Virus record (IMG/VR): IMGVR_UViG_3300031992_000005 | Coordinates: 128,001 to 192,000 of that record | Length of the DNA stretch: 64,000 bases | Reading direction: 5' to 3' (one strand) | Source of the DNA: a virus | Shown here: positions 1-64,000 of the stretch, piece after piece | Position numbering within the stretch: the first letter of the stretch is position 1 | Layout of the letters: each line of letters opens with the position of its first letter | Notes under the pieces: model-generated | What the model saw: the letters and a program-made list of their open reading frames with translations, nothing else | Database searches by the model: none | Told to the model about the DNA's origin: nothing | Position numbers and translations under genes: made by a program

Positions 1-13
1 AAGACTGAGTAGG

Positions 14-259
14 ATGAGACAATATCTTAGCGGTATATCAAACTTCGAAGACATTGACCTAAATAAACTACTAGTGTTAGATAGATTTAAATGGGAAAAT
101 GTTAACGTAAGCCTGGATAAATTACTAGGAATAGTAAAAGCTGATAAGATAGATGATTATCATGCATACTTAGAATCATTCTTAACTACGGATCTTCAAA
201 AAAGAAACCTGAACTTGGTTTATAGGACTAGCTTTAAAGCACTGAAAGAAAAATGGTAG
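14..259 (+). CDS. hypothetical protein (frame is open back to window start, so may be 5'-truncated)
   Basis: Track ORF on the + strand; overlaps the next ORF by 7 nt; no motif recognised. Confidence 0.4.
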   Translation: MRQYLSGISNFEDIDLNKLLVLDRFKWENVNVSLDKLLGIVKADKIDDYHAYLESFLTTDLQKRNLNLVYRTSFKALKEKW

Positions 260-645
260 AGTCATATGTGAAAACTAGATATGACAACGACCTAGAGAAT
301 GATGATGTCGTAAGAAGCACTTACAAGTTAATTGTAGGTGCTTTTTATCCAAACATAAGAATATCTTCGTTTATGGAAATGCTAAAGAGAGCGTTTTACA
401 TAGATGAATGGTTACTGTTTGATCCAAAGACCACAGATAACTATAAGATCGAGGCATATCTTATGGATAGGTTGAAAGATTTCATAGACGGAAAACCTAT
501 CGACTTTGTTACTATCTATAATAAATTAATAGACGAGTGTGATTTTCTTGAATCAGAGAAATTTCAATTCACTGAAGGTAACGTAGAAAAGCGGATCTAC
601 GCTATTTACCTAGCACTTGTTGATCCGCATAAAAAATTAATATGA
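253..645 (+). CDS. hypothetical protein
   Basis: Track ORF with ATGA-type overlap to the next ORF; no motif recognised. Confidence 0.5.
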   Translation: MVESYVKTRYDNDLENDDVVRSTYKLIVGAFYPNIRISSFMEMLKRAFYIDEWLLFDPKTTDNYKIEAYLMDRLKDFIDGKPIDFVTIYNKLIDECDFLESEKFQFTEGNVEKRIYAIYLALVDPHKKLI

Positions 646-1268
646 TTGAAGTAAGTTTATATTCAGTTCCCACTGGTAGCGATGTTAATGTATCTATGGG
701 AAAGTGTCTTGACCGTGTCCGCTATGATAAAGAAAAGATGGGCACAGGTGTAATGTCTTTTGTTAAGGGATTCTTGAAGGCAAATATTCAATCCATTGAA
801 CCAGCTCTTGGTAATAACAAGGATATTACAGAATTTATTACATCCGACACTGCAATGACCACAAAGGACTTAGCTAGTATCAATTATTTCTTGGCTAAGG
901 GTGGACTCTTGGTAAAGGTAGTTAATGTAACTGAAGATGAAGAGAATCCAACTGGTCCATCTGCAGAAACAGCTGAATGGAATATAATTGATTATAATTT
1001 CATCCAGAATGAATATCCAACTGCAGTAAAGATCATCCCAGGTACAGGAATGGATGTAGTTAGTGTTCTTAAGCAAGTAGTAGATAATTCTGATCTTTTC
1101 GATCCTAGTAAGTTTGGTGAGGATATCAAGAACCCTCTTAAAGAAACTGTTAGAAGACTTGAACTCGCTAAGGAAAAGTTGGGTCGCATTGAACCAGGTC
1201 TTGCTACTAAGATTTACGAAATTCTTGAACAAACAGGCTTTAAGGTATTCCTAGCAACTGGTGAATAA
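642..1268 (+). CDS. hypothetical protein
   Basis: 208-aa track ORF, tightly packed with neighbours; no motif recognised. Confidence 0.55.
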   Translation: MIEVSLYSVPTGSDVNVSMGKCLDRVRYDKEKMGTGVMSFVKGFLKANIQSIEPALGNNKDITEFITSDTAMTTKDLASINYFLAKGGLLVKVVNVTEDEENPTGPSAETAEWNIIDYNFIQNEYPTAVKIIPGTGMDVVSVLKQVVDNSDLFDPSKFGEDIKNPLKETVRRLELAKEKLGRIEPGLATKIYEILEQTGFKVFLATGE

Positions 1269-1720
1269 TGTTAGCATTACAGAATGACCTACTAGAGATT
1301 TATAACAACTTAGTAATATTCAGTAAAACTACCGTTCAATCCAGTAACCCAATTCCCATCACAGTAAGAGTAGAAAATGGTCAATACGGATCCCCCATTG
1401 TATTTGAACAAGGGGGAATTTCCGTCAGACTAAGACTTCCTATCTATTATTGCCTGGGATTTGATACATTAACAAAGCCAACATATCTTCTTCCTAGGGA
1501 TTATGATTTTATGATGTCATCCTTACAAAGTCTTATTGCTAATGATAAGATCCTGGAAGATAGAACATGTCTTAGCCCAGAAAATTACGGATTTGATGTC
1601 TATTCTGTTGATTATAAGGACTTTTGGAAAGGTCCTAATATCATAGGAAGCGTAAGGTTCATTTCTGGAAATTCTTGGCTATTCAGAACATACGTAAAAT
1701 GGAAGTACAAGTTAAAGTGA
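1268..1720 (+). CDS. hypothetical protein
   Basis: 150-aa track ORF; TAATG junction with the upstream gene. Confidence 0.55.
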
Positions 1721-1737
1721 TAAGTGAAAAAATAAAT

Positions 1738-2178
1738 ATGAGTAAACCTTGTGTAAAAGTAGTAAATACTTCTAATTACCCACTCCCAGAGTATAAAACT
1801 CCAGGCAGCGCCGGTATGGACCTTATAAATGTGGGGAATCAAGTTATCCTTGAGCCAGGAAAACGGGCTCTTTTCCCAACTGGACTCTGCATTGAACTTC
1901 CACAAGGAATGGAAGCACAGGTTAGACCTAGAAGTGGACTTGCCTTAAAGCAAGGAATAACTGTTTTAAATACCCCAGGAACAATAGATTCAGATTATAG
2001 AGGCGAAATAGGAGTAATTCTTATTAACCTTGGAGAAGAACCTGTTACTATTAATCCTGGAGATCGTATTGCTCAGCTTGTATTTTCATGGGTTAATCAA
2101 GTTGATTGGATTCCCTCTAATACATTAGGGGAAACTGATCGAGGAGCTGGTGGATATGGACATACAGGGAAGCAATGA
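1738..2178 (+). CDS. dut: dUTP pyrophosphatase (trimeric dUTPase)
   Basis: Motifs [35 protein letters not shown] and [10 protein letters not shown]. The track ORF starts at 1675. The ATG at 1738 (MSKPCVKVV...) lies after the upstream stop and gives a canonical length. Confidence 0.9.
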
Positions 2179-2515
2179 AATCTCTAGACTCCTAGGGATG
2201 AGAGGTTATAAGCGACTGGAAGTAGATGATGATATAACACAAAGACTATTAGGATTTGATTATTCATTACTTCCAGGCTTAAACCTAAGATTCTTAGAGA
2301 CAAAGAAAAAAGAAAATGATTGGACTGAGTACTTAATACTCTATCAAGTCCAAAAATACAGAGATACCACACAATACTTTAAACATATTTTTGATATCCT
2401 ATCAGTGATATCAAAAGAGCTTGCCAAAATTACGGATATCGATTCCATTGGCATTCAAGAAGTAGAGTGTGGACTAACAAATTATTATTACTTTTTAATT
2501 TATATTTTAAAATGA
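2150..2515 (+). CDS. hypothetical protein
   Basis: Track ORF; overlaps the dut 3' end; no motif recognised. Confidence 0.45.
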
Positions 2516-2931
2516 AAAGACTTAATGAAGAAGGACAAGTAGTAAATCCAATTTTAGCTGAATTTGAAGAAGACTCCGATAAGGAAAGAGCAGATCAGAT
2601 TGTACTTGGTTGGAATAATGTAGAAGAAGCCGCTAAGGAAATTCTTAGTACAGTACTAAGCAGACTAGTATCTCCAGAGACAATCCCAGTATTTCTTTGG
2701 AAAAATACAGATTCAAACTCTGACCTACAACAGATCGTAGTTGTAGATAATAATACAGGATCAGATGATTTCGGATTAGGTATTATTCATGCAGGATATA
2801 CAATGGTTTTGCCACACATCCCTTTCTCCTACTTAGAAACAGATGTCATTACTGACATGAAGAAGTATAAGATTGGTAAGGATATTATTACGGCATATGA
2901 AAAAATTCTAAACAGATGGAGAAAAGAATGA
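2512..2931 (+). CDS. hypothetical protein
   Basis: The track ORF is 2467..2931. The ATG at 2512 forms an ATGA overlap with the upstream stop. Confidence 0.5.
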   Translation: MKRLNEEGQVVNPILAEFEEDSDKERADQIVLGWNNVEEAAKEILSTVLSRLVSPETIPVFLWKNTDSNSDLQQIVVVDNNTGSDDFGLGIIHAGYTMVLPHIPFSYLETDVITDMKKYKIGKDIITAYEKILNRWRKE

Positions 2932-3944
2932 GAATATTAGCCCTAGATCTTGGATATTCCGCTCTCAAATATACTTACATAGATGAGAACGGAAAAATGG
3001 TCAGTGATAAGATTATTTCTGCTGCAGCTAAACTACCTGAAGCTCCTATCGAAGTGGATAACGATGAACTGTTCAGACTAGGCACAGATTGGTACCTCCT
3101 AGGACCAAGTGCTCTTAGGACAGCTAGAAGTTATCTCCTTCCTTTGGAGACATTTGATGATATGCTGGCAGTTTATCCAGCATGGATTAGCTATCTCCTA
3201 AAGAAGCTTGAACATATTAAGTTTGATAAAGTAACAATCGGCCTATCATTTGCATTTGTAAATGAAGCCGATAGACTTCTTACTCACTTATACGATACCC
3301 TAATGATAGATCCTAGTACGAAATTCTTCGTATGCTTACCACAAGCATTATCTGCTAGACGTGGCTTAGTGAAATACGGAGTTAGTATTAAGGACAATGC
3401 AGCAAATGCAACAAAAGCCTCTGACTTTCAATCTTTTGTAATTATCGATGTAGGTCAGAATACAGTTGATGGTTGTAGTGTGATTAATGGAAAATCTGCT
3501 GCGGGTGCAAACTTAGGTATAGCTGATTCTGGTGTAATTGTTGTAGCTAGAAATATCGCAGATTATATCTATAAGAAATATGAATATAGAATCTCCATTA
3601 AAGAGGCACAGACAGTTGTAGATACAGGTATCTTAACTAGACGTGGCCGAGAAATTGACTTGACGGATATCGTTAAGCAATTGAAGAAGAGATACTTAAT
3701 TGATCTTCTTAACCTAATTGAAGAAAGGTATGGAGAATTCTTAGATGCTGCTGATAATCTTGTTATTATTGGCGGAGGAGCATACTTATTTAATCAAATG
3801 CTAGGGGATAAGGATTTCTGCGCAGAAGTAGAAAAGCATTTCCCAGTTAGCTTTATCATTACGCCAAAGGATAGTAGTGAATATTATAACAGTATATCTT
3901 ATTTATTAATTACGGAGGATCTTGTAAATTCGGGAAAGATTTAA
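2928..3944 (+). CDS. actin-like ATPase (ParM/Alp-like, ASKHA fold)
   Basis: MRILALDLGYSALKY (phosphate-1), FVIIDVGQNTVDG (phosphate-2) and LVIIGGGAYL (adenosine motif). Start 2928 is preferred because of an ATGA overlap; the track start is 2916. Confidence 0.65.
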   Translation: MRILALDLGYSALKYTYIDENGKMVSDKIISAAAKLPEAPIEVDNDELFRLGTDWYLLGPSALRTARSYLLPLETFDDMLAVYPAWISYLLKKLEHIKFDKVTIGLSFAFVNEADRLLTHLYDTLMIDPSTKFFVCLPQALSARRGLVKYGVSIKDNAANATKASDFQSFVIIDVGQNTVDGCSVINGKSAAGANLGIADSGVIVVARNIADYIYKKYEYRISIKEAQTVVDTGILTRRGREIDLTDIVKQLKKRYLIDLLNLIEERYGEFLDAADNLVIIGGGAYLFNQMLGDKDFCAEVEKHFPVSFIITPKDSSEYYNSISYLLITEDLVNSGKI

Positions 3945-3964
3945 ATTTTAATTAAACACAGGAG

Positions 3965-4007
3965 AGCATGACATAGTTCTTGTTGATAGAGGACTACCTG
4001 TCATGCT
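3965..4007 (+). terminator. intrinsic-terminator-like hairpin
   Basis: A 9-bp stem (agcatgaca/tgtcatgct) followed by tttcatttt, directly after the actin-like gene. Confidence 0.55.
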
Positions 4008-4023
4008 TTTCATTTTCTAATAT

Positions 4024-4527
4024 ATGGAGACAAAGATTATTAAAGGACAAGCATGGATCGTTGGTGATAAGCTTGTTCAGGATCAAACAATGTTTACTAC
4101 AACTGGTGCAGTTAGTTCAAATATTGTTCCCCTGATAAATAATATATGGGATGACTTGTTGAGTGCTAATGGTACATTCAAGTGCAATTCCAAGAAAAAT
4201 TTCTTCTACTGGGAGTATAAAATGACAGATTCAACAGATGATACTCTTGAAGTAGATGTCATAATTGAATGTCCTAGACCTAAACCTGGCATTTTTACTG
4301 AACCTTACGACCCTGAAAATGGTACAAGTGATTGGGCTAAGTATTGGCTAGGAAGATTGAAGACTACTTATGATAATGCAAAGAAAGCTTACACAATTCA
4401 GCCTCAGGAAGTTATTTTTCCAGGCACAGAATATGTAGCTCCAACAGGGGAAATTGTTACAGTTGAAGAAAATACAGTAGTAAGAGATGATTTGGGTGAT
4501 ATTACAAATCTTCTTATATCATTTTAA
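4024..4527 (+). CDS. hypothetical protein
   Basis: 167-aa track ORF bracketed by hairpins; no motif recognised. Confidence 0.55.
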   Translation: METKIIKGQAWIVGDKLVQDQTMFTTTGAVSSNIVPLINNIWDDLLSANGTFKCNSKKNFFYWEYKMTDSTDDTLEVDVIIECPRPKPGIFTEPYDPENGTSDWAKYWLGRLKTTYDNAKKAYTIQPQEVIFPGTEYVAPTGEIVTVEENTVVRDDLGDITNLLISF

Positions 4528-4532
4528 TTAAA

Positions 4533-4562
4533 AGGCCGGGGATTTAGTAATAACCTTGGCCT
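4533..4562 (+). terminator. intrinsic-terminator-like hairpin
   Basis: Stem aggccgggg/ccttggcct (includes G:U pairs) followed by aaattttt. Confidence 0.45.
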
Positions 4563-4600
4563 AAATTTTTCACAACAGAGCCACTCATTTCTTTATCTAT

Positions 4601-6106
4601 ATGATAAATTCACGGAATTATAAATTTAAGATCAATGTAAGCGCAGAAGCTTATACTAGTAAAATAGAAGCTAGAGCCTGTTTAACGCAAGAAAGTGCCA
4701 AAAAAATTGGAAGATCCAAGATGGCATTTAAAGAACAGTGGTTAACTGTAGATGAATTTCTAGAAAAAGCTACATCAGGTTATTGTTTCTGTAATATCTT
4801 TGAATTTGATCCTAATGTAATGTACAAGATATCAACAAGTCGCTCTAAAGTTTGGAAGATCTATCCAGTTTATAAAACCGGAGTTAACGCGGGTTGTATG
4901 AAATTAGGATTCAAAAGAGATGAGTTCTTTAAGGAAAGTTATGCGGTTTTTGTTGATATAGATTCCACCAGATTTCAGAGAGTTGATGCTTATATTAATA
5001 AGTTAACTTTTAAGCCAACTTGCGTATACATGTCTTATAGTGATGGTCTTGAGAAAAATGAAGTCACTAGTAGAAGATTTCACTTAATATATGTATTTGA
5101 TTCTCCCTTAGGAAAGCAAGATTTTCTTAAAGTATCTGAAATAATAACAAGGCAAATAGAAGAGGATACTGGGGAAATAGTTGAAGATTACTGTGGAACT
5201 AGACTCAGCCAATACATGAATGGTTGTTTTGGAAATCAAGAAGTGTACAAAACATACCTAGTTTATTCAATCTTAGATATCTTAGAGAAAGCAGAAAAAT
5301 TTTCTATTCCAATTATTGTCAAAGAAAAGCCTTCAATTAGTTTTAATGAATGGGTACTTATCGATTTTGATAATTTTGAAGAAGAGGAATTTAAATCAAA
5401 GCCTTGTTGGATAAACTGTTTGAGTACTTATACTTATCTTTGGAGAATAACAAAACCTGAATGGATCAATGGTGCTTATCAATTTGTTGATCCTGGTTAC
5501 TTTAGGCTTTTTTTCTATCCAGAAAAAGTTGAGGATGGAAATAAAAGAAGAAGAAAGCTATATGAAAGAATGTGTCTCAGGCGAATTATGAAGCCAGAGA
5601 TAACATCAGAGGAATTACAGTTTAATACAATAATGGATGTGCTTAAGTTTTTCGATAATAGCGATAGAGTAATAGATTCGGATTTTATTAAAAGAAATAT
5701 TACAAATTGTTTTAGTTATTCTGTTGAAGAGTTAATAGAACAATATTCTACAGAAATAGAATATCTTAGAAAAATATTCTATCCTAGGAGAGGAATTATT
5801 TATAGAACAAGATCTCATCATACCAGAGATATTACTTGGTGTATCCTAGATGAAATGTTTAATGATAATTTATCAGTTAGGGAAAATTTTGAAAATATTA
5901 ATAATGATGGATTTCCTATTAGTTTGAGATCTTTATATGATTACATAAATGATAGGGGTATTGTTATTAAAGGAAAAATAAGAGATGATGAATTACAAAA
6001 CCTAATTAATCCTAATTTATCGGGAAGAGAAAATTATAAGCTTTTAAGGGAGAAAGGATATAAAGTAGATATTCGAAGAATTAATGAATTACTAAAACGT
6101 AAATAA
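4601..6106 (+). CDS. AEP-type primase / replication-initiator-like protein
   Basis: YAVFVDIDS (DxD motif I) and RRFHLIYVFDSPL (sxH-like motif II). It lies immediately upstream of an iteron array and an AT-rich tract. Confidence 0.45.
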   Translation: MINSRNYKFKINVSAEAYTSKIEARACLTQESAKKIGRSKMAFKEQWLTVDEFLEKATSGYCFCNIFEFDPNVMYKISTSRSKVWKIYPVYKTGVNAGCMKLGFKRDEFFKESYAVFVDIDSTRFQRVDAYINKLTFKPTCVYMSYSDGLEKNEVTSRRFHLIYVFDSPLGKQDFLKVSEIITRQIEEDTGEIVEDYCGTRLSQYMNGCFGNQEVYKTYLVYSILDILEKAEKFSIPIIVKEKPSISFNEWVLIDFDNFEEEEFKSKPCWINCLSTYTYLWRITKPEWINGAYQFVDPGYFRLFFYPEKVEDGNKRRRKLYERMCLRRIMKPEITSEELQFNTIMDVLKFFDNSDRVIDSDFIKRNITNCFSYSVEELIEQYSTEIEYLRKIFYPRRGIIYRTRSHHTRDITWCILDEMFNDNLSVRENFENINNDGFPISLRSLYDYINDRGIVIKGKIRDDELQNLINPNLSGRENYKLLREKGYKVDIRRINELLKRK

Positions 6107-6110
6107 TACA

Positions 6111-6213
6111 ATGCAACAAATGTTACATTGGAATGCAACAAATGTTACATCAGAGTTTAATTAAAAAAGAACTATGCAACAAATGTTACATTAGGATGCA
6201 ACAAATGTTACAT
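6111..6213 (+). repeat. 4 dispersed copies of the 18-mer ATGCAACAAATGTTACAT
   Basis: Exact copies at 6111-6128, 6133-6150, 6174-6191 and 6196-6213. Confidence 0.9.
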
Positions 6214-6223
6214 TAATGGTTTA

Positions 6224-6337
6224 ATGTTACAAATTCAAAAATATGTTACAAATTCAAAAATATGTTACAAATTCAAAAATATGTTACAAATTCAAAAATA
6301 TGTTACAAATTCAAAAATATGTTACAAATTCAAAAAT
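6224..6337 (+). repeat. 6 perfect head-to-tail copies of the 19-mer ATGTTACAAATTCAAAAAT
   Basis: Copies start at 6224, 6243, 6262, 6281, 6300 and 6319. An inverted partial copy (ttttgtaacaaat) follows at about 6343-6355. Confidence 0.95.
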
Positions 6338-6360
6338 ATGAAATTTTGTAACAAATAAAA

Positions 6361-6535
6361 AAATCGCTAAATAAAAGATAGTATAATATATATTATTAAA
6401 TATAAATATAATAAATAATATAATATATATAATTATTATTAAATATAAATATAATAATTAATATAATATAAATAATATAAATATAATAAATATAAATATA
6501 TATAATATAATATAATATATATATATACAACACCA
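6361..6535. repeat. AT-only low-complexity tract (ATATAAT/AAATATAAT variants)
   Basis: Read directly from the sequence. The minus-strand ORF 6396..6584 here translates to I/Y/N low-complexity sequence. Confidence 0.85.
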
Positions 6536-6638
6536 ACCAACCTTTAATCTTAAATTGCAAAAACGCATCACCTTTATAAAACACTGAAATAGAAGGACTT
6601 AAAGCCTTACTTATGTTTATAAATTTAAAATAAGGGTT

Positions 6639-7487
6639 ATGATATTTACAGTATTAGAACAGATGTACAAATGTGGATGTGAAAAGGGCGTAGCAGACCT
6701 AATATCTGAAGGAATACTAGACAAGATCAATGATTTAGCTGAATGGGATTTATGTAGATTCCCTTCTAAAGAAATTGAAAGACGTCAGATTACATTTCCA
6801 ATCTATCTTGATGAGACTGGAACAGTATCTGCCGAATCTAAAGTAGAAACAAAACCCATCTATGAAGAGAATAGGAAGTTCTTAGGAGAGACACCAAAAC
6901 TTGCTCCCGGGAATTGTATCTTAGTAGATGGGCAGGTTATTGCAATAGATAGGCCGGATAGATTAGTCCTAGTTGTGTCCAAGACTGGTGGAAGAGCATT
7001 GACTAGAATTTACGATGAGATCATAACTCCTGAGTATGAGTTGTACCATAGTAAGAATACATCTCTTAAGTTTACTTGGGATTCACCTGGAGTAGAAATA
7101 CCAAAGGAATTTGATGGGGAATATAGAGTTCCTTATTCTAAGTATAAATATTGGAAGGAGTTTTTTGTTAGGGGAAGAGATCTCACTCCAGACCCTAATG
7201 GAAACTTGGCAATCTTAGTTAATATAGATTATATATTTCCGGTAGAACTATACTTTACTCCTTGGACGGTTAAGTTTAAGAAAACTGATTTCGAAGAAGG
7301 GGAAGAGTCTTTGGTTGAATATCTTGTAGATTCTGTTCTTCGGGATTTTTGTGTAGGATATACAAGACTTGTGAACCCATTAGGAGAATTTCCAACTCCA
7401 GCTGAACAAGTACAGAGATTATTGGAGTTTGACAAGCAGGTTCAGATTAATCAATTCAAGCTAATGAATGGAGCAAAAAATTTATAA
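6639..7487 (+). CDS. hypothetical protein
   Basis: 282-aa track ORF; no motif recognised. Confidence 0.55.
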   Translation: MIFTVLEQMYKCGCEKGVADLISEGILDKINDLAEWDLCRFPSKEIERRQITFPIYLDETGTVSAESKVETKPIYEENRKFLGETPKLAPGNCILVDGQVIAIDRPDRLVLVVSKTGGRALTRIYDEIITPEYELYHSKNTSLKFTWDSPGVEIPKEFDGEYRVPYSKYKYWKEFFVRGRDLTPDPNGNLAILVNIDYIFPVELYFTPWTVKFKKTDFEEGEESLVEYLVDSVLRDFCVGYTRLVNPLGEFPTPAEQVQRLLEFDKQVQINQFKLMNGAKNL

Positions 7488-7496
7488 AAATAAAAA

Positions 7497-7513
7497 GTAG
7501 GCCAAGTGCCTAC
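7497..7513. terminator. bidirectional terminator-like hairpin between convergent genes
   Basis: gtaggc-caagt-gcctac, flanked by an A-run upstream and a T-run downstream. Confidence 0.6.
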
Positions 7514-7519
7514 CTTTTT

Positions 7520-8221
7520 TTAACTTAGTTTGTCTGTGATATTATCAATGAGCCCGAATTTTCCATATCGACCTGGAAGACATTCTTCTGCCTTAAGATA
7601 ATGATCTCGACTTGCATCATTCTTAACTTCTACTAGATCTTTTCCAGAAGCATCGGCTAAGATTTGCATAAGTTCTTCGTTGAGGGTTTTTGTCTCTCTT
7701 GTCATGATTTCTAGGTCGGGATATGTAATTCTATCGCTACCAGTGGAAACTGAGTGAATCATAATCCTACTGTGTTCTAGGGCAGATCTATTTCCTATAG
7801 TTCCGCCGACCATTAGGATACTTCCCATACTAGCAGCTAGACCTAAACAAGTAGTACTCAAAGTACAATCTTGTTTTACAAGTTGCATTGTATCATACAG
7901 GGCTAAGCCATGATAAACGGAACCTCCTCCAGTACTAAGATACATCCTAATACCTTCGTTTTTATCTATGGCGTGAAGATATAATAATTGACTGAGGGCT
8001 ATATTTGCCGAGTCTGAGGTTACTTCATCGCCGAAGAAAATAATTCTGTTACTCATGAGCTCTGAGAATACATCAACTTGTACCATTCTCTCTTGGCTCT
8101 CTTTTGTAATGTAAGGGGTAATAATACCATTCTGAAACTTAGCATAATCATCAACTACGCTTGTGCTAACTGTTTTCTTACTCTTACAAAACTTTCTGAA
8201 ATCTTTGAATAAATTAAACAT
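7520..8221 (-). CDS. clpP: ClpP-family serine protease subunit
   Basis: RIIFFGDEV, YLSTGGGSVYHGLALYDTMQ, GLAASMGS (Ser), RIMIHS (His) and RDHYLKAEE...GLID (Asp region). It has an N-terminal extension of about 45 aa. Confidence 0.85.
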   Translation of the reverse strand: MFNLFKDFRKFCKSKKTVSTSVVDDYAKFQNGIITPYITKESQERMVQVDVFSELMSNRIIFFGDEVTSDSANIALSQLLYLHAIDKNEGIRMYLSTGGGSVYHGLALYDTMQLVKQDCTLSTTCLGLAASMGSILMVGGTIGNRSALEHSRIMIHSVSTGSDRITYPDLEIMTRETKTLNEELMQILADASGKDLVEVKNDASRDHYLKAEECLPGRYGKFGLIDNITDKLS

Positions 8222-8309
8222 AAGTTAATAGTTTTTGGAACAATACATTTGTAAGGATTTGAAGCGTAGTTTTTGCTGATCTCTGCCCATAGAAACCTTA
8301 TCTTTGATT

Positions 8310-9029
8310 ATGAAAACTTTATATATTTGTGGTGACATTCATGGAGAATTAGTACCATTAGTGAATGATGCCGCCAAGGAGATAAAAGATGCCTCAATTC
8401 TTATCGTTGGAGATTTTGGGGCTGGTTTTGGCGGAACAATAGAGAGTTATAAGAAAATAGAAAAGAACTTGGAAGAACGGAATATTGAACTCTATGCTAT
8501 TAGAGGAAATCACGATGACCCTTCTTGGTTTATTGATGGAAGTCATGATCTTCCAAGGTTAAAGTTTTTGAAAGACCACACGTTGATTGACATATGTGGT
8601 TATTCAATTTATCCGGTGGGTGGGGCTACTTCGGTTGACATTGACTTGCCAGATTTCTCTGGAAAAACAAGAAGACAGAGAAACAATGACCTAATAAGAT
8701 ATAGATCTCATAAGAGAGTCTGGTGGCCGGGGGAAGTTATTGACACAAGTGTAGAAACTTTTCCTATTAAGGTGGATATTATTGTTTCTCATGATGCCCC
8801 TCTTGGTTTTGAACCTATTCCAACTAGGACAGAATATATGTCTTTAGAAACATGGAATAGTGTACTGGAGGGAAGAAAGTATCTAGACAAAGTCTTGAAG
8901 GAGATTAATTGTAAGAGATGGTTTTATGGACATCATCATAAATCTTATTCAGGACATGTTGGAGATTTGTTATACAGATGTTTAGGAATACAAGAATTAT
9001 ATCAAGTACCAGAAAAGGAAAAAGAATGA
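8310..9029 (+). CDS. calcineurin-like metallophosphoesterase
   Basis: ICGDIHG, VGDFGAG, IRGNHDD, VSHDAP and YGHHH. The track start 8304 is TTG; the first ATG is at 8310. Confidence 0.8.
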   Translation: MKTLYICGDIHGELVPLVNDAAKEIKDASILIVGDFGAGFGGTIESYKKIEKNLEERNIELYAIRGNHDDPSWFIDGSHDLPRLKFLKDHTLIDICGYSIYPVGGATSVDIDLPDFSGKTRRQRNNDLIRYRSHKRVWWPGEVIDTSVETFPIKVDIIVSHDAPLGFEPIPTRTEYMSLETWNSVLEGRKYLDKVLKEINCKRWFYGHHHKSYSGHVGDLLYRCLGIQELYQVPEKEKE

Positions 9030-9835
9030 AAAGGAAAGTTTTATACCTAGTTATCGGTCTTATACTAGGATTAATTGCAGGTAATCAAGTAATTGGTTGT
9101 TCTGGAGAAGAAAACAGTGATCTTCCTTCTTTCAGAGAATGGAAATATGCTATTGAAGTTCCAGACTCGAAGACAGATAAAATGGTAATTAGCCATACTG
9201 GATTTACTGTCTCTTATAATCCCGATACCAATTGTCCCTCTTGGGTAGCTTGGAACTTAACAAAGGAAGAAGTAGAGCTTAAAAATGTACCGAGGAGTGA
9301 TGAGTTTTTACCAGACCCAGATCTTCTCCCAGAATACAGAGTAGTCACTTCAGATTATACTGGGAGTGGATATGATCGAGGTCATATGTGTCCTGCAGCA
9401 GATATGAGATGGAGTAAGGACGCAATGAGGGACTGCTTTTATATGTCAAATATCTGTCCACAAATTCCTGTCTTGAATAGACAATGGTGGGAACATGCTG
9501 AAGAAGCTTGTAGAAGATGGGCAGTATCTGAAGGCAGTGTTTATATTTGTTGTGGTCCTATTTATGATCCAGACCTAGTTCCAGTTTATATAAGAAAGAG
9601 TCACTCCATTAGAGTACCAGATGGATTCTTTAAAGTTGTCTTATCTTTAAGACCTGGACATGAAAAAGCAATAGGATTTATTTATAGTAATACCGATTCG
9701 CGTCAGCCTATGGAAGATGTAGCCATGACGGTTGATAATGTAGAGGAAGCTGTTGGCATAGACTTCTTCTATTATCTACCTGATAGCTTAGAATCTAGAT
9801 TAGAAGCTGAGTATAACCTTAATTCCTGGAACTGA
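9026..9835 (+). CDS. secreted DNA/RNA non-specific endonuclease (NucA/EndoG family), probable lipoprotein
   Basis: DRGHMCPAAD and SNICPQ motifs. The N-terminus MKRKVLYLVIGLILGLIAGNQVIGCSG looks like a signal peptide with a lipobox-like Cys. Start 9026 forms an ATGA overlap; the track start is 8978. Confidence 0.85.
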   Translation: MKRKVLYLVIGLILGLIAGNQVIGCSGEENSDLPSFREWKYAIEVPDSKTDKMVISHTGFTVSYNPDTNCPSWVAWNLTKEEVELKNVPRSDEFLPDPDLLPEYRVVTSDYTGSGYDRGHMCPAADMRWSKDAMRDCFYMSNICPQIPVLNRQWWEHAEEACRRWAVSEGSVYICCGPIYDPDLVPVYIRKSHSIRVPDGFFKVVLSLRPGHEKAIGFIYSNTDSRQPMEDVAMTVDNVEEAVGIDFFYYLPDSLESRLEAEYNLNSWN

Positions 9836-10044
9836 TGGAGAGGTATTACAAGCATTATAAGGGGAATATCTATAAGTTTATTCTTGAATGTATAAATTCG
9901 GAGACCTTAGAGCCTATGATTGTCTATCAAGCAACATATGGAGATCATCAGGTCTGGGTCCGGCCAAAAAGGATGTTTGATGAGATGGTTACTCTTCCTA
10001 ATGGTGAGACAGTCAAGAGATTTACTGAAATTCCCCCAGATTAA
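9835..10044 (+). CDS. DUF1653-like small protein
   Basis: YKHYKGNIYKF...MIVYQATYGD...VWVRPKRMF pattern. Confidence 0.6.
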   Translation: MERYYKHYKGNIYKFILECINSETLEPMIVYQATYGDHQVWVRPKRMFDEMVTLPNGETVKRFTEIPPD

Positions 10045-10074
10045 TTTATTTATTTTTAAAACCCTTAAGTTATT

Positions 10075-10239
10075 ATGAGCATGGAATCTATGGCCAAGAA
10101 AATACTTGGTAATGAAGGAGCTATCAAAGATCTCATTAAGAAGATGGAAAAGTTAGGTAAAAAAATAAGTCTCATGGCTAGTGAGATAACTCATCTAAAG
10201 AGAGAGAACAAAGACTTAAGGCGAAGACTATCGGATTAG
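10075..10239 (+). CDS. small coiled-coil-like ORF (54 aa, below the track cutoff)
   Basis: Hand-translated: MSMESMAKKILGNEGAIKDLIKKMEKLGKKISLMASEITHLKRENKDLRRRLSD. It fills an otherwise empty gap. Confidence 0.3.
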   Translation: MSMESMAKKILGNEGAIKDLIKKMEKLGKKISLMASEITHLKRENKDLRRRLSD

Positions 10240-10293
10240 AAAAATACGGGCTGGGGATGTCATGCTGGATACCTTCAGCCCCTTATTCATGTT

Positions 10294-10983
10294 ATGAAGC
10301 AGAATAAATCTATTTTACTGATTAAGAGTAATCGTTCTTTTCCTGGTTTCTTATCAACGGAAGAAGTGATTATATATAATCTTGTGTTTTCTGAACCGTC
10401 GTTAAGTATATATAACCTACAAAATATACACTTAATAGGGGACGGTGACCGTATATTAAGAGATACAATAAATAAATTAATTGGAGGTAGGGGATGGGTA
10501 CCGGTATATTCTGAATCTTCATTGAAGAATTTTGATGAAGAGAAATTTGTATCATTTCTTGAAAAATATCGTCCCGAATTTACAACAAAGTTGGGACGGA
10601 TTAAGACGAAGCTGGAGATTAGTTTCGCAACGAGATCTAAAGTTAAACTAGTCAGAGTAGAAAGATTGCTTAACATAATTAAGATTCCAGGGAGAGTAGC
10701 AGTTCATACTATAAATAAGAAGTTATATAGGAGCTTAAAGGCCACAGGGCCAGAAGTAGATCCTAATAGCTATTTATTAAGTTTCCCTGATGATGAAAGT
10801 TTAGCAAAATTTTCTAAGAGATTTGTGGATTACTGTTGGAAAGAAGTATTACCAGATTTATCTTGGTACTTAGGTTACATCAGAAACAAGGATAGTTGTT
10901 TTGGTTTACCACATGATCCTTATGTTCGATTGGAATTGCTTGGAGCAGTAATTACAGCTTGGTATGAAAAGAATCCCCTTTAA
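10294..10983 (+). CDS. hypothetical protein
   Basis: 229-aa track ORF, longer than the antisense ORF 10287..10676 and co-oriented with its neighbours. Confidence 0.5.
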   Translation: MKQNKSILLIKSNRSFPGFLSTEEVIIYNLVFSEPSLSIYNLQNIHLIGDGDRILRDTINKLIGGRGWVPVYSESSLKNFDEEKFVSFLEKYRPEFTTKLGRIKTKLEISFATRSKVKLVRVERLLNIIKIPGRVAVHTINKKLYRSLKATGPEVDPNSYLLSFPDDESLAKFSKRFVDYCWKEVLPDLSWYLGYIRNKDSCFGLPHDPYVRLELLGAVITAWYEKNPL

Positions 10984-11630
10984 AACCTTATAGATATAAG
11001 GGTGAAGTGTAGAGTTAATTAAAATTTATATTAATCTCTAATTATGTAATATTGTTTGAAGAAAAAAAACACTTCACCTTAACTACTATCAAATCCTAGG
11101 AGCCTTTCCGTGGCATAGTAGATCAGTACTACTAAAGTTAGGAAGCTAATGCCTAGGCGATGGCATTATTAGAAATAATTTTGCCGGAGTATGGTGACAT
11201 TCGAGATTTATTATTAAATGTCAATTTGCCTAAACACAATAACAACTTATAGACATATGAAAACAACAATGAATATTAAAATGAGTTATAAACAGAACAG
11301 TAACAACGATTATGTTGATTATTATTCATAGTAATCAACTGATCCAAATACTTCTATCTTTATATTATGATTATTAATTGTGGAGACTATTAAAAAGAAT
11401 TTTGAAAGATAAAAAGGTTTGGATAGTTGGGGCAATTACTTTAAAGCGGGAAAACCAATTACTATGAATAATTCTACAGAAATTACAAATAATGTTCACG
11501 AGTCTTCTGGGCTTATTTGATTGAAATTTCTGTAGAAATGACGAGGAAACATTACGTTTCCCTTTATTTTTGCTCTTCCCAGCCAGGAAATTCCTTACGG
11601 ATGAATGATAAAATGTAAATTAAAGGTATT

Positions 11631-13154
11631 ATGTTTATAGATATAGAACAATTATTAGACTACGATTGTATGCCACTCCCAAATAAGTTAGTGGTATATG
11701 CAGTAGGTAAAACTCCTCCAGGTGCAGTTAAATCTGCTTACACTGAACTGTTTGATGTGAACAATGTGGTTCCATTAGCAATTTCTCCAGATTATAGAGC
11801 ATCTAGGGATAAGAAGAGTAAATTGAGTGTACTTACATCGCTTCTTGGAATATCCGAACCTTGTTGGTGGGTGAATCCAGATTTTGGTATGAAAACTTTT
11901 CAGATTGAAAATAAAAATATCAAAATCGGCTTACCTAAGTTAAAAGTAAATGCTGGGGATGATCTGAAATATTTATGGTATTGTTCCGGAGCAGGAATCC
12001 CAAATAACTATTTATCTATCGTTAGTATAACTTCTCCTGAATTAGAGAAAATTTTTCCGGGGAAACAGTTTATCTTAGGCTTAACTGGTGATATCTTTAT
12101 GAAATTAATTTATTCACAAAGGACTATGATAGATGGATGGTATCCCATAAATTTTTCATTTTATCCAGCTAGGGGAAATAATTGTGTAATGTTTCCTATT
12201 ATTCAAGATGATAGGAGTAAGATTCAAAATACTCTTCGTGGCTATGCTGAGAAATTATCTCACAAAATTGAGAAAACTCTTATTCCGGGTCACTTATATA
12301 TTAGGAAGGACTTAAAAAACTTTGTTTATCTCTACCTAGGGAAAATAAAGAATACCTTAATCAGTCGGCCTTTCTTTGGAGGGCATCCTATTTATTATAA
12401 TTTCACTGATGTCAAGCTCAATGCTTGGGATAATCCTTATTATGATTATAGTCATAGAAAATTATCAGGTGACTTGTTCTTGAAGTATACCTGGGAAGAA
12501 GGTTATGGGACAAAATGTATAATAGATTTTGAAAGAAAAAGAAAAATAGATTTCCTAAGGTTTATTGATACATACATATTTATGCCCTATGCAGATTGTA
12601 TGAAGAACAACCTGTATCTTTCATCTGAAAATTCTAATATCGGATGTGTAGATCTTGGAGAAGTTTTTGAGTTTGATGATAGCATGCATGACTTAGATTC
12701 TTATCTTAAGGGAAAATCAAAGAAAGCCGCATTGGAGGCTTTACATTCTCTCCGCTCAGATGAGAAGTCGATTAAGAGTATTAATTTCTTTAAGAAATGG
12801 TATTTTGCTTGGTATCCAGATATTATTAACGAAAACCCTGACCTTAAGTCTTTATATATAGAAGTAATCTCAGATGAACTCTTTATACGACTGGCTAATA
12901 TGTTAGGTCATAAGATAAGTTCAATGGTATATAGTGCCCCTGATATTATGTCTAAAGCATACGACAAATTCTTTGAAGTTGATGAAATTAGTCAATTGGA
13001 AAAAATTTGGAAATCTGATATGGAAGACTTTTTCAGTAATATAATGATTAATTTAACGGAGAAAGAGAAGATTAACGTTCTAAACTCTGTTAGAGATAGA
13101 GGAATAGATTATGTAAAAACTAAGAGACAGCAAATTTCAAAAATAAATGAATGA
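11631..13154 (+). CDS. hypothetical protein (507 aa)
   Basis: Long track ORF; no motif recognised. Confidence 0.6.
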   Translation: MFIDIEQLLDYDCMPLPNKLVVYAVGKTPPGAVKSAYTELFDVNNVVPLAISPDYRASRDKKSKLSVLTSLLGISEPCWWVNPDFGMKTFQIENKNIKIGLPKLKVNAGDDLKYLWYCSGAGIPNNYLSIVSITSPELEKIFPGKQFILGLTGDIFMKLIYSQRTMIDGWYPINFSFYPARGNNCVMFPIIQDDRSKIQNTLRGYAEKLSHKIEKTLIPGHLYIRKDLKNFVYLYLGKIKNTLISRPFFGGHPIYYNFTDVKLNAWDNPYYDYSHRKLSGDLFLKYTWEEGYGTKCIIDFERKRKIDFLRFIDTYIFMPYADCMKNNLYLSSENSNIGCVDLGEVFEFDDSMHDLDSYLKGKSKKAALEALHSLRSDEKSIKSINFFKKWYFAWYPDIINENPDLKSLYIEVISDELFIRLANMLGHKISSMVYSAPDIMSKAYDKFFEVDEISQLEKIWKSDMEDFFSNIMINLTEKEKINVLNSVRDRGIDYVKTKRQQISKINE

Positions 13155-13455
13155 TTATACTGTAATTATAAAAGTTTTTGCAAAAGAGGGTGAACAAGAT
13201 ATATCTGTATCTAATGTATCTAGGGAAGACTTAGAACTATTAAGTCCTCTAATAATAGAAATTAGAAATCATAAAGGATGGTTTCCTCACAATATGGTAG
13301 GTCCGGAGAGATTTCCAACGGCAGAGGAATTGTATTGTAAGTTTCCTGCACTTGAAATACTAAACTCAATGGTACCAGAACCTCTATCTGGTTTCAATAC
13401 TATCATCTTCTTAAAAGTGTTTAGTGAAGATCCGCAAGAAATTGTAATGGTCTAA
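13147..13455 (+). CDS. hypothetical protein
   Basis: Track ORF; 8-nt overlap with the upstream gene. Confidence 0.5.
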   Translation: MNDYTVIIKVFAKEGEQDISVSNVSREDLELLSPLIIEIRNHKGWFPHNMVGPERFPTAEELYCKFPALEILNSMVPEPLSGFNTIIFLKVFSEDPQEIVMV

Positions 13456-13613
13456 AAACCTTATATGTGTATTACAACAAACACACTATATATGGCTATG
13501 GCTAACAACTTTCAAAAAGAAGATGCACCAATTGAAATAGCAAATCAGGGTGCGGGTAATGAAACAACAACAATGGTAGGATATCCAGAAATTTATCTAC
13601 CATAGTTATTAGA

Positions 13614-13646
13614 GTGAGGTATTTTCTATTATTGGGAAAACCTCAC
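13614..13646 (+). terminator. intrinsic-terminator-like hairpin
   Basis: Stem gtgaggt...acctcac followed by tttttaaat. Confidence 0.55.
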
Positions 13647-13666
13647 TTTTTAAATCTTTAAATTTT

Positions 13667-14218
13667 ATGGGAAATTTTAAAGAAGCAATAGATCAGTTAA
13701 CCGGAAAAACCTCTAAAGAGATAATAGAGAACTTAACTCCTAGGACAGACCTAAGTAATCAAGAGAAAACGATTGTATATACTTACTTATGTCCAGAGCC
13801 ATTAAGCGATAGGGAATTACCTAATGTTCTCTTGGCCGGTAGAGGAGATCATAAGGAAGGATTTTTATCTGAGAATTTTGGAGAGATCATGTCATTACTC
13901 AGAGCATATAGATCACCGCAATATAATAGGTTTATCTTACACTTACTTCATTCCTATGTACAGAATCAATCCAGTATTTACATAGTGAATGAACAGGATA
14001 ATGCAAACTGTTGTGTATGTGGAAAACCATTATATGCGCATGATGTTTGGTCAAAGAAATGCGCAGAGAATCCATCCTTTGGTGAACAAGATAGAAAAGA
14101 ATACCTAGAATATGCCAGTTCACAAAGCACACTTAGAATATGCTTAAACTGCGCATTACAATTAGCAGGACTTCATCGATTATTAACTATCGTAGAGGGT
14201 CCTGGATATCTACACTAA
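13667..14218 (+). CDS. hypothetical Cys-rich protein (possible zinc ribbon)
   Basis: CCVCGKP...C and CLNC cysteine pairs; otherwise unrecognised. Confidence 0.5.
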   Translation: MGNFKEAIDQLTGKTSKEIIENLTPRTDLSNQEKTIVYTYLCPEPLSDRELPNVLLAGRGDHKEGFLSENFGEIMSLLRAYRSPQYNRFILHLLHSYVQNQSSIYIVNEQDNANCCVCGKPLYAHDVWSKKCAENPSFGEQDRKEYLEYASSQSTLRICLNCALQLAGLHRLLTIVEGPGYLH

Positions 14219-14258
14219 AGTGAAAAAACGCAGTTCTTGAGGCATAAATACCTTAAGG

Positions 14259-14903
14259 TTGAAAGAGCGTTTGTTAAGGTTGAGTCTAAACAATGATGTT
14301 CTTGGACTCAGCCCTTCTTTTATTTATCTTATGAAAATTGAAGAGTTTTATTTCCCTGATATTCCATATCAGCCGTACCCAGTACATCTCATTTCTTCTA
14401 GTGGAAGATTAACCAATTTCAAATCAATAATATATCCTAGTGCATCGTCGGCCAAGAGATATACTAGGAATAAGCAGTTAAAGCATAGAAGCTTACAGGC
14501 TAAGATATTTGACTCATTGATAAATATTGGTTATTTTGATCCACTCATAGTCTATAGAGAATTTCCAGTGCCAGTTCAGAATTGCTATAGACTTCAAGGG
14601 CAGAAGAGATTATATTATATATGTGATTACTATTTTCCTACTTTAAAATTAGCGGTAGAACTTGATTCAGACTATCATGACAATCAAGTAAAAGATACTG
14701 ATGAGATTAGAGATCGTTACCTAAAGGAGGTTCATGGAGTTTCTGTTTTTAGAATAAGAGATTTTCAGAAAAGTACTGTTCAGAAAACTAAGTTCTTAGA
14801 GCTTAGGAATCTTATGAAATCATTGGTACCTTTAGAAAAACCTGAGGTCCTGATTTTCACTACGGATTTATGTAAGTTCTATAGTGAAAAAAGTAATCCC
14901 TGA
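14259..14903 (+). CDS. DUF559/Vsr-like (PD-(D/E)XK fold) endonuclease-domain protein
   Basis: The C-terminal region YYICDYYFPTLKLAVELDSDYHDNQ..DTDEIRDRYLKEVHGVSVFRIRDF matches the DUF559 pattern (xDFyfp..laiExDg..H...D..Rd..L...G..v.R). The track start is TTG; the first ATG is at 14331. Confidence 0.5.
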   Translation: MKERLLRLSLNNDVLGLSPSFIYLMKIEEFYFPDIPYQPYPVHLISSSGRLTNFKSIIYPSASSAKRYTRNKQLKHRSLQAKIFDSLINIGYFDPLIVYREFPVPVQNCYRLQGQKRLYYICDYYFPTLKLAVELDSDYHDNQVKDTDEIRDRYLKEVHGVSVFRIRDFQKSTVQKTKFLELRNLMKSLVPLEKPEVLIFTTDLCKFYSEKSNP

Positions 14904-14950
14904 ACCGTCTAATACCTTATAGAAGAAATATTAATTTGTAGATCGTAATT

Positions 14951-15574
14951 ATGGTAAAAGTTACAGCCGGAATTGATGCTAGTAACGGAACATTCTTTTG
15001 TGTGTCCGTAGATACAAATTTATTGAAGAGCTTTTATAATAATCTGCACGGGATGTTAGTAAATACTAAAAATATCCCTGAAGGATTAAAATTGGAGAGA
15101 ACCAGCCAGCACTCTGTTCTCATTACGTTCCCTATAAAAGAGGAATCGTTAAAGAGAAGTAGTGGTAATGATAAGATGGTTGGTGTATCTGATGAAGTTC
15201 AGAGCTCGTATGATAGAATTATAGAAGTGATACAGAAATTCTGTAGTGAATCTATCAAGCATATGATGAAGCGGGTTGAGTTTATACCTCTATTCGATTT
15301 TGACGGTGTCGGAAAAGCGAAAGATTATTCCCTTGAACAGATGAGAGGGGATGTTGAAAATGCAAATAAGAAGCATAGAGATATATGCATAATTCGCAGT
15401 TATGATCAATTCCTTAATATGGTGGATAGACACTATACATTTGATCAGCATTATATTTGCTATAAGGAAGATAGTAATGAGTATACTGACTTTGTACTTG
15501 ACGTGCATTGCGGCAAGTTAAAGGAGTTGAGAAAGAAATATAAAGGAAAATTGAAAACATTAAATTGGGTTTAA
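14951..15574 (+). CDS. hypothetical protein
   Basis: 207-aa track ORF. Confidence 0.5.
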   Translation: MVKVTAGIDASNGTFFCVSVDTNLLKSFYNNLHGMLVNTKNIPEGLKLERTSQHSVLITFPIKEESLKRSSGNDKMVGVSDEVQSSYDRIIEVIQKFCSESIKHMMKRVEFIPLFDFDGVGKAKDYSLEQMRGDVENANKKHRDICIIRSYDQFLNMVDRHYTFDQHYICYKEDSNEYTDFVLDVHCGKLKELRKKYKGKLKTLNWV

Positions 15575-15580
15575 AGATAA

Positions 15581-15615
15581 GTGAGAGAAGAAAAATGATG
15601 AGTTTCTTTTCTCAC
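15581..15615 (+). terminator. intrinsic-terminator-like hairpin
   Basis: 13-bp stem with one mismatch (gtgagagaagaaa / tttcttttctcac) followed by ttttt. Confidence 0.6.
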
Positions 15616-15637
15616 TTTTTAATTATATGAAAATTAT

Positions 15638-16246
15638 ATGATAACGTTAGCAGATCGAGGTGCCAGTAATATAACAGTAATGACAACGGGGGAACCATTA
15701 CCTCCAGATGGAACTGACGATTACATCAAGATTGCTCTCTTAGGATCAACTGATATGATCGATGGGGGCGAGTTAGACTGGTATCAGAAATTTTGTACAG
15801 GCTTGGCTATTATAGCAGGCCGAGAATCCAGTAGAGGAGTAAATATATTTAAGAGTCTTAATTACTTAATCTTTAATTGTAAGACTCCACCAGTACCAGA
15901 CGGTACTATGTCTGTTAATAATCCAGCTTTTGTTAACCACCTTAGCTGGTGTTGTGACGTAGCTACTGCAGCAGATGGTATATTTGTTAATTTCTTGAAG
16001 AATAGTCAAAGTGTAATGCCAGTGTATTGGTTTTCGCTTTTTGCACAATCAGGGAAGCTAGTATGTAGAGTTCCCCTAGAGCAAGATTATATCTTTTCGG
16101 GACTAGTAAATACTACGTGCCAACGCTTTAATATTCCATGTTTCCCAGGGAAAATGGGAAATGTAATGTCAGTCATTCAGGCATTTTTCAACTTTGTGCC
16201 TAAAATGCAAATCCTTAGTAATCCAGCAATACAGTTACCTGAATGA
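15638..16246 (+). CDS. hypothetical protein
   Basis: 202-aa track ORF. Confidence 0.5.
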   Translation: MITLADRGASNITVMTTGEPLPPDGTDDYIKIALLGSTDMIDGGELDWYQKFCTGLAIIAGRESSRGVNIFKSLNYLIFNCKTPPVPDGTMSVNNPAFVNHLSWCCDVATAADGIFVNFLKNSQSVMPVYWFSLFAQSGKLVCRVPLEQDYIFSGLVNTTCQRFNIPCFPGKMGNVMSVIQAFFNFVPKMQILSNPAIQLPE

Positions 16247-17451
16247 GAAGCCTTATCATATTGAAGGGCTTAGTTAAATCAGATAAACAGAATTGGGTGA
16301 AAAGGGAAGGCCTTATGAACTTTTTCTTAGACATTGATTATATTAAGAAACTATTCTATAGGCCAGATTATAAGGGGAGCAAAGAATTCCTAACGAGATC
16401 TTTTGATGATGTAGTTTATAAAGTATTTCTTCAGGCACTTTGCTCCCGTTTATCAACGGGGACCTTAGTGGTCGTTGATATTGATAATGATTCTGTCTCT
16501 TCGATAGAAGACTTAGCGTTTATATTTGGATATACTGTTTTTTATCATGTTGAATCAACACCATACGATTACGTTGGAAAGAATAAAAAATATTGTAATT
16601 TTCAATATATAGTACCGACTAAAGATACATTGAAGAGGGAAGTATTGGATTTTAATAATATTGATTATACAGGAAAAAACCTAATTAATAATTATGCAGA
16701 TATAGAGGATTATTGGAAACCTTTGACACGAACAACAATAATTGATAAGAATGATACGGTTCTACATATATCAGACCTACATTCACATTGGAATTTACTT
16801 AACACTAAAGTACCTAAATTTTCCAAATATCCTCTAGTCGTGTTTGCCGGAGATTACATAGATGGACCAGAAAAAGGTGGTAGCAGAAGATTAATAGAAC
16901 AAATCCTTGGGTATAAAGGAACGAATGCTATTTTCCTGGAGGGAAATCATGAACTTCGACTTAGAAAATACTTGGGTTATACCTATATCAAAGGAAAAGG
17001 AAAGAAAATAGTATCTGAAGTTTTATTAAATGAATTATCAGAAGAATTTCTTCAAAAAACGGCAGATGAATTCTCAGACTTAAAAATGCTAGATTCATAT
17101 GAAATGTTGTTGGGGATGAATAATATATTCAGAGAATCTTTTATTTATGAAAGAGGAAAAGATACATATATTTGTACTCATGCGGGTCTTAGATGGATAG
17201 ATCAGATAAGCCCAAAATTTATAGGAAATGTAATATATTCAAATAAGAATACCGAGAGAGTAGATCTTGCTTTCTCTGAGAGATATAATCAAGATAATAT
17301 ATGGTCAATTCATGGACATTGTAAGTATAATGTCATGGAGTTCTGCCGATTCCCTGGAGTCATTAACTTTGATACCGAGGATGAAACTAAGGTAAACTAT
17401 TTTATAAATTATCCGAATAAAAAAATTAAAGTATGTGTAGTAAAAGATTAG
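16243..17451 (+). CDS. two-domain protein with a C-terminal calcineurin-like metallophosphoesterase
   Basis: VLHISDLHSHW, FAGDYIDGPEKG, LEGNHE, THAG and IHGHC. The N-terminal 170 aa or so are unassigned. Confidence 0.7.
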   Translation: MRSLIILKGLVKSDKQNWVKREGLMNFFLDIDYIKKLFYRPDYKGSKEFLTRSFDDVVYKVFLQALCSRLSTGTLVVVDIDNDSVSSIEDLAFIFGYTVFYHVESTPYDYVGKNKKYCNFQYIVPTKDTLKREVLDFNNIDYTGKNLINNYADIEDYWKPLTRTTIIDKNDTVLHISDLHSHWNLLNTKVPKFSKYPLVVFAGDYIDGPEKGGSRRLIEQILGYKGTNAIFLEGNHELRLRKYLGYTYIKGKGKKIVSEVLLNELSEEFLQKTADEFSDLKMLDSYEMLLGMNNIFRESFIYERGKDTYICTHAGLRWIDQISPKFIGNVIYSNKNTERVDLAFSERYNQDNIWSIHGHCKYNVMEFCRFPGVINFDTEDETKVNYFINYPNKKIKVCVVKD

Positions 17452-18137
17452 TAAAACTGAGACTTAAGGCGAGAGATTTCTATAGTATAGAAAAAGCTCT
17501 TGGCCTAATACAAGCTAAGGAGTATAATGATGAAATTGAGTTTGAGGCTGAAATTCCAGATGATAAGAAAACTATGGAATTCCTAGTAACTTCTCCAGAG
17601 GTATTACATTGGGATTTTATTGAACAGCCTAAACCTAGGGAATATACTATTCCTAGTGGAGATGCTGTATCTGCCTCTGTACATGAACCTGGAGTAGATG
17701 AACCTAAGGTAGTATTTTCATATTCAGGTGGAGATGTACAAGGACAACTTGACCCAGAAGATCCAGAGAATGTGATTGGGCTGTTAATGGAAAAGTATGG
17801 TTCCGAGTACTTGACAGTGGCTAGTATTCTTAGGATAGTTCTTCAATTTAAGAAATTTTATACAAAAAGTCCTGCCCTGAGATTTACTTCAAATATTATC
17901 ACTTCTTATGTTATCAAGGTTGATGTTGAGGCTGAGTTTGAAGAATTCAGAAGTTCACATAAAGACTTAGTGGATAAGCTCATAGTACATCTTAGAAATG
18001 AATGTACGGGAGAACCAAATGCTTATTATGACTATCAGTATCTGATCAGAACATTGAAAAAGTTTTGGTTACTTGGGAAATTATCTAAGGAGAATGTTGA
18101 TGAACTCCTAACTAATATTTATGGAGTCTTAGAATGA
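17433..18137 (+). CDS. hypothetical protein
   Basis: Track ORF. Confidence 0.5.
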   Translation: MCSKRLVKLRLKARDFYSIEKALGLIQAKEYNDEIEFEAEIPDDKKTMEFLVTSPEVLHWDFIEQPKPREYTIPSGDAVSASVHEPGVDEPKVVFSYSGGDVQGQLDPEDPENVIGLLMEKYGSEYLTVASILRIVLQFKKFYTKSPALRFTSNIITSYVIKVDVEAEFEEFRSSHKDLVDKLIVHLRNECTGEPNAYYDYQYLIRTLKKFWLLGKLSKENVDELLTNIYGVLE

Positions 18138-18469
18138 TTACATTAACTCCTGGCATTAAGTCCTCTCTCTTATTAGCTAGAATCAAGAATATAATTTATT
18201 ATAGACTTGAAGTTGAGCCTAAAGATCCTGAGAGAATAAGATGTCAATATCAACCTGTCTTAAGAAAACTTAGGAAGGATATCTTGGATATCCTACCTGA
18301 GATAATGGATGATAAGGAAACTTATCAAATATTGGATGAAGTAGTCCAAACAATACCTCCTATGGTAAAAACTGAGAATTGCTTGGAAGTTATTCAAGAA
18401 CTATGTCAAGTGATAAGAAAAAAGAACGAAGAAAACAGAGACATGACAAACATGTCAAAGAAGAATTAA
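18134..18469 (+). CDS. hypothetical protein
   Basis: Track ORF with ATGA overlap. Confidence 0.45.
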   Translation: MITLTPGIKSSLLLARIKNIIYYRLEVEPKDPERIRCQYQPVLRKLRKDILDILPEIMDDKETYQILDEVVQTIPPMVKTENCLEVIQELCQVIRKKNEENRDMTNMSKKN

Positions 18470-18798
18470 CTTATAAACAGGAAGCATGGGAAGCTGGGAA
18501 ATTGATTATGGAAAATCATAACCAGAGTCAGTTTTCACCAACCTTTACTTCGAAGTTAACTGATAGATTATATTCCTATATCCTGGGGGAACGTAATTCC
18601 TGTAAGTCAGCAGAGGATTTTGTTGTGGGCTTCAGAAAATATAAAGCCGCTATACAAGAACTATTGATCTACTGGAATCCTACATGTAACAAAGGTAGTG
18701 AATATGATTATCTCAAGAGACTCCTGGAAGTATACTGGGATGAAGTTAGGGATAAACAAAATCCTATGGCCTTATTAGATTCTGCTTATGATCAATGA
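18379..18798 (+). CDS. hypothetical protein (true start probably downstream of 18379)
   Basis: Track ORF; 91-nt overlap with the previous ORF suggests a later start. Confidence 0.4.
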   Translation: MLGSYSRTMSSDKKKERRKQRHDKHVKEELTYKQEAWEAGKLIMENHNQSQFSPTFTSKLTDRLYSYILGERNSCKSAEDFVVGFRKYKAAIQELLIYWNPTCNKGSEYDYLKRLLEVYWDEVRDKQNPMALLDSAYDQ

Positions 18799-19246
18799 TG
18801 AAAGATTAATCCGACTTGTTAGATCAAGAGGACATAAGAGCGATTGGCCAGAAGCAGTGTGGGATATGAAACAGAGAATTCTAGAACAACATCTAGGGTT
18901 TCCTGGACTTGGTGATCCACACCTATCTATCCTCGAATTCTCCAAAATACAAGAAGGAGATCTCTTTATCTGGGATCCTTATCTGGAGTCTAGTGAAAGA
19001 GGTGATGCTGCTCCCACTATGTATAAATTACTCCCAGGAAATATGGGGTATGTTGAGGGAATTGGCTGTGGATTAGATATGGATAGAGATCCATCCAGAA
19101 CTCTCATTCGGTGGGGTGATACTGTTAAACTCCCGGACATAGATCCTATGGAATTAGTAATGCGAGTTGACGTTAAACCCTCATTAATAACAGGAGGTCC
19201 TGGATATTACTATTTCTACAAAGCTTATAGAGATTGGAGATATTAA
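18788..19246 (+). CDS. hypothetical protein
   Basis: Track ORF. Confidence 0.5.
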   Translation: MINDERLIRLVRSRGHKSDWPEAVWDMKQRILEQHLGFPGLGDPHLSILEFSKIQEGDLFIWDPYLESSERGDAAPTMYKLLPGNMGYVEGIGCGLDMDRDPSRTLIRWGDTVKLPDIDPMELVMRVDVKPSLITGGPGYYYFYKAYRDWRY

Positions 19247-19264
19247 CTTAATAATTTTAAGATT

Positions 19265-19894
19265 ATGAAAAAGAATTTGTTTTTAGGTTTCTTGCTTGCG
19301 ATAGCTTGCATTATGACCACGGGCTGTTCCTCTTGTAAGTCCGAAAATAAGAATCAGGAGATTAGCGAAGTAAAAACATTGGAACTTGTACCTGAAAATG
19401 TTATCAGTGCAGACCGTGAAGTAATGTATTTCCGTACACCAAAGGGATCGGATCTTAGGTGGATGGAATCTACAGCTGTATCAACTGCTTTCCTTACAGA
19501 TGATAGCGCAGCTGATGCTACATTCATGGAAGTAACTAATAGTTTTCAGACAGTAACTTGGTATGAGACTAGTGGTGATTCAAAGGTTACTATCATTACT
19601 ACCAATACAATGACAACTGATTCCCTCGTAACTAGTGGCTTTTTCCTAGATGATGAACCACTTAATGAGAAGGAAATCGTCCTGACATTCGCAGAAGCAC
19701 GTGAAGCAGCTCTTAAGGCAAATTGTCCAAAGCCTCAGACTCGTATCTGCGTCCTACGTTGTCCAATTGGTCCATATGATGTAGAAGATGCATACTACAT
19801 CTTTGGTAATGGTGATGAAGATACACCTATGATCTATGTAAATTCTCGTACTGGCGAAGTACTTACTCAAGATCCATCTTATATTAAACCTTAA
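19265..19894 (+). CDS. putative lipoprotein
   Basis: MKKNLFLGFLLAIACIMTTGCSSC: signal peptide plus a lipobox-like TTGC. Confidence 0.6.
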   Translation: MKKNLFLGFLLAIACIMTTGCSSCKSENKNQEISEVKTLELVPENVISADREVMYFRTPKGSDLRWMESTAVSTAFLTDDSAADATFMEVTNSFQTVTWYETSGDSKVTIITTNTMTTDSLVTSGFFLDDEPLNEKEIVLTFAEAREAALKANCPKPQTRICVLRCPIGPYDVEDAYYIFGNGDEDTPMIYVNSRTGEVLTQDPSYIKP

Positions 19895-19904
19895 ATAGAA
19901 CTTT

Positions 19905-19932
19905 CCTAGAGTGATGAAAATTTCACTCTAGG
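19905..19932 (+). terminator. intrinsic-terminator-like hairpin
   Basis: 10-bp stem cctagagtga/tcactctagg followed by attttattttt. Confidence 0.65.
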
Positions 19933-19952
19933 ATTTTATTTTTACTTAAATT

Positions 19953-21467
19953 ATGAATGTAAATGATAGTTTTTCCCATAAACTTGGGGGAGATACACTG
20001 AATGAGTATATTTATTCAAATGTGAAGAAGAAGGTGAAGGAGGATAAGTTTCCTGCTAAGAATAGTAGAGACCTAATTGGAGATGGTGTAGTAGATGAGG
20101 ATATGGGCGAAGCTATAGAGCCAATTGATCCTATTAGGTTTGTTGCAAAGGTTAACGTAACTGACACATCAAGTCCTACTAAACTGTTTAATAATCCAAG
20201 TAATCTGGCGGCAATCGAGATAGATGGTGTTGTGTATGAAGGTAATGATATATCTAGTAATCTTAATCATACCTTTGATAGTGTTGGAATACATACAGTG
20301 AAGTATACACTTAAAGATGGAATGACTACTATTAATGATGGCAGTTGTTTTCAATTTATAACTGCCTTAGTTAGTATAACAATACCAGAAAGTATTACTA
20401 GTATTGGTGGTGGTGCATTTAGTAGTTGTTATTCTTTATCTTCCGTTACAATTCCTGGTTCAGTTACTAGTATTGGTAGTGGTGCATTTGGTAGTTGTAC
20501 TTCCTTAACCTCTATTACAATCCCTGGTTCAGTTACTGAGATTGGTGGTAGTGCATTTAGTGGTTGTACTAATTTAACAAATGTAGTAGTAAGTGATTAT
20601 GAAGGTGGTAATACAACTATTACTAATGCTGCATTTTCAGGTTGTACTGGATTAGTTTCCCTGATTTTGGGAAATTCCGTGACAACTATTACTAATTCAG
20701 CATTTGCTAGTTGCGCTGGACTGGTTTCCTTGACATTGGAAAATTCCGTGACAACTATTAGTAATGGTGCATTTAATGGTTGTATTAGTTTAGCTAAAGT
20801 TAATATTCCCAATTCTGTTATTAATCTTAGTAATAGTCCATTTGCAGGTTGTATTCGACTGACTAGATTAACAATACCTAGTTCCGTTGTTCATTTAAAT
20901 AATATTGGAGGACATTTTAAGTTTAATGATATTAAATTTAGAACAATTAATCCGGATGCTGATTTTACCCGTGATGCTACAAATAAAGTAATCCTTGATA
21001 AGACGGGTACTATATTATTATGGGGATTCGAAGATACAGTAGCAATTCCGAATACAGTAACTAGTATTGGTCAGAGAGCATTTAGTGATTGTACTTCTCT
21101 AACTTCCATTACAATACCAGATTCAGTAACTAGTATTGGTGAGTATGCATTTCAGAAGTGTACCTCCCTAACTTCTATTACAATTCCTAGTTCAGTTACT
21201 AGTATTGGTGGTAGTGCATTTTATAATTGTACTTCCCTAACCTCTATTACTATTCCAGGTTCAGTTACTAGTATTGGTAGTCAAGCATTTTATAGTTGTA
21301 CTTCTCTAATTTCTATAACATCATTAGCGACAACTGCTCCGACGATTAGCTCTTATACTTTTTGGGAAATCAAATCTAATGGTACTCTAACAGTCCCTGC
21401 CGGTTCTACAGGTTACGATGCCTGGATGGAACAATTACCTAGTGGTTGGACTCTAGTTGAGCAATAA
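19953..21467 (+). CDS. BspA-type leucine-rich-repeat protein (fibre/receptor-binding candidate), class-I N-terminal module
   Basis: At least 12 repeats of about 23 aa of the type ITIPxSVTSIGxxAFxxCTSLTS. Its N-terminal 45 aa or so are shared with ORFs 25309 and 27707. Confidence 0.8.
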   Translation: MNVNDSFSHKLGGDTLNEYIYSNVKKKVKEDKFPAKNSRDLIGDGVVDEDMGEAIEPIDPIRFVAKVNVTDTSSPTKLFNNPSNLAAIEIDGVVYEGNDISSNLNHTFDSVGIHTVKYTLKDGMTTINDGSCFQFITALVSITIPESITSIGGGAFSSCYSLSSVTIPGSVTSIGSGAFGSCTSLTSITIPGSVTEIGGSAFSGCTNLTNVVVSDYEGGNTTITNAAFSGCTGLVSLILGNSVTTITNSAFASCAGLVSLTLENSVTTISNGAFNGCISLAKVNIPNSVINLSNSPFAGCIRLTRLTIPSSVVHLNNIGGHFKFNDIKFRTINPDADFTRDATNKVILDKTGTILLWGFEDTVAIPNTVTSIGQRAFSDCTSLTSITIPDSVTSIGEYAFQKCTSLTSITIPSSVTSIGGSAFYNCTSLTSITIPGSVTSIGSQAFYSCTSLISITSLATTAPTISSYTFWEIKSNGTLTVPAGSTGYDAWMEQLPSGWTLVEQ

Positions 21468-21481
21468 TTTAATTTTAACAT

Positions 21482-22153
21482 ATGATAATTAAAAAGAGGC
21501 AGGTGGGTATAGATAGGATGATAACATTAAATCCCGTTCTTGGTTGTCCGATTGGCTGTCCTTATTGTTATGCCAGGAAGATGAATCAGAGATTTAAGTT
21601 TACGCCAGACTTTTCTATACCTACTAAGATGCCTAATGCCCTGAATAGGTTAAAGACTATTCATAACAAAGATATATTCATGACCTCCATGTCAGATTTC
21701 AGTTATTGGGATCCGGAGTGGAGAGAGCAAGTTTTTGAAGAAATGAAGAAAAATACTAGTAACCAATACTTATTCCTAACAAAGAACCCAAAAGGCTTAG
21801 CAGGTTTTGACTGCTCTACCTTCCCGAATGTTTGGATAGGCGTGACGGTTACTAGGAATATGGATTTACATAGATTAACTGAAATCCTAAGTTCAGTTAA
21901 GGCTAGACATTATTGGATTACTTTCGAGCCACTTCATGAAGATATTAACCCAATTCCCCTTAATGTAAAGAAGAGGTTTGATTGGATCGTAATTGGAGAT
22001 GAAACGGGTAATAGAGCGGGGAAGATTGTGGCAAAGGATAGTTGGATTTTGAACCTGGCCAATCAATTCCCTAATACACCTGTTTGTATGAAGGAAAGAC
22101 TACAAGATAGCCTTGGTGATGAGTGGAGAAACGAATATCCTAGCGAGTTTTAA
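21482..22153 (+). CDS. DUF5131 (phage Gp37/Gp68 family)-like protein with a CX3CX2C cluster
   Basis: The N-terminus ITLNPVLGCPIGCPYCYARKM matches the Gp37/Gp68 signature (NP..GC....GC..CYA). Confidence 0.5.
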   Translation: MIIKKRQVGIDRMITLNPVLGCPIGCPYCYARKMNQRFKFTPDFSIPTKMPNALNRLKTIHNKDIFMTSMSDFSYWDPEWREQVFEEMKKNTSNQYLFLTKNPKGLAGFDCSTFPNVWIGVTVTRNMDLHRLTEILSSVKARHYWITFEPLHEDINPIPLNVKKRFDWIVIGDETGNRAGKIVAKDSWILNLANQFPNTPVCMKERLQDSLGDEWRNEYPSEF

Positions 22154-22157
22154 GAAA

Positions 22158-22868
22158 ATGGTAATATTCAGAGAGCTTGATTTTAAAAAAGTATTAAGCT
22201 ATGTAAAACAGTATAAGTCAGTCCCTGTTTTTGCCTTTACTTACAAAGGAGGAGTGACTTCAACTGGTTTATGGATGGAAGGGAACTATACTCCAGATAT
22301 GAAGGAGTTTGTGAAAGGACTTTTGGAGAAATTTGATTATCAATTCTGTTATGGTTGGGTAAACGAAACTATATATAAGTTTTGTGATGTATATTCTTTG
22401 ATTGATCCAGAGAAAAGACAACCTGGAGATAAAGTGAAGTTATTGTTCCAGCCGACGGGGAGAGTTAAGCTTACGCCTCTTACTGAATTTAAACCAGAAC
22501 ATTTCTTATTTCACTGTACAAGCAAAGAAAATTTAAAGTCCATTCAGGATAATGGTTTAATACCTATGGCGAGAGATAGGGGATACAAATACCCACCTCT
22601 TGTGCATCTGTTAATTAAGCCGTACCACATGGTGAGTCTCTCTGGAAATAAATTGGTCGGTGTAAGTAATTGGAAAACAGACTTAATTTTATTTAAAGTT
22701 AATCCTAATAATTATAAGTTTATGCCGGATCCTGCTTTTGAGTGGGGGCTAATTACGAAAGATAGAATCTTACCAGAGGATATCGAATTAATTTCACCAA
22801 AAGAATATAAGTATTATTTTAATTATAATAACTACGATAATACTCTTTTGACAAAAGTTAGATTATAA
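22158..22868 (+). CDS. protein with a Tpt1/KptA-like (ADP-ribosyltransferase-fold) C-terminal region
   Basis: FLFHCTSKENLKSIQDNGLIPMARDR...PLVHLL...LILFKVN...ILPEDIELI resembles the HGT..l..I...GL...R..VHL pattern of RNA 2'-phosphotransferases. The track start is 22113; the ATG at 22158 follows the upstream stop. Confidence 0.3.
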   Translation: MVIFRELDFKKVLSYVKQYKSVPVFAFTYKGGVTSTGLWMEGNYTPDMKEFVKGLLEKFDYQFCYGWVNETIYKFCDVYSLIDPEKRQPGDKVKLLFQPTGRVKLTPLTEFKPEHFLFHCTSKENLKSIQDNGLIPMARDRGYKYPPLVHLLIKPYHMVSLSGNKLVGVSNWKTDLILFKVNPNNYKFMPDPAFEWGLITKDRILPEDIELISPKEYKYYFNYNNYDNTLLTKVRL

Positions 22869-23971
22869 TGAGTGATTTTAGGAGAAGAACAGTTATAGCG
22901 AAAAAGCCTTATGATGCTGAGATTGAGTATTTGGAGACTACTGGAACACAATGGATCGATACACTAATTGTCCCTACAGTAAACGAGAATACTGAAGTAA
23001 TTGCAATTGTTTGTCCAACAGCTACAGGTTCATACTATTTTGGTTCTAATTTTAACTTAAATGTTCAAGCATCGACGGAAGGATGGAGAGTAAATGGTTA
23101 TCAGACGGATCATAGTGTTTTGATAGATTCTTTTACAACAATTTCCCTTAAGCAAACTACTTCTGGACGTTATTATAATATAAATAATACAACAGAAGGG
23201 TATGGTAATAAACAAGCGGGTGCAAATAATTTTATAATAGGTGCTTTAGGAGGTGCTGTTGGACAATATAAATTTAAGGGGAAATTTAGAGGTGTTATAA
23301 TTAAAGAGAATGAAATCGTAGTTCGTGATTTAATTCCCGTTAGAATAGGTCAAGTTGGCTATATGTATGACAAAGTAAGTGGTCAACTATTCGGCAATAG
23401 TGGAACGGGGGATTTTGTGTTGGGAGAAGATATTGTAGAGATTGAATATCTTGAGACTACGGGAACTCAGCAGATTATGACGAATTTTGTAGTAGATAAT
23501 ACCATAGATATTGATACTTCTGTTATGTTCTTAGATTTATCCAAACAGTCGAGTATTTGTTTTTCGTTTAATGAAGAGAATAGAACTTGTTTTGGTGTAT
23601 TTAAAAGTGCATCTACTAATATTGGGTTTTACTTTGGTAATAGTAATGCAGTAAATCTATTTACTCCAACAGTTAATACTAAGTATAAATTTTCGACGAA
23701 TAAGAACATATTATATATAAATGATACACGTAAATCTACATTAACAGACAATACATTCGTTGGTTTTACTCCTTTGGGTTTATTGCAAAATAATATTCAA
23801 AATATACAAGCAAGTTTTAGGATGTATTATTTTAAAGCAACCTCCGATAATGGTAATTTAGATTTTAAACCAGTCCGCTTAGGCACCATTGGTTATATGT
23901 ACGATAAAGTTTCCCACCAACTTTTCGGCAATAGTGGCACAGGCAATTTCATTCTTGGTCCCGACTTATAA
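22868..23971 (+). CDS. fibre-like protein made of two tandem homologous halves
   Basis: Both halves begin (A/V)EIEYLETTGTQ and end (I/K)PVR(I/L)G..GYMYDKVS.QLFGNSGTG.F.LG.D. Confidence 0.5.
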   Translation: MSDFRRRTVIAKKPYDAEIEYLETTGTQWIDTLIVPTVNENTEVIAIVCPTATGSYYFGSNFNLNVQASTEGWRVNGYQTDHSVLIDSFTTISLKQTTSGRYYNINNTTEGYGNKQAGANNFIIGALGGAVGQYKFKGKFRGVIIKENEIVVRDLIPVRIGQVGYMYDKVSGQLFGNSGTGDFVLGEDIVEIEYLETTGTQQIMTNFVVDNTIDIDTSVMFLDLSKQSSICFSFNEENRTCFGVFKSASTNIGFYFGNSNAVNLFTPTVNTKYKFSTNKNILYINDTRKSTLTDNTFVGFTPLGLLQNNIQNIQASFRMYYFKATSDNGNLDFKPVRLGTIGYMYDKVSHQLFGNSGTGNFILGPDL

Positions 23972-23985
23972 TCTTGATATAATAT

Positions 23986-25305
23986 ATGAATAGAGATAAA
24001 TATTTCAATCTTTTTGATTCGCACAATGATTATATTAGTGCGAAGAATAATTTAAAGAAGCCAAATATAAGTTATTGTGAGGATGTAGGTGTACTATACA
24101 ATCCTTGGACTTGGGAAGAGGAATATTTAACTACGGAGGCGCTTGAGAGCGGTACGATTTCTTTTGAGATAGGAAAGAATGTAACGGTTAATGACTTAGC
24201 TTCCGTTTCTTATTCCAAAGATTCTGGTGAAACATGGACTACCACAGAAAATACTAGGGGAAGAACAAATACTCTCACAATTTCAGTATCAGTTGTTGCT
24301 GGTGATAATGTAATATGGAAAGGTTCAGGGGATCGAGTATCAGTTGGAGAAGGAATTGGAAGTTATTCTAGGTTTGGAACAACTGGAAATATAAATGTAA
24401 AGGGAAATATAATGTCGCTTATTTATGGCGATGATTATAAGGGCCAGACCGACCTTAGTGGGAAGATTGATTGTTTTACTAAGCTTTTCACAAGTTCTAA
24501 AGTAGTTAGTGCTGAGAATTTATCCTTACCTGCCATGACATTGGAAGAGAATTGTTATAAGAAACTGTTTTCTTCCTGTGGTAGCTTAGTAACGGCACCT
24601 AAACTCCCGGCTACAACATTAGCAACTAACTGTTATAATAGTATATTTGATGGTTGTACTAGTTTAACGTCAGTACCAGAACTTCCTGCTACAACATTAG
24701 CAAGTGGCTGTTATAGTTACATGTTTAGCGATTGCTCCAGTCTTGTTGAAGCCCCAGAATTACCAGCCCTTACCTTAGCAGATAATTGTTATAATGGCAT
24801 GTTTAGTGGATGTTCTGGTCTTATAAAGGCGCCTAGACTTATTGCCAATGAATTAGAGATGGGCTGTTATAGTTCTATGTTCGCTGATTGTACCAGTTTA
24901 GTGGTAGCTCCTAAACTCCCAGCTACAGTAATGGAATGGGGATGCTATACGGAAATGTTCGTAGGCTGTACTAGTTTAGTAGAGGCCCCACAACTTCCAG
25001 CCATGACTTTGGAGGAAGATTGCTATGGCAGTATGTTCATGGATTGTACAAGCCTAGTTAAAGCTCCAGACCTACCTGCTACTGTATTGGCAAATTATTG
25101 CTATATGTCCATGTTCTTTGGATGTACTAGCCTAAATTACATTAAGGTAATGGCAACGAGTATTAATCGAGATGTGCACTTAGGCGAAGAATGGATGGGA
25201 GATGTTCCAGCAACAGGAACATTTGTGAGAAATAAAGATGCAACGTGGCCAATTCAACCTAATTATGGTATTGTGCCACGAGGATGGACCGTAATAAATG
25301 AATAA
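23986..25305 (+). CDS. repeat protein with about 23-aa LPAxTLxxxCYxxMFxGCTSL repeats (second LRR-like class)
   Basis: At least 8 consecutive repeats, for example LPATTLATNCYNSIFDGCTSLTSVPE and LPATTLASGCYSYMFSDCSSLVEAPE. Confidence 0.7.
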   Translation: MNRDKYFNLFDSHNDYISAKNNLKKPNISYCEDVGVLYNPWTWEEEYLTTEALESGTISFEIGKNVTVNDLASVSYSKDSGETWTTTENTRGRTNTLTISVSVVAGDNVIWKGSGDRVSVGEGIGSYSRFGTTGNINVKGNIMSLIYGDDYKGQTDLSGKIDCFTKLFTSSKVVSAENLSLPAMTLEENCYKKLFSSCGSLVTAPKLPATTLATNCYNSIFDGCTSLTSVPELPATTLASGCYSYMFSDCSSLVEAPELPALTLADNCYNGMFSGCSGLIKAPRLIANELEMGCYSSMFADCTSLVVAPKLPATVMEWGCYTEMFVGCTSLVEAPQLPAMTLEEDCYGSMFMDCTSLVKAPDLPATVLANYCYMSMFFGCTSLNYIKVMATSINRDVHLGEEWMGDVPATGTFVRNKDATWPIQPNYGIVPRGWTVINE

Positions 25306-25308
25306 AAT

Positions 25309-26484
25309 ATGAATGTAAATGATTGTTTCTCCCATGAATTAGGTGGAGATACTTTAAGTGAATATATCTATTCAAATGTGAAGAAAAGAACAAAAGGAGA
25401 TTACTTCCCAGCTAAAAATAGCGAAGACCTGATCGGAGAAGGGGGAGGGGGAGATAGTGAAGAACCCATAGAAACTGTACCTAATAATATGATTAGGTAT
25501 TATGCCCCTGAAATATTACCAGAAACAACAAGTAATAAAAATGTAGGAATTCACATTAATGCCTTCAATACTACTGTTATCTCACATACATTTGAAGATG
25601 GGGTTGGTATAGTAGAATTTGAAGGAGATGTAACAGATATTGGAGATAAGGCGTTTTATCAATGTGGAAATATAACAAAATTAGTCTTACCAAAAAGTAT
25701 AACTAGTATTGGGAATAGTTCTATAAGTGGCTGTCAAAAATTAATAAGTATTAATATTCCAAACGGTGTTACTAGTATTGGTGATGGTGCGTTTCATTAT
25801 TGTTGGAGACTGACTAAGATCATAATTCCAACTAGTGTTACTAGTATTGGTAGTAGTGCATTTAGTCAAGATTTTTTTTATGTAGGTAATTTCATTAATA
25901 ACAGTTCTCTTGATGCAGAAGCTAATAACTATTGGAAAGCTACTTTAGCGGATATTGAAATGAACGACGGTATATTAATGAAAAATAATGAAATTGTATT
26001 GTTTAGAGGTAATAATACGGATATTATAATACCTAGTGGTGTAACTAGTATTGGTGAGTATGCATTTAGTGGTGATTCGTATGGTGGTGGTGATCTTGTA
26101 AGCATAACAATACCAAACAGTGTTACAAATATAGCTGCTTCTGCATTTAATACTTGCAAAAGTTTGACTAGTATAACAATTCCTAATTCTGTAACTAGTA
26201 TTGGTTATAATGCATTCGGTGGTTGTAGAAACATGACAGCAGTAGTTATTGGAACTAGTGTAACTGATATGGGTGAAATGGTATTTTGTGATTGTAATAA
26301 TTTATCTAGTGTAACAGTATTAGCTACAACTCCACCCACACTTGGGTCATATCATGGTCAATACTCGAATTTTTCTAATACAAACGATTGCCCTATCTAT
26401 GTTCCAGCTGCCAGTGTAGATGCGTATAAATCTGCCCAAGGCTGGAGTACCTATGCTAGTAGAATTCAAGCAATTTCAGAATAA
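25309..26484 (+). CDS. BspA-type LRR protein, class-I N-terminal module
   Basis: The N-terminus MNVNDCFSHELGGDTLSEYIYSNVKK..FPAKNSEDLIG is nearly identical to that of ORF 19953. Repeats are of the ITIPNSVTSIGxxAF type. Confidence 0.8.
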   Translation: MNVNDCFSHELGGDTLSEYIYSNVKKRTKGDYFPAKNSEDLIGEGGGGDSEEPIETVPNNMIRYYAPEILPETTSNKNVGIHINAFNTTVISHTFEDGVGIVEFEGDVTDIGDKAFYQCGNITKLVLPKSITSIGNSSISGCQKLISINIPNGVTSIGDGAFHYCWRLTKIIIPTSVTSIGSSAFSQDFFYVGNFINNSSLDAEANNYWKATLADIEMNDGILMKNNEIVLFRGNNTDIIIPSGVTSIGEYAFSGDSYGGGDLVSITIPNSVTNIAASAFNTCKSLTSITIPNSVTSIGYNAFGGCRNMTAVVIGTSVTDMGEMVFCDCNNLSSVTVLATTPPTLGSYHGQYSNFSNTNDCPIYVPAASVDAYKSAQGWSTYASRIQAISE

Positions 26485-26488
26485 TTAA

Positions 26489-27058
26489 ATGAAAATACGT
26501 TATATGAATTCCCAGATAGAGTTTCATGAAAAATATATGGATGATTTTTTAAATGCCGATGAAGAAGGCATGAAGATCGCCGTAATGGATCGAACAGAAG
26601 CTCTATATGGTGGAGATTGGACCATAGATAAAGAGTGGTGTGATGAGAATGGAGTACCGTATTCACAAGGTAAACTTATTCAAAATACTGGATGTATTAT
26701 TGCAGTGAAAGGAAACGTTCTTCTTGATATAAAAAAGAAGTTTACTGGTGGGGAGTGTCTTTGTGATATTTTCTCCAAGAAGCTTGTTCAGTATTTTAAA
26801 GACAGGGGCATGAATTCGGTAAGGCAAGATAATAATGATGTATTGGTGGATGACTTTAAGGTTGCTAGTGGTGCTGAGGTTACTTTACCTGGGGGATATC
26901 ATTATATAGCTTACCAGATTTCAATAAATCAGGACCTTGATATAATAAAACACGCTTGCTTAAAGCCAATGGTGAAAGTACCAAAAGCATTAAGTGAGTA
27001 TGGTATTACTACAGAGGAAATGGTTAAGTTTTGTGAAGATTATTGGTTAAATGTTTAA
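26489..27058 (+). CDS. possible lipoate/biotin-protein-ligase-fold (BPL_LplA_LipB-like) protein
   Basis: NNDVLVDDFKVASGAEV...YHYIAYQISINQDLDIIKHA resembles the LplA core (NDl.v.g.KisGsAq....HGtl....dl). This is a weak, by-eye match. Confidence 0.25.
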   Translation: MKIRYMNSQIEFHEKYMDDFLNADEEGMKIAVMDRTEALYGGDWTIDKEWCDENGVPYSQGKLIQNTGCIIAVKGNVLLDIKKKFTGGECLCDIFSKKLVQYFKDRGMNSVRQDNNDVLVDDFKVASGAEVTLPGGYHYIAYQISINQDLDIIKHACLKPMVKVPKALSEYGITTEEMVKFCEDYWLNV

Positions 27059-27701
27059 TTTTGATTATAAAGGTTATAATTTTAGGTGTGATATAGGAAC
27101 AATGACACCCAAACAATATGAAAGACTAATCGATTTATTGGAGGACTTTAAGCCAAGAAATATATGTGAAATGGGTAGTGGTGAGTCTACTAAGATTTTT
27201 GAGAATTATAAATCAAGGACTGGTGCATCACTTTACTCAATCGAACATGATAAATTTTATGCTAGGGGGAATGCAGTTGTGTTTCCCCTAGTAGAAAAAA
27301 TAAACTTTAAAATCGGGGGAATTGATTTTGGAGATTGTTCAATTTATCGTGGCTTTGAAGAATGGCTAGGGTTACAGGGTAAGTTTGATTTAGTCTTTTC
27401 AGATGGGCCAAATGATACGTTGCCATATAATTATAATAACTTAGTTTATTCTAGAATTCAGGTTGTCGATTTTCCTATTCTAGATAAATTAAGTGATAAG
27501 TCTATAGTGATGTATCATGATTGTCAGTTGACAGAAGCAAAAAATACCTTAGAAAAATTTGAAGACGAATTATTAAAACGAGGATTTGCATTTAGTAAGG
27601 AGGAGATTGTTGAGGATAATATGGAAGTTGTTAAATACAATGAGAACATATTAGGCTTTTGCCCTAATCTCTTAATCTATAAATGTAATCGTGAAAATTA
27701 A
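27051..27701 (+). CDS. possible class-I SAM-dependent methyltransferase-like protein
   Basis: NICEMGSGESTKIF (motif I, ExGxGxS) and DLVFSDGP; weak match. Confidence 0.35.
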   Translation: MFNFDYKGYNFRCDIGTMTPKQYERLIDLLEDFKPRNICEMGSGESTKIFENYKSRTGASLYSIEHDKFYARGNAVVFPLVEKINFKIGGIDFGDCSIYRGFEEWLGLQGKFDLVFSDGPNDTLPYNYNNLVYSRIQVVDFPILDKLSDKSIVMYHDCQLTEAKNTLEKFEDELLKRGFAFSKEEIVEDNMEVVKYNENILGFCPNLLIYKCNREN

Positions 27702-27706
27702 TAGCA

Positions 27707-28699
27707 ATGATTATAAACGATAATTTTACAAGTAATTCTTGTGGGAACAATGTTCTAACAGAATATTATTACGATAAAGTAAGGCGTCATCTTAAGGGTG
27801 ACTACTTTCCTCCAAAGAACAGCGAGGACTTAATTGGTTATGTCGCTGGTGAAGGGGAAGAAGGTGAAGGTGAAAATAATGGCCCACAATTATTAGATTA
27901 CCTCTTCACTGATGGAACTTTCGGTTCTGAGATTGGAGATAAGGTGCCAGTTGGTATATGTGTAGCCCCTGCCAGTCATTTTGCTGATGGTAAGGCTAGA
28001 TTTATGTCATTGAAAGAAATGTCGGCCAGTGATACAGCTGGAACCACTGAACATACTAGCCTAGGATGGGGAACTGCTAATACAGATGCTGGTTTGACTA
28101 AGTATTCATCTGTGGCAGTTGTTGACAGTGAAGGTGCACTTAAAGGTGTTAACCAGAATTATGGTTTTATTCCTTCCAAGAGAGCTGAATGGAGTTCTGC
28201 TTCACAGCCGGCAGCAAGACCAGTTGAAGGAGTATATTATGCAGGTAATATGGACCCTAATAATCCATCTCCTTATCCATTCTTGGCTGATGGTTCATTA
28301 AATCCCGATTATTCTGCTACAGAATTTGATGGTTCGCCAATTGTGAATATGCTGAGTGATGTCAATGGTGCTGCAAATACTACAACCTTGGTAGGTTTGG
28401 GCAGTGATTATGTAGCTGCCAATGCATGTCATAATTTCGCCCCAGGAGTACATGATGGAGAATGGTATCTCCCAGCAATAGGTGAGCTTGGATATATGAT
28501 AGCATTATACGATGACATTAATGCTAAGATTACAGCTGCTGGAGAAGGTAATGGAGTTGTAGTTGCTCCTAGTAACTTTTATTGGTCTTCTACTGGGGTT
28601 AGTGAGAGTGGTGCTTGCAATCTGCGTATGAATAACGGTTACGTGGGCAACCTCGATAAGACGGGTACGCCTTACGTTCGTGCCTTTTTAGCTCTATAA
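27707..28699 (+). CDS. fibre-like protein: class-I N-terminal module plus a DUF1566-like C-terminal domain
   Basis: The N-terminus NDNF..VLTEYYYDKVRRHLKGDYFPPKNSEDLIG is homologous to ORFs 19953 and 25309. GEWYLPAIGELGYM...FYWSST resembles the DUF1566 (W.LPt..EL...yWSs) pattern. Confidence 0.45.
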   Translation: MIINDNFTSNSCGNNVLTEYYYDKVRRHLKGDYFPPKNSEDLIGYVAGEGEEGEGENNGPQLLDYLFTDGTFGSEIGDKVPVGICVAPASHFADGKARFMSLKEMSASDTAGTTEHTSLGWGTANTDAGLTKYSSVAVVDSEGALKGVNQNYGFIPSKRAEWSSASQPAARPVEGVYYAGNMDPNNPSPYPFLADGSLNPDYSATEFDGSPIVNMLSDVNGAANTTTLVGLGSDYVAANACHNFAPGVHDGEWYLPAIGELGYMIALYDDINAKITAAGEGNGVVVAPSNFYWSSTGVSESGACNLRMNNGYVGNLDKTGTPYVRAFLAL

Positions 28700-28712
28700 G
28701 ATTTAAAGAATT

Positions 28713-28985
28713 ATGTTACAGAATATTTTAGGTTGTAGATTTTTATCTGCAATTATATCCTTCATTGTCACTTTCCTTGTGGTTGGTGAGCAGGCAGGAT
28801 ATACAGAAACAGCTCCTAATATAACTTTTGGCTTAGTTCTAGGAGCATGTATTAGTGTTTTTATAGAATTTGCCAGATGGGGAGTTCTTGATAACTTAAT
28901 GGCTGGTAAATTTCAAGCAACAAACTTATTACTTGGCTTATTGGGTGCTGGCTTAGGTTCAGCACTAGCAGTACTTATTAACTAA
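28713..28985 (+). CDS. small multi-pass membrane protein (holin-like candidate)
   Basis: 90 aa with three hydrophobic segments. Confidence 0.5.
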   Translation: MLQNILGCRFLSAIISFIVTFLVVGEQAGYTETAPNITFGLVLGACISVFIEFARWGVLDNLMAGKFQATNLLLGLLGAGLGSALAVLIN

Positions 28986-29005
28986 TAACTTAAAGGGTGT
29001 CAATT

Positions 29006-29359
29006 ATGAAACGTATTAAGCAATTTTTCAGGGATCTTATAAATTACCTTGGCACCTTCCCAAATGTATTTAGTGAAAATAGTACAAAGTTATTAGCTCT
29101 CTTAATCTCTGCAATAACTGGTGGTTTTCTCGTAGCCATTGTAATTCCACTAATCCTAATTTGGGATGTAGCAGTTAATGGTTATATTAAGACTGATCTT
29201 ATTGACCTTGGTATCTTTTTGCTTTGTGTTGGGGGATATGTTTTTGGTGCAGGAGCTACAGTAAAGGTTCCTGACTTAGAGAATCTCAACAAAGAGAGTA
29301 AGAGGCATCGGAGATTAAAGGAGGAAGTAGAAGACACTTGTGAAGGGGAAGATGAATAA
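29006..29359 (+). CDS. small membrane protein with a charged C-terminal tail (holin-like candidate)
   Basis: Two hydrophobic segments followed by KESKRHRRLKEEVEDTCEGEDE. The track start 28997 is GTG; the ATG is at 29006. Confidence 0.5.
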   Translation: MKRIKQFFRDLINYLGTFPNVFSENSTKLLALLISAITGGFLVAIVIPLILIWDVAVNGYIKTDLIDLGIFLLCVGGYVFGAGATVKVPDLENLNKESKRHRRLKEEVEDTCEGEDE

Positions 29360-29472
29360 GATCCCGGGGAGATAGTTCTTAGTGATAAGGACTATTTCTC
29401 TTTTCCCCGAAACGTAAAAAACTCCGGTATCCTCCGGGGAAGCTCTTATTTATAGTTATAAATTTTAGTTTT

Positions 29473-30069
29473 ATGGGAATTAGAAAAATATATTATGGTA
29501 TGAGTGGAGCATTTAAAGGTTCTACAATAAGACATGACTTAAAATTAAATCCCGACACTCAGGTAATGTATTCCGGCATAAAATCATGGAAGAAATTTCA
29601 TGAAAGCTTATTTAAAGACCTATTACCTCAGAGCGATCTTCATTTCAGCCTATTACACTTAGTTAGATTGGAGGAATTTATGTCGGGAAAACCAGAGAAT
29701 TTCATCATTGAGAGGGGTGTAACCGACTCCTTATTTTACAATTTATACAATGATGAGTATAATTCTAGCAAACCCTCAGAAGAGACAATTAAGAAGACTG
29801 TTGAGGCGGAGCAGAGTCTATTAGGGGGCATTGATAATTTAGAGAGGGTACTCTTAATTCAAGAGGATGTTGATTTTGTAAAGAACATTGTCTTTAAAGA
29901 AGAGTCTCGTGCAAAAACATTTAACTATGATCCAGACTATTATTTCCAACTCCAGAAAACCTATGTAGAGTTTACGATGACTCACAATAAAGTTGATAAT
30001 GTTGTCAGGATTAAGGATGCAAGAGAGTATATTCTTAATACTCTAGAAGAACAAATTAAATTTTTCTAA
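29473..30069 (+). CDS. hypothetical protein, weakly (deoxy)nucleoside/nucleotide-kinase-like
   Basis: Degenerate P-loop-like GMSGAFKGST and an ERGVTDSLFY (ERS-like) segment. Located directly upstream of nrdD. Confidence 0.25.
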   Translation: MGIRKIYYGMSGAFKGSTIRHDLKLNPDTQVMYSGIKSWKKFHESLFKDLLPQSDLHFSLLHLVRLEEFMSGKPENFIIERGVTDSLFYNLYNDEYNSSKPSEETIKKTVEAEQSLLGGIDNLERVLLIQEDVDFVKNIVFKEESRAKTFNYDPDYYFQLQKTYVEFTMTHNKVDNVVRIKDAREYILNTLEEQIKFF

Positions 30070-30071
30070 TT

Positions 30072-30587
30072 ATGACGGTAATCAAAGTAGATGAGTCAAA
30101 AGAGCCTTTTGATATTATCAAAATTCATAAGGCCCTAGAAAAAGTTTTCTCTCAATGCGGAGAAGATTTAACAGAAGAGATCTTAACTAACCTGGATGAA
30201 TATGTCAAGAAATCGTTAGACACTGAAGCAGATGTTGAGATTGAGGTGGATGATATTCACAACCTAGTTGAGCAATTTCTTATGTTGAATAACTTCTTTG
30301 CTGCATCTAAGTCTTATATCTTAGGACGATATAAGAAGGCCTTAGAGAGAGCAGAGAACAAAATGTATATTAAAAGTTTATCAGAAAAATTAAGTGCAAT
30401 TGATGTAGCTAATCAAAATGCAAACGTAGATGAGAAGAGCTTTGGTGGTAGAATAGGTGAGGCTAGTAGATATGTTGTAAAAGACTTTGCCTTGAACTAT
30501 TGTATGAGCCGAAAATCAAAGAACAATCATCTTAATAATGAAATCTATATTCACGACCTCGATTCTTACACAATTGGTTCTCATAAT
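30072..30587 (+). CDS. nrdD: nrdD exon 1, N-extein part
   Basis: ATP-cone-like MTVIKVDESKEPFDIIKIHKALEKV; ends ...IYIHDLDSYTIGSHN. Confidence 0.8.
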
Positions 30588-33500
30588 TGCGCCCATGGTA
30601 AGTCATGGGTTAAGATAAAACATGGTGGCAAAATTCATTTAACTCGTATTGAAGATCTTGCTAAAGAAGTTGGTTTGACTGATGGTAAACTAGCTGATGT
30701 ATCAAAAGACTGTTGGCAGATTTTGTCACGTGATGGATGGACAAAGCTCAAGAATATTTCCCAGAGAAAATTAAGGGAAGATGAAGAGCTTTTTACAATT
30801 AAGACAAGAACAGGCATACCACTTAAATTGACTGGTGAGCATAGATTGCCTATTCTAGATGAAAACGGTGAAGAAAAAGTAGTGAAGGTTAAGAACCTAA
30901 AGGTAGGTGATTCTCTGCTTGATATAGGGAATATTCGTTTTTCAGAGGAAGATTTGAATGAGTCTTTCTTGAACTTATTAGAACTTAACGACGATGTTGT
31001 AGATATTAGGATAACTAATCTATCTTCATTAAAAAGCTATTTGGAGTATCATTATGGTATTAATTTTACGGAGTTTGCTAGAAAGAATAATTTTGCAATA
31101 GATCCTAGGGCAAAAACGATGAAATTATGCGATTTCGTAAAGTTAACAAGAGAATATCCAATTTCATTTGAAGTTTATAGTAATTTATTAATTAAGTCCA
31201 GTGGTTCAAAGCATACTTATCCACTTCACATACCGTATACACCACAATTAGCTAAACTTTATGCTTATATTTATGCAGATGGTGGAGTATATGTGAATGA
31301 GGAGAAAAGCATGTTTCAGATTACTTTTACAAATACTAATGAGAAGCTTTTGGATGATTTCATTGATTGCTATGAAGATGTATTTGGATATAGACTTAAC
31401 AAATCGTATCCAGGTGCTACGGCAACTTCTCCTTGTATTAGAGTAACTGACGGAACCAGACTCATAGTAAAGATCTTTAGAGATTTTGCTGGGGCTAGAA
31501 AAAATGGATCCAATAATATCTCGGTACCAGACTTTGTTATTAATGGAACAAATGAGATCAAGTATGCATATTTATCTGCTTGTATAGATACTGACGGTTG
31601 TCTCAATAATAATAGAATTACCTATCACTCCTGTTGTGAAAGATATTGTCAGCAGTTAGCAATTATGTTAAACTCGCTTGGTTATCATCCAACCGTAGTA
31701 CAGTCAGGTAAAGCAGGTGAAGAATATCATTTCGGAAATAAGGTCGGAAAAAGAAACTTTGATTCTTTTGCAGTTGCGTTGTCGCGTAAAGATGAACTTG
31801 CTGCATTACAGTCAAAATTATCTTGCCTTAAGCACAATGATACTTATGTGTATCGTGGACTTAAGGATAAGTATGTTGAGAATAGGATTGTATCTATTTC
31901 AACCAGTTATGAAGATTGTTCCGTATATGATATGGAAACTGCTTCACATTGGTATATTATAAATAATTATGTCAGTCATAATTGTCTCACAATTCCATTT
32001 GACGAACTTCTCGCCAGTGGATTTAATACGAGACAGACTGATGTAAGACCAGCAAACAGTATTAATACTGCTTTGCAACTTGTAGCTGTAATATTCCAAC
32101 TTCAGAGTTTACAGCAATTTGGTAGGCAAAACTGCCTGTTAAGCCCTTTCCACTAATCAGTGGGGTATAGATGTAATCTATGCTAACGATGAAGCCTAAG
32201 TGTTCAGTGATGCGACATAAGGTAATATCGTGGGAATGTAATTTAATAAAATTACAAGCCTGTATCGACTATCTGCGGATCGGCAGAGTAAGGCAACTAT
32301 TGATACGTTGTTTGAAATGGGCTTTGCTAGATTTATTAAGTCTAGTTAAGATATAGTCAGTGCATATAGAAATATATGATAAAACGGGTGTATCGGCATC
32401 ACACCTCGATTGGACTCTTGTTCCATACGTTAAGAAATCGTTTTATAAGCATTTCAAGACAGGAGCAGAATTCATTGAAGGAGTAACAATTCCTATTGAG
32501 GAATTTAACGATAAAATGTCGCTCGATGATGAGAAGTATAAGTCGAGCGGAAAAGTTTATACATTTGCTATTAAGCAGACAGAGAAAGAACTAAAGCAAG
32601 CAGTGGAGGGAATGTATCATAATCTCAATACACTCCAATCACGTAGTGGGAACCAATTATAACTTGCTGATTATCAGCTAGTTACGAAAGTAGCGAAATA
32701 TTGATTGGCTATGTAGAAATACATTGAAATAATCGGGGCAAAATCGGTGAACCCTAAATTTTAAATTGTAAAAATTAATTCATTTCACTTTAATAGAAAT
32801 TATTATATGGGTAAAAGAGTAAAAATCACAGAAGAATTAAAAAAAGATATTATAAATTTTTATCGCAGTAAGCCAATGTCATTTCTTACAGTAAGCGAAA
32901 AATACGGTTTATGTTTGCCAACAATAAGTAAGATTTTAAAAGACGAAGAAAGATACAAGAAAGCGTCTATTTTTAATCCAGACTTTGATGAAGCGTATTT
33001 TGAAAATATTGATACAGAAGCAAAGGCATACTTTTTTGGATTAATAATTGCTGACGGTAATGTTTTTATCGACGAAAAAAATAAAAAAGCGAATAGGCAA
33101 GCAGTTATATCAATAATGCTAAATTCAAGTGATGAATATATACTAGAGCGCTTTAAAAACGAGGTAAAAACAAATACTATTGTTGGACATGATGGTAGAG
33201 GGTGTTCACAAATAGCGGTTAGAAGTAATAAAATGTCAAAAGACTTGGAAAAATATGGTGTTGTGCCAAGAAAAAGTTTTATAACTTATTTACCACAAAT
33301 AGATAAAGAGTTAATGCCGCATTTAATAAGGGGCATAATGGATGGAGACGGCAGTATAAATGCCCATTTAATTAAAAGTGGTAGATTTTTACATTCGATT
33401 GCATTTTGTGGAACTCATAGATTAATGTCTGAAATATCTGATTTTATATATTCTAATGCGAATTTGAATACAAAACCCAAAGTGTATGATTATAAAACTA

Positions 33501-35642
33501 GAACACTTAGTGAAATTGCTGTAAGAGGTATCGATGATATGTTTAAACTTGGGGAATTTATTTATAACAATTCAACCATATACTTAAACAGAAAAAGAGA
33601 AACTTATAATATGTTTTTAGAACATTACAATTTTTAAAACAAGGGAATACCGAGGTAATTTCTGAGATTGCGAAAGGCTCAGAAATACCGTAGAGCGTAG
33701 GAGGTGAATAAATATAATCCTCCCAAGAGTGTCCCCCCTTAGCGAGTAAAGTCGAAGGTGAAAATGTACGCCGACCTTATGGGAAACCATAAGAACTATG
33801 GGATAAAAAGCCTGTAGGATAACATAAGTGGCCATTTACATCTATCAATTACGGTACATGTACGTCCGTAGAAGGTAGAATGGTGATAAAAGCCTTGCTT
33901 GAAGGTTCGATTAATGGTGTGGGTAAATTTCATAGAACATCCATATTCCCTAAAAGTACCATTGGGGAAATAAAACAAGGTGAACTGTCAGAGACAGGTG
34001 TGGAAGTAGAATATAGTAGGAAATGACTATTGAGATACTTTTGCTAACAGGGGAAATCTAAACTTTAAATTAAAGCACGACAATCCTGTGCCAAGTTCTT
34101 TTATAGAAAAGGTCAAACGACTATCCTATGACGTTATTTAACTGAGGAGTAGGTCTATAGCGATATAGTTCCGAAGTGCCTTGTACTACTGAAGAGTAGT
34201 AATGATATAGTCTAATCCGGCTTCCTAGTAAGCGTTAAAGTATTGCGAAAGCAACGGTATATAATGTGTGGAATTTTCCAGTATATGAAGGGTGTTAATG
34301 ATAAGCCTGGAACGCCAAATTATGATATGTATAAACTTGCATTAGAGTCAACAGCAAAACGTTTGTATCCAAATTATGCGAACGTTGACTGGAGTGGGAA
34401 TGCTGGATATGATAGAAATGATCCAAAAACTTACTTCAGCACGATGGGTTAGTGTAAATGTAGCTCATCTAAAATCTCTTGAACCGTGCCAACGGGTGTC
34501 CAGAAATGGGCTAACTGCCAGGCCCTAAAGTTTTAGGGTGAAGCAGTGCTAAGCTTAGAAGAATTTCTAAGAAAGTGTATCGACTATTGGTGATGAATGT
34601 AGCCAAGTAGGGGAGGAGATAGGCACCTCTTCGAAGCGGGAGACTTCTCAGGAAAATGAGAAGAAGATATAGTCAGTGCCTTTGGTAACAAAGGGTTAAC
34701 ATGTGCAGAACTGCAAACGGTTTTGATATAAATGGTTTAGGTCAGTTAAAGGATGGTAGAGGAAATGTATGTCCAGTTACTATCATTATGCCGACCTTAG
34801 CGATGGAAGCCGACAGAGATGTAGAGAAGTTCATGCGTCTCTTAGGAAGAAAAATTGAAGAAGCAAAAGACATGTTAATTGAGAGATTCAACTGGATTTG
34901 TAGTCAAAGTCCAGAGTCTGCTAGATTTATGTATGAGAATAATACTATGGCGGGTTATGTTCCGTCAGAGGGTATTAGGTCTGCATTAAAGCATGGAACT
35001 CTCAGTTTAGGTCAGCTTGGCTTAGCAGAAACTCTCCAGTTATTGATTGGAACGGATCATACAACAGAGGAGGGTATGAAGTTAGCCAAGAGAATTGAGT
35101 CTCTTTTCAAGAAGAGATGTGCAGAATATAAAGAAAAGTATAAATTAAACTTTGGTGTATACTACACACCAGCCGAAAATCTCTGTTATACTGCATTGAA
35201 GAAATTCAGAACAAAATATGGAGTAATAAAGGATGTAAGTGATAAGGAATTTTTCACTAATTCCATCCATGTTCCTGTATGGAGAGATATGAACCCATTT
35301 GAGAAGATTGATATTGAATCTCAGCTCACGGGTTATTCTTCGGCGGGTTGTATTACTTATGTTGAACTCCCATCCACAGTATTAAATAATATTGAGGCTT
35401 TGGAGACGTTAGTGAATTATGCAATGGATAAGGATATTCCTTATTTTGCAGTTAATGTCCCAAATGATACTTGTATGGAATGTGGTCATACTGGTGAGTT
35501 CGATGTTTGTCCTGAATGTGGTTCAGATAATGTAAGTCAGTTAAAGCGAGTTACTGGCTACTTGAATCTAGATTACAGAACTTCTTTCAATGAAGGAAAG
35601 CAGGATGAAGTACGGTATAGAGTAAAACACATCAAAGGTTAG
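30072..35642 (+). CDS. nrdD: anaerobic ribonucleoside-triphosphate reductase NrdD. Mosaic gene with 5 exons and an intein in exon 1; inferred mature protein about 723 aa
   Basis: ATP-cone N-terminus, IYIHDLD, SRSGNQL-PFTSINYGTCTSVEGRMV, IFP-CGIFQYMKGVNDKPGTPNYD, STMG-CRT, Zn ribbon CMECGH..CPECG, and glycyl-radical RVTGYL. The pieces are spread over 5 track ORFs and one untracked frame. Confidence 0.9.
30588..31982 (+). mobile_element. intein (465 aa) with a LAGLIDADG homing-endonuclease domain, in-frame within nrdD
   Basis: Starts with Cys (CAHGKSWVKIK). Has block B LKLTGEHRLPI (TxxH) and two LAGLIDADG motifs (LAKLYAYIYADGGVY, KYAYLSACIDTDGCL). Ends VYDMETASHWYIINNYVSHN followed by +1 Cys (CLTIPFDELLASGF). 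Confidence 0.8.
31983..32123 (+). CDS. nrdD: nrdD exon 1, C-extein part
   Basis: CLTIPFDELLASGFNTRQ...LQSLQQFG. The ORF then runs into junk and a stop 11 codons later. Confidence 0.75.
32124..32386 (+). mobile_element. group-I-like intron 1 of nrdD (263 nt, no ORF)
   Basis: The 5' exon ends in T and the intron ends in G. Joining gives QQFG-GVSASHLDWTLVPYV. Contains CGACTAT (32266) and GATATAGTC (32350), which can pair GACTA/TAGTC (P7-like). Confidence 0.7.
32387..32658 (+). CDS. nrdD: nrdD exon 2
   Basis: GVSASHLDWTLVPYVKKSF...NLNTLQSRSGNQ(L). It has no plausible start codon of its own at the conserved region. Confidence 0.75.
32659..33830 (+). mobile_element. group-I-like intron 2 of nrdD (1172 nt) carrying a LAGLIDADG homing endonuclease gene
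   Basis: The 5' exon ends in T and the intron ends in G. Joining gives SRSGNQL-PFTSINYG. I did not see the GATATAGTC element in this one. Confidence 0.6.
32807..33637 (+). CDS. LAGLIDADG homing endonuclease (intron-encoded), N-terminal HTH-like region
   Basis: Two LAGLIDADG motifs, YFFGLIIADGNVF and HLIRGIMDGDGSI. Sits between nrdD exons 2 and 3. Confidence 0.85.
   Translation: MGKRVKITEELKKDIINFYRSKPMSFLTVSEKYGLCLPTISKILKDEERYKKASIFNPDFDEAYFENIDTEAKAYFFGLIIADGNVFIDEKNKKANRQAVISIMLNSSDEYILERFKNEVKTNTIVGHDGRGCSQIAVRSNKMSKDLEKYGVVPRKSFITYLPQIDKELMPHLIRGIMDGDGSINAHLIKSGRFLHSIAFCGTHRLMSEISDFIYSNANLNTKPKVYDYKTRTLSEIAVRGIDDMFKLGEFIYNNSTIYLNRKRETYNMFLEHYNF
33831..33951 (+). CDS. nrdD: nrdD exon 3 (40 codons; not in the ORF track)
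   Basis: Hand translation: PFTSINYGTCTSVEGRMVIKALLEGSINGVGKFHRTSIFP, a highly conserved NrdD block. Confidence 0.75.
33952..34266 (+). mobile_element. group-I-like intron 3 of nrdD (315 nt, no ORF)
   Basis: The 5' exon ends in T (cct) and the intron ends in G. Contains CGACTAT (34118) and GATATAGTC (34204). Confidence 0.65.
34267..34449 (+). CDS. nrdD: nrdD exon 4
   Basis: CGIFQYMKGVNDKPGTPNYDMYKLALESTAKRLYPNYANVDW...YFSTMG. Confidence 0.75.
34450..34703 (+). mobile_element. group-I-like intron 4 of nrdD (254 nt, no ORF)
   Basis: The 5' exon ends in T (ggt) and the intron ends in G. Contains CGACTAT (34581) and GATATAGTC (34666). Joining gives STMG-CRTANG. Confidence 0.7.
34704..35642 (+). 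CDS. nrdD: nrdD exon 5 (C-terminal third with Zn ribbon and glycyl-radical loop)
   Basis: CRTANGFD..., CMECGHTGEFDVCPECG and RVTGYLN. Confidence 0.85.
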   Translation, partial: CRTANGFDINGLGQLKDGRGNVCPVTIIMPTLAMEADRDVEKFMRLLGRKIEEAKDMLIERFNWICSQSPESARFMYENNTMAGYVPSEGIRSALKHGTLSLGQLGLAETLQLLIGTDHTTEEGMKLAKRIESLFKKRCAEYKEKYKLNFGVYYTPAENLCYTALKKFRTKYGVIKDVSDKEFFTNSIHVPVWRDMNPFEKIDIESQLTGYSSAGCITYVELPSTVLNNIEALETLVNYAMDKDIPYFAVNVPNDTCMECGHTGEFDVCPECGSDNVSQLKRVTGYLNLDYRTSFNEGKQDEVRYRVKHIKG

Positions 35643-35645
35643 TTT

Positions 35646-36143
35646 ATGAGGTATATTAAAATAACAGGCCCTGATGTAGAAAATGGTCTAGGTTTTAGAA
35701 CTACGTTATGGATTTCTGGGTGTAAGTGCCATTGTGAGGGATGTCATAATCCTGAAACATGGTCCTTCACATTCGGAAAGGAGTTCACTGATGAATCTTA
35801 TCAGGAGCTAAAGGAAAATTTATCCAAGCCTTATATCAAGGGGCTAACTTTATCTGGTGGTAATCCAGTTGATTCCCCGGAAGATTTATTAAGTTTATTG
35901 AAAAGAGTAAGAGAGGATTTTGGTAATTCAAAGGACATTTGGCTTTATTCTGGCTATGTATTTGAAGATCTCCTAAAGGATCCTCTATGTAAAGAAATTT
36001 TAGGCTTAGTTGATATAGTGGTAGATGGTCCATTTATCCTAAGCAAAAGAAATACAGCGCTCCCCTTCAGAGGTTCAGAGAATCAAAGAATTATCTTGGT
36101 TCAAGAATCCCTGAAAGAGGGAAATATAATCCTAAAGCAATAA
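35646..36143 (+). CDS. nrdG: anaerobic ribonucleotide reductase activating protein (radical SAM)
   Basis: GFRTTLWISGCKCHCEGCHNPETW cluster; LSGGNP; directly downstream of nrdD. Confidence 0.9.
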   Translation: MRYIKITGPDVENGLGFRTTLWISGCKCHCEGCHNPETWSFTFGKEFTDESYQELKENLSKPYIKGLTLSGGNPVDSPEDLLSLLKRVREDFGNSKDIWLYSGYVFEDLLKDPLCKEILGLVDIVVDGPFILSKRNTALPFRGSENQRIILVQESLKEGNIILKQ

Positions 36144-36493
36144 TAAATAATCCATTCCTCAGGAGAAAACTCTTGGGGAATGGCATCTGCTGAATGAAAA
36201 ATATTCATTTATATCAAAAAATATTCAAAAATAAGCAAGCTTTTTAAAATCACGTGATATTTATATATGAATACTAAGATAAATAATAAAAAAAAATAAG
36301 TGAACTTATGAAACATAAAAATATTAAAGTTGTTTCGATTGACACTGAAAATATGTTGTATACTTGTGACGATGGTAATGAATCCATTAATGGATGGGCT
36401 TGAAACATTGTCAATAGAAGAGTTACAGAAACACATAGATAGTGCAAAACAAGCAACACTTGATATAATTGAAAAAAAAATAGAAAGTAGGCT

Positions 36494-38134
36494 ATGATTA
36501 TACAGAGTAAGTATACAAAGATATTCCATTCAAAGGATTTAACTCGTCAGAAGTATGATGAGTTAAATGACTTTGCTGTGCTTATTCAAAACCATAAAAA
36601 CACCGTGTCACAATACGTTAATGATAACATTCTTCATTTCTTGGAATACAATAAGTTCCAATTCCTTAAGGTAATGAGAGAACGTTTCAAAGAAGTTATC
36701 CCAAGTTCATTTGATGCACAACTTTATACACAAGTGTTCACTTGTTATCAGAATAAATTCGATGCAATACAACGTAAACTTGTCTTTGAAATCGTTACAT
36801 TTAAAGGATTTGAGTTTTATAAACGTGATACCAAGAAACATAAGGAAGGTGACTTGAAAAAAGTAGTTTTTGATAAGAAACAAACACCATTATCTAACTG
36901 TCTTACTTATCTTGCGAGATACAGTAATGAGAATACAATAGACTACATCAATGACAATATAAGCAAGTGTGACGAGAAGAAACGTGAGTTCTATAACAAC
37001 ATACTAAGATGTTGTGATAAATTCGGATTTGAACGTCTCTACAATCTTGCTTTGTCAAAAAGAAAACGTGTTGTCAAGCATTATTCTGAATATCCTATTG
37101 AGTTCAAGTCATTAACGTTCAGTGGTAGGTGTAGGAAGACAAGGATAATAGACTACAACAGTAGGTTTGGTTCAGTAATCAATTCATTCGTAAGTCTCAG
37201 TGGAATTGGTAGGAAATCATTTGATGTACCAGTTACCTTTAATAAAGGTTGGCATGGAAGTATGAAGGATTACAGAAAGAAAAATAACGATTATGAATAC
37301 ACGCTTACATTTAATGAAAAGAATCACCAAGTGAATATTCATCTGTGTAAAGATGGAGAAAGGTATATACCACAAGTACATGGTGAAACAATAGGCATTG
37401 ATGTTAATTGCAAACATAATTTGTTCAGTTTGTCAGATGAAACCACTTATGACTATGATAGAAAACTTGTTAATGACTTCTGTAAACTATCTCTTGAAAT
37501 AGATAAATTGAAAGAAAAAGATAAAAAATATAAGGTTGGTAAACGTAAACAGCAGAAACTTGATACTCTCAAATCCAAAATGATTAAGTCTGAGCAGCAA
37601 CTTATTGCTAATATGTGTAAGGTATTACATTCACAAGGTGTGGGGCATATTGTAATGGAAGACCTTGATAATGGATTTGGCAAATGCTATGTTAAAGATA
37701 AGGATAATGAGAATATAAATTACAACAGAAAGGTTAAATTCCTTGGCTTGAGTAGTCTTAAACAAGAAGTTGAGCGTATTGCAAAGAAATATGATATTGC
37801 GGTTTCAACAGTTCAAGCAAGTTATACATCGAAGATGTGTCCTATGTGTGGATGTATTGAGGACGAAAACAGACCAAACCAAGAAACATTTGAATGTGTT
37901 GAATGTGGACATAAAGATAATGCAGACTTTAATGCTGCAAAGAACATAAGGAACAGAGTGCTTGTAATCGTGTTACGAGATTTGCTCTTAAAACAAAAGG
38001 ATAATGGTGCTTTTGAGCCTAAGAAACTTAAACGTGAGAAGGTAAAGGAGGTATTGTTATCGTTTCGAAGAAGCCTACAAAATGTAGGAAGTGAATGTAC
38101 AGAAAGTAGTGTGACTACTTTTGACTATGTTTAA
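36494..38134 (+). CDS. tnpB: TnpB / Cas12-like RuvC nuclease (IS200/IS605-IS1341-type OrfB), 546 aa
   Basis: RuvC-I ETIGIDVNCKHNLF; RuvC-II GHIVMEDLDNGF; zinc ribbon CPMCGC...CVECGH; RuvC-III DNADFNAAKNIRNR. No TnpA and no CRISPR array nearby. Confidence 0.85.
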   Translation: MIIQSKYTKIFHSKDLTRQKYDELNDFAVLIQNHKNTVSQYVNDNILHFLEYNKFQFLKVMRERFKEVIPSSFDAQLYTQVFTCYQNKFDAIQRKLVFEIVTFKGFEFYKRDTKKHKEGDLKKVVFDKKQTPLSNCLTYLARYSNENTIDYINDNISKCDEKKREFYNNILRCCDKFGFERLYNLALSKRKRVVKHYSEYPIEFKSLTFSGRCRKTRIIDYNSRFGSVINSFVSLSGIGRKSFDVPVTFNKGWHGSMKDYRKKNNDYEYTLTFNEKNHQVNIHLCKDGERYIPQVHGETIGIDVNCKHNLFSLSDETTYDYDRKLVNDFCKLSLEIDKLKEKDKKYKVGKRKQQKLDTLKSKMIKSEQQLIANMCKVLHSQGVGHIVMEDLDNGFGKCYVKDKDNENINYNRKVKFLGLSSLKQEVERIAKKYDIAVSTVQASYTSKMCPMCGCIEDENRPNQETFECVECGHKDNADFNAAKNIRNRVLVIVLRDLLLKQKDNGAFEPKKLKREKVKEVLLSFRRSLQNVGSECTESSVTTFDYV

Positions 38135-38164
38135 TTCTTCGGAATGGAGTAAATTAATAGTGAG

Positions 38165-38419
38165 ATGGAATTATACAAAGAAGATTTATTTGGTATAGGT
38201 ATTCCTGATAAAGATTCAGAAGATAATACCTTTTTTGCACTTGAGCATGGTTCTGGCACTTATGTAGCCAAAATTATTCTTAGAGAAGTTTTAAGGCTTT
38301 GGAATTATGAAATCAAGGAGGAGAAGGACATTGTTATGGATTCTCAATTCATGTTAGGTTGTTATACTAACATGCCTTGGTCTGTATTTAAAGATTTTCG
38401 CAAAAATTTTGTGAAATAA
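38165..38419 (+). CDS. hypothetical protein
   Basis: 84-aa track ORF starting 30 nt after the tnpB stop. Confidence 0.4.
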   Translation: MELYKEDLFGIGIPDKDSEDNTFFALEHGSGTYVAKIILREVLRLWNYEIKEEKDIVMDSQFMLGCYTNMPWSVFKDFRKNFVK

Positions 38420-38489
38420 TAGTAGGTTGTTGTTAATAATAGATTAATGAACCTATAAAATTACATTTAAGATGAAGTAAAGAATCGTT

Positions 38490-38870
38490 ATGACGGAGAA
38501 GCAGATAGATCTTTTAATAGATCTAAGAAATCAATGTATAGGAAGAGGTGTAATGTATTTAACCATTCCTGAGCAGAAGCCGGAGTCTATTAGTAGTAGT
38601 ACTAGTATTATTGCTTCTACTCCTAAGAATCCGTTCACAAAGGAAGAGGTAGACCTTCTTATTCAGATGTTATTGAAGACATTTGAATTTAAGGGAATTA
38701 TGAAAAAGGGTGATGAGCATTTTCTATGGTCGAGTATCCTAGGAGATCATGCAACAAATCCTTTTTACATATTCGAGTCTCCTGGTTATCGCATTGAACT
38801 GACAACAGTAGATAAGCGCTTTATAGCTGAATTAAGGGCAACTGTCGAGGAAACATCTTCCAAATCGTAA
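38490..38870 (+). CDS. hypothetical protein
   Basis: Track ORF. Confidence 0.5.
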   Translation: MTEKQIDLLIDLRNQCIGRGVMYLTIPEQKPESISSSTSIIASTPKNPFTKEEVDLLIQMLLKTFEFKGIMKKGDEHFLWSSILGDHATNPFYIFESPGYRIELTTVDKRFIAELRATVEETSSKS

Positions 38871-38972
38871 AAACTCTGTTATGAGAACTTAAAACTCTTA
38901 CTTAAGATTAAACAAAAAGAGATTCAGGTCTCTGTTGAGTTAGATTATAACAATTAATTTTTTATATATTAT

Positions 38973-40103
38973 ATGTTTGATGATGAAGATTTTCTTCTAG
39001 ATGATGAAGATTCAGATTCGGGTTATATAGTAACCCCAGCGGATGAAGATGCTGAGGATGACAATGACGATGAGAATGGGTCGGAAGTTGAAGAAGAAGC
39101 CAAACCCACTAGAAAAAAGAAAGCAACTGAGGATGATTATGATAATCGAATGACTCATGATGAGTTAGCCCTTAGTAGTGCTTACGATGATATTCGGGCT
39201 GCTAGTAAGAATCCGGATAAGATTTCTGTGGGTGGTAAAATGTTTGATCAAAACATTATAGATGCGGTAAGAACTATTATTGGTTGTTCACCAGCTAATA
39301 CTTCTACTCACTTTATTGAGAAGATAACACTTGAATTCTTCCAATCTCAGGGTCATAATCGTATTCCATCCAGCGTATATACTCCAGATCAGCCATTACG
39401 TGGAAGTTCAATTGGTGAGGAATTTGGTGGTCAGGATGATAATGGTTTCAATGAGCAATATGCTAAAGAAGCCAGAGAGCAGATTGCGAGGTTTATAAAA
39501 TACTTGGCGGATAGAGATTTGAGTAAAGATTCTACTGTAAGTAGAAAAAGGAAGTTAAGACAGCTCCCTGCTTTTATCATTTTCCTATTCAGTTCTGGTA
39601 TGTACGACCTTCTCCTGAACTGTGAGACATTACCACCGGAGTATAAAACTCAGGTGAATAATGCTTTCAAGAGAATTCAGAAACAGAAATATGATATTGT
39701 TGAGGCATTGGCTAAGCGTTATGAAGAGCTAGGTAGGCAGGCTATAGCAGATAGAGTGAGAAAAATGGGTCTCACTTGGTTTGATAAGGAGCCAGCTGAA
39801 TTAACGGGGTTAAAGACTTTCAAAGATCTTGACCTAACCCATGAGGATATCATGGTATATCGTGAATTTAGACCTAGATATGTAAACGCTAGTAAAAATA
39901 TAACTCAGGAATTAATATCAGATATGATTGAAGTTGTCTTAGTCCCTGGCAAGATTTATGAAAAGCTAAAGGATAAGACTAGATTTGATGCTATCTCTGA
40001 TGTTAAGCAAGTCTACAAAGATTGGTCCGCTAATAATGCAGTGGATTCTGAGCTTGCCTCAAAAATTATCTGGAAAGATCCTAAATTAGTAAATAAACAA
40101 TAA
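38973..40103 (+). CDS. hypothetical protein with an acidic N-terminus, first gene of the RNAP block
   Basis: 376-aa track ORF whose stop lies 2 nt before the beta' start; no motif recognised. Confidence 0.55.
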   Translation: MFDDEDFLLDDEDSDSGYIVTPADEDAEDDNDDENGSEVEEEAKPTRKKKATEDDYDNRMTHDELALSSAYDDIRAASKNPDKISVGGKMFDQNIIDAVRTIIGCSPANTSTHFIEKITLEFFQSQGHNRIPSSVYTPDQPLRGSSIGEEFGGQDDNGFNEQYAKEAREQIARFIKYLADRDLSKDSTVSRKRKLRQLPAFIIFLFSSGMYDLLLNCETLPPEYKTQVNNAFKRIQKQKYDIVEALAKRYEELGRQAIADRVRKMGLTWFDKEPAELTGLKTFKDLDLTHEDIMVYREFRPRYVNASKNITQELISDMIEVVLVPGKIYEKLKDKTRFDAISDVKQVYKDWSANNAVDSELASKIIWKDPKLVNKQ

Positions 40104-40105
40104 AT

Positions 40106-41249
40106 ATGGCAGATGTAAATCTAGAATTATTAACAGACGAAGATATTATTGACTATACTAGATCAGATGGTCGTGATAGAATTGTTAATAATCATAGAGA
40201 CTTAAACTTAAGGTTTGATTACATAAAACCAGAAGGTGGTGGAGTGTATGATACTGAAATTTTTGGTTCCCCATATGAAGATAGATGTATTTGTGGTTAT
40301 ATTAGACAACCCTCGGCAGAGCCTTGTCCTAACTGCGGAGCACGTGTATATTCTATGGAAGAAGGCTTGAGACGTTTTGCCAGAGTTGAATTACCATTTT
40401 ATTATCTTAATGAACTTAGATTTAATATCTTTAAGGAATTTTTCGATAAGATATTTGAAGGGAGTACCATTAAGCTTGAATTTTTTGGTGATGACTTAAG
40501 GAGAAACGGTTATGCTGAAGGACGAAGTAAGAAAAAGCTTGGTATTAAAGTTTTTGATACTTGCCAGTTTGAGTATAATAAAGCTAAGAAGGAACTAACT
40601 ATTTCAGAGTTTATTACCGACGAATCCAAATGTTCCTACGAAGGTCTCATGAAGATTATTGAGGAAAATTTTCCTGAGAGTCTCATGGACTATAAACGGC
40701 TGATCAATAGATATTATCTTATACTACCAGCTATGATGAGAAGATTTAGTCTTGTCAAGGAAGGTACATCTACGAAGATGAATACTAACAAGCTGAGTAT
40801 ATGGTATTCTATTATAATTCGTCTCTGTTGTGTAGAAGATGATAAGAAAAATCCATCCAACTATAAAACAGTGATGGACATGTTTAAGACTCCTGGTGAG
40901 AGAGTAAGATATACTGCTCTCCTAAGAGCTCTTATTAATGTAGGTAAGAAACAGTCAACGGAGCTTCTAAATACTTCAAAGAAAAACTTATCACGAAAGG
41001 TTTATTCAGTTCGTGTAAAGAATTCTGCCAGAAGCCCTATTGTTCCAAGTACTACCTTGAAAGTAGATGAACTAGGTGTTCCTAGATATCTTGCTTATGA
41101 AATGTGTAGAGAGGGATTCATAAAATATCTTTGTGAAGAACTAAACTTTACTCCAGAACAAGCAAGAAAATCTACAAAAGATGAATCTGATAATCTTGAA
41201 CTGCAAAGACTCTTTAAGGAGTATGCAGAGAAAAGATACGTGCTAGTGT
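40106..41249 (+). CDS. rpoC: rpoC-like exon 1
   Basis: The N-terminal zinc-binding region through ...KRYVLV. The track ORF stops 1 codon later. Confidence 0.75.
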
Positions 41250-44200
41250 ACTAATTGGTACGTAATTTTGAGAATTGCTGAAACCTGAATAAATCCGGGA
41301 ACCAGCAGCTAGTTTTGGGTTTCTACAAAATAATGCCTATGATAGAAGAAGAAAAGCCCTGGTCTAGGAGTGAACATATGAAATACCTACACAGTCAAGG
41401 AAGATATCTTGGCACAAGTAAGATAGGTCAATGGAATTCTAGTCCAGAGAAACATCTTAGGATGATATCAATTCGTGAAAAGAATCTCTTAGATAAATCG
41501 TCTCATGGTTATGGGTCGGAATATCATATGAGGTTAGCAAATAGAACCCTATTACATAATAAATTTCAAGGAGAGGAAGGTTTTCTTTATTTCTTAGATT
41601 TTCCCGCTAGTGTTAAAGTGGGATTTTCAAAAGATTGGGAAAGAAGGATTAACCAACAATTGCCAAAGCAGATATTAGGTGGGAAAGTTATAGCGATTAT
41701 ATCAGGTCCCACTAATGACCTGGCTGATCTGGAATTTGATACTTTTGTCAAGTTCCAGAAATATACTAAATTAGATTCCACCGGAACTAGGTATACTGAA
41801 TTCTTGGAGAAAAGAAAAAAATCAGAAATCTATAAGTTCTTGAAAGAGTCTGTTAAAAATAATAAGAACCTTAAATTTGAAATTCAAAACTAGTTCAACG
41901 ACTATGTGCAAAAGAAAAAGATATAGTCTGTCCTAGGTCGAAAGACTTAGGGGTAACGAGTAACACGACAGCCAGTACTTCATGAATATAATATTTACTG
42001 TCAGAAGATTAGGATAGTTGATCAAGATGCAGTAGCTTATCCAATTGAGCTCTGTGGACCACTTAACGCTGACTTTGATGGTGATACTGTATCTATGATC
42101 CTGGTTCCTGATGAAGTAGCTGAGGATACCTATAAAAAGATGAGTCCTAGGTATAACAAGATTTATAAGAAAAATCTTGAAAATGTCTTTGTATTCAATC
42201 ATGAAACTCTTAATGGTCTAGCCAATGCTACTGAATATACTCCTGACGATCCTAATGATCTGAAGGAACCTAAGTATTATTACACTGATTATACAGAACT
42301 CCTAAAAGATGTTGAGGTTAATCATAAGATTAATTATGGTACACCTATTGTCTTTACAGGAAAAATAGGGGATGTAGATTATCAGAGTAAGATTACTACA
42401 TACGGACGTCTTAGAATATCTAAGATAATTGATGCAGACCTTGATGAGATCCGAGTAGAAGGTAAGCCTATTATGGAAAATCCGTATGAAAGACTAAACG
42501 CGAAGACAGCAGGTAAACTGATGTCTTATCTCTATGGTTTCGATAACTGGGTAGAGAAGGCAAATGAATTACAAAAATTTGCCCTAAAGGTTGTAACTAA
42601 GACAGGTGTAGTAACATTTGACTATTCAACCTTGTATGCTGATACTGATAATGAAACTTATAGAGATATTAGAAAAATTGCTGATTCGGAAGATCTTACA
42701 GATAAGCAGAAACTTACCTTAATTACAGAGAGATATGGAAAATATCTCAAAGGCCTTGAGAGAGATTTTAGTTCCGACCTGAAGAAAGAACTAGATAGAT
42801 CTGCTAGGGTAAAGTTAAATTCCATTATTGCTATTAATGCACCGTCATTGATTATCAATGGTCCGGAAGAAAAGGTAGTAGTAACTCATGGAAATCTTTT
42901 GGAAGGTTTTAGTGAAAAGGAATACTTGTATCATGCTATCGAAAATAGATCCCTCCTGACGATCAAGCAGAGTGGCGTCAATAGTTTTTATCGGTGCGTC
43001 ACTATAAAAACCACAACTATTGCTGGAAAATAATAAAATAAATTATAATCAGCAACTTATTATGAAAGAAAAAGTATTAAATTGGGTAGAACTACTAACT
43101 GCAGTGGCAGCTGTTATTGGTGGTATTGGAGAGATCCTCAAGCAATTTGGAATTGCCTCTGACAAAGTGAAGGAGACAATTAAAGCTAAGAGGGAAGAGG
43201 CTTTTATGAATAATAAGCCCAACGACTATTGTTGTGGCACTCAGGAAGAACAGAGTGAGAAACCTGAGTGATGGTATAGTCTATCCTGGATTGAAAGATT
43301 CAGGGCGGCGTGGGTTGAAAACTAACTCACGTCTGGCCGATTGGTGGTTATTTAACTAGACAGATCTCATTCTTGTTGAATAATTACACTTATAGAGAAA
43401 AGGGAGAAGATAAGGAAAATCCTGGTCTTCTTATTCCTAGATACGTGGCTACTGGTAGAACTTCTCCTACAGGAAAGGTATATCCAGCAGTTACAAAGAA
43501 AAATGAAGATGAACTAGTACCTGTTAGATCTATTGTAACTAAATGTAAAGGAAACTTATATGAAGTTACTCCAGATCTCTTGGGCAAAGCTTTCTTAAAG
43601 GCTAGTTTTCCTGATGGATCTGCAATCGGTCCTAGTGTTGGTACTAGTTTTACAGAAAGTACTACTCAAGGTATCCTTGCTCTTAAACATGGTGGTCATG
43701 AAAGAAAGCAAGCAGTTGAAGGAAACTTATATGCACCTAAAGATTGCGAGCTTATTGAAGATGGTAAGTTCTTGAAACTAAAAGTAAGAGGTAACAAAGA
43801 ATTAGTCTATCCTAAACCTAGTAATTGGGTTGGACTTGGTAAAACGGAGTTCAAGGAAGGTGAATTGGTCGGTACTGCTTACAATACTTCTTCGCCAATT
43901 ATCATGCTTAATTCTGTCTTAAAGCTTATGCAGGCTAAGGGCGGAACTGGTAGTAAATACTTTGAAAAGGATAACGTTATTATATCAGACTGTTATGCTT
44001 ATGAAGAAGGTGTAATAAACTACGTTGAGGATAAGCATGGAAGAATGAATGTAACTATTGGAAATAGATACTATGCTTATAATCCAGAGGCTATGTATTA
44101 TTATCCTTCAGGAACTACTATTAAGAAGTTTCAGAGATTTTGTTCTGGTGTAGTTAATATGAGACAGGTTTCTTCTGACTTAGGTGGTGATCTTAGCTCA

Positions 44201-44545
44201 ATCTTTAATATTTTCCGAAGACAATATTATACATTGGTTAAGGATGATTTTATTGAAAATGGAGTTGGACCACATGATATGCCAGAGGAAATTGTAGAGA
44301 TTGTATTTGCTGGACTTACTAATATTGTTAGAACAGATAAGGGCGATGTAACTGAAGTAGAGTTTCAGGGAACTCAGACGTCTATTACAAACAATAAGAG
44401 TAAATCATTCTTTACTGCTCTGTCATTCGGTTGGTCAGAAAGTGCAGTCGATAAGGCTATTAGAGGAGAACTTAATCTTGAAAAGGATACCATGACTGAA
44501 ACAGTACTTGGTTTGTTATTAAATGATAATTTAGATAAAGTTTAG
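40106..44545 (+). CDS. rpoC: multisubunit RNA polymerase beta'-like subunit. Mosaic gene with 3 exons; inferred product about 1120 aa
   Basis: Zn finger CICGY..CPNCG, RSPIVPSTTLKVDELGVPRYLA, (L)TRQPVLH, PLNADFDGDTVSM, SG(V)GYLTRQ and TESTTQGILALKHGGH. Confidence 0.85.
41250..41960 (+). mobile_element. group-I-like intron 1 of the rpoC-like gene (711 nt) with a GIY-YIG/T5orf172-like ORF
   Basis: The 5' exon ends in T and the intron ends in G. Joining gives YVLV-LTRQPVLHE. Contains CGACTAT (41899) and AAGATATAGTC (41918-41928). Confidence 0.65.
41315..41893 (+). CDS. intron-encoded GIY-YIG-superfamily (T5orf172-like) endonuclease candidate
   Basis: EGFLYFLDFPASVKVGFSKDWERRINQ ... LADLEFD resembles GIY..YIG..R..E. 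The track start is TTG; the first ATG is at 41336. Confidence 0.4.
   Translation: MGFYKIMPMIEEEKPWSRSEHMKYLHSQGRYLGTSKIGQWNSSPEKHLRMISIREKNLLDKSSHGYGSEYHMRLANRTLLHNKFQGEEGFLYFLDFPASVKVGFSKDWERRINQQLPKQILGGKVIAIISGPTNDLADLEFDTFVKFQKYTKLDSTGTRYTEFLEKRKKSEIYKFLKESVKNNKNLKFEIQN
41961..42978 (+). CDS. rpoC: rpoC-like exon 2 (contains the catalytic NADFDGD)
   Basis: Hand translation upstream of track ORF 42095: (L)TRQPVLHEYNIYCQKIRIVDQDAVAYPIELCGPLNADFDGDTVSMILVPDE. There is no start codon before the motif. Confidence 0.75.
42979..43344 (+). mobile_element. group-I-like intron 2 of the rpoC-like gene (366 nt) with a small non-endonuclease ORF
   Basis: The 5' exon ends in T and the intron ends in G. 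Joining gives TIKQSGV-GYLTRQISF. Contains CGACTAT (43223) and GGTATAGTC (43273). Confidence 0.6.
43062..43271 (+). CDS. small intron-embedded ORF (69 aa, one hydrophobic helix)
   Basis: MKEKVLNWVELLTAVAAVIGGIGEILKQFG... The track ORF 43020..43271 starts in exon sequence; the ATG at 43062 is more plausible. Confidence 0.35.
   Translation: MKEKVLNWVELLTAVAAVIGGIGEILKQFGIASDKVKETIKAKREEAFMNNKPNDYCCGTQEEQSEKPE
43345..44545 (+). CDS. rpoC: rpoC-like exon 3
   Basis: (V)GYLTRQISFLLNNYTY... through TQGILALKHGGH. The in-frame stop lies only 9 codons upstream of GGYLTR and there is no ATG before it. Confidence 0.75.
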
Positions 44546-44547
44546 TA

Positions 44548-44775
44548 ATGGGATTAGTAAAATTTGAAGTAGAAATCCCAGACTTTGACAATGAATTAAC
44601 GATTTCAGTTACTTTAAAAAAGGACGGTGAAGTAGTAGAGGAAAATACTACTTCACTTCCTGATCAAAGTCAGGGGAAAAGAAAAATTGCCAGAACTAAG
44701 CCGGTTAATAATTCAGGGGGAACTGAAGCAAAACCGGCAAGAGTTGCTGGAAACTTAATGAACGAAGATTTCTAA
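44548..44775 (+). CDS. hypothetical small protein in the RNAP block
   Basis: Track ORF. Confidence 0.45.
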   Translation: MGLVKFEVEIPDFDNELTISVTLKKDGEVVEENTTSLPDQSQGKRKIARTKPVNNSGGTEAKPARVAGNLMNEDF

Positions 44776-44783
44776 GAACGGCT

Positions 44784-45149
44784 ATGAATAAAAATAATGA
44801 TAGTTATTATTACAAAATAGTTTTGGCGTATGAAATACCATACAACGTCTTAGATAGTAACGATCCTGATAAGATCTTAGCTAGGGAGAATCTATATCAA
44901 GCGATAACTAAGATTATTCCCACTAGTAAGTATGATAAATTTTCAGTTAAACTTATGCTTTTTCAATTAAAGGATACGTTTAACTACGTGGTGATGTTTG
45001 ACTCTTTCTTTAGGTCTACAGAAGGTTTACCTATGAGTGAGTACACTGAGGCTAGTAAGATTAAACAGGCAGCTAAGGATGAACTAGAGAAATACTTTAA
45101 TTCACTCGACTGCGATTATAAACCACTGAATATAATTACATTATTATAA
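44784..45149 (+). CDS. hypothetical protein in the RNAP block
   Basis: Track ORF; TAATG junction with the beta-like gene. Confidence 0.5.
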   Translation: MNKNNDSYYYKIVLAYEIPYNVLDSNDPDKILARENLYQAITKIIPTSKYDKFSVKLMLFQLKDTFNYVVMFDSFFRSTEGLPMSEYTEASKIKQAAKDELEKYFNSLDCDYKPLNIITLL

Positions 45150-48100
45150 TGAGTAATTTTAATCAATTTTTCAAAAATCAAGGGGCAAAGACGATGGTAG
45201 AGCGTTTCTTTACCGGAATAGATGAATATACGCCAAATAAGAAACTAACAAACCTAACTTGGCATCTAGCCGAAGAAGATAAACGCCCAGCTTCATATTT
45301 CATAGAAAATGGATTAACTGCAACTCATAAGGTAATCCTGGAGTATACAATTAACTATGATGATGAAATTCGTACATCTGAGTTTGAAGTCCCTAGAGAA
45401 ATAGACGGTGTATTTATTATAGAAGGAGCTTATCGTATTGCTACTAATAACCTAGGAAAAGACTATGATTGTAGAATCAATATGTCAGGTACTGGTAGAC
45501 AATACATTAACTTTGACTATGGTAGAGAATATGACATCAAGACTGGTATTCTTAAAATAAAGAGGGTAAATCCTGACTTAGGTTTACCTGAAAAAGTAAG
45601 AGAATATAAGTTAGATGAAATAGATGAACTCAGTGGTATTGAAAAAGAAGTTCTAAAACTTTCTGAAAGACAGAGAAAGAAGTTTCAGGTAAAGCTTGAT
45701 ATTGATTATTCCCCGGATTATATTTCAAAGAAGCTTATCGAGGATTGTATTGCTTATGGCGATGATAGAATTCGAGATCTTATTATTGATAAGAAGATTG
45801 ATTCTGTTCCCGTTGGTTTTATGAAGTATATCTTCAATGGAGGTAATAATAAGAACTTCTATGGTACAAAATCCCAACTAAGAAACTATTGGAGTAAGCA
45901 AGGTAAGTTACAGGACCAGATTAATGTACTTACAAATCTTTGTGCTAGATACTGGAAAGGTAGTAGTTCAAAGAAGAAAGGAGAGGATAATGATGTTCAA
46001 GTTTCTCCTGGTGTAAATGCCATGAACCTGGAAAGTATCACGAATAAAATCTATATTCCTGAAACTGTAGCTTATAATACTACCTTTAGTGACTTGATTT
46101 GTGTTGGTGCTACACCAAATAATGGTAACATCGGTAAGCAGAATGCCTTGACTGTATCTACCCATATTACAGATGAGGATGTTCTCTTTGACTGTTATAC
46201 TACCAAGTTTCAAAAGATCACTATCCCATACTTGGATTATCTTAATCATAAGGTATGTGCTAGTGAGTACGTTGACTATGATACTAATACCGTTAAACCC
46301 GATAAGGATGGTAAGGTAGAAGTTAAGCATAGAATGCGTAGAAAGATGGTACCAGTGGAGGAAATTGAGTTAATTGACCTTCACCCAGACTATCGTTTAT
46401 CAGAAGAAGTAAGACGTATACCGTTTGTGAATTTTACTGACTCTGTTCGTATCTGTATGGGTAGTGGTATGTTAAAGCAAGCTATTCCACTTGTTAATGC
46501 AGAAAGACCTCTAGTAGATACAGGTAACTATGAAGAGCTTCATACAAACGTCTTGAATGAACGTTTTAAAGAAGAGTCTGGTGTAGTTAAGGATGTAAAT
46601 GAAGAGGGAGTATTAATAGAACTTCCTAATAAGGATGAAATTCTTATTCCAAGAAAAACTGCTATTCAGAGTATAAATGATGTTGACGTCTTTACTGAGC
46701 CTAAAGTTAAGAAAGGCCAAAAGGTAAAGAAGGGTGATGTTATTACTGGAGCAGTTGGCTTGGAAGAAGATACCTATAAAATGGGTATTAATGCTCTCGT
46801 CTTATTCCATGCAATGTTTGGTGATGTCAATGAAGATGCCTTAGTAGTTAGTGAGTCTTTCTCAAAGAAAATGCACTCTTACTCTGTTATCGACCTGATA
46901 TATGAAGTAAGAACTAATGAGGCAATCAAATGGATAGCTCCAATAGGTCAACAGGTAAAGTCTAAAGATCCCGTCATGATGACCTATAAGGCTGTTAAAC
47001 TTGACTTAGTCAATAAGGCCTTGAATGATAAATTAGGTGGTATCTTTGGAGATCAAAAACTAGATCTCTCTGAATATACTATTGAAAGTAACTTGGAAGT
47101 TCCTAATGACATTGATGAAGCTTATGTTAGTGATGTTAGAATTCAGGAAAATTTACACCCTAGAGTTCCTGGTGGTACTAAGAGACCTGACTTAACTTAT
47201 GCTCATACATCAGAGGAGACTATCAAAGATTATAATTTTGATAGAAAAATTATCTATGATAGATATCCAGAATATATTGCAGCAGATAGACTTAAGGATA
47301 TATCATTAGCAGATAAGGATTATAAGATTGTTTATGTAGTTCGTATTAGACTTATTAAGAGAACAAATCTTATGATCGGATCTAAGGTTACCAACCGTTA
47401 TGGTGGTAAGGGTGTCATTTCTAAGATCTTGCCAGATGATAAGATGCCAATCATGGTAGAATCTGCAACTGGTAATAAGAAAGTTGTGGATATTGTCATG
47501 AACCCTTATAGTACAATTAACCGAAAGATTCCTTCTGTTAATATGGAGAGTCTCTTAGGTTCAATTGCGCATAGAATTCATGACATAGTAGATGAGAGGA
47601 AAAATGATAAGAAAAAACAGGAAACTATCATGCCTCTTGTTCAGAAGTATTATCCTGGTCGATTTGATGGAATGACATTAGAGAAGTTCTTGAAGTTACA
47701 TGAAAATAGTAAACTTGAGGACGTATATTACTTCAATGTAGGTAGTTACTCTAGACTTACTCCAAAGCAGATAGATGAATGGGCAAAGGAATTAGGTGTT
47801 ACACCTCAATCAAAGATTCTCATGCCTAGTGATACTATCGCTGACCTTGATGAGCTTAAAGCGAACTTAAGTGAGGAAGAATATAATACCGCCGTTAAGA
47901 ACTTGACAGGTAGATACGTAGAAGTTGAAAAGCCACTTAGTGTTGGTTATATGACTATGGAAGAACTATATCAAATTCCAACTTATAGTGATAAGGTAAC
48001 TTCTAGTATGTTCGGTGTTGATGTTAATGAGTGGGTAGATTCTCCTATTATGGGTAGAGGTGGTTATAGAAAAACTGGTCAGATTATCGGTGAAATGGAG

Positions 48101-48310
48101 CTCATGGCATACTTGTCAAGAAATGCCAGAGATTTCATTAAGCTCTCTAGAGGAGATACCTCAAGAGAAGATAATCAGCTCTTCTTGAATAACCTCTTAG
48201 GTCTTGGTCTAACTGTTACAGACAGTAAGGGTTATAATCAGGGCGGTTCATCTCTCAAGAGTAGACTTGGTGAGATGAAGACTAAATTCAGACTAAAGAA
48301 TCAGAAATAA
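45149..48310 (+). CDS. rpoB: multisubunit RNA polymerase beta-like subunit
   Basis: NRYGGKGVISKILPDDKMPIM...VDIVMNPYSTINRKIPS (compare bacterial RHGNKGVISKI..EDMP...DIVLNPLGVPSRMN) and GGYRKTGQIIGEMELMAYLS (compare GGQRFGEMEVWALEAYG). Confidence 0.85.
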   Translation: MSNFNQFFKNQGAKTMVERFFTGIDEYTPNKKLTNLTWHLAEEDKRPASYFIENGLTATHKVILEYTINYDDEIRTSEFEVPREIDGVFIIEGAYRIATNNLGKDYDCRINMSGTGRQYINFDYGREYDIKTGILKIKRVNPDLGLPEKVREYKLDEIDELSGIEKEVLKLSERQRKKFQVKLDIDYSPDYISKKLIEDCIAYGDDRIRDLIIDKKIDSVPVGFMKYIFNGGNNKNFYGTKSQLRNYWSKQGKLQDQINVLTNLCARYWKGSSSKKKGEDNDVQVSPGVNAMNLESITNKIYIPETVAYNTTFSDLICVGATPNNGNIGKQNALTVSTHITDEDVLFDCYTTKFQKITIPYLDYLNHKVCASEYVDYDTNTVKPDKDGKVEVKHRMRRKMVPVEEIELIDLHPDYRLSEEVRRIPFVNFTDSVRICMGSGMLKQAIPLVNAERPLVDTGNYEELHTNVLNERFKEESGVVKDVNEEGVLIELPNKDEILIPRKTAIQSINDVDVFTEPKVKKGQKVKKGDVITGAVGLEEDTYKMGINALVLFHAMFGDVNEDALVVSESFSKKMHSYSVIDLIYEVRTNEAIKWIAPIGQQVKSKDPVMMTYKAVKLDLVNKALNDKLGGIFGDQKLDLSEYTIESNLEVPNDIDEAYVSDVRIQENLHPRVPGGTKRPDLTYAHTSEETIKDYNFDRKIIYDRYPEYIAADRLKDISLADKDYKIVYVVRIRLIKRTNLMIGSKVTNRYGGKGVISKILPDDKMPIMVESATGNKKVVDIVMNPYSTINRKIPSVNMESLLGSIAHRIHDIVDERKNDKKKQETIMPLVQKYYPGRFDGMTLEKFLKLHENSKLEDVYYFNVGSYSRLTPKQIDEWAKELGVTPQSKILMPSDTIADLDELKANLSEEEYNTAVKNLTGRYVEVEKPLSVGYMTMEELYQIPTYSDKVTSSMFGVDVNEWVDSPIMGRGGYRKTGQIIGEMELMAYLSRNARDFIKLSRGDTSREDNQLFLNNLLGLGLTVTDSKGYNQGGSSLKSRLGEMKTKFRLKNQK

Positions 48311-48311
48311 A

Positions 48312-48974
48312 ATGGAAGATACTCAGAACATTAGTAGCAGCTGTATTATGTTAGCTGCTAATCTCAGTACTCCCGTGTCTATGAAGGCTATTTTTGATTC
48401 GGGAGATCTGAAGGATACAGGAATTGAATTTGATTCACATATAACATTACTCTATGCCAGGAAGTTTATTGATAAGAGAGAAATATTACCTCTTCTTAGA
48501 ACCTTTGATTTTGGAGATATTCCAGACTTAGGTGGAAGAAATATACAGGACTTCTTGGAATATCAGAAGAATCCACTAGACTTTTCATGTCCAGTTTATG
48601 ATATTTTTGAATTGAGTAGTTTTGAAAATGATAGTGGGTATGTTATATTGAAGTTGAAAAATAATAATCTCTGGTATGATGTATGTTCCCAGATCAATAA
48701 GGTATTTGGGAAATATTATAATGTAACCAGTGATTTTAGTACTTACACACCTCATCTAACTTTAGCAGAATTAGAGCCAGGATTAACTGAAAAATATCTT
48801 GACAATGAGACTCTAAAGTTAGTTCTAAGGGATAGTATTGTTCATTTTGAAGACTTAGTTATCTCCTATAGTAGGGAAGATTCTAAGGAGTATGATCAAT
48901 ATAATATCACAACTAATCGTGCTGTTGATAGATTCTTTAGAGAAAGGGAGCTTAGGAGCGTCGAAATTGAGTAA
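48312..48974 (+). CDS. 2H phosphoesterase superfamily protein (LigT/cyclic-phosphodiesterase-like)
   Basis: Two HxT/S motifs at the expected spacing: FDSHITLLYA and YTPHLTLAEL. Confidence 0.65.
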   Translation: MEDTQNISSSCIMLAANLSTPVSMKAIFDSGDLKDTGIEFDSHITLLYARKFIDKREILPLLRTFDFGDIPDLGGRNIQDFLEYQKNPLDFSCPVYDIFELSSFENDSGYVILKLKNNNLWYDVCSQINKVFGKYYNVTSDFSTYTPHLTLAELEPGLTEKYLDNETLKLVLRDSIVHFEDLVISYSREDSKEYDQYNITTNRAVDRFFRERELRSVEIE

Positions 48975-49147
48975 AAACTCACTTCCTGAGCTGGGAAATC
49001 CTTATGTGTGTGGAAATAAGTCTCAGTTGAGAGGGCTTGCGGGGAAAATCAATGAATACGTGGCGCAGTATTCTCCGGTCTGTTTTATCAGGATAAAAAT
49101 TGAGAAAACCTCTCCTTAAAAAATAAAAACCTCGCCTCTTTTTTCGA

Positions 49148-49199
49148 GGGGTCATGCGTAATATAGGCGCTCTACAAGGTTCGAATCCTTGGTGGCCTC
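49148..49199 (+). other. tRNA 3'-half-like element (canonical T-arm plus acceptor-like 3' strand); not a complete tRNA
   Basis: caagg-TTCGAAT-ccttg followed by gtggcct-c. An upstream gggtcat can pair with it only via three G:U pairs. No D-arm or proper anticodon arm is present. Confidence 0.4.
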
Positions 49200-49205
49200 C
49201 TAATT

Positions 49206-49409
49206 ATGTTACAGAATTTTAGTTTAAACAATATTGAGTACGAACGTGCTCAGCAATTTGAAAAAGACCATAGTCACAGAGAAGAAGGTGGTGCAATCGG
49301 CGGTTACATTTCAGTTAGATTTAATATAACTAGTATTGGTACACTAAAAACCATAAAATGTAGTGTATGTGATTGTGAGATGAATATAACAGACTACGAT
49401 TCAATTTAA
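49206..49409 (+). CDS. hypothetical small protein
   Basis: 67-aa track ORF containing a CSVCDC cluster. Confidence 0.45.
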   Translation: MLQNFSLNNIEYERAQQFEKDHSHREEGGAIGGYISVRFNITSIGTLKTIKCSVCDCEMNITDYDSI

Positions 49410-49414
49410 GGAAA

Positions 49415-50524
49415 ATGAGAAAGAAAAAAGAAAAAGAAAAAGTAAAAGTAGATCAGCCTGAATTGATCGAAGAGGTTGTAGAACAACAGCCTGAAGAAAA
49501 CCTGGCTAAGGAAAATTCGGCTGAAGAAAAAGTTGTAGCGGAAGTTCCTAAGAAAAAGACTTCGAGAAATTCAAATCTTCACGAAGCTAAACGTGCGAAG
49601 AATGATGAATTCTATACTCAATTAACGGATATTGAAAAGGAATTGTCACATTATAAAAAACATTTTAAAGGGAAAGTTGTTTTTTGTAACTGTAATGATG
49701 CAATTCATGGTAACTTTGCCAAATATTTTTCTTTAAGCTTTGAAGCCCTAGGATTAAAACAACTAATCTGTACTTCCTATGGAGAGAATGCTAAGGTCTT
49801 TATCTATAGTGGAGATAAGAATGGCAATAGAGTCCCAGACTTAGAAGATTGGGAAATTCAAGACTTAAAGGGTGACGGTGATTTCAGGAGTGATGAAATG
49901 ATTGAACTCCTTAAGAAGGCTGATATTGTTTGTACAAATCCACCATTTTCTTTGTTTAGGGAGTATATCGCTCAGTTAATTCAGTTTGATAAAAAATTCC
50001 TCATCATTGGTAATGGAAATGCTGTTACATACAAGGAGTTTTTCCCACTTATAAAAGAAAATAAAGTATGGCTTGGATGCACCTTATTCTGTGGAAAAAT
50101 GCCTTTTTTTAAGGTTCCAAATGACACAGATGTTTCTAAAGGCGCAAAGCATTACTATGATAAGAACGGAGAGCTTTTTAAACAAGTAAATTCTATTGCA
50201 TGGTTTACTAATCTTGACCATAACCGTCGTCATCAGCCAATAGATTTATATAAGAAATATACTCCAGAGGAATTTCCAAAGTATGACAATTATGACGCTA
50301 TCAACGTAGACAAAACTTGTGATATTCCAATAGATTATAATGGAGTTATGGGTGTGCCAATTTCATTTCTAGATAAATATTGTCCTACTCAATTTCAAAT
50401 CATAGGAATAACAGAAAATGCGAATTATCTAAGTGGTTTATATATTAAAGGCTGTGATAAATATGACAGACCTTATATTAATGGGAAAAGAATGTATAGT
50501 AGAATTTTAATTAAGAAACTATAA
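49415..50524 (+). CDS. N6-adenine-type DNA methyltransferase (EcoRI-methylase-like family by eye)
   Basis: Catalytic motif IV VCTNPPFSLFREY. N-terminal KNDEFYTQLTDIEKEL..YKKHFKGKVVFCNCND pattern. Lys/Glu-rich leader. Confidence 0.65.
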   Translation: MRKKKEKEKVKVDQPELIEEVVEQQPEENLAKENSAEEKVVAEVPKKKTSRNSNLHEAKRAKNDEFYTQLTDIEKELSHYKKHFKGKVVFCNCNDAIHGNFAKYFSLSFEALGLKQLICTSYGENAKVFIYSGDKNGNRVPDLEDWEIQDLKGDGDFRSDEMIELLKKADIVCTNPPFSLFREYIAQLIQFDKKFLIIGNGNAVTYKEFFPLIKENKVWLGCTLFCGKMPFFKVPNDTDVSKGAKHYYDKNGELFKQVNSIAWFTNLDHNRRHQPIDLYKKYTPEEFPKYDNYDAINVDKTCDIPIDYNGVMGVPISFLDKYCPTQFQIIGITENANYLSGLYIKGCDKYDRPYINGKRMYSRILIKKL

Positions 50525-50532
50525 TTTTCACA

Positions 50533-51630
50533 ATGAACATTACTCATAGATCAATAGCGATAAGAGAAATTTTTGAAGGTTATAAGGACAATCAAGAAGA
50601 AGGTGTTACAGCATTTAATGGAAAATTAAATGTTAGGCCACCTTATCAGAGAGAATTTGTTTATGACGATAAAAAGCGAAATGCCGTCATAGAGACCATT
50701 AAGAAAGGTTTTCCGCTTAATGTTATGTATTGGGCGAAGAATTCAGACGATTCTTATGAAGTTCTTGATGGTCAGCAGAGAACTATTTCATTTTGTCAAT
50801 ACTTAAATGGTGATTTTTCAGTAGATAATTTATATTTTTATAATCTCACTGATGTTGATCAGAGTAAGATATTGAATTATGAAGTAGAAATATACATCTG
50901 CGAAGGGAATGATAAAGAAAGGCTGGATTGGTTTGAGACTATAAATATAGCAGGTGAAAGATTAACCAAACAGGAGCTTAGAAATATTAACTATACTGGA
51001 AAATGGTTATCTGATGCTAAGAGAAAATTCTCAAAGACCAACTGTGTTGCCTATAAAATAGGATCGAAATACTTAAAAGGATCCCCTATTAGACAAGAGT
51101 ACCTGGAGACTGTCTTATCTTGGATAAGTCACGGAGATATTGAAGGTTACATGGCATTCCACCAGAAGGATGATAATGCTTCTGCGCTCTTGGCATATTT
51201 TACTGCTGTAATAGACTGGATTACTAAGGTATTTCCTCCTAAGTATTATCGAAAAGAATTGCAGGGCTTAGATTGGGGAAGATTATACGAAGCTTATCAT
51301 AAAAATGAGTATTCCCCAGAAGAGATGGAGAAGAAAGTAAAGGAGCTAATTTTAGACGATGAAGTGACGAGTAAGAAAGGTATTTTTGAATATCTTTTGT
51401 CAGGCTGTACTAAAGAGTCCTGCCTTAGTCTTAGAAAGTTTTCAGATGCTCAGAAATTAGCGGCTTATGAAAAGCAAAAGGGTATTTGTCCTATTTGCGG
51501 AAAGAAATTTTCTATCGATGATATGGACGGTGATCATATAGTTCCTTGGTCACAGGGAGGAAAGACAACTCCAGATAATCTGCAGCTCTTATGTCGTACC
51601 TGCAATCTGAAAAAGGGAGCAAAAAAATAA
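50533..51630 (+). CDS. DUF262 (ParB/GmrSD-N-like) plus C-terminal HNH nuclease fusion
   Basis: RPPYQREFVYD and LDGQQRT (DUF262 signature). C-terminal CPICGK...DGDHIVPWSQGGKTTPDNLQLLCRTCNLKKG (HNH). Confidence 0.75.
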   Translation: MNITHRSIAIREIFEGYKDNQEEGVTAFNGKLNVRPPYQREFVYDDKKRNAVIETIKKGFPLNVMYWAKNSDDSYEVLDGQQRTISFCQYLNGDFSVDNLYFYNLTDVDQSKILNYEVEIYICEGNDKERLDWFETINIAGERLTKQELRNINYTGKWLSDAKRKFSKTNCVAYKIGSKYLKGSPIRQEYLETVLSWISHGDIEGYMAFHQKDDNASALLAYFTAVIDWITKVFPPKYYRKELQGLDWGRLYEAYHKNEYSPEEMEKKVKELILDDEVTSKKGIFEYLLSGCTKESCLSLRKFSDAQKLAAYEKQKGICPICGKKFSIDDMDGDHIVPWSQGGKTTPDNLQLLCRTCNLKKGAKK

Positions 51631-51654
51631 AGCTATTTGTTTGTCATACAATTG

Positions 51655-51697
51655 GGGGATTGGATAGAAATCTTATCCAAAAGTTCGTTCAATCCCC
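51655..51697 (+). terminator. intrinsic-terminator-like hairpin
   Basis: Stem ggggattg...caatcccc followed by tactttttt. Confidence 0.5.
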
Positions 51698-51732
51698 TAC
51701 TTTTTTGCTTACACATTTGAATTAAACTAAGT

Positions 51733-52365
51733 ATGATAACTTTTAGACCTAAACCTACTGCCACTATAGAACTTTCTTCAACTTCAGTTAAACTGATTCA
51801 GGGTGGTAAATTCTATAAGACCGTTACTAATACAGCTTCTTATCTAAAGAATAACATCTTAGATCCGGAGCTATACAAGGAAAATGTTCTTCCAGCTATA
51901 AAGGAATATGTAAAGATGTCGGGAGTTTCCCCAGACAGGATTAACTGTATTGGTACGGCTGTTTATAGAAATTCCAGGAATATCGATGAAATTAAAGCTA
52001 TAATTCGGAAAGAAACTGGGCTTAGATTACGAGTATTATCTGGAAAGGAAGAGGCAATGCTGCCACTTCAGAAATACATGGGATATACCAAGAAATATGA
52101 CTACGTATTGACTATAGATGCAGGTGGTTTGAGTACGGATATAGCTTGTTCCTCTGATGATTGGATATCGCTGAATGTCGGATCCAGGGACTCCAGTAAG
52201 CTAACGAAAGAACTTCAGAGGCTAGAGAAGGCTTTTGGTTGGTTGAGAAATGAAGATAGTGTTATTATGATAGGACTAGGAAAATTACATAGTTCTCCTA
52301 GGCCAAAATATTTGGTGGAAATCTTAGAGGTTCTTGGAAACCATAAACTTATATTGGAGAGGTGA
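51733..52365 (+). CDS. truncated or degenerate Ppx/GppA-family (ASKHA) phosphatase-like protein
   Basis: ATIELSSTSVKLI (compare iDlGSNS.rL), GTAVYRNSRNIDEI, RLRVLSGKEEAML (compare visG.eEA) and LTIDAGGLSTDIA (compare DiGGGStE). Only 210 aa, and the phosphate-1 Asp/Gly residues are replaced. Confidence 0.5.
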   Translation: MITFRPKPTATIELSSTSVKLIQGGKFYKTVTNTASYLKNNILDPELYKENVLPAIKEYVKMSGVSPDRINCIGTAVYRNSRNIDEIKAIIRKETGLRLRVLSGKEEAMLPLQKYMGYTKKYDYVLTIDAGGLSTDIACSSDDWISLNVGSRDSSKLTKELQRLEKAFGWLRNEDSVIMIGLGKLHSSPRPKYLVEILEVLGNHKLILER

Positions 52366-52385
52366 GTCCATCGCAAAATATATAT

Positions 52386-52458
52386 CGCGGGATGGAGCAG
52401 TTGGTAGCTCGCCAGCCCCATAAGCTGGAGGTCGGGGGTTCGAATCCTTCTCCCGCAA
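52386..52458 (+). tRNA. tRNA-Met (CAU), initiator-like
   Basis: A hand-folded 73-nt cloverleaf. CGCGGGA/UCCCGCA acceptor with a C1-A72 mismatch, A11:U24, anticodon loop CCCAUAA, T-loop TTCGAAT. The 5' half closely resembles bacterial tRNA-fMet (CGCGGGGUGGAGCAG). Confidence 0.85.
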
Positions 52459-52537
52459 CTATAATAATTTTTAAGGCCACCCAAATCCTTATAATTGTAC
52501 TAAAATTCAATTTTTTATTAACTTAATTAAAGTGTTT

Positions 52538-53599
52538 ATGAAAAAAATTTTATTTACTTTGGCACTTATTTTAGTAAGTGTATTGGACATTAACGCGCAA
52601 TCAGCACGAGAAGTTTCTTCGGGTGTTTTTGACGGTACTTATGTTGGCGTCAATTTCGGATTATCAAGCAAGACGGTTCAGCCAGGCGGAGGTTGGTTTA
52701 AGCAGACCTTCGAAAATCTCAATACGAACGCAGGAATCCGTCTAGGTAAGTGGATTACTCCTGTTTGGGGTGTGGCTATTGATGCAGATGCTTATTTCCG
52801 GAATGCTCCAGCTCCAAGTACGGGCACCTTTGTTCGAGCAGCAGACTTTACTGCCCTCGCTACAATGAACCTATCTAATCTTATTGGTAGATACAAAGGC
52901 TATCCTAGGACATTTGAAGTTATTCCTGTTGCTGGTTTTGGAATCGGAAAAGTCTTCCGAGAGTCTCATTCAGATCATCCTAAGGTGAAGCGAGGTTATC
53001 TTACTACAAAACTTGGTATTGACTTTGCATGGAACTTAGGAAAAGCGAAGGCTTGGCAATTTTATCTAGAACCTTCCATTAATCATATCCTGAATGCCAA
53101 TAAACACCTGGAATTCAATGTAAATCATTCGTTCCTTCAGGTAAAGGCTGGTGTAGTGTATAAGCTTCCATTCAAGGGTACTGGCCTGCACTACTTCCGA
53201 CTACATGATATTGATTATTACGACGCAAAGGTAGCGGCTCTCCAGAAGGACGTAGAGTATCAGAAGGAGCTCTTGGCCAATAGAAAGGGAGAGGTTGTTC
53301 CTGGGCAAGATCGAGTTGTAAAGATCTCTGATACTTATGTGGTAGAGTTTGCAAAAGATAGCTATGAACTTACCACAGTGGCTAGGGAAACTCTCAGCAA
53401 GATCAAGAAAGGCGTAGCAGTTGATATTACAGCTGGTGCTACCAATGAAGGATCTAGTGAATACAACCTAGTTCTCTCTCAGAATCGAGCAAACATTGTG
53501 GCTGAATATCTTCGCCAGAGAGGTGTAAGAATTGATTCAGTTAAGGGCCTTGGTGCGAGTGAGACAGGTAATCGTATTGCTATTGTCAAGATTAAGTGA
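52538..53599 (+). CDS. OmpA-family outer-membrane protein (signal peptide, barrel-like N-domain, OmpA_C-like domain)
   Basis: MKKILFTLALILVSVLDINAQS signal sequence. C-terminus FAKDSYELT...GSSEYNLVLSQNRANIVAEYLRQRGV. Visibly more G+C-rich than its surroundings. The track start 52532 is GTG. Confidence 0.75.
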   Translation: MKKILFTLALILVSVLDINAQSAREVSSGVFDGTYVGVNFGLSSKTVQPGGGWFKQTFENLNTNAGIRLGKWITPVWGVAIDADAYFRNAPAPSTGTFVRAADFTALATMNLSNLIGRYKGYPRTFEVIPVAGFGIGKVFRESHSDHPKVKRGYLTTKLGIDFAWNLGKAKAWQFYLEPSINHILNANKHLEFNVNHSFLQVKAGVVYKLPFKGTGLHYFRLHDIDYYDAKVAALQKDVEYQKELLANRKGEVVPGQDRVVKISDTYVVEFAKDSYELTTVARETLSKIKKGVAVDITAGATNEGSSEYNLVLSQNRANIVAEYLRQRGVRIDSVKGLGASETGNRIAIVKIK

Positions 53600-53607
53600 G
53601 AAATTAT

Positions 53608-53633
53608 GGGGAAGTGATCTAAAGTCACTTCCC
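53608..53633 (+). terminator. intrinsic-terminator-like hairpin
   Basis: 9-bp stem gggaagtga/tcacttccc followed by tttctctttatt. Confidence 0.65.
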
Positions 53634-53822
53634 TTTCTCTTTATTAAGAATATCATATTTAACATAATAAAACCTTTTAGTGGTCACTGGAACCTAGCCA
53701 CAAACTCGACACTATTAAAGCTCTAATATGCCAAACTATTATCTGGTAATAGGTGTTGGAGTTACAAACAGTTATCTAGGCACGGGGAAGGAGAGGTTGA
53801 CTTCCCCCATTTTTTATATAAC

Positions 53823-54710
53823 ATGGACATCGATTTTGTTATTACTTATGTGGATTGTAATGATCCTGTTTGGCAAGAAACTTATGCCAAGAATGTAAAA
53901 AGAAAATCTTTCAATGCCTCAAGATATAGAAGTTGGGATAACCTAGTTTATCTCTTCAGAGGCGTAGCTAAATTTATGCCTTGGATACGTAACTTATATC
54001 TCGTTGTCCAAAGCGAAAGTCAGGTACCTGCTTGGGTAAATAGAAGTACCGTAAAGGTTATTACACATGATATGATTATACCTAAGAGGTTTCTTCCTAC
54101 ATTTAATTCGTGTACGATAGAAATGTTCTTATGGAAAATTCCAGGTCTTAGTGAGAATTGGATTTATTCAAATGATGATACGTTTCCCATCGGAGACTTA
54201 AAAGAATCTGATTTCTTTGCCTCCAATGGTTATCCTAAGATTCATTTTAAAGGCCCAATGAGATTTAATGATTTTAATCTTTTTAGAAGCCAGTGTAGAT
54301 CTGGAATGGATATCTCGGGAGTTTTCCCAGATGAAAGAAATATTATCATTAAGCCAGATCATATTTTCTTAGCTCATAGGAAATCGACTGGTGAAAGACT
54401 TTATGCTGCTAATAATAGCAGAATTCATGACACAATAACAAAAACTAGACACAGAAAAAACTGTAATCAATATATTTATTCTTACAGTGAATATAGATAT
54501 AAAACTTACATTGATCACAAAATAAATTATATTTATTCTTGTTTCTCACAAACACCACTTAAGAAAATGTTAAGTGCCATTACATCAGGAAAATATCAAG
54601 CAATATGCGTGAACGATGATATGATGGACATTGATTTTGAGTATTATAAAAAATCAATAAATTCTGCTTTCTCAGCTATCCTGGGAGAGAAATCTAAGTA
54701 TGAGATATAA
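53823..54710 (+). CDS. Stealth-family (capsule hexose-1-phosphoryl-transferase-like) protein
   Basis: CR1-like DIDFVITYVDCNDPVWQ. CR2-like RYRSWDNLVYLFRGVAKFMPWIRNLYLVVQ...PAWV...VKVITHDMIIP..FLPTFNSCTIE...IPGLSENWIYSNDDTFP. Confidence 0.7.
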   Translation: MDIDFVITYVDCNDPVWQETYAKNVKRKSFNASRYRSWDNLVYLFRGVAKFMPWIRNLYLVVQSESQVPAWVNRSTVKVITHDMIIPKRFLPTFNSCTIEMFLWKIPGLSENWIYSNDDTFPIGDLKESDFFASNGYPKIHFKGPMRFNDFNLFRSQCRSGMDISGVFPDERNIIIKPDHIFLAHRKSTGERLYAANNSRIHDTITKTRHRKNCNQYIYSYSEYRYKTYIDHKINYIYSCFSQTPLKKMLSAITSGKYQAICVNDDMMDIDFEYYKKSINSAFSAILGEKSKYEI

Positions 54711-55038
54711 CGAAGAATATTTAAACATTCCAATTAGTAAAGTAGCAATTGACTTAGCTTATAATAATCACGGGTACAGTGTCTTTTATAACGTATTAAT
54801 GAGAGTAGCTAAGCTATATAAGGGAGGAGATCCCCTCTTATTGAGAAGAATTATTGAAGACATTGCCTTGAAACACTCTAAGAGTATATACTACGGGAAA
54901 ATATGTGGAATATCAGGACAAGATTATTTTCCTAGTAGTATGGCTGAATTCATTCAACATACTCTTCTGAGATACATGGTTGTAGCTGAATTGGAATGGA
55001 ATATTAGTGGCATAATAAGTGAAAGATATGAACGATGA
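54700..55038 (+). CDS. hypothetical protein
   Basis: Track ORF. Confidence 0.45.
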   Translation: MRYNEEYLNIPISKVAIDLAYNNHGYSVFYNVLMRVAKLYKGGDPLLLRRIIEDIALKHSKSIYYGKICGISGQDYFPSSMAEFIQHTLLRYMVVAELEWNISGIISERYER

Positions 55039-57028
55039 ACAATATATGTTTGTATTTGATTCGGATGAAGAAAGAATAGCTCACGAAGAGGGAGACACTT
55101 ATACGGAACCATATGTCTCCCTTATTCGGGGAACGGATCAAGTACGTTATAATAGTGAAGGGGTAGAAGTGACTTACTTAATTCCCCAAAATATATGGAA
55201 TGGTCCAGGAATTTATCCTTTCTGGGCTGGAACTACAACGACAGACTACCCTTTTAATAGAATACTGGTTGATGGAAAAGACTCCTATGATATAGAAGAT
55301 CTTAATCCAAAGACCGGGGTTTTTTTTAATACCCCCGGAGTACATACAGTTAGATTTTTCTTAACTGATAAGACATTCTTTGGAAATACTGATAATAAGC
55401 CATTTTTTGAAAATATTCCATTAATGGTTTTAGGGATAAAATTTCCGAATACATTAACTGAAATTGGGGATAATTTATTAGCTGGTAGTGGTCAATACAT
55501 AGAACACCTAGTAATACCAGAAGGAGTTACTACGATAGGAAATCATGCATTTCCCGTTTGTGTAAAATTAAAGTCCCTTAGCCTTCCAAGTACATTAGTA
55601 AGTATTGGTACTGCAGCATTTCTTGCTATGGGATATGAAAATGAATCACCACTAAATATAGTATTACCTAACTCTGTTACTACTATAGGTACCGATTGTT
55701 TTCAGGATGCTAAGATAGGTTCAATTATATTGAGTTCTTCCTTAGAGAGAATTCCAGAGAGAGCATTTATGAATTGTACTTATTTAACAAGAATTGTTAT
55801 CCCTTCTAGTGTAGTTGATATTTTTGATCGTGCTTTTTATGGAGATACTTTACTGAGTACAGTTGAATTGTTTGAGGGAGAATTAGATTATATTGGAGTA
55901 AAGTCTTTTTTCGGGTGTCCAATTAATCGTCTTGTCATACCAGAGGGAGTAATTAGTTTGGGTTCAAATTTCATAACAAGCCATGAGTTAGAAACTTTAG
56001 TAATACCTGACTCTGTTACTGAAATAGATGGAAATTATTCATCACCCCTCTTTAGAGAAGAGGATGAAATTATTGTTCATAATCTAAAAATTGGCTCTGG
56101 ATTTCCATTTACTCACGGGTATACTTTAGGAATTCATCAAGTGGGAACTGTCGAATATAGTGGAAATACTATACCAGACCATTTTATTAGTAATAATTTC
56201 GGTAGTGTTGATGAAATTAAGTTAACAGGTTCTCCAACTACAATTGGAGAGAGTGCTTTTAGAGGATTTTATGGTGAGTACTTAGATTTACCACAGAGTA
56301 TAACTACGCTTGGGAGAGGTGCTTTTAGAGATTGTCCTGATTTGAAGAAGCTTATCATACCCCCATTAGTTACAGAATTACCTCCTGCTTTGTGTATGGG
56401 AAACAATTCCCTTAAAGAAGTTATTTTACCGAGGAACCTAGTATCTATGGGTGATAGTGCATTCTCTGATTGTATTTTTACTGAAATTACCCTACCTAGT
56501 ACGTTAACTTCTATAGGAGTCGAGGCTTTCCCTTATACTTTAAAAACAATAAATATACCAGCTAATATAAATCTACAGTATGTAGGAACTGGATCTTTGA
56601 CTGAAATTAAGTGGTATTCAACTTTAGTCGGTGAAGTATATATAGGAAAAGTATTAATTAAGCCAGTATTAGATTTGCAAGGTAGATATGTAGTCAAAGA
56701 GGGGACGACAAAAATATGTGATAAGACTTTTCAAAACTCAACATCATTGGTACGTGTAACTTTGCCAAGTACCCTAGTAGAGATAGGTGAGCATGCATTT
56801 GCTGGTTGTAGAAATTTATCTATTATAGTAAGCAATGCAGTGGAAGCACCTTTAGCTGAATATAGGGCATTTGGAGATAGCAGAGAAGGATATGCAGGTG
56901 CAGCTGGTAGTGTAAATCCAGGTACTAATAAATTATATGTTCCAATAGATGCAACTGGTTATGATCAAGATGAATGGTCAGTATTAATAAATGAATCTAA
57001 AGGAGGATTTCAAATTATAAATGGCTAA
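55019..57028 (+). CDS. BspA-type LRR protein, class-II N-terminal module
   Basis: Repeats of the type LVIPEGVTTIGNHAF..C..LKSLSLP. The N-terminal ...EEGDTYTEPYVSLI resembles ORF 57021. Confidence 0.75.
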   Translation: MKDMNDEQYMFVFDSDEERIAHEEGDTYTEPYVSLIRGTDQVRYNSEGVEVTYLIPQNIWNGPGIYPFWAGTTTTDYPFNRILVDGKDSYDIEDLNPKTGVFFNTPGVHTVRFFLTDKTFFGNTDNKPFFENIPLMVLGIKFPNTLTEIGDNLLAGSGQYIEHLVIPEGVTTIGNHAFPVCVKLKSLSLPSTLVSIGTAAFLAMGYENESPLNIVLPNSVTTIGTDCFQDAKIGSIILSSSLERIPERAFMNCTYLTRIVIPSSVVDIFDRAFYGDTLLSTVELFEGELDYIGVKSFFGCPINRLVIPEGVISLGSNFITSHELETLVIPDSVTEIDGNYSSPLFREEDEIIVHNLKIGSGFPFTHGYTLGIHQVGTVEYSGNTIPDHFISNNFGSVDEIKLTGSPTTIGESAFRGFYGEYLDLPQSITTLGRGAFRDCPDLKKLIIPPLVTELPPALCMGNNSLKEVILPRNLVSMGDSAFSDCIFTEITLPSTLTSIGVEAFPYTLKTINIPANINLQYVGTGSLTEIKWYSTLVGEVYIGKVLIKPVLDLQGRYVVKEGTTKICDKTFQNSTSLVRVTLPSTLVEIGEHAFAGCRNLSIIVSNAVEAPLAEYRAFGDSREGYAGAAGSVNPGTNKLYVPIDATGYDQDEWSVLINESKGGFQIING

Positions 57029-60000
57029 TAAAAAATATATGCATAGGTTCAGTACTACAGTGGATAGACTGAACTATGAAGATAATCCTACTATCTACAC
57101 CGAGCCTTATCTTAGTGTAGTAGAGGAAAACAAACTAACAGTATATTATAATAAGTCAAGTGCAGAAACTGGATATCTGAAATTTACTCAACTTGGAGAA
57201 GATGGTGGTACAATTGGTATTATTGAAAATAATAATAATATCAACTTAGAATATTCTTTCGATGGGAAAATCTGGATTCCCTTTCCAGTATCTGGGTTAT
57301 TTTTGAATAGTGGTGAAAGTGCTCTCTTAAAGGGAAATAATACTACAATATATCCAGCTAGATTTACAATGACTGGATTAGTGAGAGCCTCTGGTAGTAT
57401 AATGTCTATTCTCTACGGCGAATCTTTCAAAGATAGTACTACTATTCCATCAGAGAATTGTTTTCAAGGATTATTTTCAAACTGTACTTCACTTACTTTT
57501 GCCCCTGAACTTCCCGCTACAACTTTAACGGAAGGTTGTTATGCAGCTATGTTTCAGGGCACTAGTATAACTAATTTCCCAACTTTACCTGCTTCATATG
57601 TACCTAACGGATCTTATGCTAGAATGTTTTTTGACTGTACGAATCTTAGGGGTACTGGTTATATATCAGCTCTAACTAGTGAGGAAAATTCGTTCTTTAG
57701 GATGTTTTCGAGAGCAGGTTTACAAGGGGAATTAACTATAGTTAGACCACCTAATGCTACTTGGCCAGTTGAAGAGTTTATAGGAGAGGGCGTTAATGTA
57801 ACATCAGTTCCAGACGAAAATGATAAGATCCAGGTAAGAAGATTGTATAAGACCGAAACAAAGTATTCTACTGATAATGGTAGTGTAGGAAATTTATACT
57901 ATGACGATGAAGAGTGGTATGAGTATGTAGGAAGACATGTAATCGATGGACATAGCTATTATTTGTGGGAAAAGAATGATAATAGGAGTAGTGGAAGTGA
58001 GCGGAATTCTGTTATGAAGCGTTATGCAATAACAGAAAATAGATACCCTACGTGTGATCTTGAATATCCATATACACCTCTAGGTTTCTTAACAAGCGAT
58101 TTTGATGCTAGTTATTCGGGTCCTGATATTAGTGACACTTTTTTTGTTTACTACGATTCACAAAACGATAGGTTGTATAAAGAGGCACTTAGTTACTTAG
58201 GACCAGACCTAGTAGATTGGTATGAATATTCGAACCCAATTATTATTGATGGGTATACATATCATGCGTGGAAAAAGAAAACTTCTTCTAGGGTCGAGGG
58301 AGAACACCTTATTAACACTGCAGGTACTACACGACCTTCTCATTTCTACCTTTTACTTGATACATTAAACCCTGTATGTAGTGGTAGTAATCCAATTACT
58401 GCATTAGGGTATTTGAGACCTGATCAGTCTATGTATTTTATGAATTCTGGGTCTGATTATATCATCAAGTATGATAGTCGGACGCTAGGTTGGAAAAGAT
58501 GGTGTAGGGCAGAGAACAACGAAACAGGCGCATATGCAGAATTTTTTACAATAGATGGATATAGCATTGAGTATGAGACTTTACGTAGTGTTTTCTTGGA
58601 TCAATTAGACGGTATCGCTGGGATAAAGCTAATTATTGGGTATGAAGGTTTATTAGATATTAATCTTGAGTTATTAGGGCTTTCTAGTCTAGTAAAAGAT
58701 TTAGTCCTAGTTGGTTCTCTAAAAAGTTGTAAAATACCTGGCATTAATTCACTACAGACATTAAATCTAGAAAATTCATCTATAACCGATCTTAATATTT
58801 CAAGTGGAAGTACTAATCTAAGAAGTATTGTTTTTCCACCTAACTTAGAGTTTATTGGAAGTATTAAGGAAACTGCGATGAGTGAGCTTGTAATACCTCC
58901 TACTGTAAAATATATAAGTTCTCATGCCTTTACGGGAAGCACACGTTTAAATAATGTGGTTTTATCAAGTGGATTGTCTGGTATTGGATCTGAAGCATTT
59001 GAAGGGTGTACTTCATTGGAAGAAATTGTTATTCCGAGAAGTGTTATTTATTTAGGGACAAACTTATTTTCTGATAGTGGGTTAAAAACTGTAGTTGTTA
59101 ATGCAAGTATTAAGTCTCTTCTTAAAGTCTTTAATGATTGCCCTAATTTATCCCAAGTAACTCTACCAGAGTGTTTGGAAAACATAGGTAACTATTGTTT
59201 TAGTTACTGTACTCAACTGACGAGTATTAATCTACCTAATGGATTAAATAGTCTAGATGACCATGCATTTTCGGCTTCAGGAATTACATCTATACAAATA
59301 CCCCCTCAGGTTAATGTTATAGGTAGTAGTGTTTTCTATGATTGCTCTGAACTTACCGATGTAGAGATACAGACTACCAATAATACTGTCGAGGTCCAAA
59401 AGAATGCTTTTTATAACTGTACTAAATTGACGCATATTAATTTAGAAAAATTAACAACTATAGACGAATATGCATTCTGTAATTGTAATAGTTTAACTTC
59501 TGTTAATTTAGAGAAAATTTCTACAATTAAGGCCAATGCTTTTGCGAGGTGTACTTCTTTAACCGATGTTAGCATTTCATCTCCAGTAACTAGAGTAATC
59601 TCCAGTAATACTATCTTTCCTAACTGTGATAATATAAAAACAGTTTATATCAATTGTACAAACTTTAGTACTTCAATTTTTTCCACAACTTCATTGAATA
59701 GTGTGGAGGAAGTTATACTTGGAACTAAGTGTTCATCTATTCCTGGAAAATTTACTAACTTCGCTAATCTTAGGTCTGTCATAATACAAGGAAATCTAAT
59801 AAGGTCTTTAGGTTTAAATTTATTTAAGGGTTGTACTAATCTGACCTCGCTTGAGATACCATCTTCTGTTACGAGTATTGGGTCTAATGCTTTTAAGGAA
59901 AGCGGTTTAGAAGAAATAACTATTCCAGATTCAGTAAAAACTATATCTTCTCATGCTTTCGACGGATGTACTAGTTTGGCGAGAGTTAGTGTTGGATCTG

Positions 60001-60620
60001 GCTTAACAAATGTTGGTGATAGTTCATTTGGTAACTGCTCTTCTCTAGAGTATTTATATGTTAATAATTCTAATATCGCCTTATATGATCTCGGATTGGA
60101 TGGGACAACAAATATTAAAGAAATTGTATTAGGTGACTTAGTTAATAGGGAATTTCTTGACTCTGGTCGTCTTGAATTACGAGAATATGAGCCTAATATA
60201 GAAACCTTTACTTTTGGTGCGGGCTTTGATAGACTTTGCAAAAAATTTTTCAAGAAGTGTACTAAATTGAAGTCTGTTACTCTTGGTAAAAACATGACTT
60301 CTATAGAAGAAAACGCCTTTCTTGGGTGTACTATGTTACCATCCATTGTTATTCCTGCGTCTGTAACTAGTATTGGTGAGTATGCTTTCTCAGATTGTAT
60401 TAGACTAAAGGATATCACTTCAAAAAATCCAACTCCACCAACAGTAGCGGATAATACTTTTGGAACTGGTCAGCCAGATAATGGATTTACTGGTCGAAAT
60501 ACATATAACCAGAATGTTAATAAACTTCATGTGCCTAAGGGAGCAACTGCCTATAATACTGCTTGGAGTAGGTTGTTGGTTTATTATTGGTCAGGATTTA
60601 CAGTAGAATACAATGGATAA
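57021..60620 (+). CDS. giant (1199 aa) chimeric LRR protein (LPAxTL-type repeats N-terminally, BspA-type repeats C-terminally)
   Basis: FQGLFSNCTSLTFAPELPATTLTEGCYAAMFQGTS near residue 150. At least 20 BspA-type repeats from about residue 560. The C-terminal cap is of the type KLHVPKGATAYNTAW. Confidence 0.8.
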   Translation: MANKKYMHRFSTTVDRLNYEDNPTIYTEPYLSVVEENKLTVYYNKSSAETGYLKFTQLGEDGGTIGIIENNNNINLEYSFDGKIWIPFPVSGLFLNSGESALLKGNNTTIYPARFTMTGLVRASGSIMSILYGESFKDSTTIPSENCFQGLFSNCTSLTFAPELPATTLTEGCYAAMFQGTSITNFPTLPASYVPNGSYARMFFDCTNLRGTGYISALTSEENSFFRMFSRAGLQGELTIVRPPNATWPVEEFIGEGVNVTSVPDENDKIQVRRLYKTETKYSTDNGSVGNLYYDDEEWYEYVGRHVIDGHSYYLWEKNDNRSSGSERNSVMKRYAITENRYPTCDLEYPYTPLGFLTSDFDASYSGPDISDTFFVYYDSQNDRLYKEALSYLGPDLVDWYEYSNPIIIDGYTYHAWKKKTSSRVEGEHLINTAGTTRPSHFYLLLDTLNPVCSGSNPITALGYLRPDQSMYFMNSGSDYIIKYDSRTLGWKRWCRAENNETGAYAEFFTIDGYSIEYETLRSVFLDQLDGIAGIKLIIGYEGLLDINLELLGLSSLVKDLVLVGSLKSCKIPGINSLQTLNLENSSITDLNISSGSTNLRSIVFPPNLEFIGSIKETAMSELVIPPTVKYISSHAFTGSTRLNNVVLSSGLSGIGSEAFEGCTSLEEIVIPRSVIYLGTNLFSDSGLKTVVVNASIKSLLKVFNDCPNLSQVTLPECLENIGNYCFSYCTQLTSINLPNGLNSLDDHAFSASGITSIQIPPQVNVIGSSVFYDCSELTDVEIQTTNNTVEVQKNAFYNCTKLTHINLEKLTTIDEYAFCNCNSLTSVNLEKISTIKANAFARCTSLTDVSISSPVTRVISSNTIFPNCDNIKTVYINCTNFSTSIFSTTSLNSVEEVILGTKCSSIPGKFTNFANLRSVIIQGNLIRSLGLNLFKGCTNLTSLEIPSSVTSIGSNAFKESGLEEITIPDSVKTISSHAFDGCTSLARVSVGSGLTNVGDSSFGNCSSLEYLYVNNSNIALYDLGLDGTTNIKEIVLGDLVNREFLDSGRLELREYEPNIETFTFGAGFDRLCKKFFKKCTKLKSVTLGKNMTSIEENAFLGCTMLPSIVIPASVTSIGEYAFSDCIRLKDITSKNPTPPTVADNTFGTGQPDNGFTGRNTYNQNVNKLHVPKGATAYNTAWSRLLVYYWSGFTVEYNG

Positions 60621-61044
60621 GGAAATTTTAGTAGGAAGTAGGGCTTTTTTCTCTGAGTTTCCAGATTTTAATTCAAAAGATAAAGATTTGGTTAAATTAG
60701 TAGATTCAAGCCCCTTCTTTAAAAAATATGGTCAGATACATTTAAGAAACCTTTGTTGTTTTGAATTTATCATGACCACAAAAGAACAATTTATACAAGA
60801 TGCGTTAGATTCAGAATTAGGGATGACATTGGGAAAATTTTTAGTTCCAGAATTTTGTAAAGAAATAGATTTTACAATAGAAGATCTTCCTAGGCTAAGA
60901 CACCTAGTTGAGATCTTAGACCCTAAACATTCTTATGAGAAGTTGATTTATGACTTCTACTTAGAGAATGGAGAAATGATTCTAACAAAAAATCAATTAC
61001 AAATAGTCTACGAAGAATATAAGAAAACTCGGGAGGCGGAATAA
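60613..61044 (+). CDS. hypothetical protein
   Basis: Track ORF; 8-nt overlap with the upstream gene. Confidence 0.5.
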   Translation: MDKEILVGSRAFFSEFPDFNSKDKDLVKLVDSSPFFKKYGQIHLRNLCCFEFIMTTKEQFIQDALDSELGMTLGKFLVPEFCKEIDFTIEDLPRLRHLVEILDPKHSYEKLIYDFYLENGEMILTKNQLQIVYEEYKKTREAE

Positions 61045-61074
61045 TATGTTCCCCTCCCATTAATAATAATTGTT

Positions 61075-61497
61075 ATGAAGAAATTAGTTATGGCTGCCTT
61101 CCTCTTGTTGCTATCTTGGAAGGTTTTTGCTCAGGATTCAACCAATTATTGGACCCCGATTATAGAAGCAATAATAAAAGTAGAAAGTGGCGGAAATCCT
61201 AAGGCAGTGTCTAGGACAGGAGCTTACGTTGGTATACTTCAGATCTCAAAGGGCCTAGTTGATGATGTTAATTCTTACCTAAGACATAAAGGTGAAACAA
61301 CTAGGTACGCTTATTCCGATCGACTTAATCCTGATAAATCTAAGGAAATGTTTATCCTATATCAGGAAAAGTACAATAAGCATAAAAGTGTAGAAAAAGC
61401 AATAAGAATCTGGAACGGTGGTCCTAAGCATACCATCAAAGGAACACAAGCTTACCTAAAGAGAGTTCTGAGACACCTGGAACCAGGGGAGGGATAA
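61075..61497 (+). CDS. lytic transglycosylase (SLT/goose-lysozyme-like) with a signal peptide; endolysin candidate
   Basis: MKKLVMAAFLLLLSWKVFAQ signal sequence; IIKVESGGNPKAVSRTGAYVGILQIS (ES...GxxQ motif). Confidence 0.75.
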   Translation: MKKLVMAAFLLLLSWKVFAQDSTNYWTPIIEAIIKVESGGNPKAVSRTGAYVGILQISKGLVDDVNSYLRHKGETTRYAYSDRLNPDKSKEMFILYQEKYNKHKSVEKAIRIWNGGPKHTIKGTQAYLKRVLRHLEPGEG

Positions 61498-61541
61498 AAA
61501 CCTCCCTCTAGGAAGCCACTATTTCCTTACTAATGGAGGTT

Positions 61542-61627
61542 GCCGGGATGACGGAATGGGTGAGACGTGACAGATTTAAAATCTGTTGGCTATTGCAGCC
61601 GTGTGGGTTCGAATCCCATTCCCGGTA
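61542..61627 (+). tRNA. tRNA-Leu (UAA), type II with a long variable arm
   Basis: A hand-folded 86-nt structure. Acceptor gccggga/tcccggt, 3-bp D stem, anticodon stem acaga/tctgt with loop TTTAAAA, 16-nt variable arm, T-loop TTCGAAT. Confidence 0.8.
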
Positions 61628-61664
61628 CTTACAGCATTCGAACATGATATTTTTATGGTTTTTT

Positions 61665-62055
61665 GGAAGGGTCCGTCCGTGAGGGATAGATCCTTCTTTT
61701 TTTCTTCCCCTTAATGCCTTATATATGTAATGTTTATTTTTCATTATTAATTTATTTTATATGTAATGTTTATTTTTCATTATTAATTTATTTTGAATTG
61801 GGAAGAGTCAGTCCGGGATGGATAGACTCTTTTTTTTTTATCCCCCCAATGCCTTATATATAAGATTCCATTTTTATATTTTTATATTGGTTTTAGAAGG
61901 ATCAGTCCGAGATGGATAGATCTTTCTTTTTTATTCCCCTTAATGCCTTATATATATAGAAATTTTGTTTTTACCATATTTAAATTGGGAAGAGTCAGTC
62001 CGAGATGGATAGGCTCTTTTTTTTTACCCTTCCCCATTAATGCCTTATGTATATA
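61665..62055 (+). repeat. four copies of a 62-69-bp composite repeat (GC-rich hairpin, T-run, C-run, then (T)AATGCCTTAT(A/G)TATA)
   Basis: Copies at 61665-61726, 61800-61862, 61896-61958 and 61987-62055. Example hairpin: aagagtc-agtccgggatggata-gactctt. Confidence 0.85.
61724..61795 (+). repeat. 2 x 36-bp tandem duplication (TATGTAATGTTTATTTTTCATTATTAATTTATTTT+A/G)
   Basis: Units at 61724-61759 and 61760-61795, differing only at the last base. Confidence 0.9.
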
Positions 62056-62067
62056 AATTTAATAAAA

Positions 62068-62328
62068 ATGCAATGTATGAACTATGAAAGGTTATATTCC
62101 CCGGATACGAAAGTGGTTTGTAAAACAGTAGGGGAAGATATCTCTGCTACTCACATAGCGGAGATATTAAAGAATAAGTTTTTAGAGAATGATATCTTCC
62201 TTCAGGAGGGTGATCATTTTATATTGGGGAAATCGCAGTATTTCATTGTCCTAGTTTCCCCAGTGGTGAACGAAGGAATGGATTTCTTTGAGGAGATCCA
62301 ATTTACAGTTGAAACGGTAGAGATGTAG
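62068..62328 (+). CDS. hypothetical protein
   Basis: Track ORF 62047..62328. Its first ATG lies inside repeat copy 4, so the ATG at 62068 is preferred. Confidence 0.45.
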   Translation: MQCMNYERLYSPDTKVVCKTVGEDISATHIAEILKNKFLENDIFLQEGDHFILGKSQYFIVLVSPVVNEGMDFFEEIQFTVETVEM

Positions 62329-62396
62329 AAATACATCTTTACTTTTTTCTTTCCTTAAAAGCTTTAATAATGTATAGTTAATAAATAAGAAAAATT

Positions 62397-63059
62397 ATGA
62401 AATACCTATTAGAGTATTTAGAAGAAGTTGTTAAAATAACACCAAAAGGTGAAGTAACGACAGAAGAAGACGAAATTAATGGTCTTTCAGGTGAAAGTGT
62501 TTATATAGATGGTAAGTGTAGTGATATTTTCGTCGCCCACGTAGATTATCTTAGGTGGATTGAAAGAGTTTTAGAGGAAAGTATCGCTGATGAAAGATAT
62601 AATGTTGGCGATTGGGTTATCGACGAAGATGGATGCGCATGGTTTATTGAGGAAATTAATCCCGTAAGCTATAAATTAGTGTCTAAGTCAGCCCAAAGAA
62701 AACTGATAAGTAGATCTGAAGCTCGCACTACACTTAGACCTTGGACGATAGATGATGCTAAGGCATTCGATTACTTGATGGTGAGAAGCAAAGATTACGG
62801 CTATGTGGCTATTATTATGTGTGGTCAAGATAGTACTAATGGTCTCATTTGTGGTATATGTGGAATTGAGCTCGTAAAGAACGAAAACATACATGCTCCT
62901 TGGTTAAAAGGAATATCCACAAAGGATTATATTATTGTACCAGCATTAGATGGTCAGAGGCAAGAATTATCGAAACTTGGGCCAAACTCTCCCGAAGTAA
63001 TTATGAGTGAGGAGATGAGGAGAGAGTTCTTAGCTTATTCAATTACTAACCGATCATGA
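62397..63059 (+). CDS. hypothetical protein
   Basis: 220-aa track ORF. Confidence 0.5.
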   Translation: MKYLLEYLEEVVKITPKGEVTTEEDEINGLSGESVYIDGKCSDIFVAHVDYLRWIERVLEESIADERYNVGDWVIDEDGCAWFIEEINPVSYKLVSKSAQRKLISRSEARTTLRPWTIDDAKAFDYLMVRSKDYGYVAIIMCGQDSTNGLICGICGIELVKNENIHAPWLKGISTKDYIIVPALDGQRQELSKLGPNSPEVIMSEEMRREFLAYSITNRS

Positions 63060-63250
63060 CAAGTTCATCCAAGTATTTCTTTAAAAAGAATAGAAGACGT
63101 ATTGCAACCAGTATTTGGTTTATTGCATTTATCGTATGGTGTATTTATCTACCAACTGTAACGAGGATTGAACCTTTGTGGGTTTGGGTAGTACCGTACG
63201 TAATCGCATTCTTGTTTGCATCAATTGTTTACTTAGCTATAGTCAGATAA
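63056..63250 (+). CDS. small 2-TM membrane protein, paralog 1 of a tandem family
   Basis: MTSSSKYFFKKNRRRIATSIWFIAFIVWCIYLPTV...; ATGA overlap with the upstream gene. Confidence 0.55.
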   Translation: MTSSSKYFFKKNRRRIATSIWFIAFIVWCIYLPTVTRIEPLWVWVVPYVIAFLFASIVYLAIVR

Positions 63251-63251
63251 T

Positions 63252-63455
63252 ATGATAAGCAGTAGGAAGTATTTTTATGAGAGATATAAGGGTGCAATTG
63301 CATTTGTAATTGCAATAGTAGCACTTATGGTATTTTTCGCATTTCTCGTTAAAGTGATAGATACTGGAGATAATTTATTAATAGTGTCGTATGTAACGCT
63401 ATTCCTTATTACGTTTGCAGTATATTTATTCATCGTACTTTACAAATTTACATGA
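63252..63455 (+). CDS. small 2-TM membrane protein, paralog 2
   Basis: MISSRKYFYERYKGAIAFVIAIVALMVFFAF... Confidence 0.55.
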   Translation: MISSRKYFYERYKGAIAFVIAIVALMVFFAFLVKVIDTGDNLLIVSYVTLFLITFAVYLFIVLYKFT

Positions 63456-63649
63456 AAAGTTCGTATAGTTATTTTACTGAAAAGTACTGGGAAGGCATTT
63501 CTATCGGTATTTGGATAGTAGCACTTATAGTTTGGGCAATATTTGCACCAACCGTAAAAGAGATAGGGGCTGTTTGGTTTATACTATATACGCTTTTATT
63601 CATTATTGCATCGCTCGCGTATTTTGTTATACTATCACGCCATGATTAG
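63452..63649 (+). CDS. small 2-TM membrane protein, paralog 3
   Basis: MKSSYSYFTEKYWEGISIGIWIVALIVWAIFAPTV... Confidence 0.55.
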   Translation: MKSSYSYFTEKYWEGISIGIWIVALIVWAIFAPTVKEIGAVWFILYTLLFIIASLAYFVILSRHD

Positions 63650-63848
63650 TTCAAGGAAATACTTTTTTAAGAAAAATAGACGTATAATTGTTTTCTGTAT
63701 TTGGGCAATTATAGCTGTATTTTGGGGAATATATTTACCCAAAGCTGCATGTACTTCAATCTCAATCTTCCTGGTATACTTTATACTGGGCATTGCTATG
63801 TCGGTATTATTATTTCATAAGTACATTATACCGGAAGACGATGACTAG
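63642..63848 (+). CDS. small 2-TM membrane protein, paralog 4
   Basis: MISSRKYFFKKNRRIIVFCIWAIIAVFWGIYLPKA... The track start is 63606; the ATG at 63642 matches the family N-terminus. Confidence 0.55.
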   Translation: MISSRKYFFKKNRRIIVFCIWAIIAVFWGIYLPKAACTSISIFLVYFILGIAMSVLLFHKYIIPEDDD

Positions 63849-64000
63849 TTATAGGAAATATTTATATAGAAAATATAAGAGCGGTTTATACTATTGTATT
63901 TCAGTAGTTCTTTCCGTAACTTATGCGATCTACTCAATTATGTTTATGGCTATGAATGGAATAAAGATATTCACATGGTTTTTATTCACTATTCCTATAG
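63841..64000 (+). CDS. small membrane protein, paralog 5 (3'-truncated by window end)
   Basis: Hand translation: MTSYRKYLYRKYKSGLYYCISVVLSVTYAIYSIMFMAMNGIKIFTWFLFTIPI... The frame is open to the window end. Confidence 0.5.
   Translation, partial: MTSYRKYLYRKYKSGLYYCISVVLSVTYAIYSIMFMAMNGIKIFTWFLFTIPI

Follow-up and report, generated by a model that had tools for sequence, protein, structure and literature searches.

A phage nrdD gene interrupted by one intein and four group I introns

The window, a stretch of 64 kb of viral DNA, carried at positions 30072-35642 what was very probably one functional phage nrdD gene colonised by five selfish splicing elements. The proposal in the initial annotation, an intein together with four group I introns, was supported by RF00028 matches in three of the introns, by the topology of intron 2, by an allele in contig L130 and by collinearity of the product, and all of its coordinates held. 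The argument was built on frame logic, on ribozyme homology and structure, on the intein signature and on alleles in which elements were present or absent, while RNA splicing, protein splicing and nuclease activity at nrdD were predicted from the sequence. The features were as follows:

30072..30587, + strand: nrdD exon 1, N-extein part; ATP-cone and start of NRDD, ending in ...IYIHDLDSYTIGSHN (ORF list, Pfam, intein coordinates)
30588..31982, + strand: intein of 465 aa; Hint and LAGLIDADG (Pfam, same-site homologues in phages)
31983..32123, + strand: nrdD exon 1, C-extein part; CLTIPFDELL...SLQQFG (junction alignment)
32124..32386, + strand: intron 1; 263 nt, ORF-less group I (RF00028, P1 fold, gap-free junction QQFG|GVSA)
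32387..32658, + strand: nrdD exon 2; GVSASHLDW...SRSGNQ and 2 nt of a Leu codon (ORF list, junction alignment)
32659..33830, + strand: intron 2; 1172 nt, divergent IA-like group I (family covariation, precise absence in L130)
32807..33637, + strand: 276-aa putative homing-endonuclease ORF with two LAGLIDADG-like motifs, inside the P5 loop of intron 2 (PHROG 4645)
33831..33951, + strand: nrdD exon 3; 121 nt, one base completing the Leu codon and PFTSINYGTCT...RTSIFP (alignment, L130)
33952..34266, + strand: intron 3; 315 nt, ORF-less group I (RF00028, P1, absent in L130 and L128)
34267..34449, + strand: nrdD exon 4; CGIFQYMKG...YFSTMG (alignment, sibling contigs)
34450..34703, + strand: intron 4; 254 nt, ORF-less group I (RF00028, P1, absent in L130)
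34704..35642, + strand: nrdD exon 5; CRTANGF..., the Zn-site cysteines CMECGH/CPECG and RVTGYL (Pfam NRDD and Gly_radical)
35171..35172, + strand: empty site of an HNH intron found in L127 and L128; YYTP|AEN
35646..36143, + strand: nrdG, encoding the radical-SAM activase of NrdD (Pfam Fer4_12, E 1.3e-44)

Joined coding frame and the intein

The five predicted exons, the first spanning 30072-32123 as a whole, were joined into 3567 nt. This length was divisible by 3, no frameshift or stop was found across it, and its conceptual translation gave 1188 aa, from which removal of the 465-aa intein left a NrdD of 723 aa. The 723-aa product matched the NRDD profile PF13597 over model positions 2-562 of 562 in a single stretch (E 6.9e-148, 494 bits), and Pfam also recognised the ATP-cone and Gly_radical domains. 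A full-length alignment was obtained with the solved NrdD structures 8p23 (E 3e-102) and 9d3x (E 3e-87), and exon 5 also aligned to 1h78. All class III hallmarks were present: the NRDD domain, the glycyl-radical motif RVTGYL, the Zn-site CMECGH...CPECG and both active-site cysteines in the predicted protein, and nrdG next to the gene.

Hundreds of uninterrupted NrdD homologues (713-723 aa, 70-78% identity) were found, and at every junction the spliced product aligned in gap-free, invariant blocks to uninterrupted homologues of 71-78% identity, in agreement with the collinearity that had been expected of it. The block HDLDSY..G.HN|CL.IPFD was gap-free and invariant in intein-less homologues, and QQFG|GVSA was gap-free at intron 1. 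Two intron junctions fell within codons or where only exact joining restored the invariant blocks. The last exon base was T and the last intron base G at all four intron junctions, and the ORF list gave no separate gene for exon 3, both as noted in the initial annotation. Every insertion sat in an invariant catalytic block, with the intein directly before the cysteine aligned with Cys79 of T4 and intron 4 directly before the one aligned with Cys290.

The insert at 30588-31982 had been described as an intein with a LAGLIDADG domain, and both parts exceeded the Pfam cut-offs (Intein_splicing 44.2 bits, cut-off 35.8; LAGLIDADG_3 40.3 bits, cut-off 22.5). The splicing signature was complete and consisted of Cys1 (CAHGK...), block B TGEH (LTGEH), a C-terminal ...YVSHN and a +1 Cys, and two LAGLIDADG motifs, YAYIYADGGV and LSACIDTDGC, were recognised. 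Phages PAc and phiKSUM carried homologous inteins (30% identity) at this very position of NrdD. By its in-frame signature, its domains and the collinearity of its flanks the 465-aa insert is an intein, and its excision from the protein is predicted.

ORF-less introns and natural alleles

The Rfam gathering score for group I introns is 50 bits, and at this threshold no match was recorded anywhere in the 64-kb window, introns 1, 3 and 4 all remaining below it. In permissive scans RF00028 matched intron 1 with 42.7 bits (E 7.6e-10, 311-nt scan), intron 3 with 39.8 bits (E 5.1e-8) and intron 4 with 35.2 bits (E 1.2e-6), the E-values referring to the stretches scanned. Though sub-threshold, these matches were significant. 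All three introns aligned to the full model (1-253/253) and had the core CGACUAU...GAUAUAGUC; the DNA motif CGACTAT...GATATAGTC, which had been ascribed to three introns, was confined to these three within the window. The expected group I cores were recovered by RF00028 in introns 1, 3 and 4 under permissive conditions, and intron 2 was missed.

In the minimum-energy fold of each of the four introns a P1 hairpin (7-11 bp) placed a U.G pair at the 5' splice junction. The pairings were UUUGGU|AGGCA with UGCCUGUUAAG in intron 1 (U.G at the splice site), UUCCCU|AA with UUGGGGAA in intron 3 and GAUGGGU|UA with UAGCUCAUC in intron 4. The first in-frame stops were met 0, 1, 10 and 24 codons into the introns, the last value being that of intron 3, where a ribosome reading 24 codons into the ribozyme could impair its folding.

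The strongest evidence for the predicted junctions was provided by the allele of contig L130, which originated from a different metagenome. Its exons were 100% identical, introns 2, 3 and 4 were absent, and its empty junctions 32658|33831, 33951|34267 and 34449|34704 equalled the predicted ones base for base, confirming three of the four. Intron 3 was also absent from L128 at the exact predicted junction. IMG/VR and the metagenome collection yielded no allele without intron 1 and none without the intein, so the junctions of these two elements were placed by collinearity alone.

Intron 4 of L127 and L128 differed by 14 changes, and its two-tier hairpin was preserved by compensatory substitutions, which points to selection on RNA structure. 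Both contigs also contained an extra (fifth) intron of 925 nt that encoded an HNH protein and was characterised by U at position -1, a terminal G and CGACUAUCG...AAAUAUAGUC; RF00028 did not match the L127 copy. Synonymous SNP clusters flanked the intron insertion sites. The identical five-element allele was recovered in two independent assemblies, and the same gene structure was seen across independent ENA, JGI and Logan assemblies.

It was proposed that nrdD and nrdG would be transcribed together as a single pre-mRNA. Each group I ribozyme would fold so that its internal guide pairs with the 3' end of the upstream exon and forms a U.G wobble where the splice occurs; free guanosine would cut the 5' splice site, and the intron-terminal G would be used for exon ligation. 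In-frame stops early in the introns may keep ribosomes off the ribozyme cores. The ligated mRNA would yield the 1188-aa precursor, from which the intein (Cys1 ... His-Asn, +1 Cys) would excise itself, joining ...GSHN to CLTIPF..., and the resulting 723-aa NrdD would then be activated by NrdG. The LAGLIDADG domain of the intein and the LAGLIDADG-type ORF of intron 2 are putative homing nucleases that would spread their elements to empty alleles during co-infection, and introns 1, 3 and 4, which have no ORF, are most likely maintained or moved through co-conversion when nuclease-driven events take place nearby.

The same elements could be genuine in a recently invaded gene that is no longer fully functional, in which at least one of them (the likeliest candidates being introns 2 and 3 and the intein) is splicing-dead and no active NrdD is made from this genome. 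Three introns without endonuclease genes and below the Rfam cut-off would agree with this, as would intron 3 with its 24-codon read-through in place of an early in-frame stop. In the Jug (jumbo gut) phages, moreover, only 37 of 76 predicted introns had their splicing backed by metatranscriptomes, and at one of the gaps in nrdD no sign of splicing was seen (PMC12880540). However, every invariant NrdD residue was kept in exons that were fully identical to those of L130, the five-element allele recurred independently and the intron 4 variants retained their hairpin, and such a gene was considered improbable.

A functional nrdD would hold five elements within a coding sequence of 2.2 kb (six in the siblings), with an essential phage gene not destroyed, which makes it a clean, well-documented example of selfish splicing elements piling up, two of them directly at active-site cysteines. 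The allelic series, with 0, 1, 3, 4 or 5 of the introns in genes that are otherwise nearly identical, could be used to study how introns are gained and lost, how co-conversion acts and how introns without ORFs spread.

Intron 2, its ORF and its family

The P1 of intron 2 paired CCAAUU|A with UGAUUGG, P2 was located at ~32708-32723, the 5' strands of P3-P4-P5 at 32734-32755 and the core from P5' to P9.1 at 33642-33830. Its P7 was GCGUA/UACGC and not the classical GACUA/UAGUC. RF00028 matched neither intron 2 nor its relatives in L002-L004, L017, L022, L060, L065 and L118, intron 2 and five ORF-less relatives being unmatched even at E<=1. Phage variants are stated to escape the Rfam group I model (PMC11878797), and because of this known limitation the result was no evidence against an intron.

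Relatives of intron 2 were found in more than 120 IMG/VR viral contigs, a lower bound, and in 120 deposited phage genomes, where they mostly lay under 'none' or 'hypothetical protein' annotations. The family fold comprised 9 helices and 56 pairs, with 93.6% of the cells paired versus 32-43% in slid controls. Both sides had changed in 42 of the 56 pairs, and 0 of 500 shuffles attained the observed value. The two-sided changes affected P3, in 4 of its 5 pairs, and also P7, with GCAUA/UAUGC in place of GCGUA/UACGC. The order of elements was P1-P2-P3-P4-P5-P4'-P6-P7-P7.1-P3'-P8-P7'-P9-P9.1, with a P3/P7 pseudoknot and, as in subgroup IA, an additional hairpin between P7 and P3'. The joiners GUAGAG/GUAGAGC, CCAAGAGUG and AAAAUG / AAAAUGUACGCC were invariant, the core amounted to ~190 nt and ORFs were tolerated in P5. 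Intron 2 further had A-rich J3/4 and J4/5, a U.G pair marking the 5' splice site, G as its last base and a 3' tail ...GAUAACAUAAGUG similar to those of the T4 td and Twort introns. The relatives split annotated phage genes, and the terminase of JCL1032 is annotated as a two-piece join. The ROSA and JCL1032 introns have been treated as group I of subgroups IA1/IA2 (PMC2504315).

A group I, IA-like topology of intron 2 is thus supported by covariation, and self-splicing is predicted. Membership in some other ribozyme class, or a protein-dependent element similar in overall layout only, would account for the failure of RF00028 on intron 2 and its ORF-less relatives and for a P7 and joiners (GUAGAG, CCAAGAGUG, AAAAUG) that differ from the classical R/S consensus. 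Nevertheless, the covariation-backed helix order and pseudoknot are the group I (IA) arrangement; the splice-site bases, the A-rich joiners and the 3' tail, the precise absence from L130, the treatment of relatives as group I and the limits of the Rfam model likewise left such an element very improbable.

The claim that one of the introns carried a LAGLIDADG gene was backed by PHROG 4645 'endonuclease' (E 1.7e-43) and by two visible dodecapeptide-like motifs, LIIADGNV and IMDGDGSI; Pfam fell short of its cut-offs (LAGLIDADG_3 20.1 bits, cut-off 22.5; LAGLIDADG_1 20.6 bits, cut-off 23.1). The LAGLIDADG structure PDB 2dch was matched weakly (E 0.017).

Two further readings are tentative and, taken jointly, unlikely: that intron 2 represents a large compact phage group I subclass, and that the allelic series reflects ORF-less introns gained and lost by co-conversion. 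The partners in co-conversion would be neighbouring nuclease-encoding elements. If no existing subgroup model covers the family, many split phage genes would be systematically mis-annotated. Genes at stake are terminases, nrdD, helicases and tape-measure proteins.

Relation to known split phage genes

Multiply split phage ribonucleotide reductase (RNR) genes are documented, and the present gene is a heavily loaded new case of them that reveals no new mechanism. Brochothrix phage A9 nrdE combines three introns with an intein, and bnrdE of the B. subtilis phage SPbeta a group I intron with an intein (PMC3653736). These are likewise RNR large-subunit genes with group I intron(s) and an intein in conserved blocks and with some homing endonucleases (PMC3653736); unlike the present class III nrdD, they belong to class Ib, and with four introns (five in siblings) and an intein the present gene exceeds A9 nrdE by one element. 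The nrdD of Jug phages, whose genomes measure 360-402 kb, is in four fragments, and in common with crAss-like split genes it has group I introns, endonucleases and Intein_splicing domains, splicing being seen in metatranscriptome reads (PMC12880540). The likeness is one of description, and the present phage differs in its size of ~108 kb and in its nrdD of five exons with an in-frame intein. The load, initially called unusually high, is indeed high, but the wording needs tempering because comparable mosaics have been published (A9 nrdE, Jug nrdD) and a similar one stands unannotated in phiKSUM. Gut and rumen phages have been known before to contain mosaic genes of this kind.

The nrdD of T4 (sunY) contains a group IA2 intron with I-TevII, and the core CGACUAU...GAUAUAGUC is common to it and to introns 1, 3 and 4. 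In contrast, T4 has one intron only, with a GIY-YIG nuclease; its site (AYE|YEVNT) precedes the intron-2 site (SRSGNQL|PF) by ~12 codons and matches none of the four described here.

In Fusobacterium phage phiKSUM (GenBank OR492276, rumen) the 30%-identity intein lay at the same ...N|C site, the nrdD CDS broke directly after ...QHFG, the intron-1 site of the present gene, and further downstream came a canonical group I intron (80.4 bits), the gene spanning ~4.5 kb; the exons shared only ~27-46% protein identity. Its record lists three separate NrdD-like CDSs and annotates neither introns nor intein. A decaying pseudogene, or fragments that assemble as separate polypeptides as in Aeromonas phage Aeh1 NrdA, might be read from the several 'NrdD-like' CDSs that gene callers and GenBank annotators list (phiKSUM, TR-TP2), but exons 3 and 4 (40 and 61 codons) have no starts of their own, the blocks are restored only by exact joining, and the open joined frame of 3567 nt, the L130 allele with identical exons and the gap-free junctions effectively refute both. 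The probably functional, colonised nrdD is instead an example of genes that gene callers and records break into fragments. All of its introns are missed or scored too low by the group I model of Rfam, and for these reasons phage annotation pipelines under-report such introns.

The NrdD homologues P0064, P0065, P0075 and P0104 (~70% identity) contained Hint/LAGLIDADG inteins between STMG and CRTANG, which is the inter-codon position of intron 4, an intron-intein coincidence of the kind discussed for SPbeta. In the present gene an RNA intron occupies this site at the finger-loop Cys, and the intein is found at the other active-site Cys, the equivalent of T4 Cys79.

Structure of the interrupted nrdD gene

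The phage gene of the anaerobic (class III) ribonucleotide reductase (RNR), nrdD, appeared in the list of open reading frames as pieces of 694, 100, 69 and 313 aa, all on the + strand, with an ORF of 276 aa separating the second piece from the third and the activase gene nrdG directly after the last. The five exons, when joined, gave 3567 nt, a multiple of three, and were translated to 1188 aa without interruption. T was the last base of every exon and G the last base of every intervening segment. Exon 1 contained an in-frame insert of 465 aa, and its removal resulted in a NrdD protein of 723 aa.

Segments of nrdD and the invariant, gap-free blocks at their junctions (slash, point of insertion)
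30072-32123, +, exon 1
30588-31982, +, intein within exon 1; ..G.HN/CL.IPFD
32124-32386, +, intron 1; SLQQFG/GVSA
32387-32658, +, exon 2
32659-33830, +, intron 2; SRSGNQL/PFTSINYG
32807-33637, +, ORF of 276 aa within intron 2
33831-33951, +, exon 3
33952-34266, +, intron 3; SIFP/CGIFQ
34267-34449, +, exon 4
34450-34703, +, intron 4; STMG/CRT
34704-35642, +, exon 5
35646-36143, +, nrdG

The intein-free protein matched the Pfam NRDD profile in a single stretch (positions 2-562 of 562, E 6.9e-148) and also matched the ATP-cone and Gly_radical profiles, while the insert matched Intein_splicing and LAGLIDADG_3 above the Pfam cut-offs. Based on the open frame and these matches, it was concluded that the interruption of nrdD by an intein and four introns, as proposed in the initial annotation, was real and that its exon coordinates were exact. 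Full-length alignments were obtained with the solved structures 8p23 (E 3e-102) and 9d3x (E 3e-87), and hundreds of uninterrupted NrdD proteins of 713-723 aa aligned to the product at 70-78% identity. When five uninterrupted NrdDs were aligned with it, all junctions were free of gaps and lay inside invariant blocks, which confirmed the collinearity of the joined product. After mapping onto 1h78, the +1 Cys of the intein aligned with Cys79 of T4 NrdD, and the Cys codon directly 3' of intron 4 with Cys290; these are the two established active-site cysteines of class III RNRs. RVTGYL, the glycyl-radical motif, was intact, as were the Zn cysteines at the C-terminus.

Cys1, TGEH in block B, a pair of LAGLIDADG motifs, His-Asn at the C-terminus and the +1 Cys were all recognised in the intein. 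At the same NrdD site, inteins homologous to it (30% identity along their full length) were found in Aeromonas phage vB_AceP_PAc and rumen Fusobacterium phage phiKSUM. Four close NrdD homologues, P0064, P0065, P0075 and P0104 (~70% identical), carried inteins of 160-350 aa between STMG and CRTANG. Intron 4 and the inteins of these homologues thus share one inter-codon position, a coincidence of intron and intein sites at the finger-loop cysteine.

Classification of the introns

With the gathering threshold applied, Rfam reported two tRNAs in the whole window and nothing else. Matches to the group I intron model RF00028 surfaced in permissive scans alone, below the 50-bit cut-off. Introns 3 (39.8 bits, E 5.1e-8) and 4 (35.2 bits, E 1.2e-6) aligned with the full length of the model in a scan of 2.8 kb, as did intron 1 (42.7 bits, E 7.6e-10) when 311 nt were scanned. 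Although lower than 50 bits, these matches were significant. No match was recorded for intron 2, even when it was scanned alone; thus, the group I-like character initially assigned to all four introns was supported by RF00028 for introns 1, 3 and 4 and not for intron 2. The T4-type P7 core CGACUAU...GAUAUAGUC, which had been noted in three introns, was indeed present in introns 1, 3 and 4 and nowhere else in the window. In minimum-energy folds, their 5' ends formed P1 hairpins of 8-11 bp in which the U that ends the exon pairs with a G. The three introns had the core motifs alone in common, and recent duplication from one another was rejected.

Intron 2 belonged to a divergent family. Many phage genomes contained sequences 70-80% identical to its last ~190 nt, and there such cores were located downstream of HNH or LAGLIDADG ORFs splitting genes, e.g. 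that of the RecD-like helicase in Bacillus phage PJN02. A pattern built from two invariant blocks retrieved at least 120 IMG/VR contigs with family members. RF00028 matched neither the family elements of the ORF-containing relatives L002-L004 nor those of the five ORF-less relatives L017, L022, L060, L065 and L118; two strong matches in L065 corresponded to separate canonical introns adjoining the family member. That contig held a multi-intron gene (~3256-5410, - strand), in which canonical group I introns of 104 and 68 bits flanked the family member within ~2 kb. The motif AAUCGGGGCAAAAUCGGUGAA (32731-32751) preceded the ORF in the window and stood directly upstream of the core in many relatives; hence, the ORF was considered to be an insertion in a hairpin loop.

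The fold of intron 2 was read from the sequences and tested on an alignment of 24 family members. It comprised P3, P4, P5, whose loop holds the ORF, P6 and P7 (GCGUA/UACGC), which crosses P3; a further hairpin separates P7 from P3', and P8, P9 and P9.1 follow. In this fold 93.6% of the cells were paired, compared with 32-43% when the 3' partners were slid by 1-3 columns. Both sides changed in 42 of the 56 pairs, and none of 500 shuffles reached the observed values. Covarying pairs were found in P3 (e.g. GGGC/GUCC to CCCG/CGGG), P4 (U-A to A-U) and P7 (G-C to A-U). P1 was formed by CCAAUU/A (slash, splice site) with UGAUUGG, placing a U.G pair at the splice site, and the intron ended in G. The joiners J3/4 and J4/5 were A-rich, and the hairpin between P7 and P3' was as in subgroup IA.

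A group II identity was rejected, since intron 2 had no GUGYG start, domain V-like hairpin or reverse transcriptase, ended in G and showed a group I topology. The helix order, the P3/P7 pseudoknot, the P7-P3' hairpin, the A-rich joiners, the U.G pair of P1 and the terminal G define intron 2 as a group I intron by architecture, its exact subgroup being tentative. A 2025 study (PMC11878797) describes the Rfam group I model as incomplete and cautions that phage variants may escape existing models. A relative of intron 2 was found within the terminase CDS of Lactobacillus phage JCL1032, annotated as a two-piece join, and the introns of phages ROSA and JCL1032 have been treated as group I, IA1/IA2-type (PMC2504315). 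Some residual novelty lies in this family, abundant yet invisible to RF00028. Family members were also observed in other phage nrdD genes: right after RVTGY, at the glycyl-radical motif (contig L015), and, by reading-frame continuity, at SRSG/NQLP, 8 nt upstream of the intron 2 site (contig L022).

The product of the intron 2 ORF matched PHROG 4645 'endonuclease' (E 1.7e-43), and its matches to LAGLIDADG profiles were weak; the LAGLIDADG structure 2dch was matched at E 0.017, and two dodecapeptide-like motifs were visible. An AT-rich stretch within the ORF (33471-33531, - strand) matched RF01414, the Dictyostelium class I RNA, with 29.6 bits against a gathering score of 41.5 (E 0.003-0.0075). 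This match and those to mir-2001, sroH and snoRNAs inside the ORF were far below the gathering scores and were attributed to chance.

Natural alleles and proposed expression of nrdD

An exact-protein look-up of NrdG retrieved the nrdD locus from independent ENA, JGI and Logan assemblies. The recurrence of one structure in these assemblies led to the rejection of an assembly artefact. Contig L126 was 100% identical to the window over 29400-36200. The exons of contig L130 (JGI 3300024342; 1-316) were also 100% identical, and this contig started with exon 2 joined to exon 3, GGGAACCAATT/GCCATTTAC. Its further junctions were ...ATATTCCCT/TGTGGAATT and ...CGATGGGT/TGCAGAACT, and its ORF read GNQLPFTSINYG...SIFPCGIFQ...STMGCRTANGF. 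Therefore, introns 2, 3 and 4 were absent from L130 exactly at the predicted junctions. Contig L128 (JGI 3300028888; 1-131) was without intron 3 and kept introns 2 and 4. Exact-junction searches of IMG/VR and the metagenome collection returned no alleles without intron 1 or without the intein.

Empty sites in nrdD
GGGAACCAATT/GCCATTTAC and GGTTCTCATAAT/TGTCTCACA, +, empty sites of the L130 type
35171/35172, +, empty site of the extra intron of L127 and L128, in the invariant block YYTP/AEN

An extra insertion of 925 nt was located after the Pro codon of YYTP/AEN in contigs L127 (8602-9526) and L128 (1033-1957). It contained an HNH_3 ORF of 206 aa, U at position -1, a terminal G and the T4-type core CGACUAUCG...AAAUAUAGUC; in L127 it gave no match to RF00028. 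It is a fifth nrdD intron, in another invariant block.

The differences among alleles were synonymous and concentrated beside the insertion sites. Nine third-position changes were found at 34269-34314 in the intron 3-less L128, just downstream of the empty site. Additional changes were seen next to intron 4 (34709/34712) and next to the extra intron (35174), whose flanking codons changed synonymously from CCA GCC to CCT GCA. Intron 4 of L127 and L128 differed by 14 nt within 34516-34545 with its two-tier hairpin preserved. Homing with co-conversion, together with selection on RNA structure, would leave such patterns.

We proposed that nrdD would be co-transcribed with nrdG, that guanosine would start four self-splicing reactions, and that translation would yield a precursor of 1188 aa, to be converted to NrdD of 723 aa by protein splicing. 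In-frame stops occurred 10, 1, 24 and 0 codons into introns 1, 2, 3 and 4, respectively, which fits the rule, noted for phage introns, that translation does not run into the ribozyme core (PMC2504315). Among the four introns and the intein, only intron 2 and the intein encoded nucleases. The ORF-less introns 3 and 4 were polymorphic among alleles and lay 121 and 183 nt from their neighbours; hence, the likely route was either co-conversion alongside nuclease-driven events or recombination involving empty alleles.

Relation to other split genes and genomic context

It is well known that phage RNR genes can be split, and in a survey of 128 phage genomes nrdD was the one split most often. Three introns and an intein are described in nrdE of Brochothrix phage A9, an intron and an intein in that of SPbeta, two introns in that of Twort, and an intein in nrdD of Clostridium phage c-st (PMC3653736). 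Jug phages have an nrdD broken into four pieces, with endonucleases and intein domains; metatranscriptome reads have confirmed splicing in these phages, and crAss-like phages show the same splitting tendency (PMC12880540). Compared with A9 nrdE, the present nrdD had one element more, and the sibling allele had six. In the light of these published genes, it is a heavily loaded case of a known type. The T4 nrdD intron was located ~12 codons upstream of the intron 2 site, and a site in common was therefore rejected.

The nrdD of phiKSUM (OR492276.1, ~11148-15656) resembled the present gene: besides the intein at the same site, its CDS stopped right after ...AQHFG, the intron 1 site, and a canonical group I intron of 80.4 bits was found further down. 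The record divides the gene, which extended over ~4.5 kb, into three separate 'NrdD-like' CDSs and small hypothetical ORFs. It is probably a mis-annotated mosaic gene that combines an intein, a break at the intron 1 site and one or more canonical group I introns. At the DNA level the nearest nrdD genes were those of Thomasclavelia phages TR-TP1/2 (~70%). In TR-TP2 (PQ571310.1, 27345-30468) an HNH endonuclease gene, presumably marking another intron, divided nrdD itself into two annotated CDSs.

Megablast of the nrdD region against 50,697 phage records gave no match; the phage had no close sequenced relative. The window looks like part of a phage of ~108 kb, the length of contig L126.

Other features of the window
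19953-21467, 23986-25305, 55019-57028 and 57021-60620, +, four BspA-type leucine-rich repeat (LRR_5) proteins, up to 1199 aa
36494-38134, +, TnpB-like protein, 546 aa
45149-48310, +, RNA polymerase beta-like protein (Rpb2 domain 6, E 1e-15)
49415-50524, +, EcoRI-type adenine methyltransferase (E 5e-127)
52386-52458 and 61542-61627, +, two tRNA genes (Rfam, gathering threshold)

The RNA polymerase beta-like gene, the methyltransferase and the tRNAs are features of a large, transcriptionally autonomous phage, and the leucine-rich repeat proteins are possibly host-recognition or tail-fibre proteins. The TnpB-like protein, encoded 350 nt downstream of nrdG, matched a Cas12f1-like TNB domain (E 1e-16) and, weakly, OrfB_IS605; its gene occupied this conserved position in every one of the related contigs (L126-L130).

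Follow-up and report, generated by a model that had tools for sequence, protein, structure and literature searches.

The 64-kb stretch of phage DNA analysed here, referred to in the following as the window, carries a 546-aa open reading frame at the nrdG-g84 junction. This gene lies in a segment (36184-38142) that is likely to be an IS607-family insertion sequence of jumbo-phage genomes, in a non-autonomous copy from which tnpA has been deleted. About 40 other copies and two empty sites served to set the ends of the window element. Its parts and immediate surroundings are the following:

36152-36183, plus strand: stem-loop after nrdG (CCATTCC at 36152-58, GGAATGG at 36177-83); target DNA, outside the element
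36174-36178, plus strand: predicted TAM, TGGGG here and ATGGG in the family consensus, directly 5' of the guide-matched sequence
36177-36183, plus strand: left GGAATGG repeat, 7 nt, present as one copy only in the empty allele
36184-36268, plus strand: left end (LE), with the core CATCTGCTGAATG, two direct AATATTCA repeats and an AT-rich leader
36269-36476, plus strand: remnant of the family's small ORF of 74-76 aa, disrupted and in two frames
36477-36493, plus strand: deletion joint, the site of tnpA with or without extra small ORFs in sibling copies
36494-38134, plus strand: tnpB, encoding a 546-aa protein of the RNA-guided-nuclease family
37955-38142, plus strand: predicted omega-RNA (reRNA) scaffold of eight helices, covering the last ~60 codons of tnpB and 8 nt of downstream DNA
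38135-38142, plus strand: right-end (RE) terminus TTCTTCGG, where homology to every other copy stops
38141-38147, plus strand: right GGAATGG repeat, 7 nt, the second copy, beside the RE
38143-38162, plus strand: predicted guide segment AATGGAGTAAATTAATAGTG, taken from flanking phage DNA and starting at the first position where the copies diverge

An earlier interpretation of this DNA, here called the sequence-only reading, had reported no recognisable insertion-sequence ends, but comparison of the copies revealed sharp ones. The LE core begins with CATCTG at 36184 and is followed by the direct AATATTCA repeats at 36200-07 and 36220-27. The LE homology block (36176/84-36309) recurs 5' of tnpA or tnpB in six sibling copies (L001, L006, L008, L010, L011 and L037), and in minimal copies it is joined straight to tnpB or to the omega-RNA. 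A 134-bp upstream block that was considered as a separate element was rejected as such, the block being the LE. On the other side, the 3' edge of the element is sharp across all copies, and the RE reads TTCTTCGG in most of them, ending in GG, with a GA ending in some. The LE and RE of the window element are not inverted repeats. A palindrome that had been singled out upstream of the gene, ATCACGTGAT at 36249-36258, is physically present inside the LE, but its left arm is not conserved among sibling copies and it amounts to no more than chance.

Between the LE and tnpB, a tblastn search with the small ORF of L010 matched 36293-36382 and 36384-36476 in different frames. This ORF, which has no Pfam match, is intact in L006, L009 and L010. 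Immediately downstream of its remnant, L006, L010 and L037 carry 0.6-1.2 kb of extra DNA between window positions ~36477 and 36493. In full-length siblings the gene order is LE, small ORF, tnpA, tnpB, RE, with tnpA found upstream of tnpB in L006, L009, L010, L019, L037 and L250-L256. The sibling TnpA is a serine recombinase of 207-216 aa (Resolvase, PF00239, at 5e-22) with an N-terminal MerR HTH (HTH_17/MerR). In the case of the window copy, tnpA is absent through deletion. No TnpA homolog occurs in the entire 64-kb window, as had been noted over a shorter distance, and no second TnpB homolog occurs there either. The earlier description of the nuclease as ‘solo’ is thus correct as to the missing tnpA, but the gene is not an orphan or domesticated one, as it belongs to an IS607-type transposon family. 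The 103-aa MerR ORFs of L001, L008 and L011 were considered as excisionases and rejected; these copies are truncated, and what their ORFs retain of TnpA is its N-terminal 51 aa.

TnpB relatives of 75-93% identity were found in many different contexts on phage contigs of 100-400 kb, with 2 to 4 or more family copies per contig. One identical TnpB protein (P0004) occurs in two contexts, its carrier elements being 99.84% identical, and two mini-elements of 224-242 bp (L121 and L115) consist only of the LE and the whole RNA scaffold. The family is multi-copy and recently mobile. Because none of the ~40 other copies lies next to nrdG, the adjacency to nrdDG appears to be incidental. The nearest other copy has a TnpB that is 7% different in protein sequence, so that the lineage of the window TnpB has persisted. 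A related-locus search with a 6-sequence alignment found the TnpB subfamily to be apparently phage-restricted, in jumbo phages of rumen and gut, and at E <= 1e-30 the clade comprises 147 clusters. Against GenBank phages, megablast of 35000-40000 gave no match and tblastn only distant C-terminal TnpB matches. Related genomes also hold many truncated 3' remnants of the family.

Several of these traits are shared with the IS607 family (IS607, IS1535 and ISFba1-type elements), namely a tnpA with MerR-HTH and resolvase domain followed by tnpB, the lack of terminal inverted repeats, an RE ending in GG, insertion beside (G)GG, short direct repeats in the LE and a G-rich TAM-like flank motif. GG ends, a (G)GG target preference and G-rich TAMs are established for IS607 elements (PMC6188088, PMC11061315, PMC13565253). 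Unlike in that family, the TnpB has 546 instead of ~390 aa, the inferred TAM is ATGGG instead of AGGAG/GAGGG, an extra ORF of 74-76 aa is present, and the copies sit on jumbo-phage contigs and not in cellular genomes. Moreover, the characterised IS607 TnpBs have a separate downstream RAGATH-18 RNA (PMC11061315), whereas the scaffold is here predicted inside the tnpB ORF. Judged from its sequences, the family is best read as a new subfamily of the known IS607-type elements.

The 546-aa ORF had been described as a TnpB/Cas12-like RuvC nuclease with intact catalytic residues, and motif analysis and modelling confirm it as a predicted TnpB-family nuclease with an intact RuvC triad and zinc ribbon. 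The RuvC motifs are IGIDVN (D303), VMEDLD (E389) and DNADFNAAKNI (D478), and the ribbon CPMCGC...CVECGH (C449/C452/C468/C471) lies between RuvC-II and RuvC-III. The D/E/D triad and the ribbon do not vary among 26 close copies, nor in a 30-sequence alignment reaching down to 27% identity. The protein matches Pfam PF07282 (Cas12f1-like TNB) at 1e-16 and PHROG 506 ‘transposase’ at 4e-25, while its match to NCBIfam NF040570 guided_TnpB (E = 1.4e-23, residues 137-488) scores 83.8 bits and does not reach the curated cut-off of 100 bits. As judged by these profiles, it is a divergent subfamily member whose N-terminal 136 aa lie beyond the NF040570 model. At the level of sequence profiles, Cas12f/TnpB (3e-25) is matched far better than Cas-lambda (5e-8, RuvC only), and ISDra2 TnpB is only weakly similar in sequence (E = 7e-4), over the C-terminal half alone.

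An AF2 model built on a shallow alignment (87-92% identity) reached a pLDDT of 41.6 and was set aside, and a diverse alignment was used instead (pLDDT 89.4, pTM 0.67). Foldseek matched the resulting model to Cas-lambda, Cas12f, ISFba1 TnpB, ISDra2 TnpB and Fanzor2, each with probability 1.0, and the modelled protein shows the bilobed fold expected of TnpB/Cas12. The best whole-chain structural match was Cas-lambda (Cas12l; Foldseek E = 1e-15, TMq 0.55-0.56), while Fanzor2 reached a TMq of 0.42 and ISFba1 TnpB one of 0.33. Cas-lambda is likewise found in very large phages and has an expanded helical REC-like region before the RuvC/Zn-ribbon core, but the window TnpB is ~200 aa shorter and comes without a CRISPR array or repeat-derived crRNA. 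Fanzor2 and the IS607-like elements of giant eukaryotic viruses resemble the present family in combining a TnpB-family nuclease of ~500 aa with a serine recombinase in a large dsDNA virus. However, the window element belongs to the prokaryotic virus world, and its catalytic E is canonical, ~60 residues before the Zn ribbon, whereas this residue is rearranged in Fanzor (PMC13565253).

A guide-RNA scaffold had been suspected at about 37950-38200, and RNAalifold together with pair counts over 29 copies gave a conserved structure of 59 pairs at 37955-38142, with the predicted guide following from 38143. In this structure 97.8% of cells are paired, compared to 39-52% when the partners are slid; compensatory (double) changes occur in 16 pairs, and the observed values were reached by none of 500 shuffles. 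The single-sequence fold has a z of -5.0, and the abundance of G-U pairs places the structure on the sense strand. In the last 65 tnpB codons dS is 0.02-0.6, about 4-fold lower than the 0.6-1.9 found elsewhere in the gene. Three consecutive hairpins had been pointed out around the end of the gene. The first two (38074-38088 and 38105-38119) correspond to helices 6 and 8 of the conserved RNA, both with compensatory changes across the 29 copies. The third (38134-38145) is present but amounts to no more than chance; it extends across the end of the element, and the flank that makes up its 3' arm is different in every other copy. In helix 5, TCGAAGAA (38065-72) pairs with the terminal TTCTTCGG (38135-42), and the structure stops exactly at the homology boundary of the copies. 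Covariance models, which had been proposed as a way to recognise a known omega-RNA family, matched the RNA to no Rfam family, RAGATH-18 included, with no omega-RNA or RAGATH match over 35500-39000 either at gathering or at E <= 10. The conserved eight-helix structure is, by prediction, a new omega-RNA.

In this arrangement the element is close to ISDra2 and the IS200/IS605 family, where the omega-RNA also overlaps the tnpB 3' end, stops at the RE and reads its guide from the flank, with the same homing/retention logic (PMC8612924, PMC10055086). IS1341-type/PATE-like derivatives similarly occur as non-autonomous forms, as tnpB-only and as RNA-only mini-elements. In contrast to IS200/IS605, the partner is here a serine recombinase and not a Y1 HUH enzyme, the predicted TAM is G-rich and not AT-rich, and there are no subterminal DNA hairpins.

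Important insight was gained from related phages without the insert, a comparison that the sequence-only reading had suggested. Two contigs (L101 and L102) represent the same phage, 99.1% identical to the window, and lack exactly 1,964 bp, which defines an insert between TGGGG and AATGG that ends in TTCTTCGG. The insertion site lies within the 3' arm of the stem-loop after nrdG, and the same hairpin occurs once in both empty-site contigs. The empty site reads TTGGGG directly followed by AATGG, with the predicted TAM present. Among the left flanks at 17 independent junctions, 14 have GGG and 11 have ATGGG. As called from these left flanks, the TAM is probably ATGGG/TGGGG (NTGGG).

The predicted natural targets are the occupied-type flank, AATGGAGTAAATTAATAGTGAG, and the empty allele, AATGGAATAAACTAATAGTGAA. 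The predicted guide matches the empty site except for three mismatches (38149, 38154 and 38164), which are found in both empty alleles. Of the 15 SNPs that distinguish empty from occupied alleles, three thereby fall in a 16-nt span of the predicted target (38149-38164; binomial P ~4e-4), although the two empties are one haplotype, so that this clustering could be ordinary linked intergenic variation. The guide allele is common to 13 of 13 occupied contigs, all of which carry a 100% identical element, and the mismatched allele to both empties. Within the 64-kb window no second guide target was found. Metagenome scans gave 0 further empty alleles with a degenerate junction pattern and only chance matches with a relaxed 18-mer, and the IMG/VR relatives of the downstream 376-aa gene (54-58% identical, non-syntenic with nrdG) provided no empty site.

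Exact flanking direct repeats of 7-9 nt, like the GGAATGG pair of the window, were detected in 4 of 18 junction pairs compared to 0.3% of permuted pairs, whereas the remaining 13-14 pairs showed no flanking repeat and IS607 itself makes none (PMC6188088). The spacer next to the LE varies between copies. Canonical IS607 chemistry predicts neither the repeats nor the variable spacer, and in view of the repeats the serine transposase that partners TnpB may differ from the textbook IS607 enzyme. Three other descriptions of the junctions were discarded: that the 5 nt separating ATGGG from CATCTG belong to the LE and are inherited unchanged with it is contradicted by L250 versus L251; a fill-in of a staggered TnpB cut does not agree with the TAM adjoining the repeat instead of lying 16-22 nt off; and long flanking duplications, seen only in L017, L018 and L033, are not a general feature.

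From sequence comparisons we infer, for the window element itself, a TAM, an expressed and processed RNA, and cleavage with homing. With no tnpA in the 64-kb window, the element is assumed to be mobilised in trans, by a TnpA that would recombine it at a G-rich site, between ATGGG and A. The 3' end of the tnpB mRNA would be processed into the omega-RNA, with the scaffold at 37955-38142 and the guide from 38143 onward. TnpB bound to this RNA would then recognise the TAM (T/A)TGGG plus a guide match, a combination predicted to occur only at an unoccupied nrdG-g84 junction. The empty site would be cut, and recombination with an occupied genome, either that of a sister copy or that of a phage in the same infection, would restore or copy the element (restorative or non-restorative homing).

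Altogether, we regard it as probable that the window holds an IS607-family element that is non-autonomous, with its TnpB serving as an RNA-guided homing/retention nuclease, the role that also fits best among the three proposed earlier. For bacteria and plasmids, homing by TnpB has been demonstrated. It has been described in PMC10055086, and in the case of co-infecting phages it is a theoretical possibility only, according to a 2026 review (PMC13565253). The T4-like free-standing homing endonuclease genes (Seg, Mob) provide a parallel, as these selfish nucleases also lie between conserved phage genes, are present or absent among relatives and are predicted to cut the allele without the gene during co-infection. 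Their target is protein-encoded, however, whereas here the predicted RNA-guided target would be set by the flank, and an element of the window type has in addition a transposition route.

An extension of the homing reading, which we put forward tentatively and consider rather unlikely as a whole, is that the locus shows an RNA-guided gene drive in action between jumbo phages that co-infect a cell. The tnpA-less elements would persist because the flank-derived guide converts empty alleles, and the surviving empties would be those carrying seed and distal mismatches (38149, 38154, 38164). The junction repeats and the variable ‘coupling’ spacer of 5 nt would have been left behind by recombination or homing, through a route beyond the canonical 2-bp serine-recombinase exchange.

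The second of the proposed roles, an inter-phage weapon, would have the guide send TnpB to destroy co-infecting relatives without the insertion, the copying of the element being a by-product. In its favour, the only allele that the guide is predicted to target is the empty one in a near-identical phage, phage free-standing homing endonucleases both home and exclude competitors (review PMC13565253), and purifying selection keeps tnpB in most tnpA-less copies. But each copy aims only at its own insertion site, which makes for a narrow weapon evaded by single SNPs, and the family behaves as a classic transposon with minis, decayed copies and many sites. This explanation, which overlaps mechanistically with homing to the point that sequence alone cannot separate the two, seems improbable to us.

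Selection also bears on the question of whether the copy is a passive, decaying remnant, with tnpB and its RNA non-functional here and kept only because the insertion is recent. Purifying selection on tnpB is evident, with a dN/dS of ~0.08 (range 0.07-0.11) when tnpA-less copies are included, and intact ORFs are kept in more than 20 independent tnpA-less copies at the same dN/dS of ~0.08. Together with the full-length ORF with all catalytic and Zn residues, the compensatory changes maintaining the RNA helices and the persistence of a lineage 7% away in protein from its closest copy, this makes a dead remnant quite improbable, even though tnpA is deleted, the upstream small ORF is frameshifted, truncated 3' remnants abound in related genomes, and the identity of the element in all 13 occupied contigs is consistent with recency.

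Finally, domestication of the TnpB (into a TldR-like regulator or another factor of benefit to the phage), or a miniature Cas12 served by an array that is far away or has escaped recognition, is suggested by the size of 546 aa with an enlarged helical N-terminal half resembling small Cas12 proteins, the huge-phage Cas-lambda proteins as top Foldseek matches (TMq 0.55-0.56) and the apparent phage restriction, but it is hardly credible and largely refuted by the mobility data already: the triad is intact, unlike in TldR, the copies are multi-copy, non-syntenic and variable in location, strains that are 99.1% identical lack the element, siblings are associated with a serine transposase, the flank fixes the guide with no second target in the window, and the 5 kb on each side hold no CRISPR array, in agreement with the sequence-only reading, with 31000-43000 free of CRISPR-like and tandem repeats. 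The homologs have the clear ends and many copies of ordinary insertion sequences, which speaks against the domestication proposed earlier, but these copies are in phage and not in host genomes.

A single phage population with occupied alleles and their empty counterparts, dozens of independent insertions and RNA-only mini-elements provide material to test homing by a phage TnpB. Comparative data also yield a compact 546-aa nuclease together with its predicted 188-nt scaffold and probable NTGGG TAM, in a clade outside Rfam and the curated TnpB models. As a weaker corollary, this phage-restricted clade of long TnpB proteins may lie near the root of Cas-lambda, and its predicted Cas-lambda-like fold, likewise found in very large phages, offers a lead on the origin of phage-borne Cas12 effectors.

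The gene that the sequence-only reading had picked out as encoding a TnpB-like nuclease is real, and the locus could be resolved as a non-autonomous copy of an IS607-family TnpB/omega-RNA element. The system is of a known kind. Within it, this is a new and apparently phage-restricted subfamily, set apart by its longer protein, by a scaffold that is embedded in the ORF and has no Rfam match, by another inferred TAM and by unusual junctions. Two features of the window copy are central:

36494-38134, + strand: tnpB, an ORF of 546 aa with the motifs IGIDVN, VMEDLD and DNADFNAAKNI and two CxxC pairs
37955-38142, + strand: omega-RNA scaffold, with a structure conserved in 29 copies

The RuvC motifs and CxxC pairs were thus all present as described. 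Pfam matched the ORF to Cas12f1-like TNB at 1e-16 and only weakly to OrfB_IS605, PHROGs assigned it to 'transposase' phrog_506 (4e-25), and NCBIfam guided_TnpB scored 83.8 bits, below its cut-off of 100 bits. Comparison with 13 copies showed that the catalytic and zinc residues of TnpB are kept, with a dN/dS of 0.07-0.11. The earlier statement that neither a transposase nor a repeat-spacer array lies nearby also held for this copy, as no further TnpB or TnpA homolog was found in the whole 64-kb window and no CRISPR-like or tandem array in 31000-43000. A Cas12 effector is not supported, given the lack of a CRISPR-like array in that interval.

The element ends, which had been described as not recognisable, could be defined with the proposed comparison with related genomes lacking the insert. 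Exact-protein look-ups of both flanking genes yielded 13 contigs with the occupied arrangement and two contigs of the same phage, L101 and L102, in which an 84-aa gene directly follows nrdG. The sequence of the empty allele is ...AAAACTCTTGGGGAATGGAATAAACTAATAG; the occupied allele has ...CTCTTGGGGAATGG / CATCTG... at its left junction and ...TTCTTC / GGAATGGAGTAAATTAATAG at its right junction, each marked by a slash. The insert is 1,964 bp long, with the 7-nt repeat GGAATGG on both sides, and the flanks of the two alleles are 99.1% identical across 1.4-1.8 kb. In blastn comparisons of 40 loci the shared DNA stopped in every case within 38141-38154, a few bases past the stop codon, and base-level inspection placed the right end at TTCTTCG(G/A). 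Among 17-18 independent junctions the left flank was ATGGG in 11 and contained GGG in 14, and the base after TTCTTCGG was A in essentially all cases. IS607 elements have a terminal GG and a (G)GG target, and their TnpBs a G-rich TAM (PMC6188088, PMC11061315, PMC13565253); the element matches these rules in its terminal GG, its (G)GG target and its G-rich predicted TAM. Just past the nrdG stop there is a 7-bp inverted repeat, CCATTCC...GGAATGG (36152-36183), and the element is inserted in its 3' arm. Chance similarity to this hairpin probably accounts for a weak Rfam match to His_leader (36080-36188).

Whereas canonical IS607 elements generate no target duplication (PMC6188088), exact 7-9 nt flanking repeats were present in 4/18 insertions of this family, against 0.3% of permuted pairs: GGAATGG in the window, GGAGAAA in L006, GGAGTAA in L121 and GGATATGTT in L113. 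The spacer between ATGGG and CATCTG is a near-identical 4-5 nt AT(T)AA in six other copies. The elements of L250 and L251 are almost identical and carry the spacers ATAAA and TAAGA, so that the spacer behaves like a variable 'coupling' sequence. These junctions could not be derived from a 2-bp serine-recombinase exchange or from simple homing models. In L017, L018 and L033 the copy is bracketed by a direct duplication of flanking DNA (~85% identical; -202..-156 from the ATG and +2..+49 after TTCTTC), which at ~47 nt greatly exceeds the 7-9 nt repeats of other copies.

Assignment to IS607 follows from sibling copies. Further upstream, some loci share another block of homology (36176/84 to 36309 or 36477), and in L006, L009, L010, L019, L037 and L250-L256 two genes separate it from tnpB: a small ORF of 74-76 aa and a TnpA of 207-216 aa, with an N-terminal HTH_17/MerR and a Resolvase catalytic domain (PF00239 at 5e-22). 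This domain order is the one of IS607-family serine transposases (PMC6188088, PMC4058570). Several derivatives could be distinguished. TnpA is cut down to its first 51 residues in L001, L008 and L011; the left end is joined straight to the tnpB start codon in L023, L024, L026, L029, L031 and L032; and minis of 173-242 bp (L121, 224 bp; L115, ~240 bp; L113, ~175 bp) keep the left end and the 3' RNA region alone. The window copy has lost tnpA, with the deletion joint at ~36477/36493, and its small ORF is broken across two frames. Related jumbo-phage contigs (L103, L110, L114 and those of the minis) carry such left end plus scaffold minis and also bare 3' tnpB remnants retaining the scaffold; by analogy with the PATE elements of IS605, these could be an extra source of guides in trans. 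One truncated copy (L126, L129, L130 and L017, minus strand), consisting of 62 codons and the scaffold, ends directly before a tRNA-gene-like sequence (GGAGCAGCGGTAGCTTGTAGGGCTCATAACCC...), and its predicted guide would be the 5' end of a candidate tRNA gene.

The element is mobile and multi-copy, and a domesticated regulator, as had been considered, is therefore not supported. A search of 5.8 billion proteins gave >120 full-length clusters with identities of 87-93%, whose contigs reach 370 kb, and IMG/VR yielded 35 loci at 75-92% identity. The neighbourhoods are unrelated (MerR/DUF723 genes in L001, ClpP in L003), and none of the other copies adjoins nrdG. Several contigs carry two copies, and one has at least four right ends. 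One TnpB protein, P0004, occurs identically in two different contexts with elements 99.84% identical over 3,180 bp, which indicates a very recent transposition.

To describe the omega-RNA, 29 distinct copies were aligned over their last 230 nt, and RNAalifold gave eight helices with 59 pairs. Standard pairs filled 97.8% of cells, compared to 39-52% when the 3' partners were slid by 1-3 columns, and 16 pairs showed changes on both sides, compared to 2-7 when slid; 0/500 shuffles were as high on any measure. Many positions have invariant G-U pairs, compatible only with a sense-strand RNA. The window sequence alone folds into the same shape (-53.5 kcal/mol, z = -5.0), and the last 65 codons have diverged at synonymous sites only about one quarter as much as the remaining gene. 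One helix, formed by the terminal TTCTTCGG and TCGAAGAA at 38065-72, closes a junction that encloses two of the three hairpins noticed earlier (38074-38088 and 38105-38119). All three hairpins and the palindrome at 36249-36258 exist; the third hairpin (38134-38145) has its 3' arm in the flank and so does not belong to the structure. The minis L121 and L115 contain exactly the left end and the scaffold. The suggested scan for known omega-RNA families, run against Rfam, found no family matching this RNA. The reRNA of characterised IS607 TnpBs (RAGATH-18) lies entirely outside the ORF (PMC11061315), whereas the present scaffold is embedded in it, and is therefore a different RNA family. The last 14 residues of TnpB (533-546; 38090-38131) are disordered in the structural model (pLDDT < 50), and in L022, L027, L031 and L037 the stop codon is shifted by a few codons with the RNA helices preserved, which suggests that at this C-terminus the RNA is under stronger constraint than the protein.

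Regarding the protein, 1.84 billion cluster representatives were searched exhaustively; 147 clusters reached E <= 1e-30, most of them 500-600 aa long and alignable end to end. They form a distinct, long TnpB subfamily. One prokaryotic genome for each of 185,579 species was then scanned with two peptide patterns, and among the matches listed only two were more than generic. One (31% identity) is on a contig of 2.3 kb. The other (82%) is on L168 (JBGVNW010000068.1, 360,293 bp, 'MAG: Bacilli bacterium fecal_MAG_225'), probably a jumbo-phage contig binned into a bacterial MAG, and this binning may hint at the host lineage. Among the matches listed for these patterns, the subfamily therefore appears restricted to phages. 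AlphaFold2 with a diverse alignment reached a pLDDT of 89.4, and Foldseek ranked Cas-lambda first (TMq 0.55-0.56), with Fanzor2 at 0.42, ISDra2 TnpB at 0.41, Cas12f at 0.36-0.41 and ISFba1 IS607 TnpB at 0.33. Sequence profiles matched the RuvC half alone, Cas12f/TnpB better than Cas-lambda. The additional length falls in a REC-like region that is helical, with helices at residues 18-95 and 132-197. Unrelated TnpB genes are found in the same phage genomes, in L001 (5704-7206, 500 aa, HTH_OrfB_IS605 and TNB) and in L003 (14980-16116, 378 aa, classical OrfB_IS605 architecture), so that several lineages of TnpB are present in these jumbo phages.

Taking established TnpB biology as a model (PMC8612924, PMC10055086, PMC10278001), the tnpB transcript would be processed to the scaffold plus ~16-20 nt of flank (AATGGAGTAAATTAATAGTG). 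The predicted TAM TGGGG followed by the guide sequence would exist only at the unoccupied junction, and no other guide targets were found in the window. If this junction were cut, an occupied genome would be favoured as the repair template, and with the frequent co-infection and active recombination of phages a tnpA-less element could spread by such repair. This spread has been termed non-restorative homing (PMC13565253) and was demonstrated for plasmids (PMC11870625). Most copies lack tnpA, and tnpB and the RNA are nonetheless under selection, which fits homing. The empty contigs also fit, with guide mismatches at 38149, 38154 and 38164: three of 15 SNPs in 1.77 kb fall within one 16-nt span (binomial estimate ~4e-4, for a pre-specified interval), and the 40-nt left intergenic stretch has 0. 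As they come from a single empty haplotype, these clustered mismatches are suggestive only.

Lastly, the adjacent nrdD (30072-35642; also in L087, L088 and L095) is split into several ORFs. Signatures of an intein and of LAGLIDADG were found in its N-terminal piece of 694 aa, and the ORF at 32807-33637 is LAGLIDADG-like and free-standing. Two group I intron matches (33942-34235, 39.8 bits; 34355-34695, 35.2 bits) are below the gathering score of 50. In some otherwise identical strains an extra HNH_3 ORF splits the last nrdD exon, so that several selfish elements are polymorphic at this locus. The window also encodes an RNA polymerase beta-like protein (phrog_3295, 45149-48307), an RNA ligase-like protein (16243-17448), tRNA-Met (52386-52459) and tRNA-Leu (61542-61628); these features, together with a GC of ~34% and nearly all genes on one strand, are typical of jumbo phages.

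Follow-up and report, generated by a model that had tools for sequence, protein, structure and literature searches.

Within the window (the whole 64,000-nucleotide stretch of viral DNA analysed), open reading frame (ORF) pieces found at 40106-41254, 42095-43033 and 43373-44545 raise the question of whether an RpoC-like protein is encoded here by separate genes or by a single RNA polymerase (RNAP) β' gene that has been interrupted. The preliminary description favoured a gene split by two group I-like introns, a reading upheld by contiguous homologues, by a Pfam domain lying across the first junction, and by a covariation-supported fold. It is very probable that the locus comprises a single β' gene of a phage-encoded multisubunit RNAP interrupted by two group I introns, predicted from their sequences to be self-splicing.

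One β' gene in three exons

The three ORF pieces are exons of one RNAP β' (RpoC-like) gene (Table 1). Their joined product was 100% covered by 37 contiguous homologues (1113-1158 aa, 52-60% identity) in an alignment that closed both gaps and left no residue unaccounted for at either join, and in relatives with only one insert either exons 1 and 2 or exons 2 and 3 were fused as a single ORF. The Pfam domain RNA_pol_Rpb1_2 occupied residues 357-433, across junction 1, and comparison of the β' family profile with bacterial β', a check proposed at the outset, gave E = 9e-38, with stretches at profile positions 281-747 and 289-836 that cross both junctions. Exon 1, which contains an N-terminal zinc ribbon-like CxC...CxxC block, aligned end to end with the contiguous homologues, the family profile matching the bacterial β' N-terminal zinc region; exon 2 opens as ...V/TRQPVLHEY (a solidus marking the junction here and below) and exon 3 as (V)PIGGYLTRQISF. 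The NADFDGD columns were invariant in the family alignment and aligned to the NADFDGD of Thermus β'. The best isolate match had 22-30% identity. The beta-like gene lies downstream of β' in the same orientation, and is syntenic in every related locus.

Table 1. Features of the interrupted β' locus (positions in the window)
Feature	Position	Strand	Details
Exon 1	40106..41244	+	codons 1-379 plus first two bases (CT) of codon 380
Intron 1	41245..41958	+	714 nt, group I, terminal G41958
Intron 1 P1 hairpin	41237..41264	+	exon strand 41237-41244 / internal guide 41257-41264; wobble U41244.G41257
Intron 1 P3	41266-41270/41909-41913	+	
Intron 1 P4	41275-41280/41303-41308	+	P5 in between
Intron 1 P6	41309-41317/41885-41893	+	encloses ORF
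Intron 1 ORF	41333..41893	+	186 aa, ATG 41333, TAG stop inside 3' strand of P6
Intron 1 P7 (R/S)	41900-41905/41923-41928	+	
Intron 1 P9	41932-41939/41944-41951	+	
Exon 2	41959..42978	+	third base of codon 380 to first two bases of codon 720
NADFDGD catalytic Mg-binding motif of β'	42065..42085	+	translation, family alignment, Thermus β' alignment
Intron 2	42979..43335	+	357 nt, group I, terminal G43335
Intron 2 P1	42971-42978/42996-43003	+	wobble U42978.G42996
Intron 2 P10	42990-42995/43336-43341	+	
Intron 2 P3	43011-43017/43231-43237	+	
Intron 2 P4	43020-43026/43049-43055	+	
Intron 2 P6	43056-43063/43210-43217	+	
Intron 2 ORF	43062..43271	+	69 aa, ATG inside 5' strand of P6
Intron 2 P7	43224-43229/43276-43281	+	
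Intron 2 P8	43238-43245/43263-43270	+	
Intron 2 P9	43285-43292/43297-43304	+	
Intron 2 P9.1	43309-43316/43324-43331	+	
Exon 3	43336..44545	+	third base of codon 720 to stop codon
Beta-like subunit gene	45149..48310	+	1053 aa, uninterrupted; Pfam RNA_pol_Rpb2_6 E = 1.1e-15

The earlier claim that the NADFDGD exon has no start codon of its own was borne out: translated in frame, the sequence ahead of ATG 42095 is V-TRQPVLHEYNIYCQKIRIVDQDAVAYPIELCGPLNADFDGDTVS, and none of the 45 in-frame codons from the end of intron 1 to that position is ATG, GTG or TTG. As also claimed, an in-frame stop within insert 2 (TGA 43316-43318) lies upstream of the GYLTRQISF exon; the 12 exon 3 codons ahead of 43373 include no ATG, GTG or TTG, and the earliest start codon (TTG 43373) falls past the conserved block. 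In-frame stops likewise follow exon 1 (TAA 41252) and exon 2. Judged from the sequence, only spliced mRNA would give a β' in which the NADFDGD centre is linked to both the N-terminal zinc region and the C-terminal third; with two group I introns interrupting the gene, splicing would have to precede manufacture of the enzyme.

Jumbo phages commonly have split RNAP subunit genes. Those for β/β' are split in phiKZ-like and AR9-like phages (PMC12350094 and PMC11620839 deal with AR9 and phiKZ), and gene calls in public assemblies treat each piece of the present gene as a separate protein, both of which would suit a naturally split β' made as three separately translated polypeptides, the inserts being intergenic regions with a free-standing endonuclease gene. 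Such an arrangement is nevertheless very unlikely, given that neither TRQPVLHEY...NADFDGD nor PIGGYLTRQISF is preceded by a start codon, that a polypeptide begun at ATG 42095 would be devoid of the active site, that the same protein is one uninterrupted ORF in the 37 relatives, and that the inserts have a covariation-supported ribozyme fold with guide sequences pairing with both flanking exons. The presence of an intein in nrdD of the same window brings to mind elements acting at the protein or translational level (inteins, translational bypass or programmed frameshifts) instead of RNA introns; however, no intein domains were found in either insert, in-frame stops occur right after the exon ends, the exons are in different frames and the RNA structure argues for introns instead, making this explanation barely conceivable.

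Splice junctions and group I fold

The intron boundaries given in Table 1 were set by homologue alignment plus P1/P10 pairing. At junction 1, the intron-less homologues all read ...VLV-(N/T)RQP..., a register that is kept by the join 41244/41959, whereas the join 41249/41961 first proposed gives VLVLTRQP, with one Leu too many, and was corrected by 5 and 2 nt. With the revised join, cleavage falls at the U.G wobble of an 8-bp P1 (TACGTGCT / GGTACGTA), and the 5' splice site GT(G/A)CT/A is common to 10 related introns; intron 1 sits just ahead of the conserved (N/T)RQP(T/V)LH block. Intron 2 is inserted where the bridge-helix region ends, within the SGVPxxGYLTRQ block, for which homologues read SGVP(S/A/T)SGYLTRQ: the 5' site originally placed at 42978 was retained, but the accompanying 3' site (43345) deletes three residues and is off by 9 nt (43335/43336). 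P10 of intron 2 (6 bp, ATCGGT with GCCGAT) lies directly next to the guide strand of P1; a P10 of 5-9 bp, covarying with variable exon codons, was present in 8/8 intron 2 relatives. The rule of T(-1) and a terminal G, noted previously, still holds at both corrected junctions, and U at -1 and the terminal G recur in 18/18 related introns. The predicted spliced junctions are ...CGTGCT/AGTAACACG... and ...GTGGCGT/GCCGATTGG..., yielding a product of 1122 aa in place of the 1120 aa reported initially.

On the combined evidence of sequence and predicted fold, both inserts are group I introns, each with a P1 whose U.G wobble marks the 5' splice site, a terminal G, a P3/P7 pseudoknot, P4-P6 and an R/S core. 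P1 of intron 1 was recovered in the single-sequence MFE fold, and the ORF-deleted folds gave -56.3 kcal/mol (z = -6.1) for intron 1 and z = -5.1 for intron 2. RNAalifold, applied to ORF-deleted alignments, independently returned P4, P5, P6 and P7 for the intron 1 family and P1, P4, P5, P6, P7 and P8 for that of intron 2. When the P3 pseudoknot was included, with ORF loops deleted by hand beforehand and structure strings partly derived from the same sequences, the intron 2 family (8 introns) exhibited 91.9% paired cells (28-45% in slid controls) and 20 compensatory pairs (5-8 in slid controls), values reached by 0/500 shuffles; the intron 1 family (10 introns) exhibited 87.8% paired cells (34-52%) and 14 compensatory pairs (4-7). 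In the intron 2 relatives, the U.G of the 5' splice site was invariant (8/8). The absence of any group I fold, envisaged in the preliminary description as grounds for rejecting introns, was thus not observed in either insert.

The CGACTAT and (G/A)ATATAGTC-type elements described earlier were located in both inserts, as TCAACGACTAT (41895-41905) with GATATAGTCT (41920-41929) in insert 1 and CCAACGACTAT (43219-43229) with GGTATAGTCT (43273-43282) in insert 2, the R and S elements matching the RF00028 consensus strings UCAaAGACUA and AAGAUAUAGUCu. Taken singly, motifs of these types are not rarer than chance in 64 kb; their meaningful part is the paired, ordered arrangement inside both inserts. 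The recommended scan with Rfam RF00028 matched neither intron, even at E <= 10, nor the relatives in L001 and L002; as it was equally silent across the nrdD inserts of the window, which carry R/S-like elements, this negative is taken as a sensitivity limit.

The fold of intron 1 has no P2 and no P8, its RNA outside the P6 loop amounting to ~147 nt with only GAAAAA between P3' and P7'. P8 normally belongs to the group I catalytic core, so autonomous catalysis by intron 1 is not assured, and a protein cofactor may be needed. The helix is absent from intron 1 of the window, L001 and L006, while other members of the same family keep a P8 of 6-9 bp; together with the lack of an Rfam match, this would be compatible with decayed or helper-dependent introns, of which at least intron 1 no longer self-splices, the gene then being a pseudogene or its splicing relying on a phage or host protein cofactor. 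That state of affairs is nonetheless unlikely, for all three carriers without P8 have intact, conserved exons, the remaining helices, U.G wobble, terminal G and R/S elements are conserved, the downstream beta gene is intact, and the recurrent loss of P8 (in three diverged phages plus the L001 site C intron) argues for tolerance.

With two self-splicing introns as the preferred reading, a mechanism can be proposed from the intron anatomy plus the established group I pathway. The β' gene would be transcribed as one pre-mRNA, in which the internal guide of each intron would pair with the upstream exon end (P1), so that the U.G wobble would lie where cleavage occurs. Attack after U41244 or U42978 would come from a free guanosine bound by P7, whereupon the terminal G (41958 or 43335) would occupy the guanosine site, the 6-bp P10 of intron 2 aligning the downstream exon. 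The ligated exons (...GTGCT/AGTAAC... and ...GGCGT/GCCGAT...) would then present one reading frame of 1122 codons.

Intron-encoded ORFs

The intron 1 ORF, previously called GIY-YIG/T5orf172-like, is a putative T5orf172-like homing endonuclease. Its sequence match to Pfam T5orf172 was weak and under the cut-off (E = 0.066), and 2/5 members of its family matched PHROG 681 'endonuclease' (E = 3.7e-5). Support was added by fold similarity: an AF2 model (pLDDT 77) compared by Foldseek with BFVD resembled predicted viral T5orf172, CapR-homology and Hef-like proteins (E = 6e-6 to 1e-3). No match to the ORF product was found in the PDB. The family comprises 319 members (67-97% identity) on huge-phage contigs. 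Most likely, the ORF encodes a homing endonuclease that would spread the intron into intron-less alleles during co-infection.

In the window, the intron 2 ORF extends through P7, P3' and P8 as far as a TGA stop. Its product is a small, conserved peptide of the hydrophobic-helix type (KD(19) = 1.6-1.9), not a nuclease; it bears the motif G(I/V)GE(I/L)L(R/K)Q(F/Y)N and matched no Pfam or PHROG family. It was found in 8/8 site C introns, with pS of 0.68 against pN of 0.35, and with 4 synonymous and 0 non-synonymous changes between L004 and L014. The family is narrow (39 matches; 34 clusters among 1.84 billion representatives), and a distant member again sits between β' exon pieces. The peptide tied to intron 2 and the missing P2 and P8 of intron 1 are side features of the arrangement.

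Relationship to known intron-bearing phages

An intron-split RNAP β' gene in a jumbo phage is an already known kind of arrangement. Among phages, the classical group I introns are those of T4 td, nrdB and nrdD/sunY, and of SPO1 and Twort, which share with the present introns the ribozyme architecture, an ORF looped from the peripheral helix P6, whose stem contains the start and stop codons of that ORF, and a location at conserved codons within essential genes. They differ in that their host genes serve nucleotide metabolism or are DNA polymerase genes, not an RNA polymerase, in intron 1 being without P2 and P8, and in the ORF of intron 2 specifying a small peptide rather than a nuclease.

The β' gene of AR9/PBS1 contains group I and II introns, and both systems have self-splicing introns with endonuclease ORFs in the β' gene of a jumbo-phage multisubunit RNAP; a relative of the window, L002, has a group II intron in β' (RF00029, 61.6 bits). 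By comparison, the window belongs to a different lineage of uncultured phages (~290-350 kb; gut and animal metagenomes), its β' is one unsplit 1122-aa gene as against an N-terminal half-subunit, and its endonuclease is T5orf172-like where those of AR9/PBS1 are CapR-like plus EDxHD/Vsr-like.

In PhiPA3, the gp210 endonuclease intron interrupts the virion RNAP (vRNAP) gene gp211/209 (Science 2024, PMC11620839), a similar case of an intron that is mobile, comes with a homing endonuclease and occupies a highly conserved catalytic site in a jumbo-phage gene for an RNAP subunit. That intron, however, belongs to the gene for a beta-like (RpoB-homologous) subunit in a chimallivirus, and the HNH nickase that it encodes has demonstrated activity (PMC11620839), whereas the window has two β' introns, one with a putative T5orf172-like ORF and one without a nuclease. 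The advantage in both cases is likely to be homing or interference when phages co-infect.

Genomes of the Jug (jumbo gut) phages contain 18.5 group I introns on average (Sci Adv 2026, PMC12880540), 37/76 of those tested being confirmed by metatranscriptome reads (PMC12880540). These are similarly gut-associated huge phages, and short group I introns, inteins and endonuclease genes break up their essential genes. Their genomes differ in GC content (27-30% in 360-402 kb, versus 34.7% GC for the window), and terL, nrdD and DNA polymerase are listed as split, RpoC being only a marker (PMC12880540). The nrdD of the window shows the same pattern as the Jug genes, with likely introns and an intein.

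The divided beta' reading frame

Conventional gene calling rendered the beta' region of the window as three ORFs on the same strand with a further ORF in each of the two intervening gaps (see table), and G+C content (0.34-0.39 throughout) was the same in exons and inserts. In-frame translation 5' of ATG 42095 gave V-TRQPVLHEYNIYCQKIRIVDQDAVAYPIELCGPLNADFDGDTVS, none of the 45 codons of which was ATG, GTG or TTG, which upheld the proposal in the preliminary description that the catalytic exon possesses no start codon of its own; the exon 3 block PIGGYLTRQISF, located 5' of TTG 43373, was likewise devoid of all three codons.

When the product of the joined pieces was used as a query against 5.8 billion proteins, 37 contiguous proteins of 1113-1158 aa were recovered with 100% query coverage and 52-60% identity, together with some 26 proteins of ~720 aa covering the first 64% of the joined product (57-70% identity), and a set of ~700-aa proteins covering its last two thirds. 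Alignment confirmed that the ~720-aa proteins represented fused exons 1 and 2 terminating at the second insert site, and the ~700-aa proteins fused exons 2 and 3 commencing after the first. Subsequent tblastn mapping of the fetched contigs distinguished three types of allele, with no insert, insert 1 alone or insert 2 alone.

The Pfam family RNA_pol_Rpb1_2 was matched at 59.6 bits (cut-off 25.3) across junction 1, and the anticipated relationship of the joined product to RpoC was borne out by an HMM comparison in which the beta' family profile matched bacterial beta' chains in the PDB with E = 9e-38. The relevant alignment included the zinc region, vvlvnRqPtLhEy...NADFDGD and, more weakly, gvPssGYLTRq. 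Domain 1 of the match aligned positions 36-97 with Thermus residues 33-96, corresponding to the N-terminal zinc element, and the canonical order was retained, with ...GvPssGYLTRq... opposite SGYLTRKLV in the weak domain 3 and in single stretches (281-747 and 289-836) of other chains. On the basis of the contiguous homologues, together with the NADFDGD motif, zinc element and SGYLTR region, the three pieces are assigned to one beta' (RpoC/Rpb1) gene.

Table. Coordinates of the beta' gene, its inserts and neighbouring features in the window and in related phage loci (L numbers)
Feature	Locus	Position	Strand	Remarks
Exon 1	window	40106-41244	+	beta'
Intron 1	window	41245-41958	+	insert site A
Exon 2	window	41959-42978	+	beta'
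Intron 2	window	42979-43335	+	insert site C
Exon 3	window	43336-44545	+	beta'
ORF piece 1	window	40106-41254	+	382 aa
ORF in first gap	window	41315-41893	+	192 aa
ORF piece 2	window	42095-43033	+	312 aa
ORF in second gap	window	43020-43271	+	83 aa
ORF piece 3	window	43373-44545	+	390 aa
NADFDGD metal-binding motif	window	42065-42085	+	double-psi beta-barrel
Peptide ORF in site C intron	window	43062-43271	+	69 aa
Peptide ORF in site C intron	L001, L002, L003, L004, L012, L014, L015, L034			
Allele without insert	L011			tblastn mapping
Allele with insert 1 only	L006, L007			tblastn mapping
Allele with insert 2 only	L003, L004, L012, L014, L015			tblastn mapping
Micro-exon	L001	7256-7267		U(-1)/terminal-G rule obeyed by both flanking introns
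Micro-exon	L010	5731-5742		U(-1)/terminal-G rule obeyed by both flanking introns
Group II intron in beta'	L002	~5381-7667		near NADFDGD codons
beta, two called genes	L011	6943-8364, 8615-9360		~250-nt gap
nrdD, fragmented	window	30072-35642	+	anaerobic ribonucleotide reductase
LAGLIDADG-like ORF	window	32807-33637	+	276 aa, second nrdD gap
Cas12f1-like TNB domain ORF	window	36494-38134	+	546 aa
Acidic N-terminus protein	window	38973-40103	+	376 aa, upstream of beta'
Small ORF between beta' and beta	window	44548-44775	+	75 aa
Small ORF between beta' and beta	window	44784-45149	+	121 aa
beta-like subunit gene	window	45149-48310	+	1053 aa, downstream of beta', Pfam RNA_pol_Rpb2_6
tRNA gene	window	52386-52458	+	Rfam tRNA 58.3 bits
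tRNA gene	window	61542-61627	+	Rfam tRNA 55.4 bits, long variable arm

Group I features and splice junctions of the two inserts

A scan with the Rfam group I intron model RF00028, as proposed in the preliminary description, matched neither intron: searches of the window and of both inserts were negative at the gathering threshold and also when matches up to E = 10 were admitted. The model was equally silent across those nrdD inserts of the window that contain R/S-like elements, so the negative outcome was read as low sensitivity rather than refutation, and because of this silence independent evidence of a group I fold was needed.

Such evidence was available at both splice sites. A P1 helix could be formed in intron 1 (TACGTGCT/GGTACGTA, with the wobble U41244.G41257) and in intron 2 (AGTGGCGT/GCGTCACT, with U42978.G42996). 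The U.G pair at the 5' splice site was invariant in all eight intron 2 relatives, with covariation of the adjoining pairs (exon AGT/TCT with guide ACT/(C)AG), and the 5' splice site was the same in each of the ten intron 1 relatives. Omega-G corresponded to G41958 in intron 1 and G43335 in intron 2, a G directly preceding conserved exon sequence in 18/18 related introns. The R/S elements of the two introns, TCAACGACTAT/GATATAGTCT and CCAACGACTAT/GGTATAGTCT, agreed with the RF00028 consensus UCAaAGACUA ... AAGAUAUAGUCu.

Alignment of the cores of the eight site C introns (the intron 2 family), conducted after deletion of the ORF loops, enabled RNAalifold to recover unaided P1 with its invariant U.G, plus P4, P5, P6, P7 and P8. 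With the P3 pseudoknot included, 91.9% of the relevant cells were paired, compared with 28-45% when the partners were slid, and 20 compensatory pairs were present compared with 5-8 in the slid controls, values reached by none of 500 shuffles. The equivalent intron 1 family consisted of ten site A introns, some of them obtained from an IMG/VR pattern scan that yielded 18 loci, mostly on contigs of 250-350 kb; RNAalifold returned P4, P5, P6 and P7, and the full structure was 87.8% paired (34-52% in slid controls) with 14 compensatory pairs (4-7). P3 was compensated by replacement of UA with CG, and in several ways in the intron 2 family. Both ORF-deleted RNAs folded far better than shuffled equivalents (z = -6.1 for intron 1, -5.1 for intron 2), and their minimum free energy structures contained the same helices. 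P1, omega-G, R/S and covarying P3-P7 and P4-P6 helices being present in both inserts, the earlier claim of two group I introns was sustained, and it is very probable that two such introns interrupt beta' and that splicing would be required in order to make it.

The junctions themselves had to be revised in part. All intron-less homologues read VLV-(N/T)RQP, and the originally suggested join at 41249/41961 gave VLVLTRQP, one residue more than in every one of them, as well as a misfit with P1. Joining 41244 to 41959 (...GTG CT/A GTA ACA CGA...) restored VLV/TRQP and made the U41244.G41257 wobble the terminal pair of an 8-bp P1; this junction was identical in the ten related introns, each of which ended in G directly before AG(T/C)AA. 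Other in-register joins inside the AGT redundancy would result in the same mRNA, with U(-1) and a terminal G combined solely by the 41244/41959 join.

At the second junction, the homologues read SGVP(S/A/T)SGYLTRQ, equivalent to the original 42978/43345 join plus three residues, that join being three residues short of every intron-less homologue and a misfit with P10. The alternative 42978/43336 join gave SGVPIGGYLTRQ, and enabled ATCGGT (42990-42995), located directly 5' of the P1 guide strand, to pair as P10 with GCCGAT (43336-43341), the first six bases of exon 3. A P10 of 5-9 bp was found in 8/8 related introns, where it covaried with the variable P-x-x codons (e.g. TGGGGT/ACCCCA vs AGGGGT/ACCCCT). 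Homologue register together with P1 and P10 consequently retained the 5' site at 42978, and displaced 41249, 41961 and 43345. The spliced product comprised 1122 aa, and the predicted ligated exons would be ...GATACGTGCT/AGTAACACGACAG... at junction 1 and ...CAGAGTGGCGT/GCCGATTGGTGG... at junction 2.

Coding content and core structure of the introns

The ORF of intron 1 extended for 186 aa from ATG 41333 to a stop inside the P6 3' strand; ATG 41333 was provisionally preferred to TTG 41315, which lies within the P6 stem. The corresponding family consisted of 319 proteins, the best 120 of which were 67-97% identical to it, and no precomputed Pfam domain was recorded for any of those 120. The cut-off for Pfam T5orf172 (PF10544)/GIY-YIG was not reached (14 bits vs 20, E = 0.066, in one of five family members), and PHROG 681 'endonuclease' matched two of the five. 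A sequence profile search of the PDB gave nothing significant, nor did Foldseek of an AF2 model (pLDDT 77) against the PDB (no match at E <= 1e-3). Foldseek against BFVD returned 17 matches with E <= 1e-3 and TM-scores of 0.31-0.64 over ~100-145 columns, including predicted viral structures of T5orf172-domain, CapR-homology and Hef-like homing endonuclease proteins. The ORF product is probably a T5orf172-like homing endonuclease, a putative rather than a proven member.

Equivalent studies of the intron 2 ORF, the ATG of which is located in the P6 5' strand, indicated that each of the eight site C introns examined encodes a homologous peptide of 37-81 aa in its P6 loop, with the shared motif ..G(I/V)GE(I/L)L(R/K)Q(F/Y)N... 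Substitutions were predominantly synonymous (pS 0.68 vs pN 0.35), one pair exhibiting four synonymous and no non-synonymous changes. The family was narrow, with 39 matches in one search and, among 1.84 billion representative proteins, 34 clusters in another, and a distant member was also located between beta' exon pieces. The peptide contained one hydrophobic helix (KD 1.6-1.9) and a charged tail, and comparison with Pfam and PHROG yielded sub-threshold noise only (e.g. 'spider antimicrobial peptide', E = 0.009). The peptide is not a nuclease. On a more speculative view, intron 2 would be a dedicated carrier of a conserved hydrophobic peptide of 40-80 aa under purifying selection, confined to this one beta' intron site across an entire huge-phage lineage. 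The peptide gene would then be functional non-nuclease cargo, with a membrane-active or regulatory role for example, and if so would provide an example of such cargo in a phage group I intron. The location of the ATG in P6 leads to the conjecture that splicing or intron folding could gate translation of the peptide.

The core of intron 1, ~147 nt outside the P6 loop, lacked both P2 (the guide sequence and P3 are a single base apart) and P8 (GAAAAA alone lies between P3' and P7', in the region 41906-41922). P8 was likewise absent from the site A introns of two relatives (L001 and L006) and from the L001 site C intron; a covarying P8 was retained within the same intron family by L007, L010, L021 and the L016-L033 clade of pattern-scan loci. 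Intron 2 contained an 8-bp P8 (43238-43245/43263-43270). No relevant paper on group I introns without P8 was found in the searchable literature. Intron 1 would represent a naturally minimised group I ribozyme, yet one whose splicing would be needed for an essential enzyme, and if so would offer a natural minimal ribozyme for experiments. That neither intron is just an ordinary homing element, intron 2 being a peptide carrier and intron 1 a minimal ribozyme, is a tentative view, less probable than its converse; the P2/P8-less core and the conserved intron-bound peptide are the parts that merit follow-up.

Related loci, precedents and genomic surroundings

In this lineage beta' is a hot spot for introns: across the relatives, group I introns occupied a minimum of five sites, and a group II intron was also present. 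In L001, sites A, B, C and D were all occupied. In L001 and L010, two adjacent introns split the NADFDGD codons to leave a 12-nt micro-exon, GATTT(C/T)GATGGT, coding for the catalytic D-F-D-G residues, and the relevant L001 introns gave sub-threshold RF00028 matches of 33 and 25 bits. For the L002 group II intron, RF00029 domain V/VI scored 61.6 bits, which exceeds the gathering threshold, and group-II-D1D4-5 scored 31.6 bits; an extra insert of ~210 nt lay upstream. In L011, where beta' is intron-less, beta appears to be divided, and the gap between the two called beta genes may reflect an intron in beta.

This kind of arrangement is already known. A vRNAP gene of PhiPA3 houses a group I intron that carries the HNH endonuclease gp210, for which a role in phage competition has been published (PMC11620839), and gut Jug phages have a mean of 18.5 group I introns per genome, with terL, nrdD and DNA polymerase genes split and 37 of 76 introns confirmed by metatranscriptomes (PMC12880540). 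The present case belongs to a different, uncultured lineage. The best isolate RNAP fragments detected by tblastn were only 22-30% identical, and a megablast comparison with 50,697 phage records gave no match for the locus. Intron-invaded RNAP genes, known from chimalliviruses and AR9-like phages, are thereby extended to a gut-associated lineage of huge phages separate from these. Gene callers present this beta' as three unrelated proteins, the piece starting at 42095 being without the active site, and neither intron is picked up by the Rfam model; systematic mis-annotation is therefore to be expected for the RNAP genes of uncultured huge phages unless intron-aware methods are deployed.

Elsewhere in the window, nrdD was fragmented by an intein (Intein_splicing plus LAGLIDADG_3, in the first piece) and at least three further inserts, its pieces matching NRDD profile positions 2-60, 105-156, 206-263 and 264-562. 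R/S-like elements at ~34113/34201 and ~34579/34664 suggest a minimum of two additional group I introns. The 546-aa ORF located after nrdD, between nrdG and the RNAP cluster, matched the Cas12f1-like TNB domain (Pfam E = 1e-16), identifying it as a TnpB/OrfB-like transposon-associated nuclease gene. The 376-aa protein and the 75- and 121-aa ORFs were syntenic in every related locus, matched no Pfam family, and may be polymerase accessory subunits. Two tRNA genes were also present.
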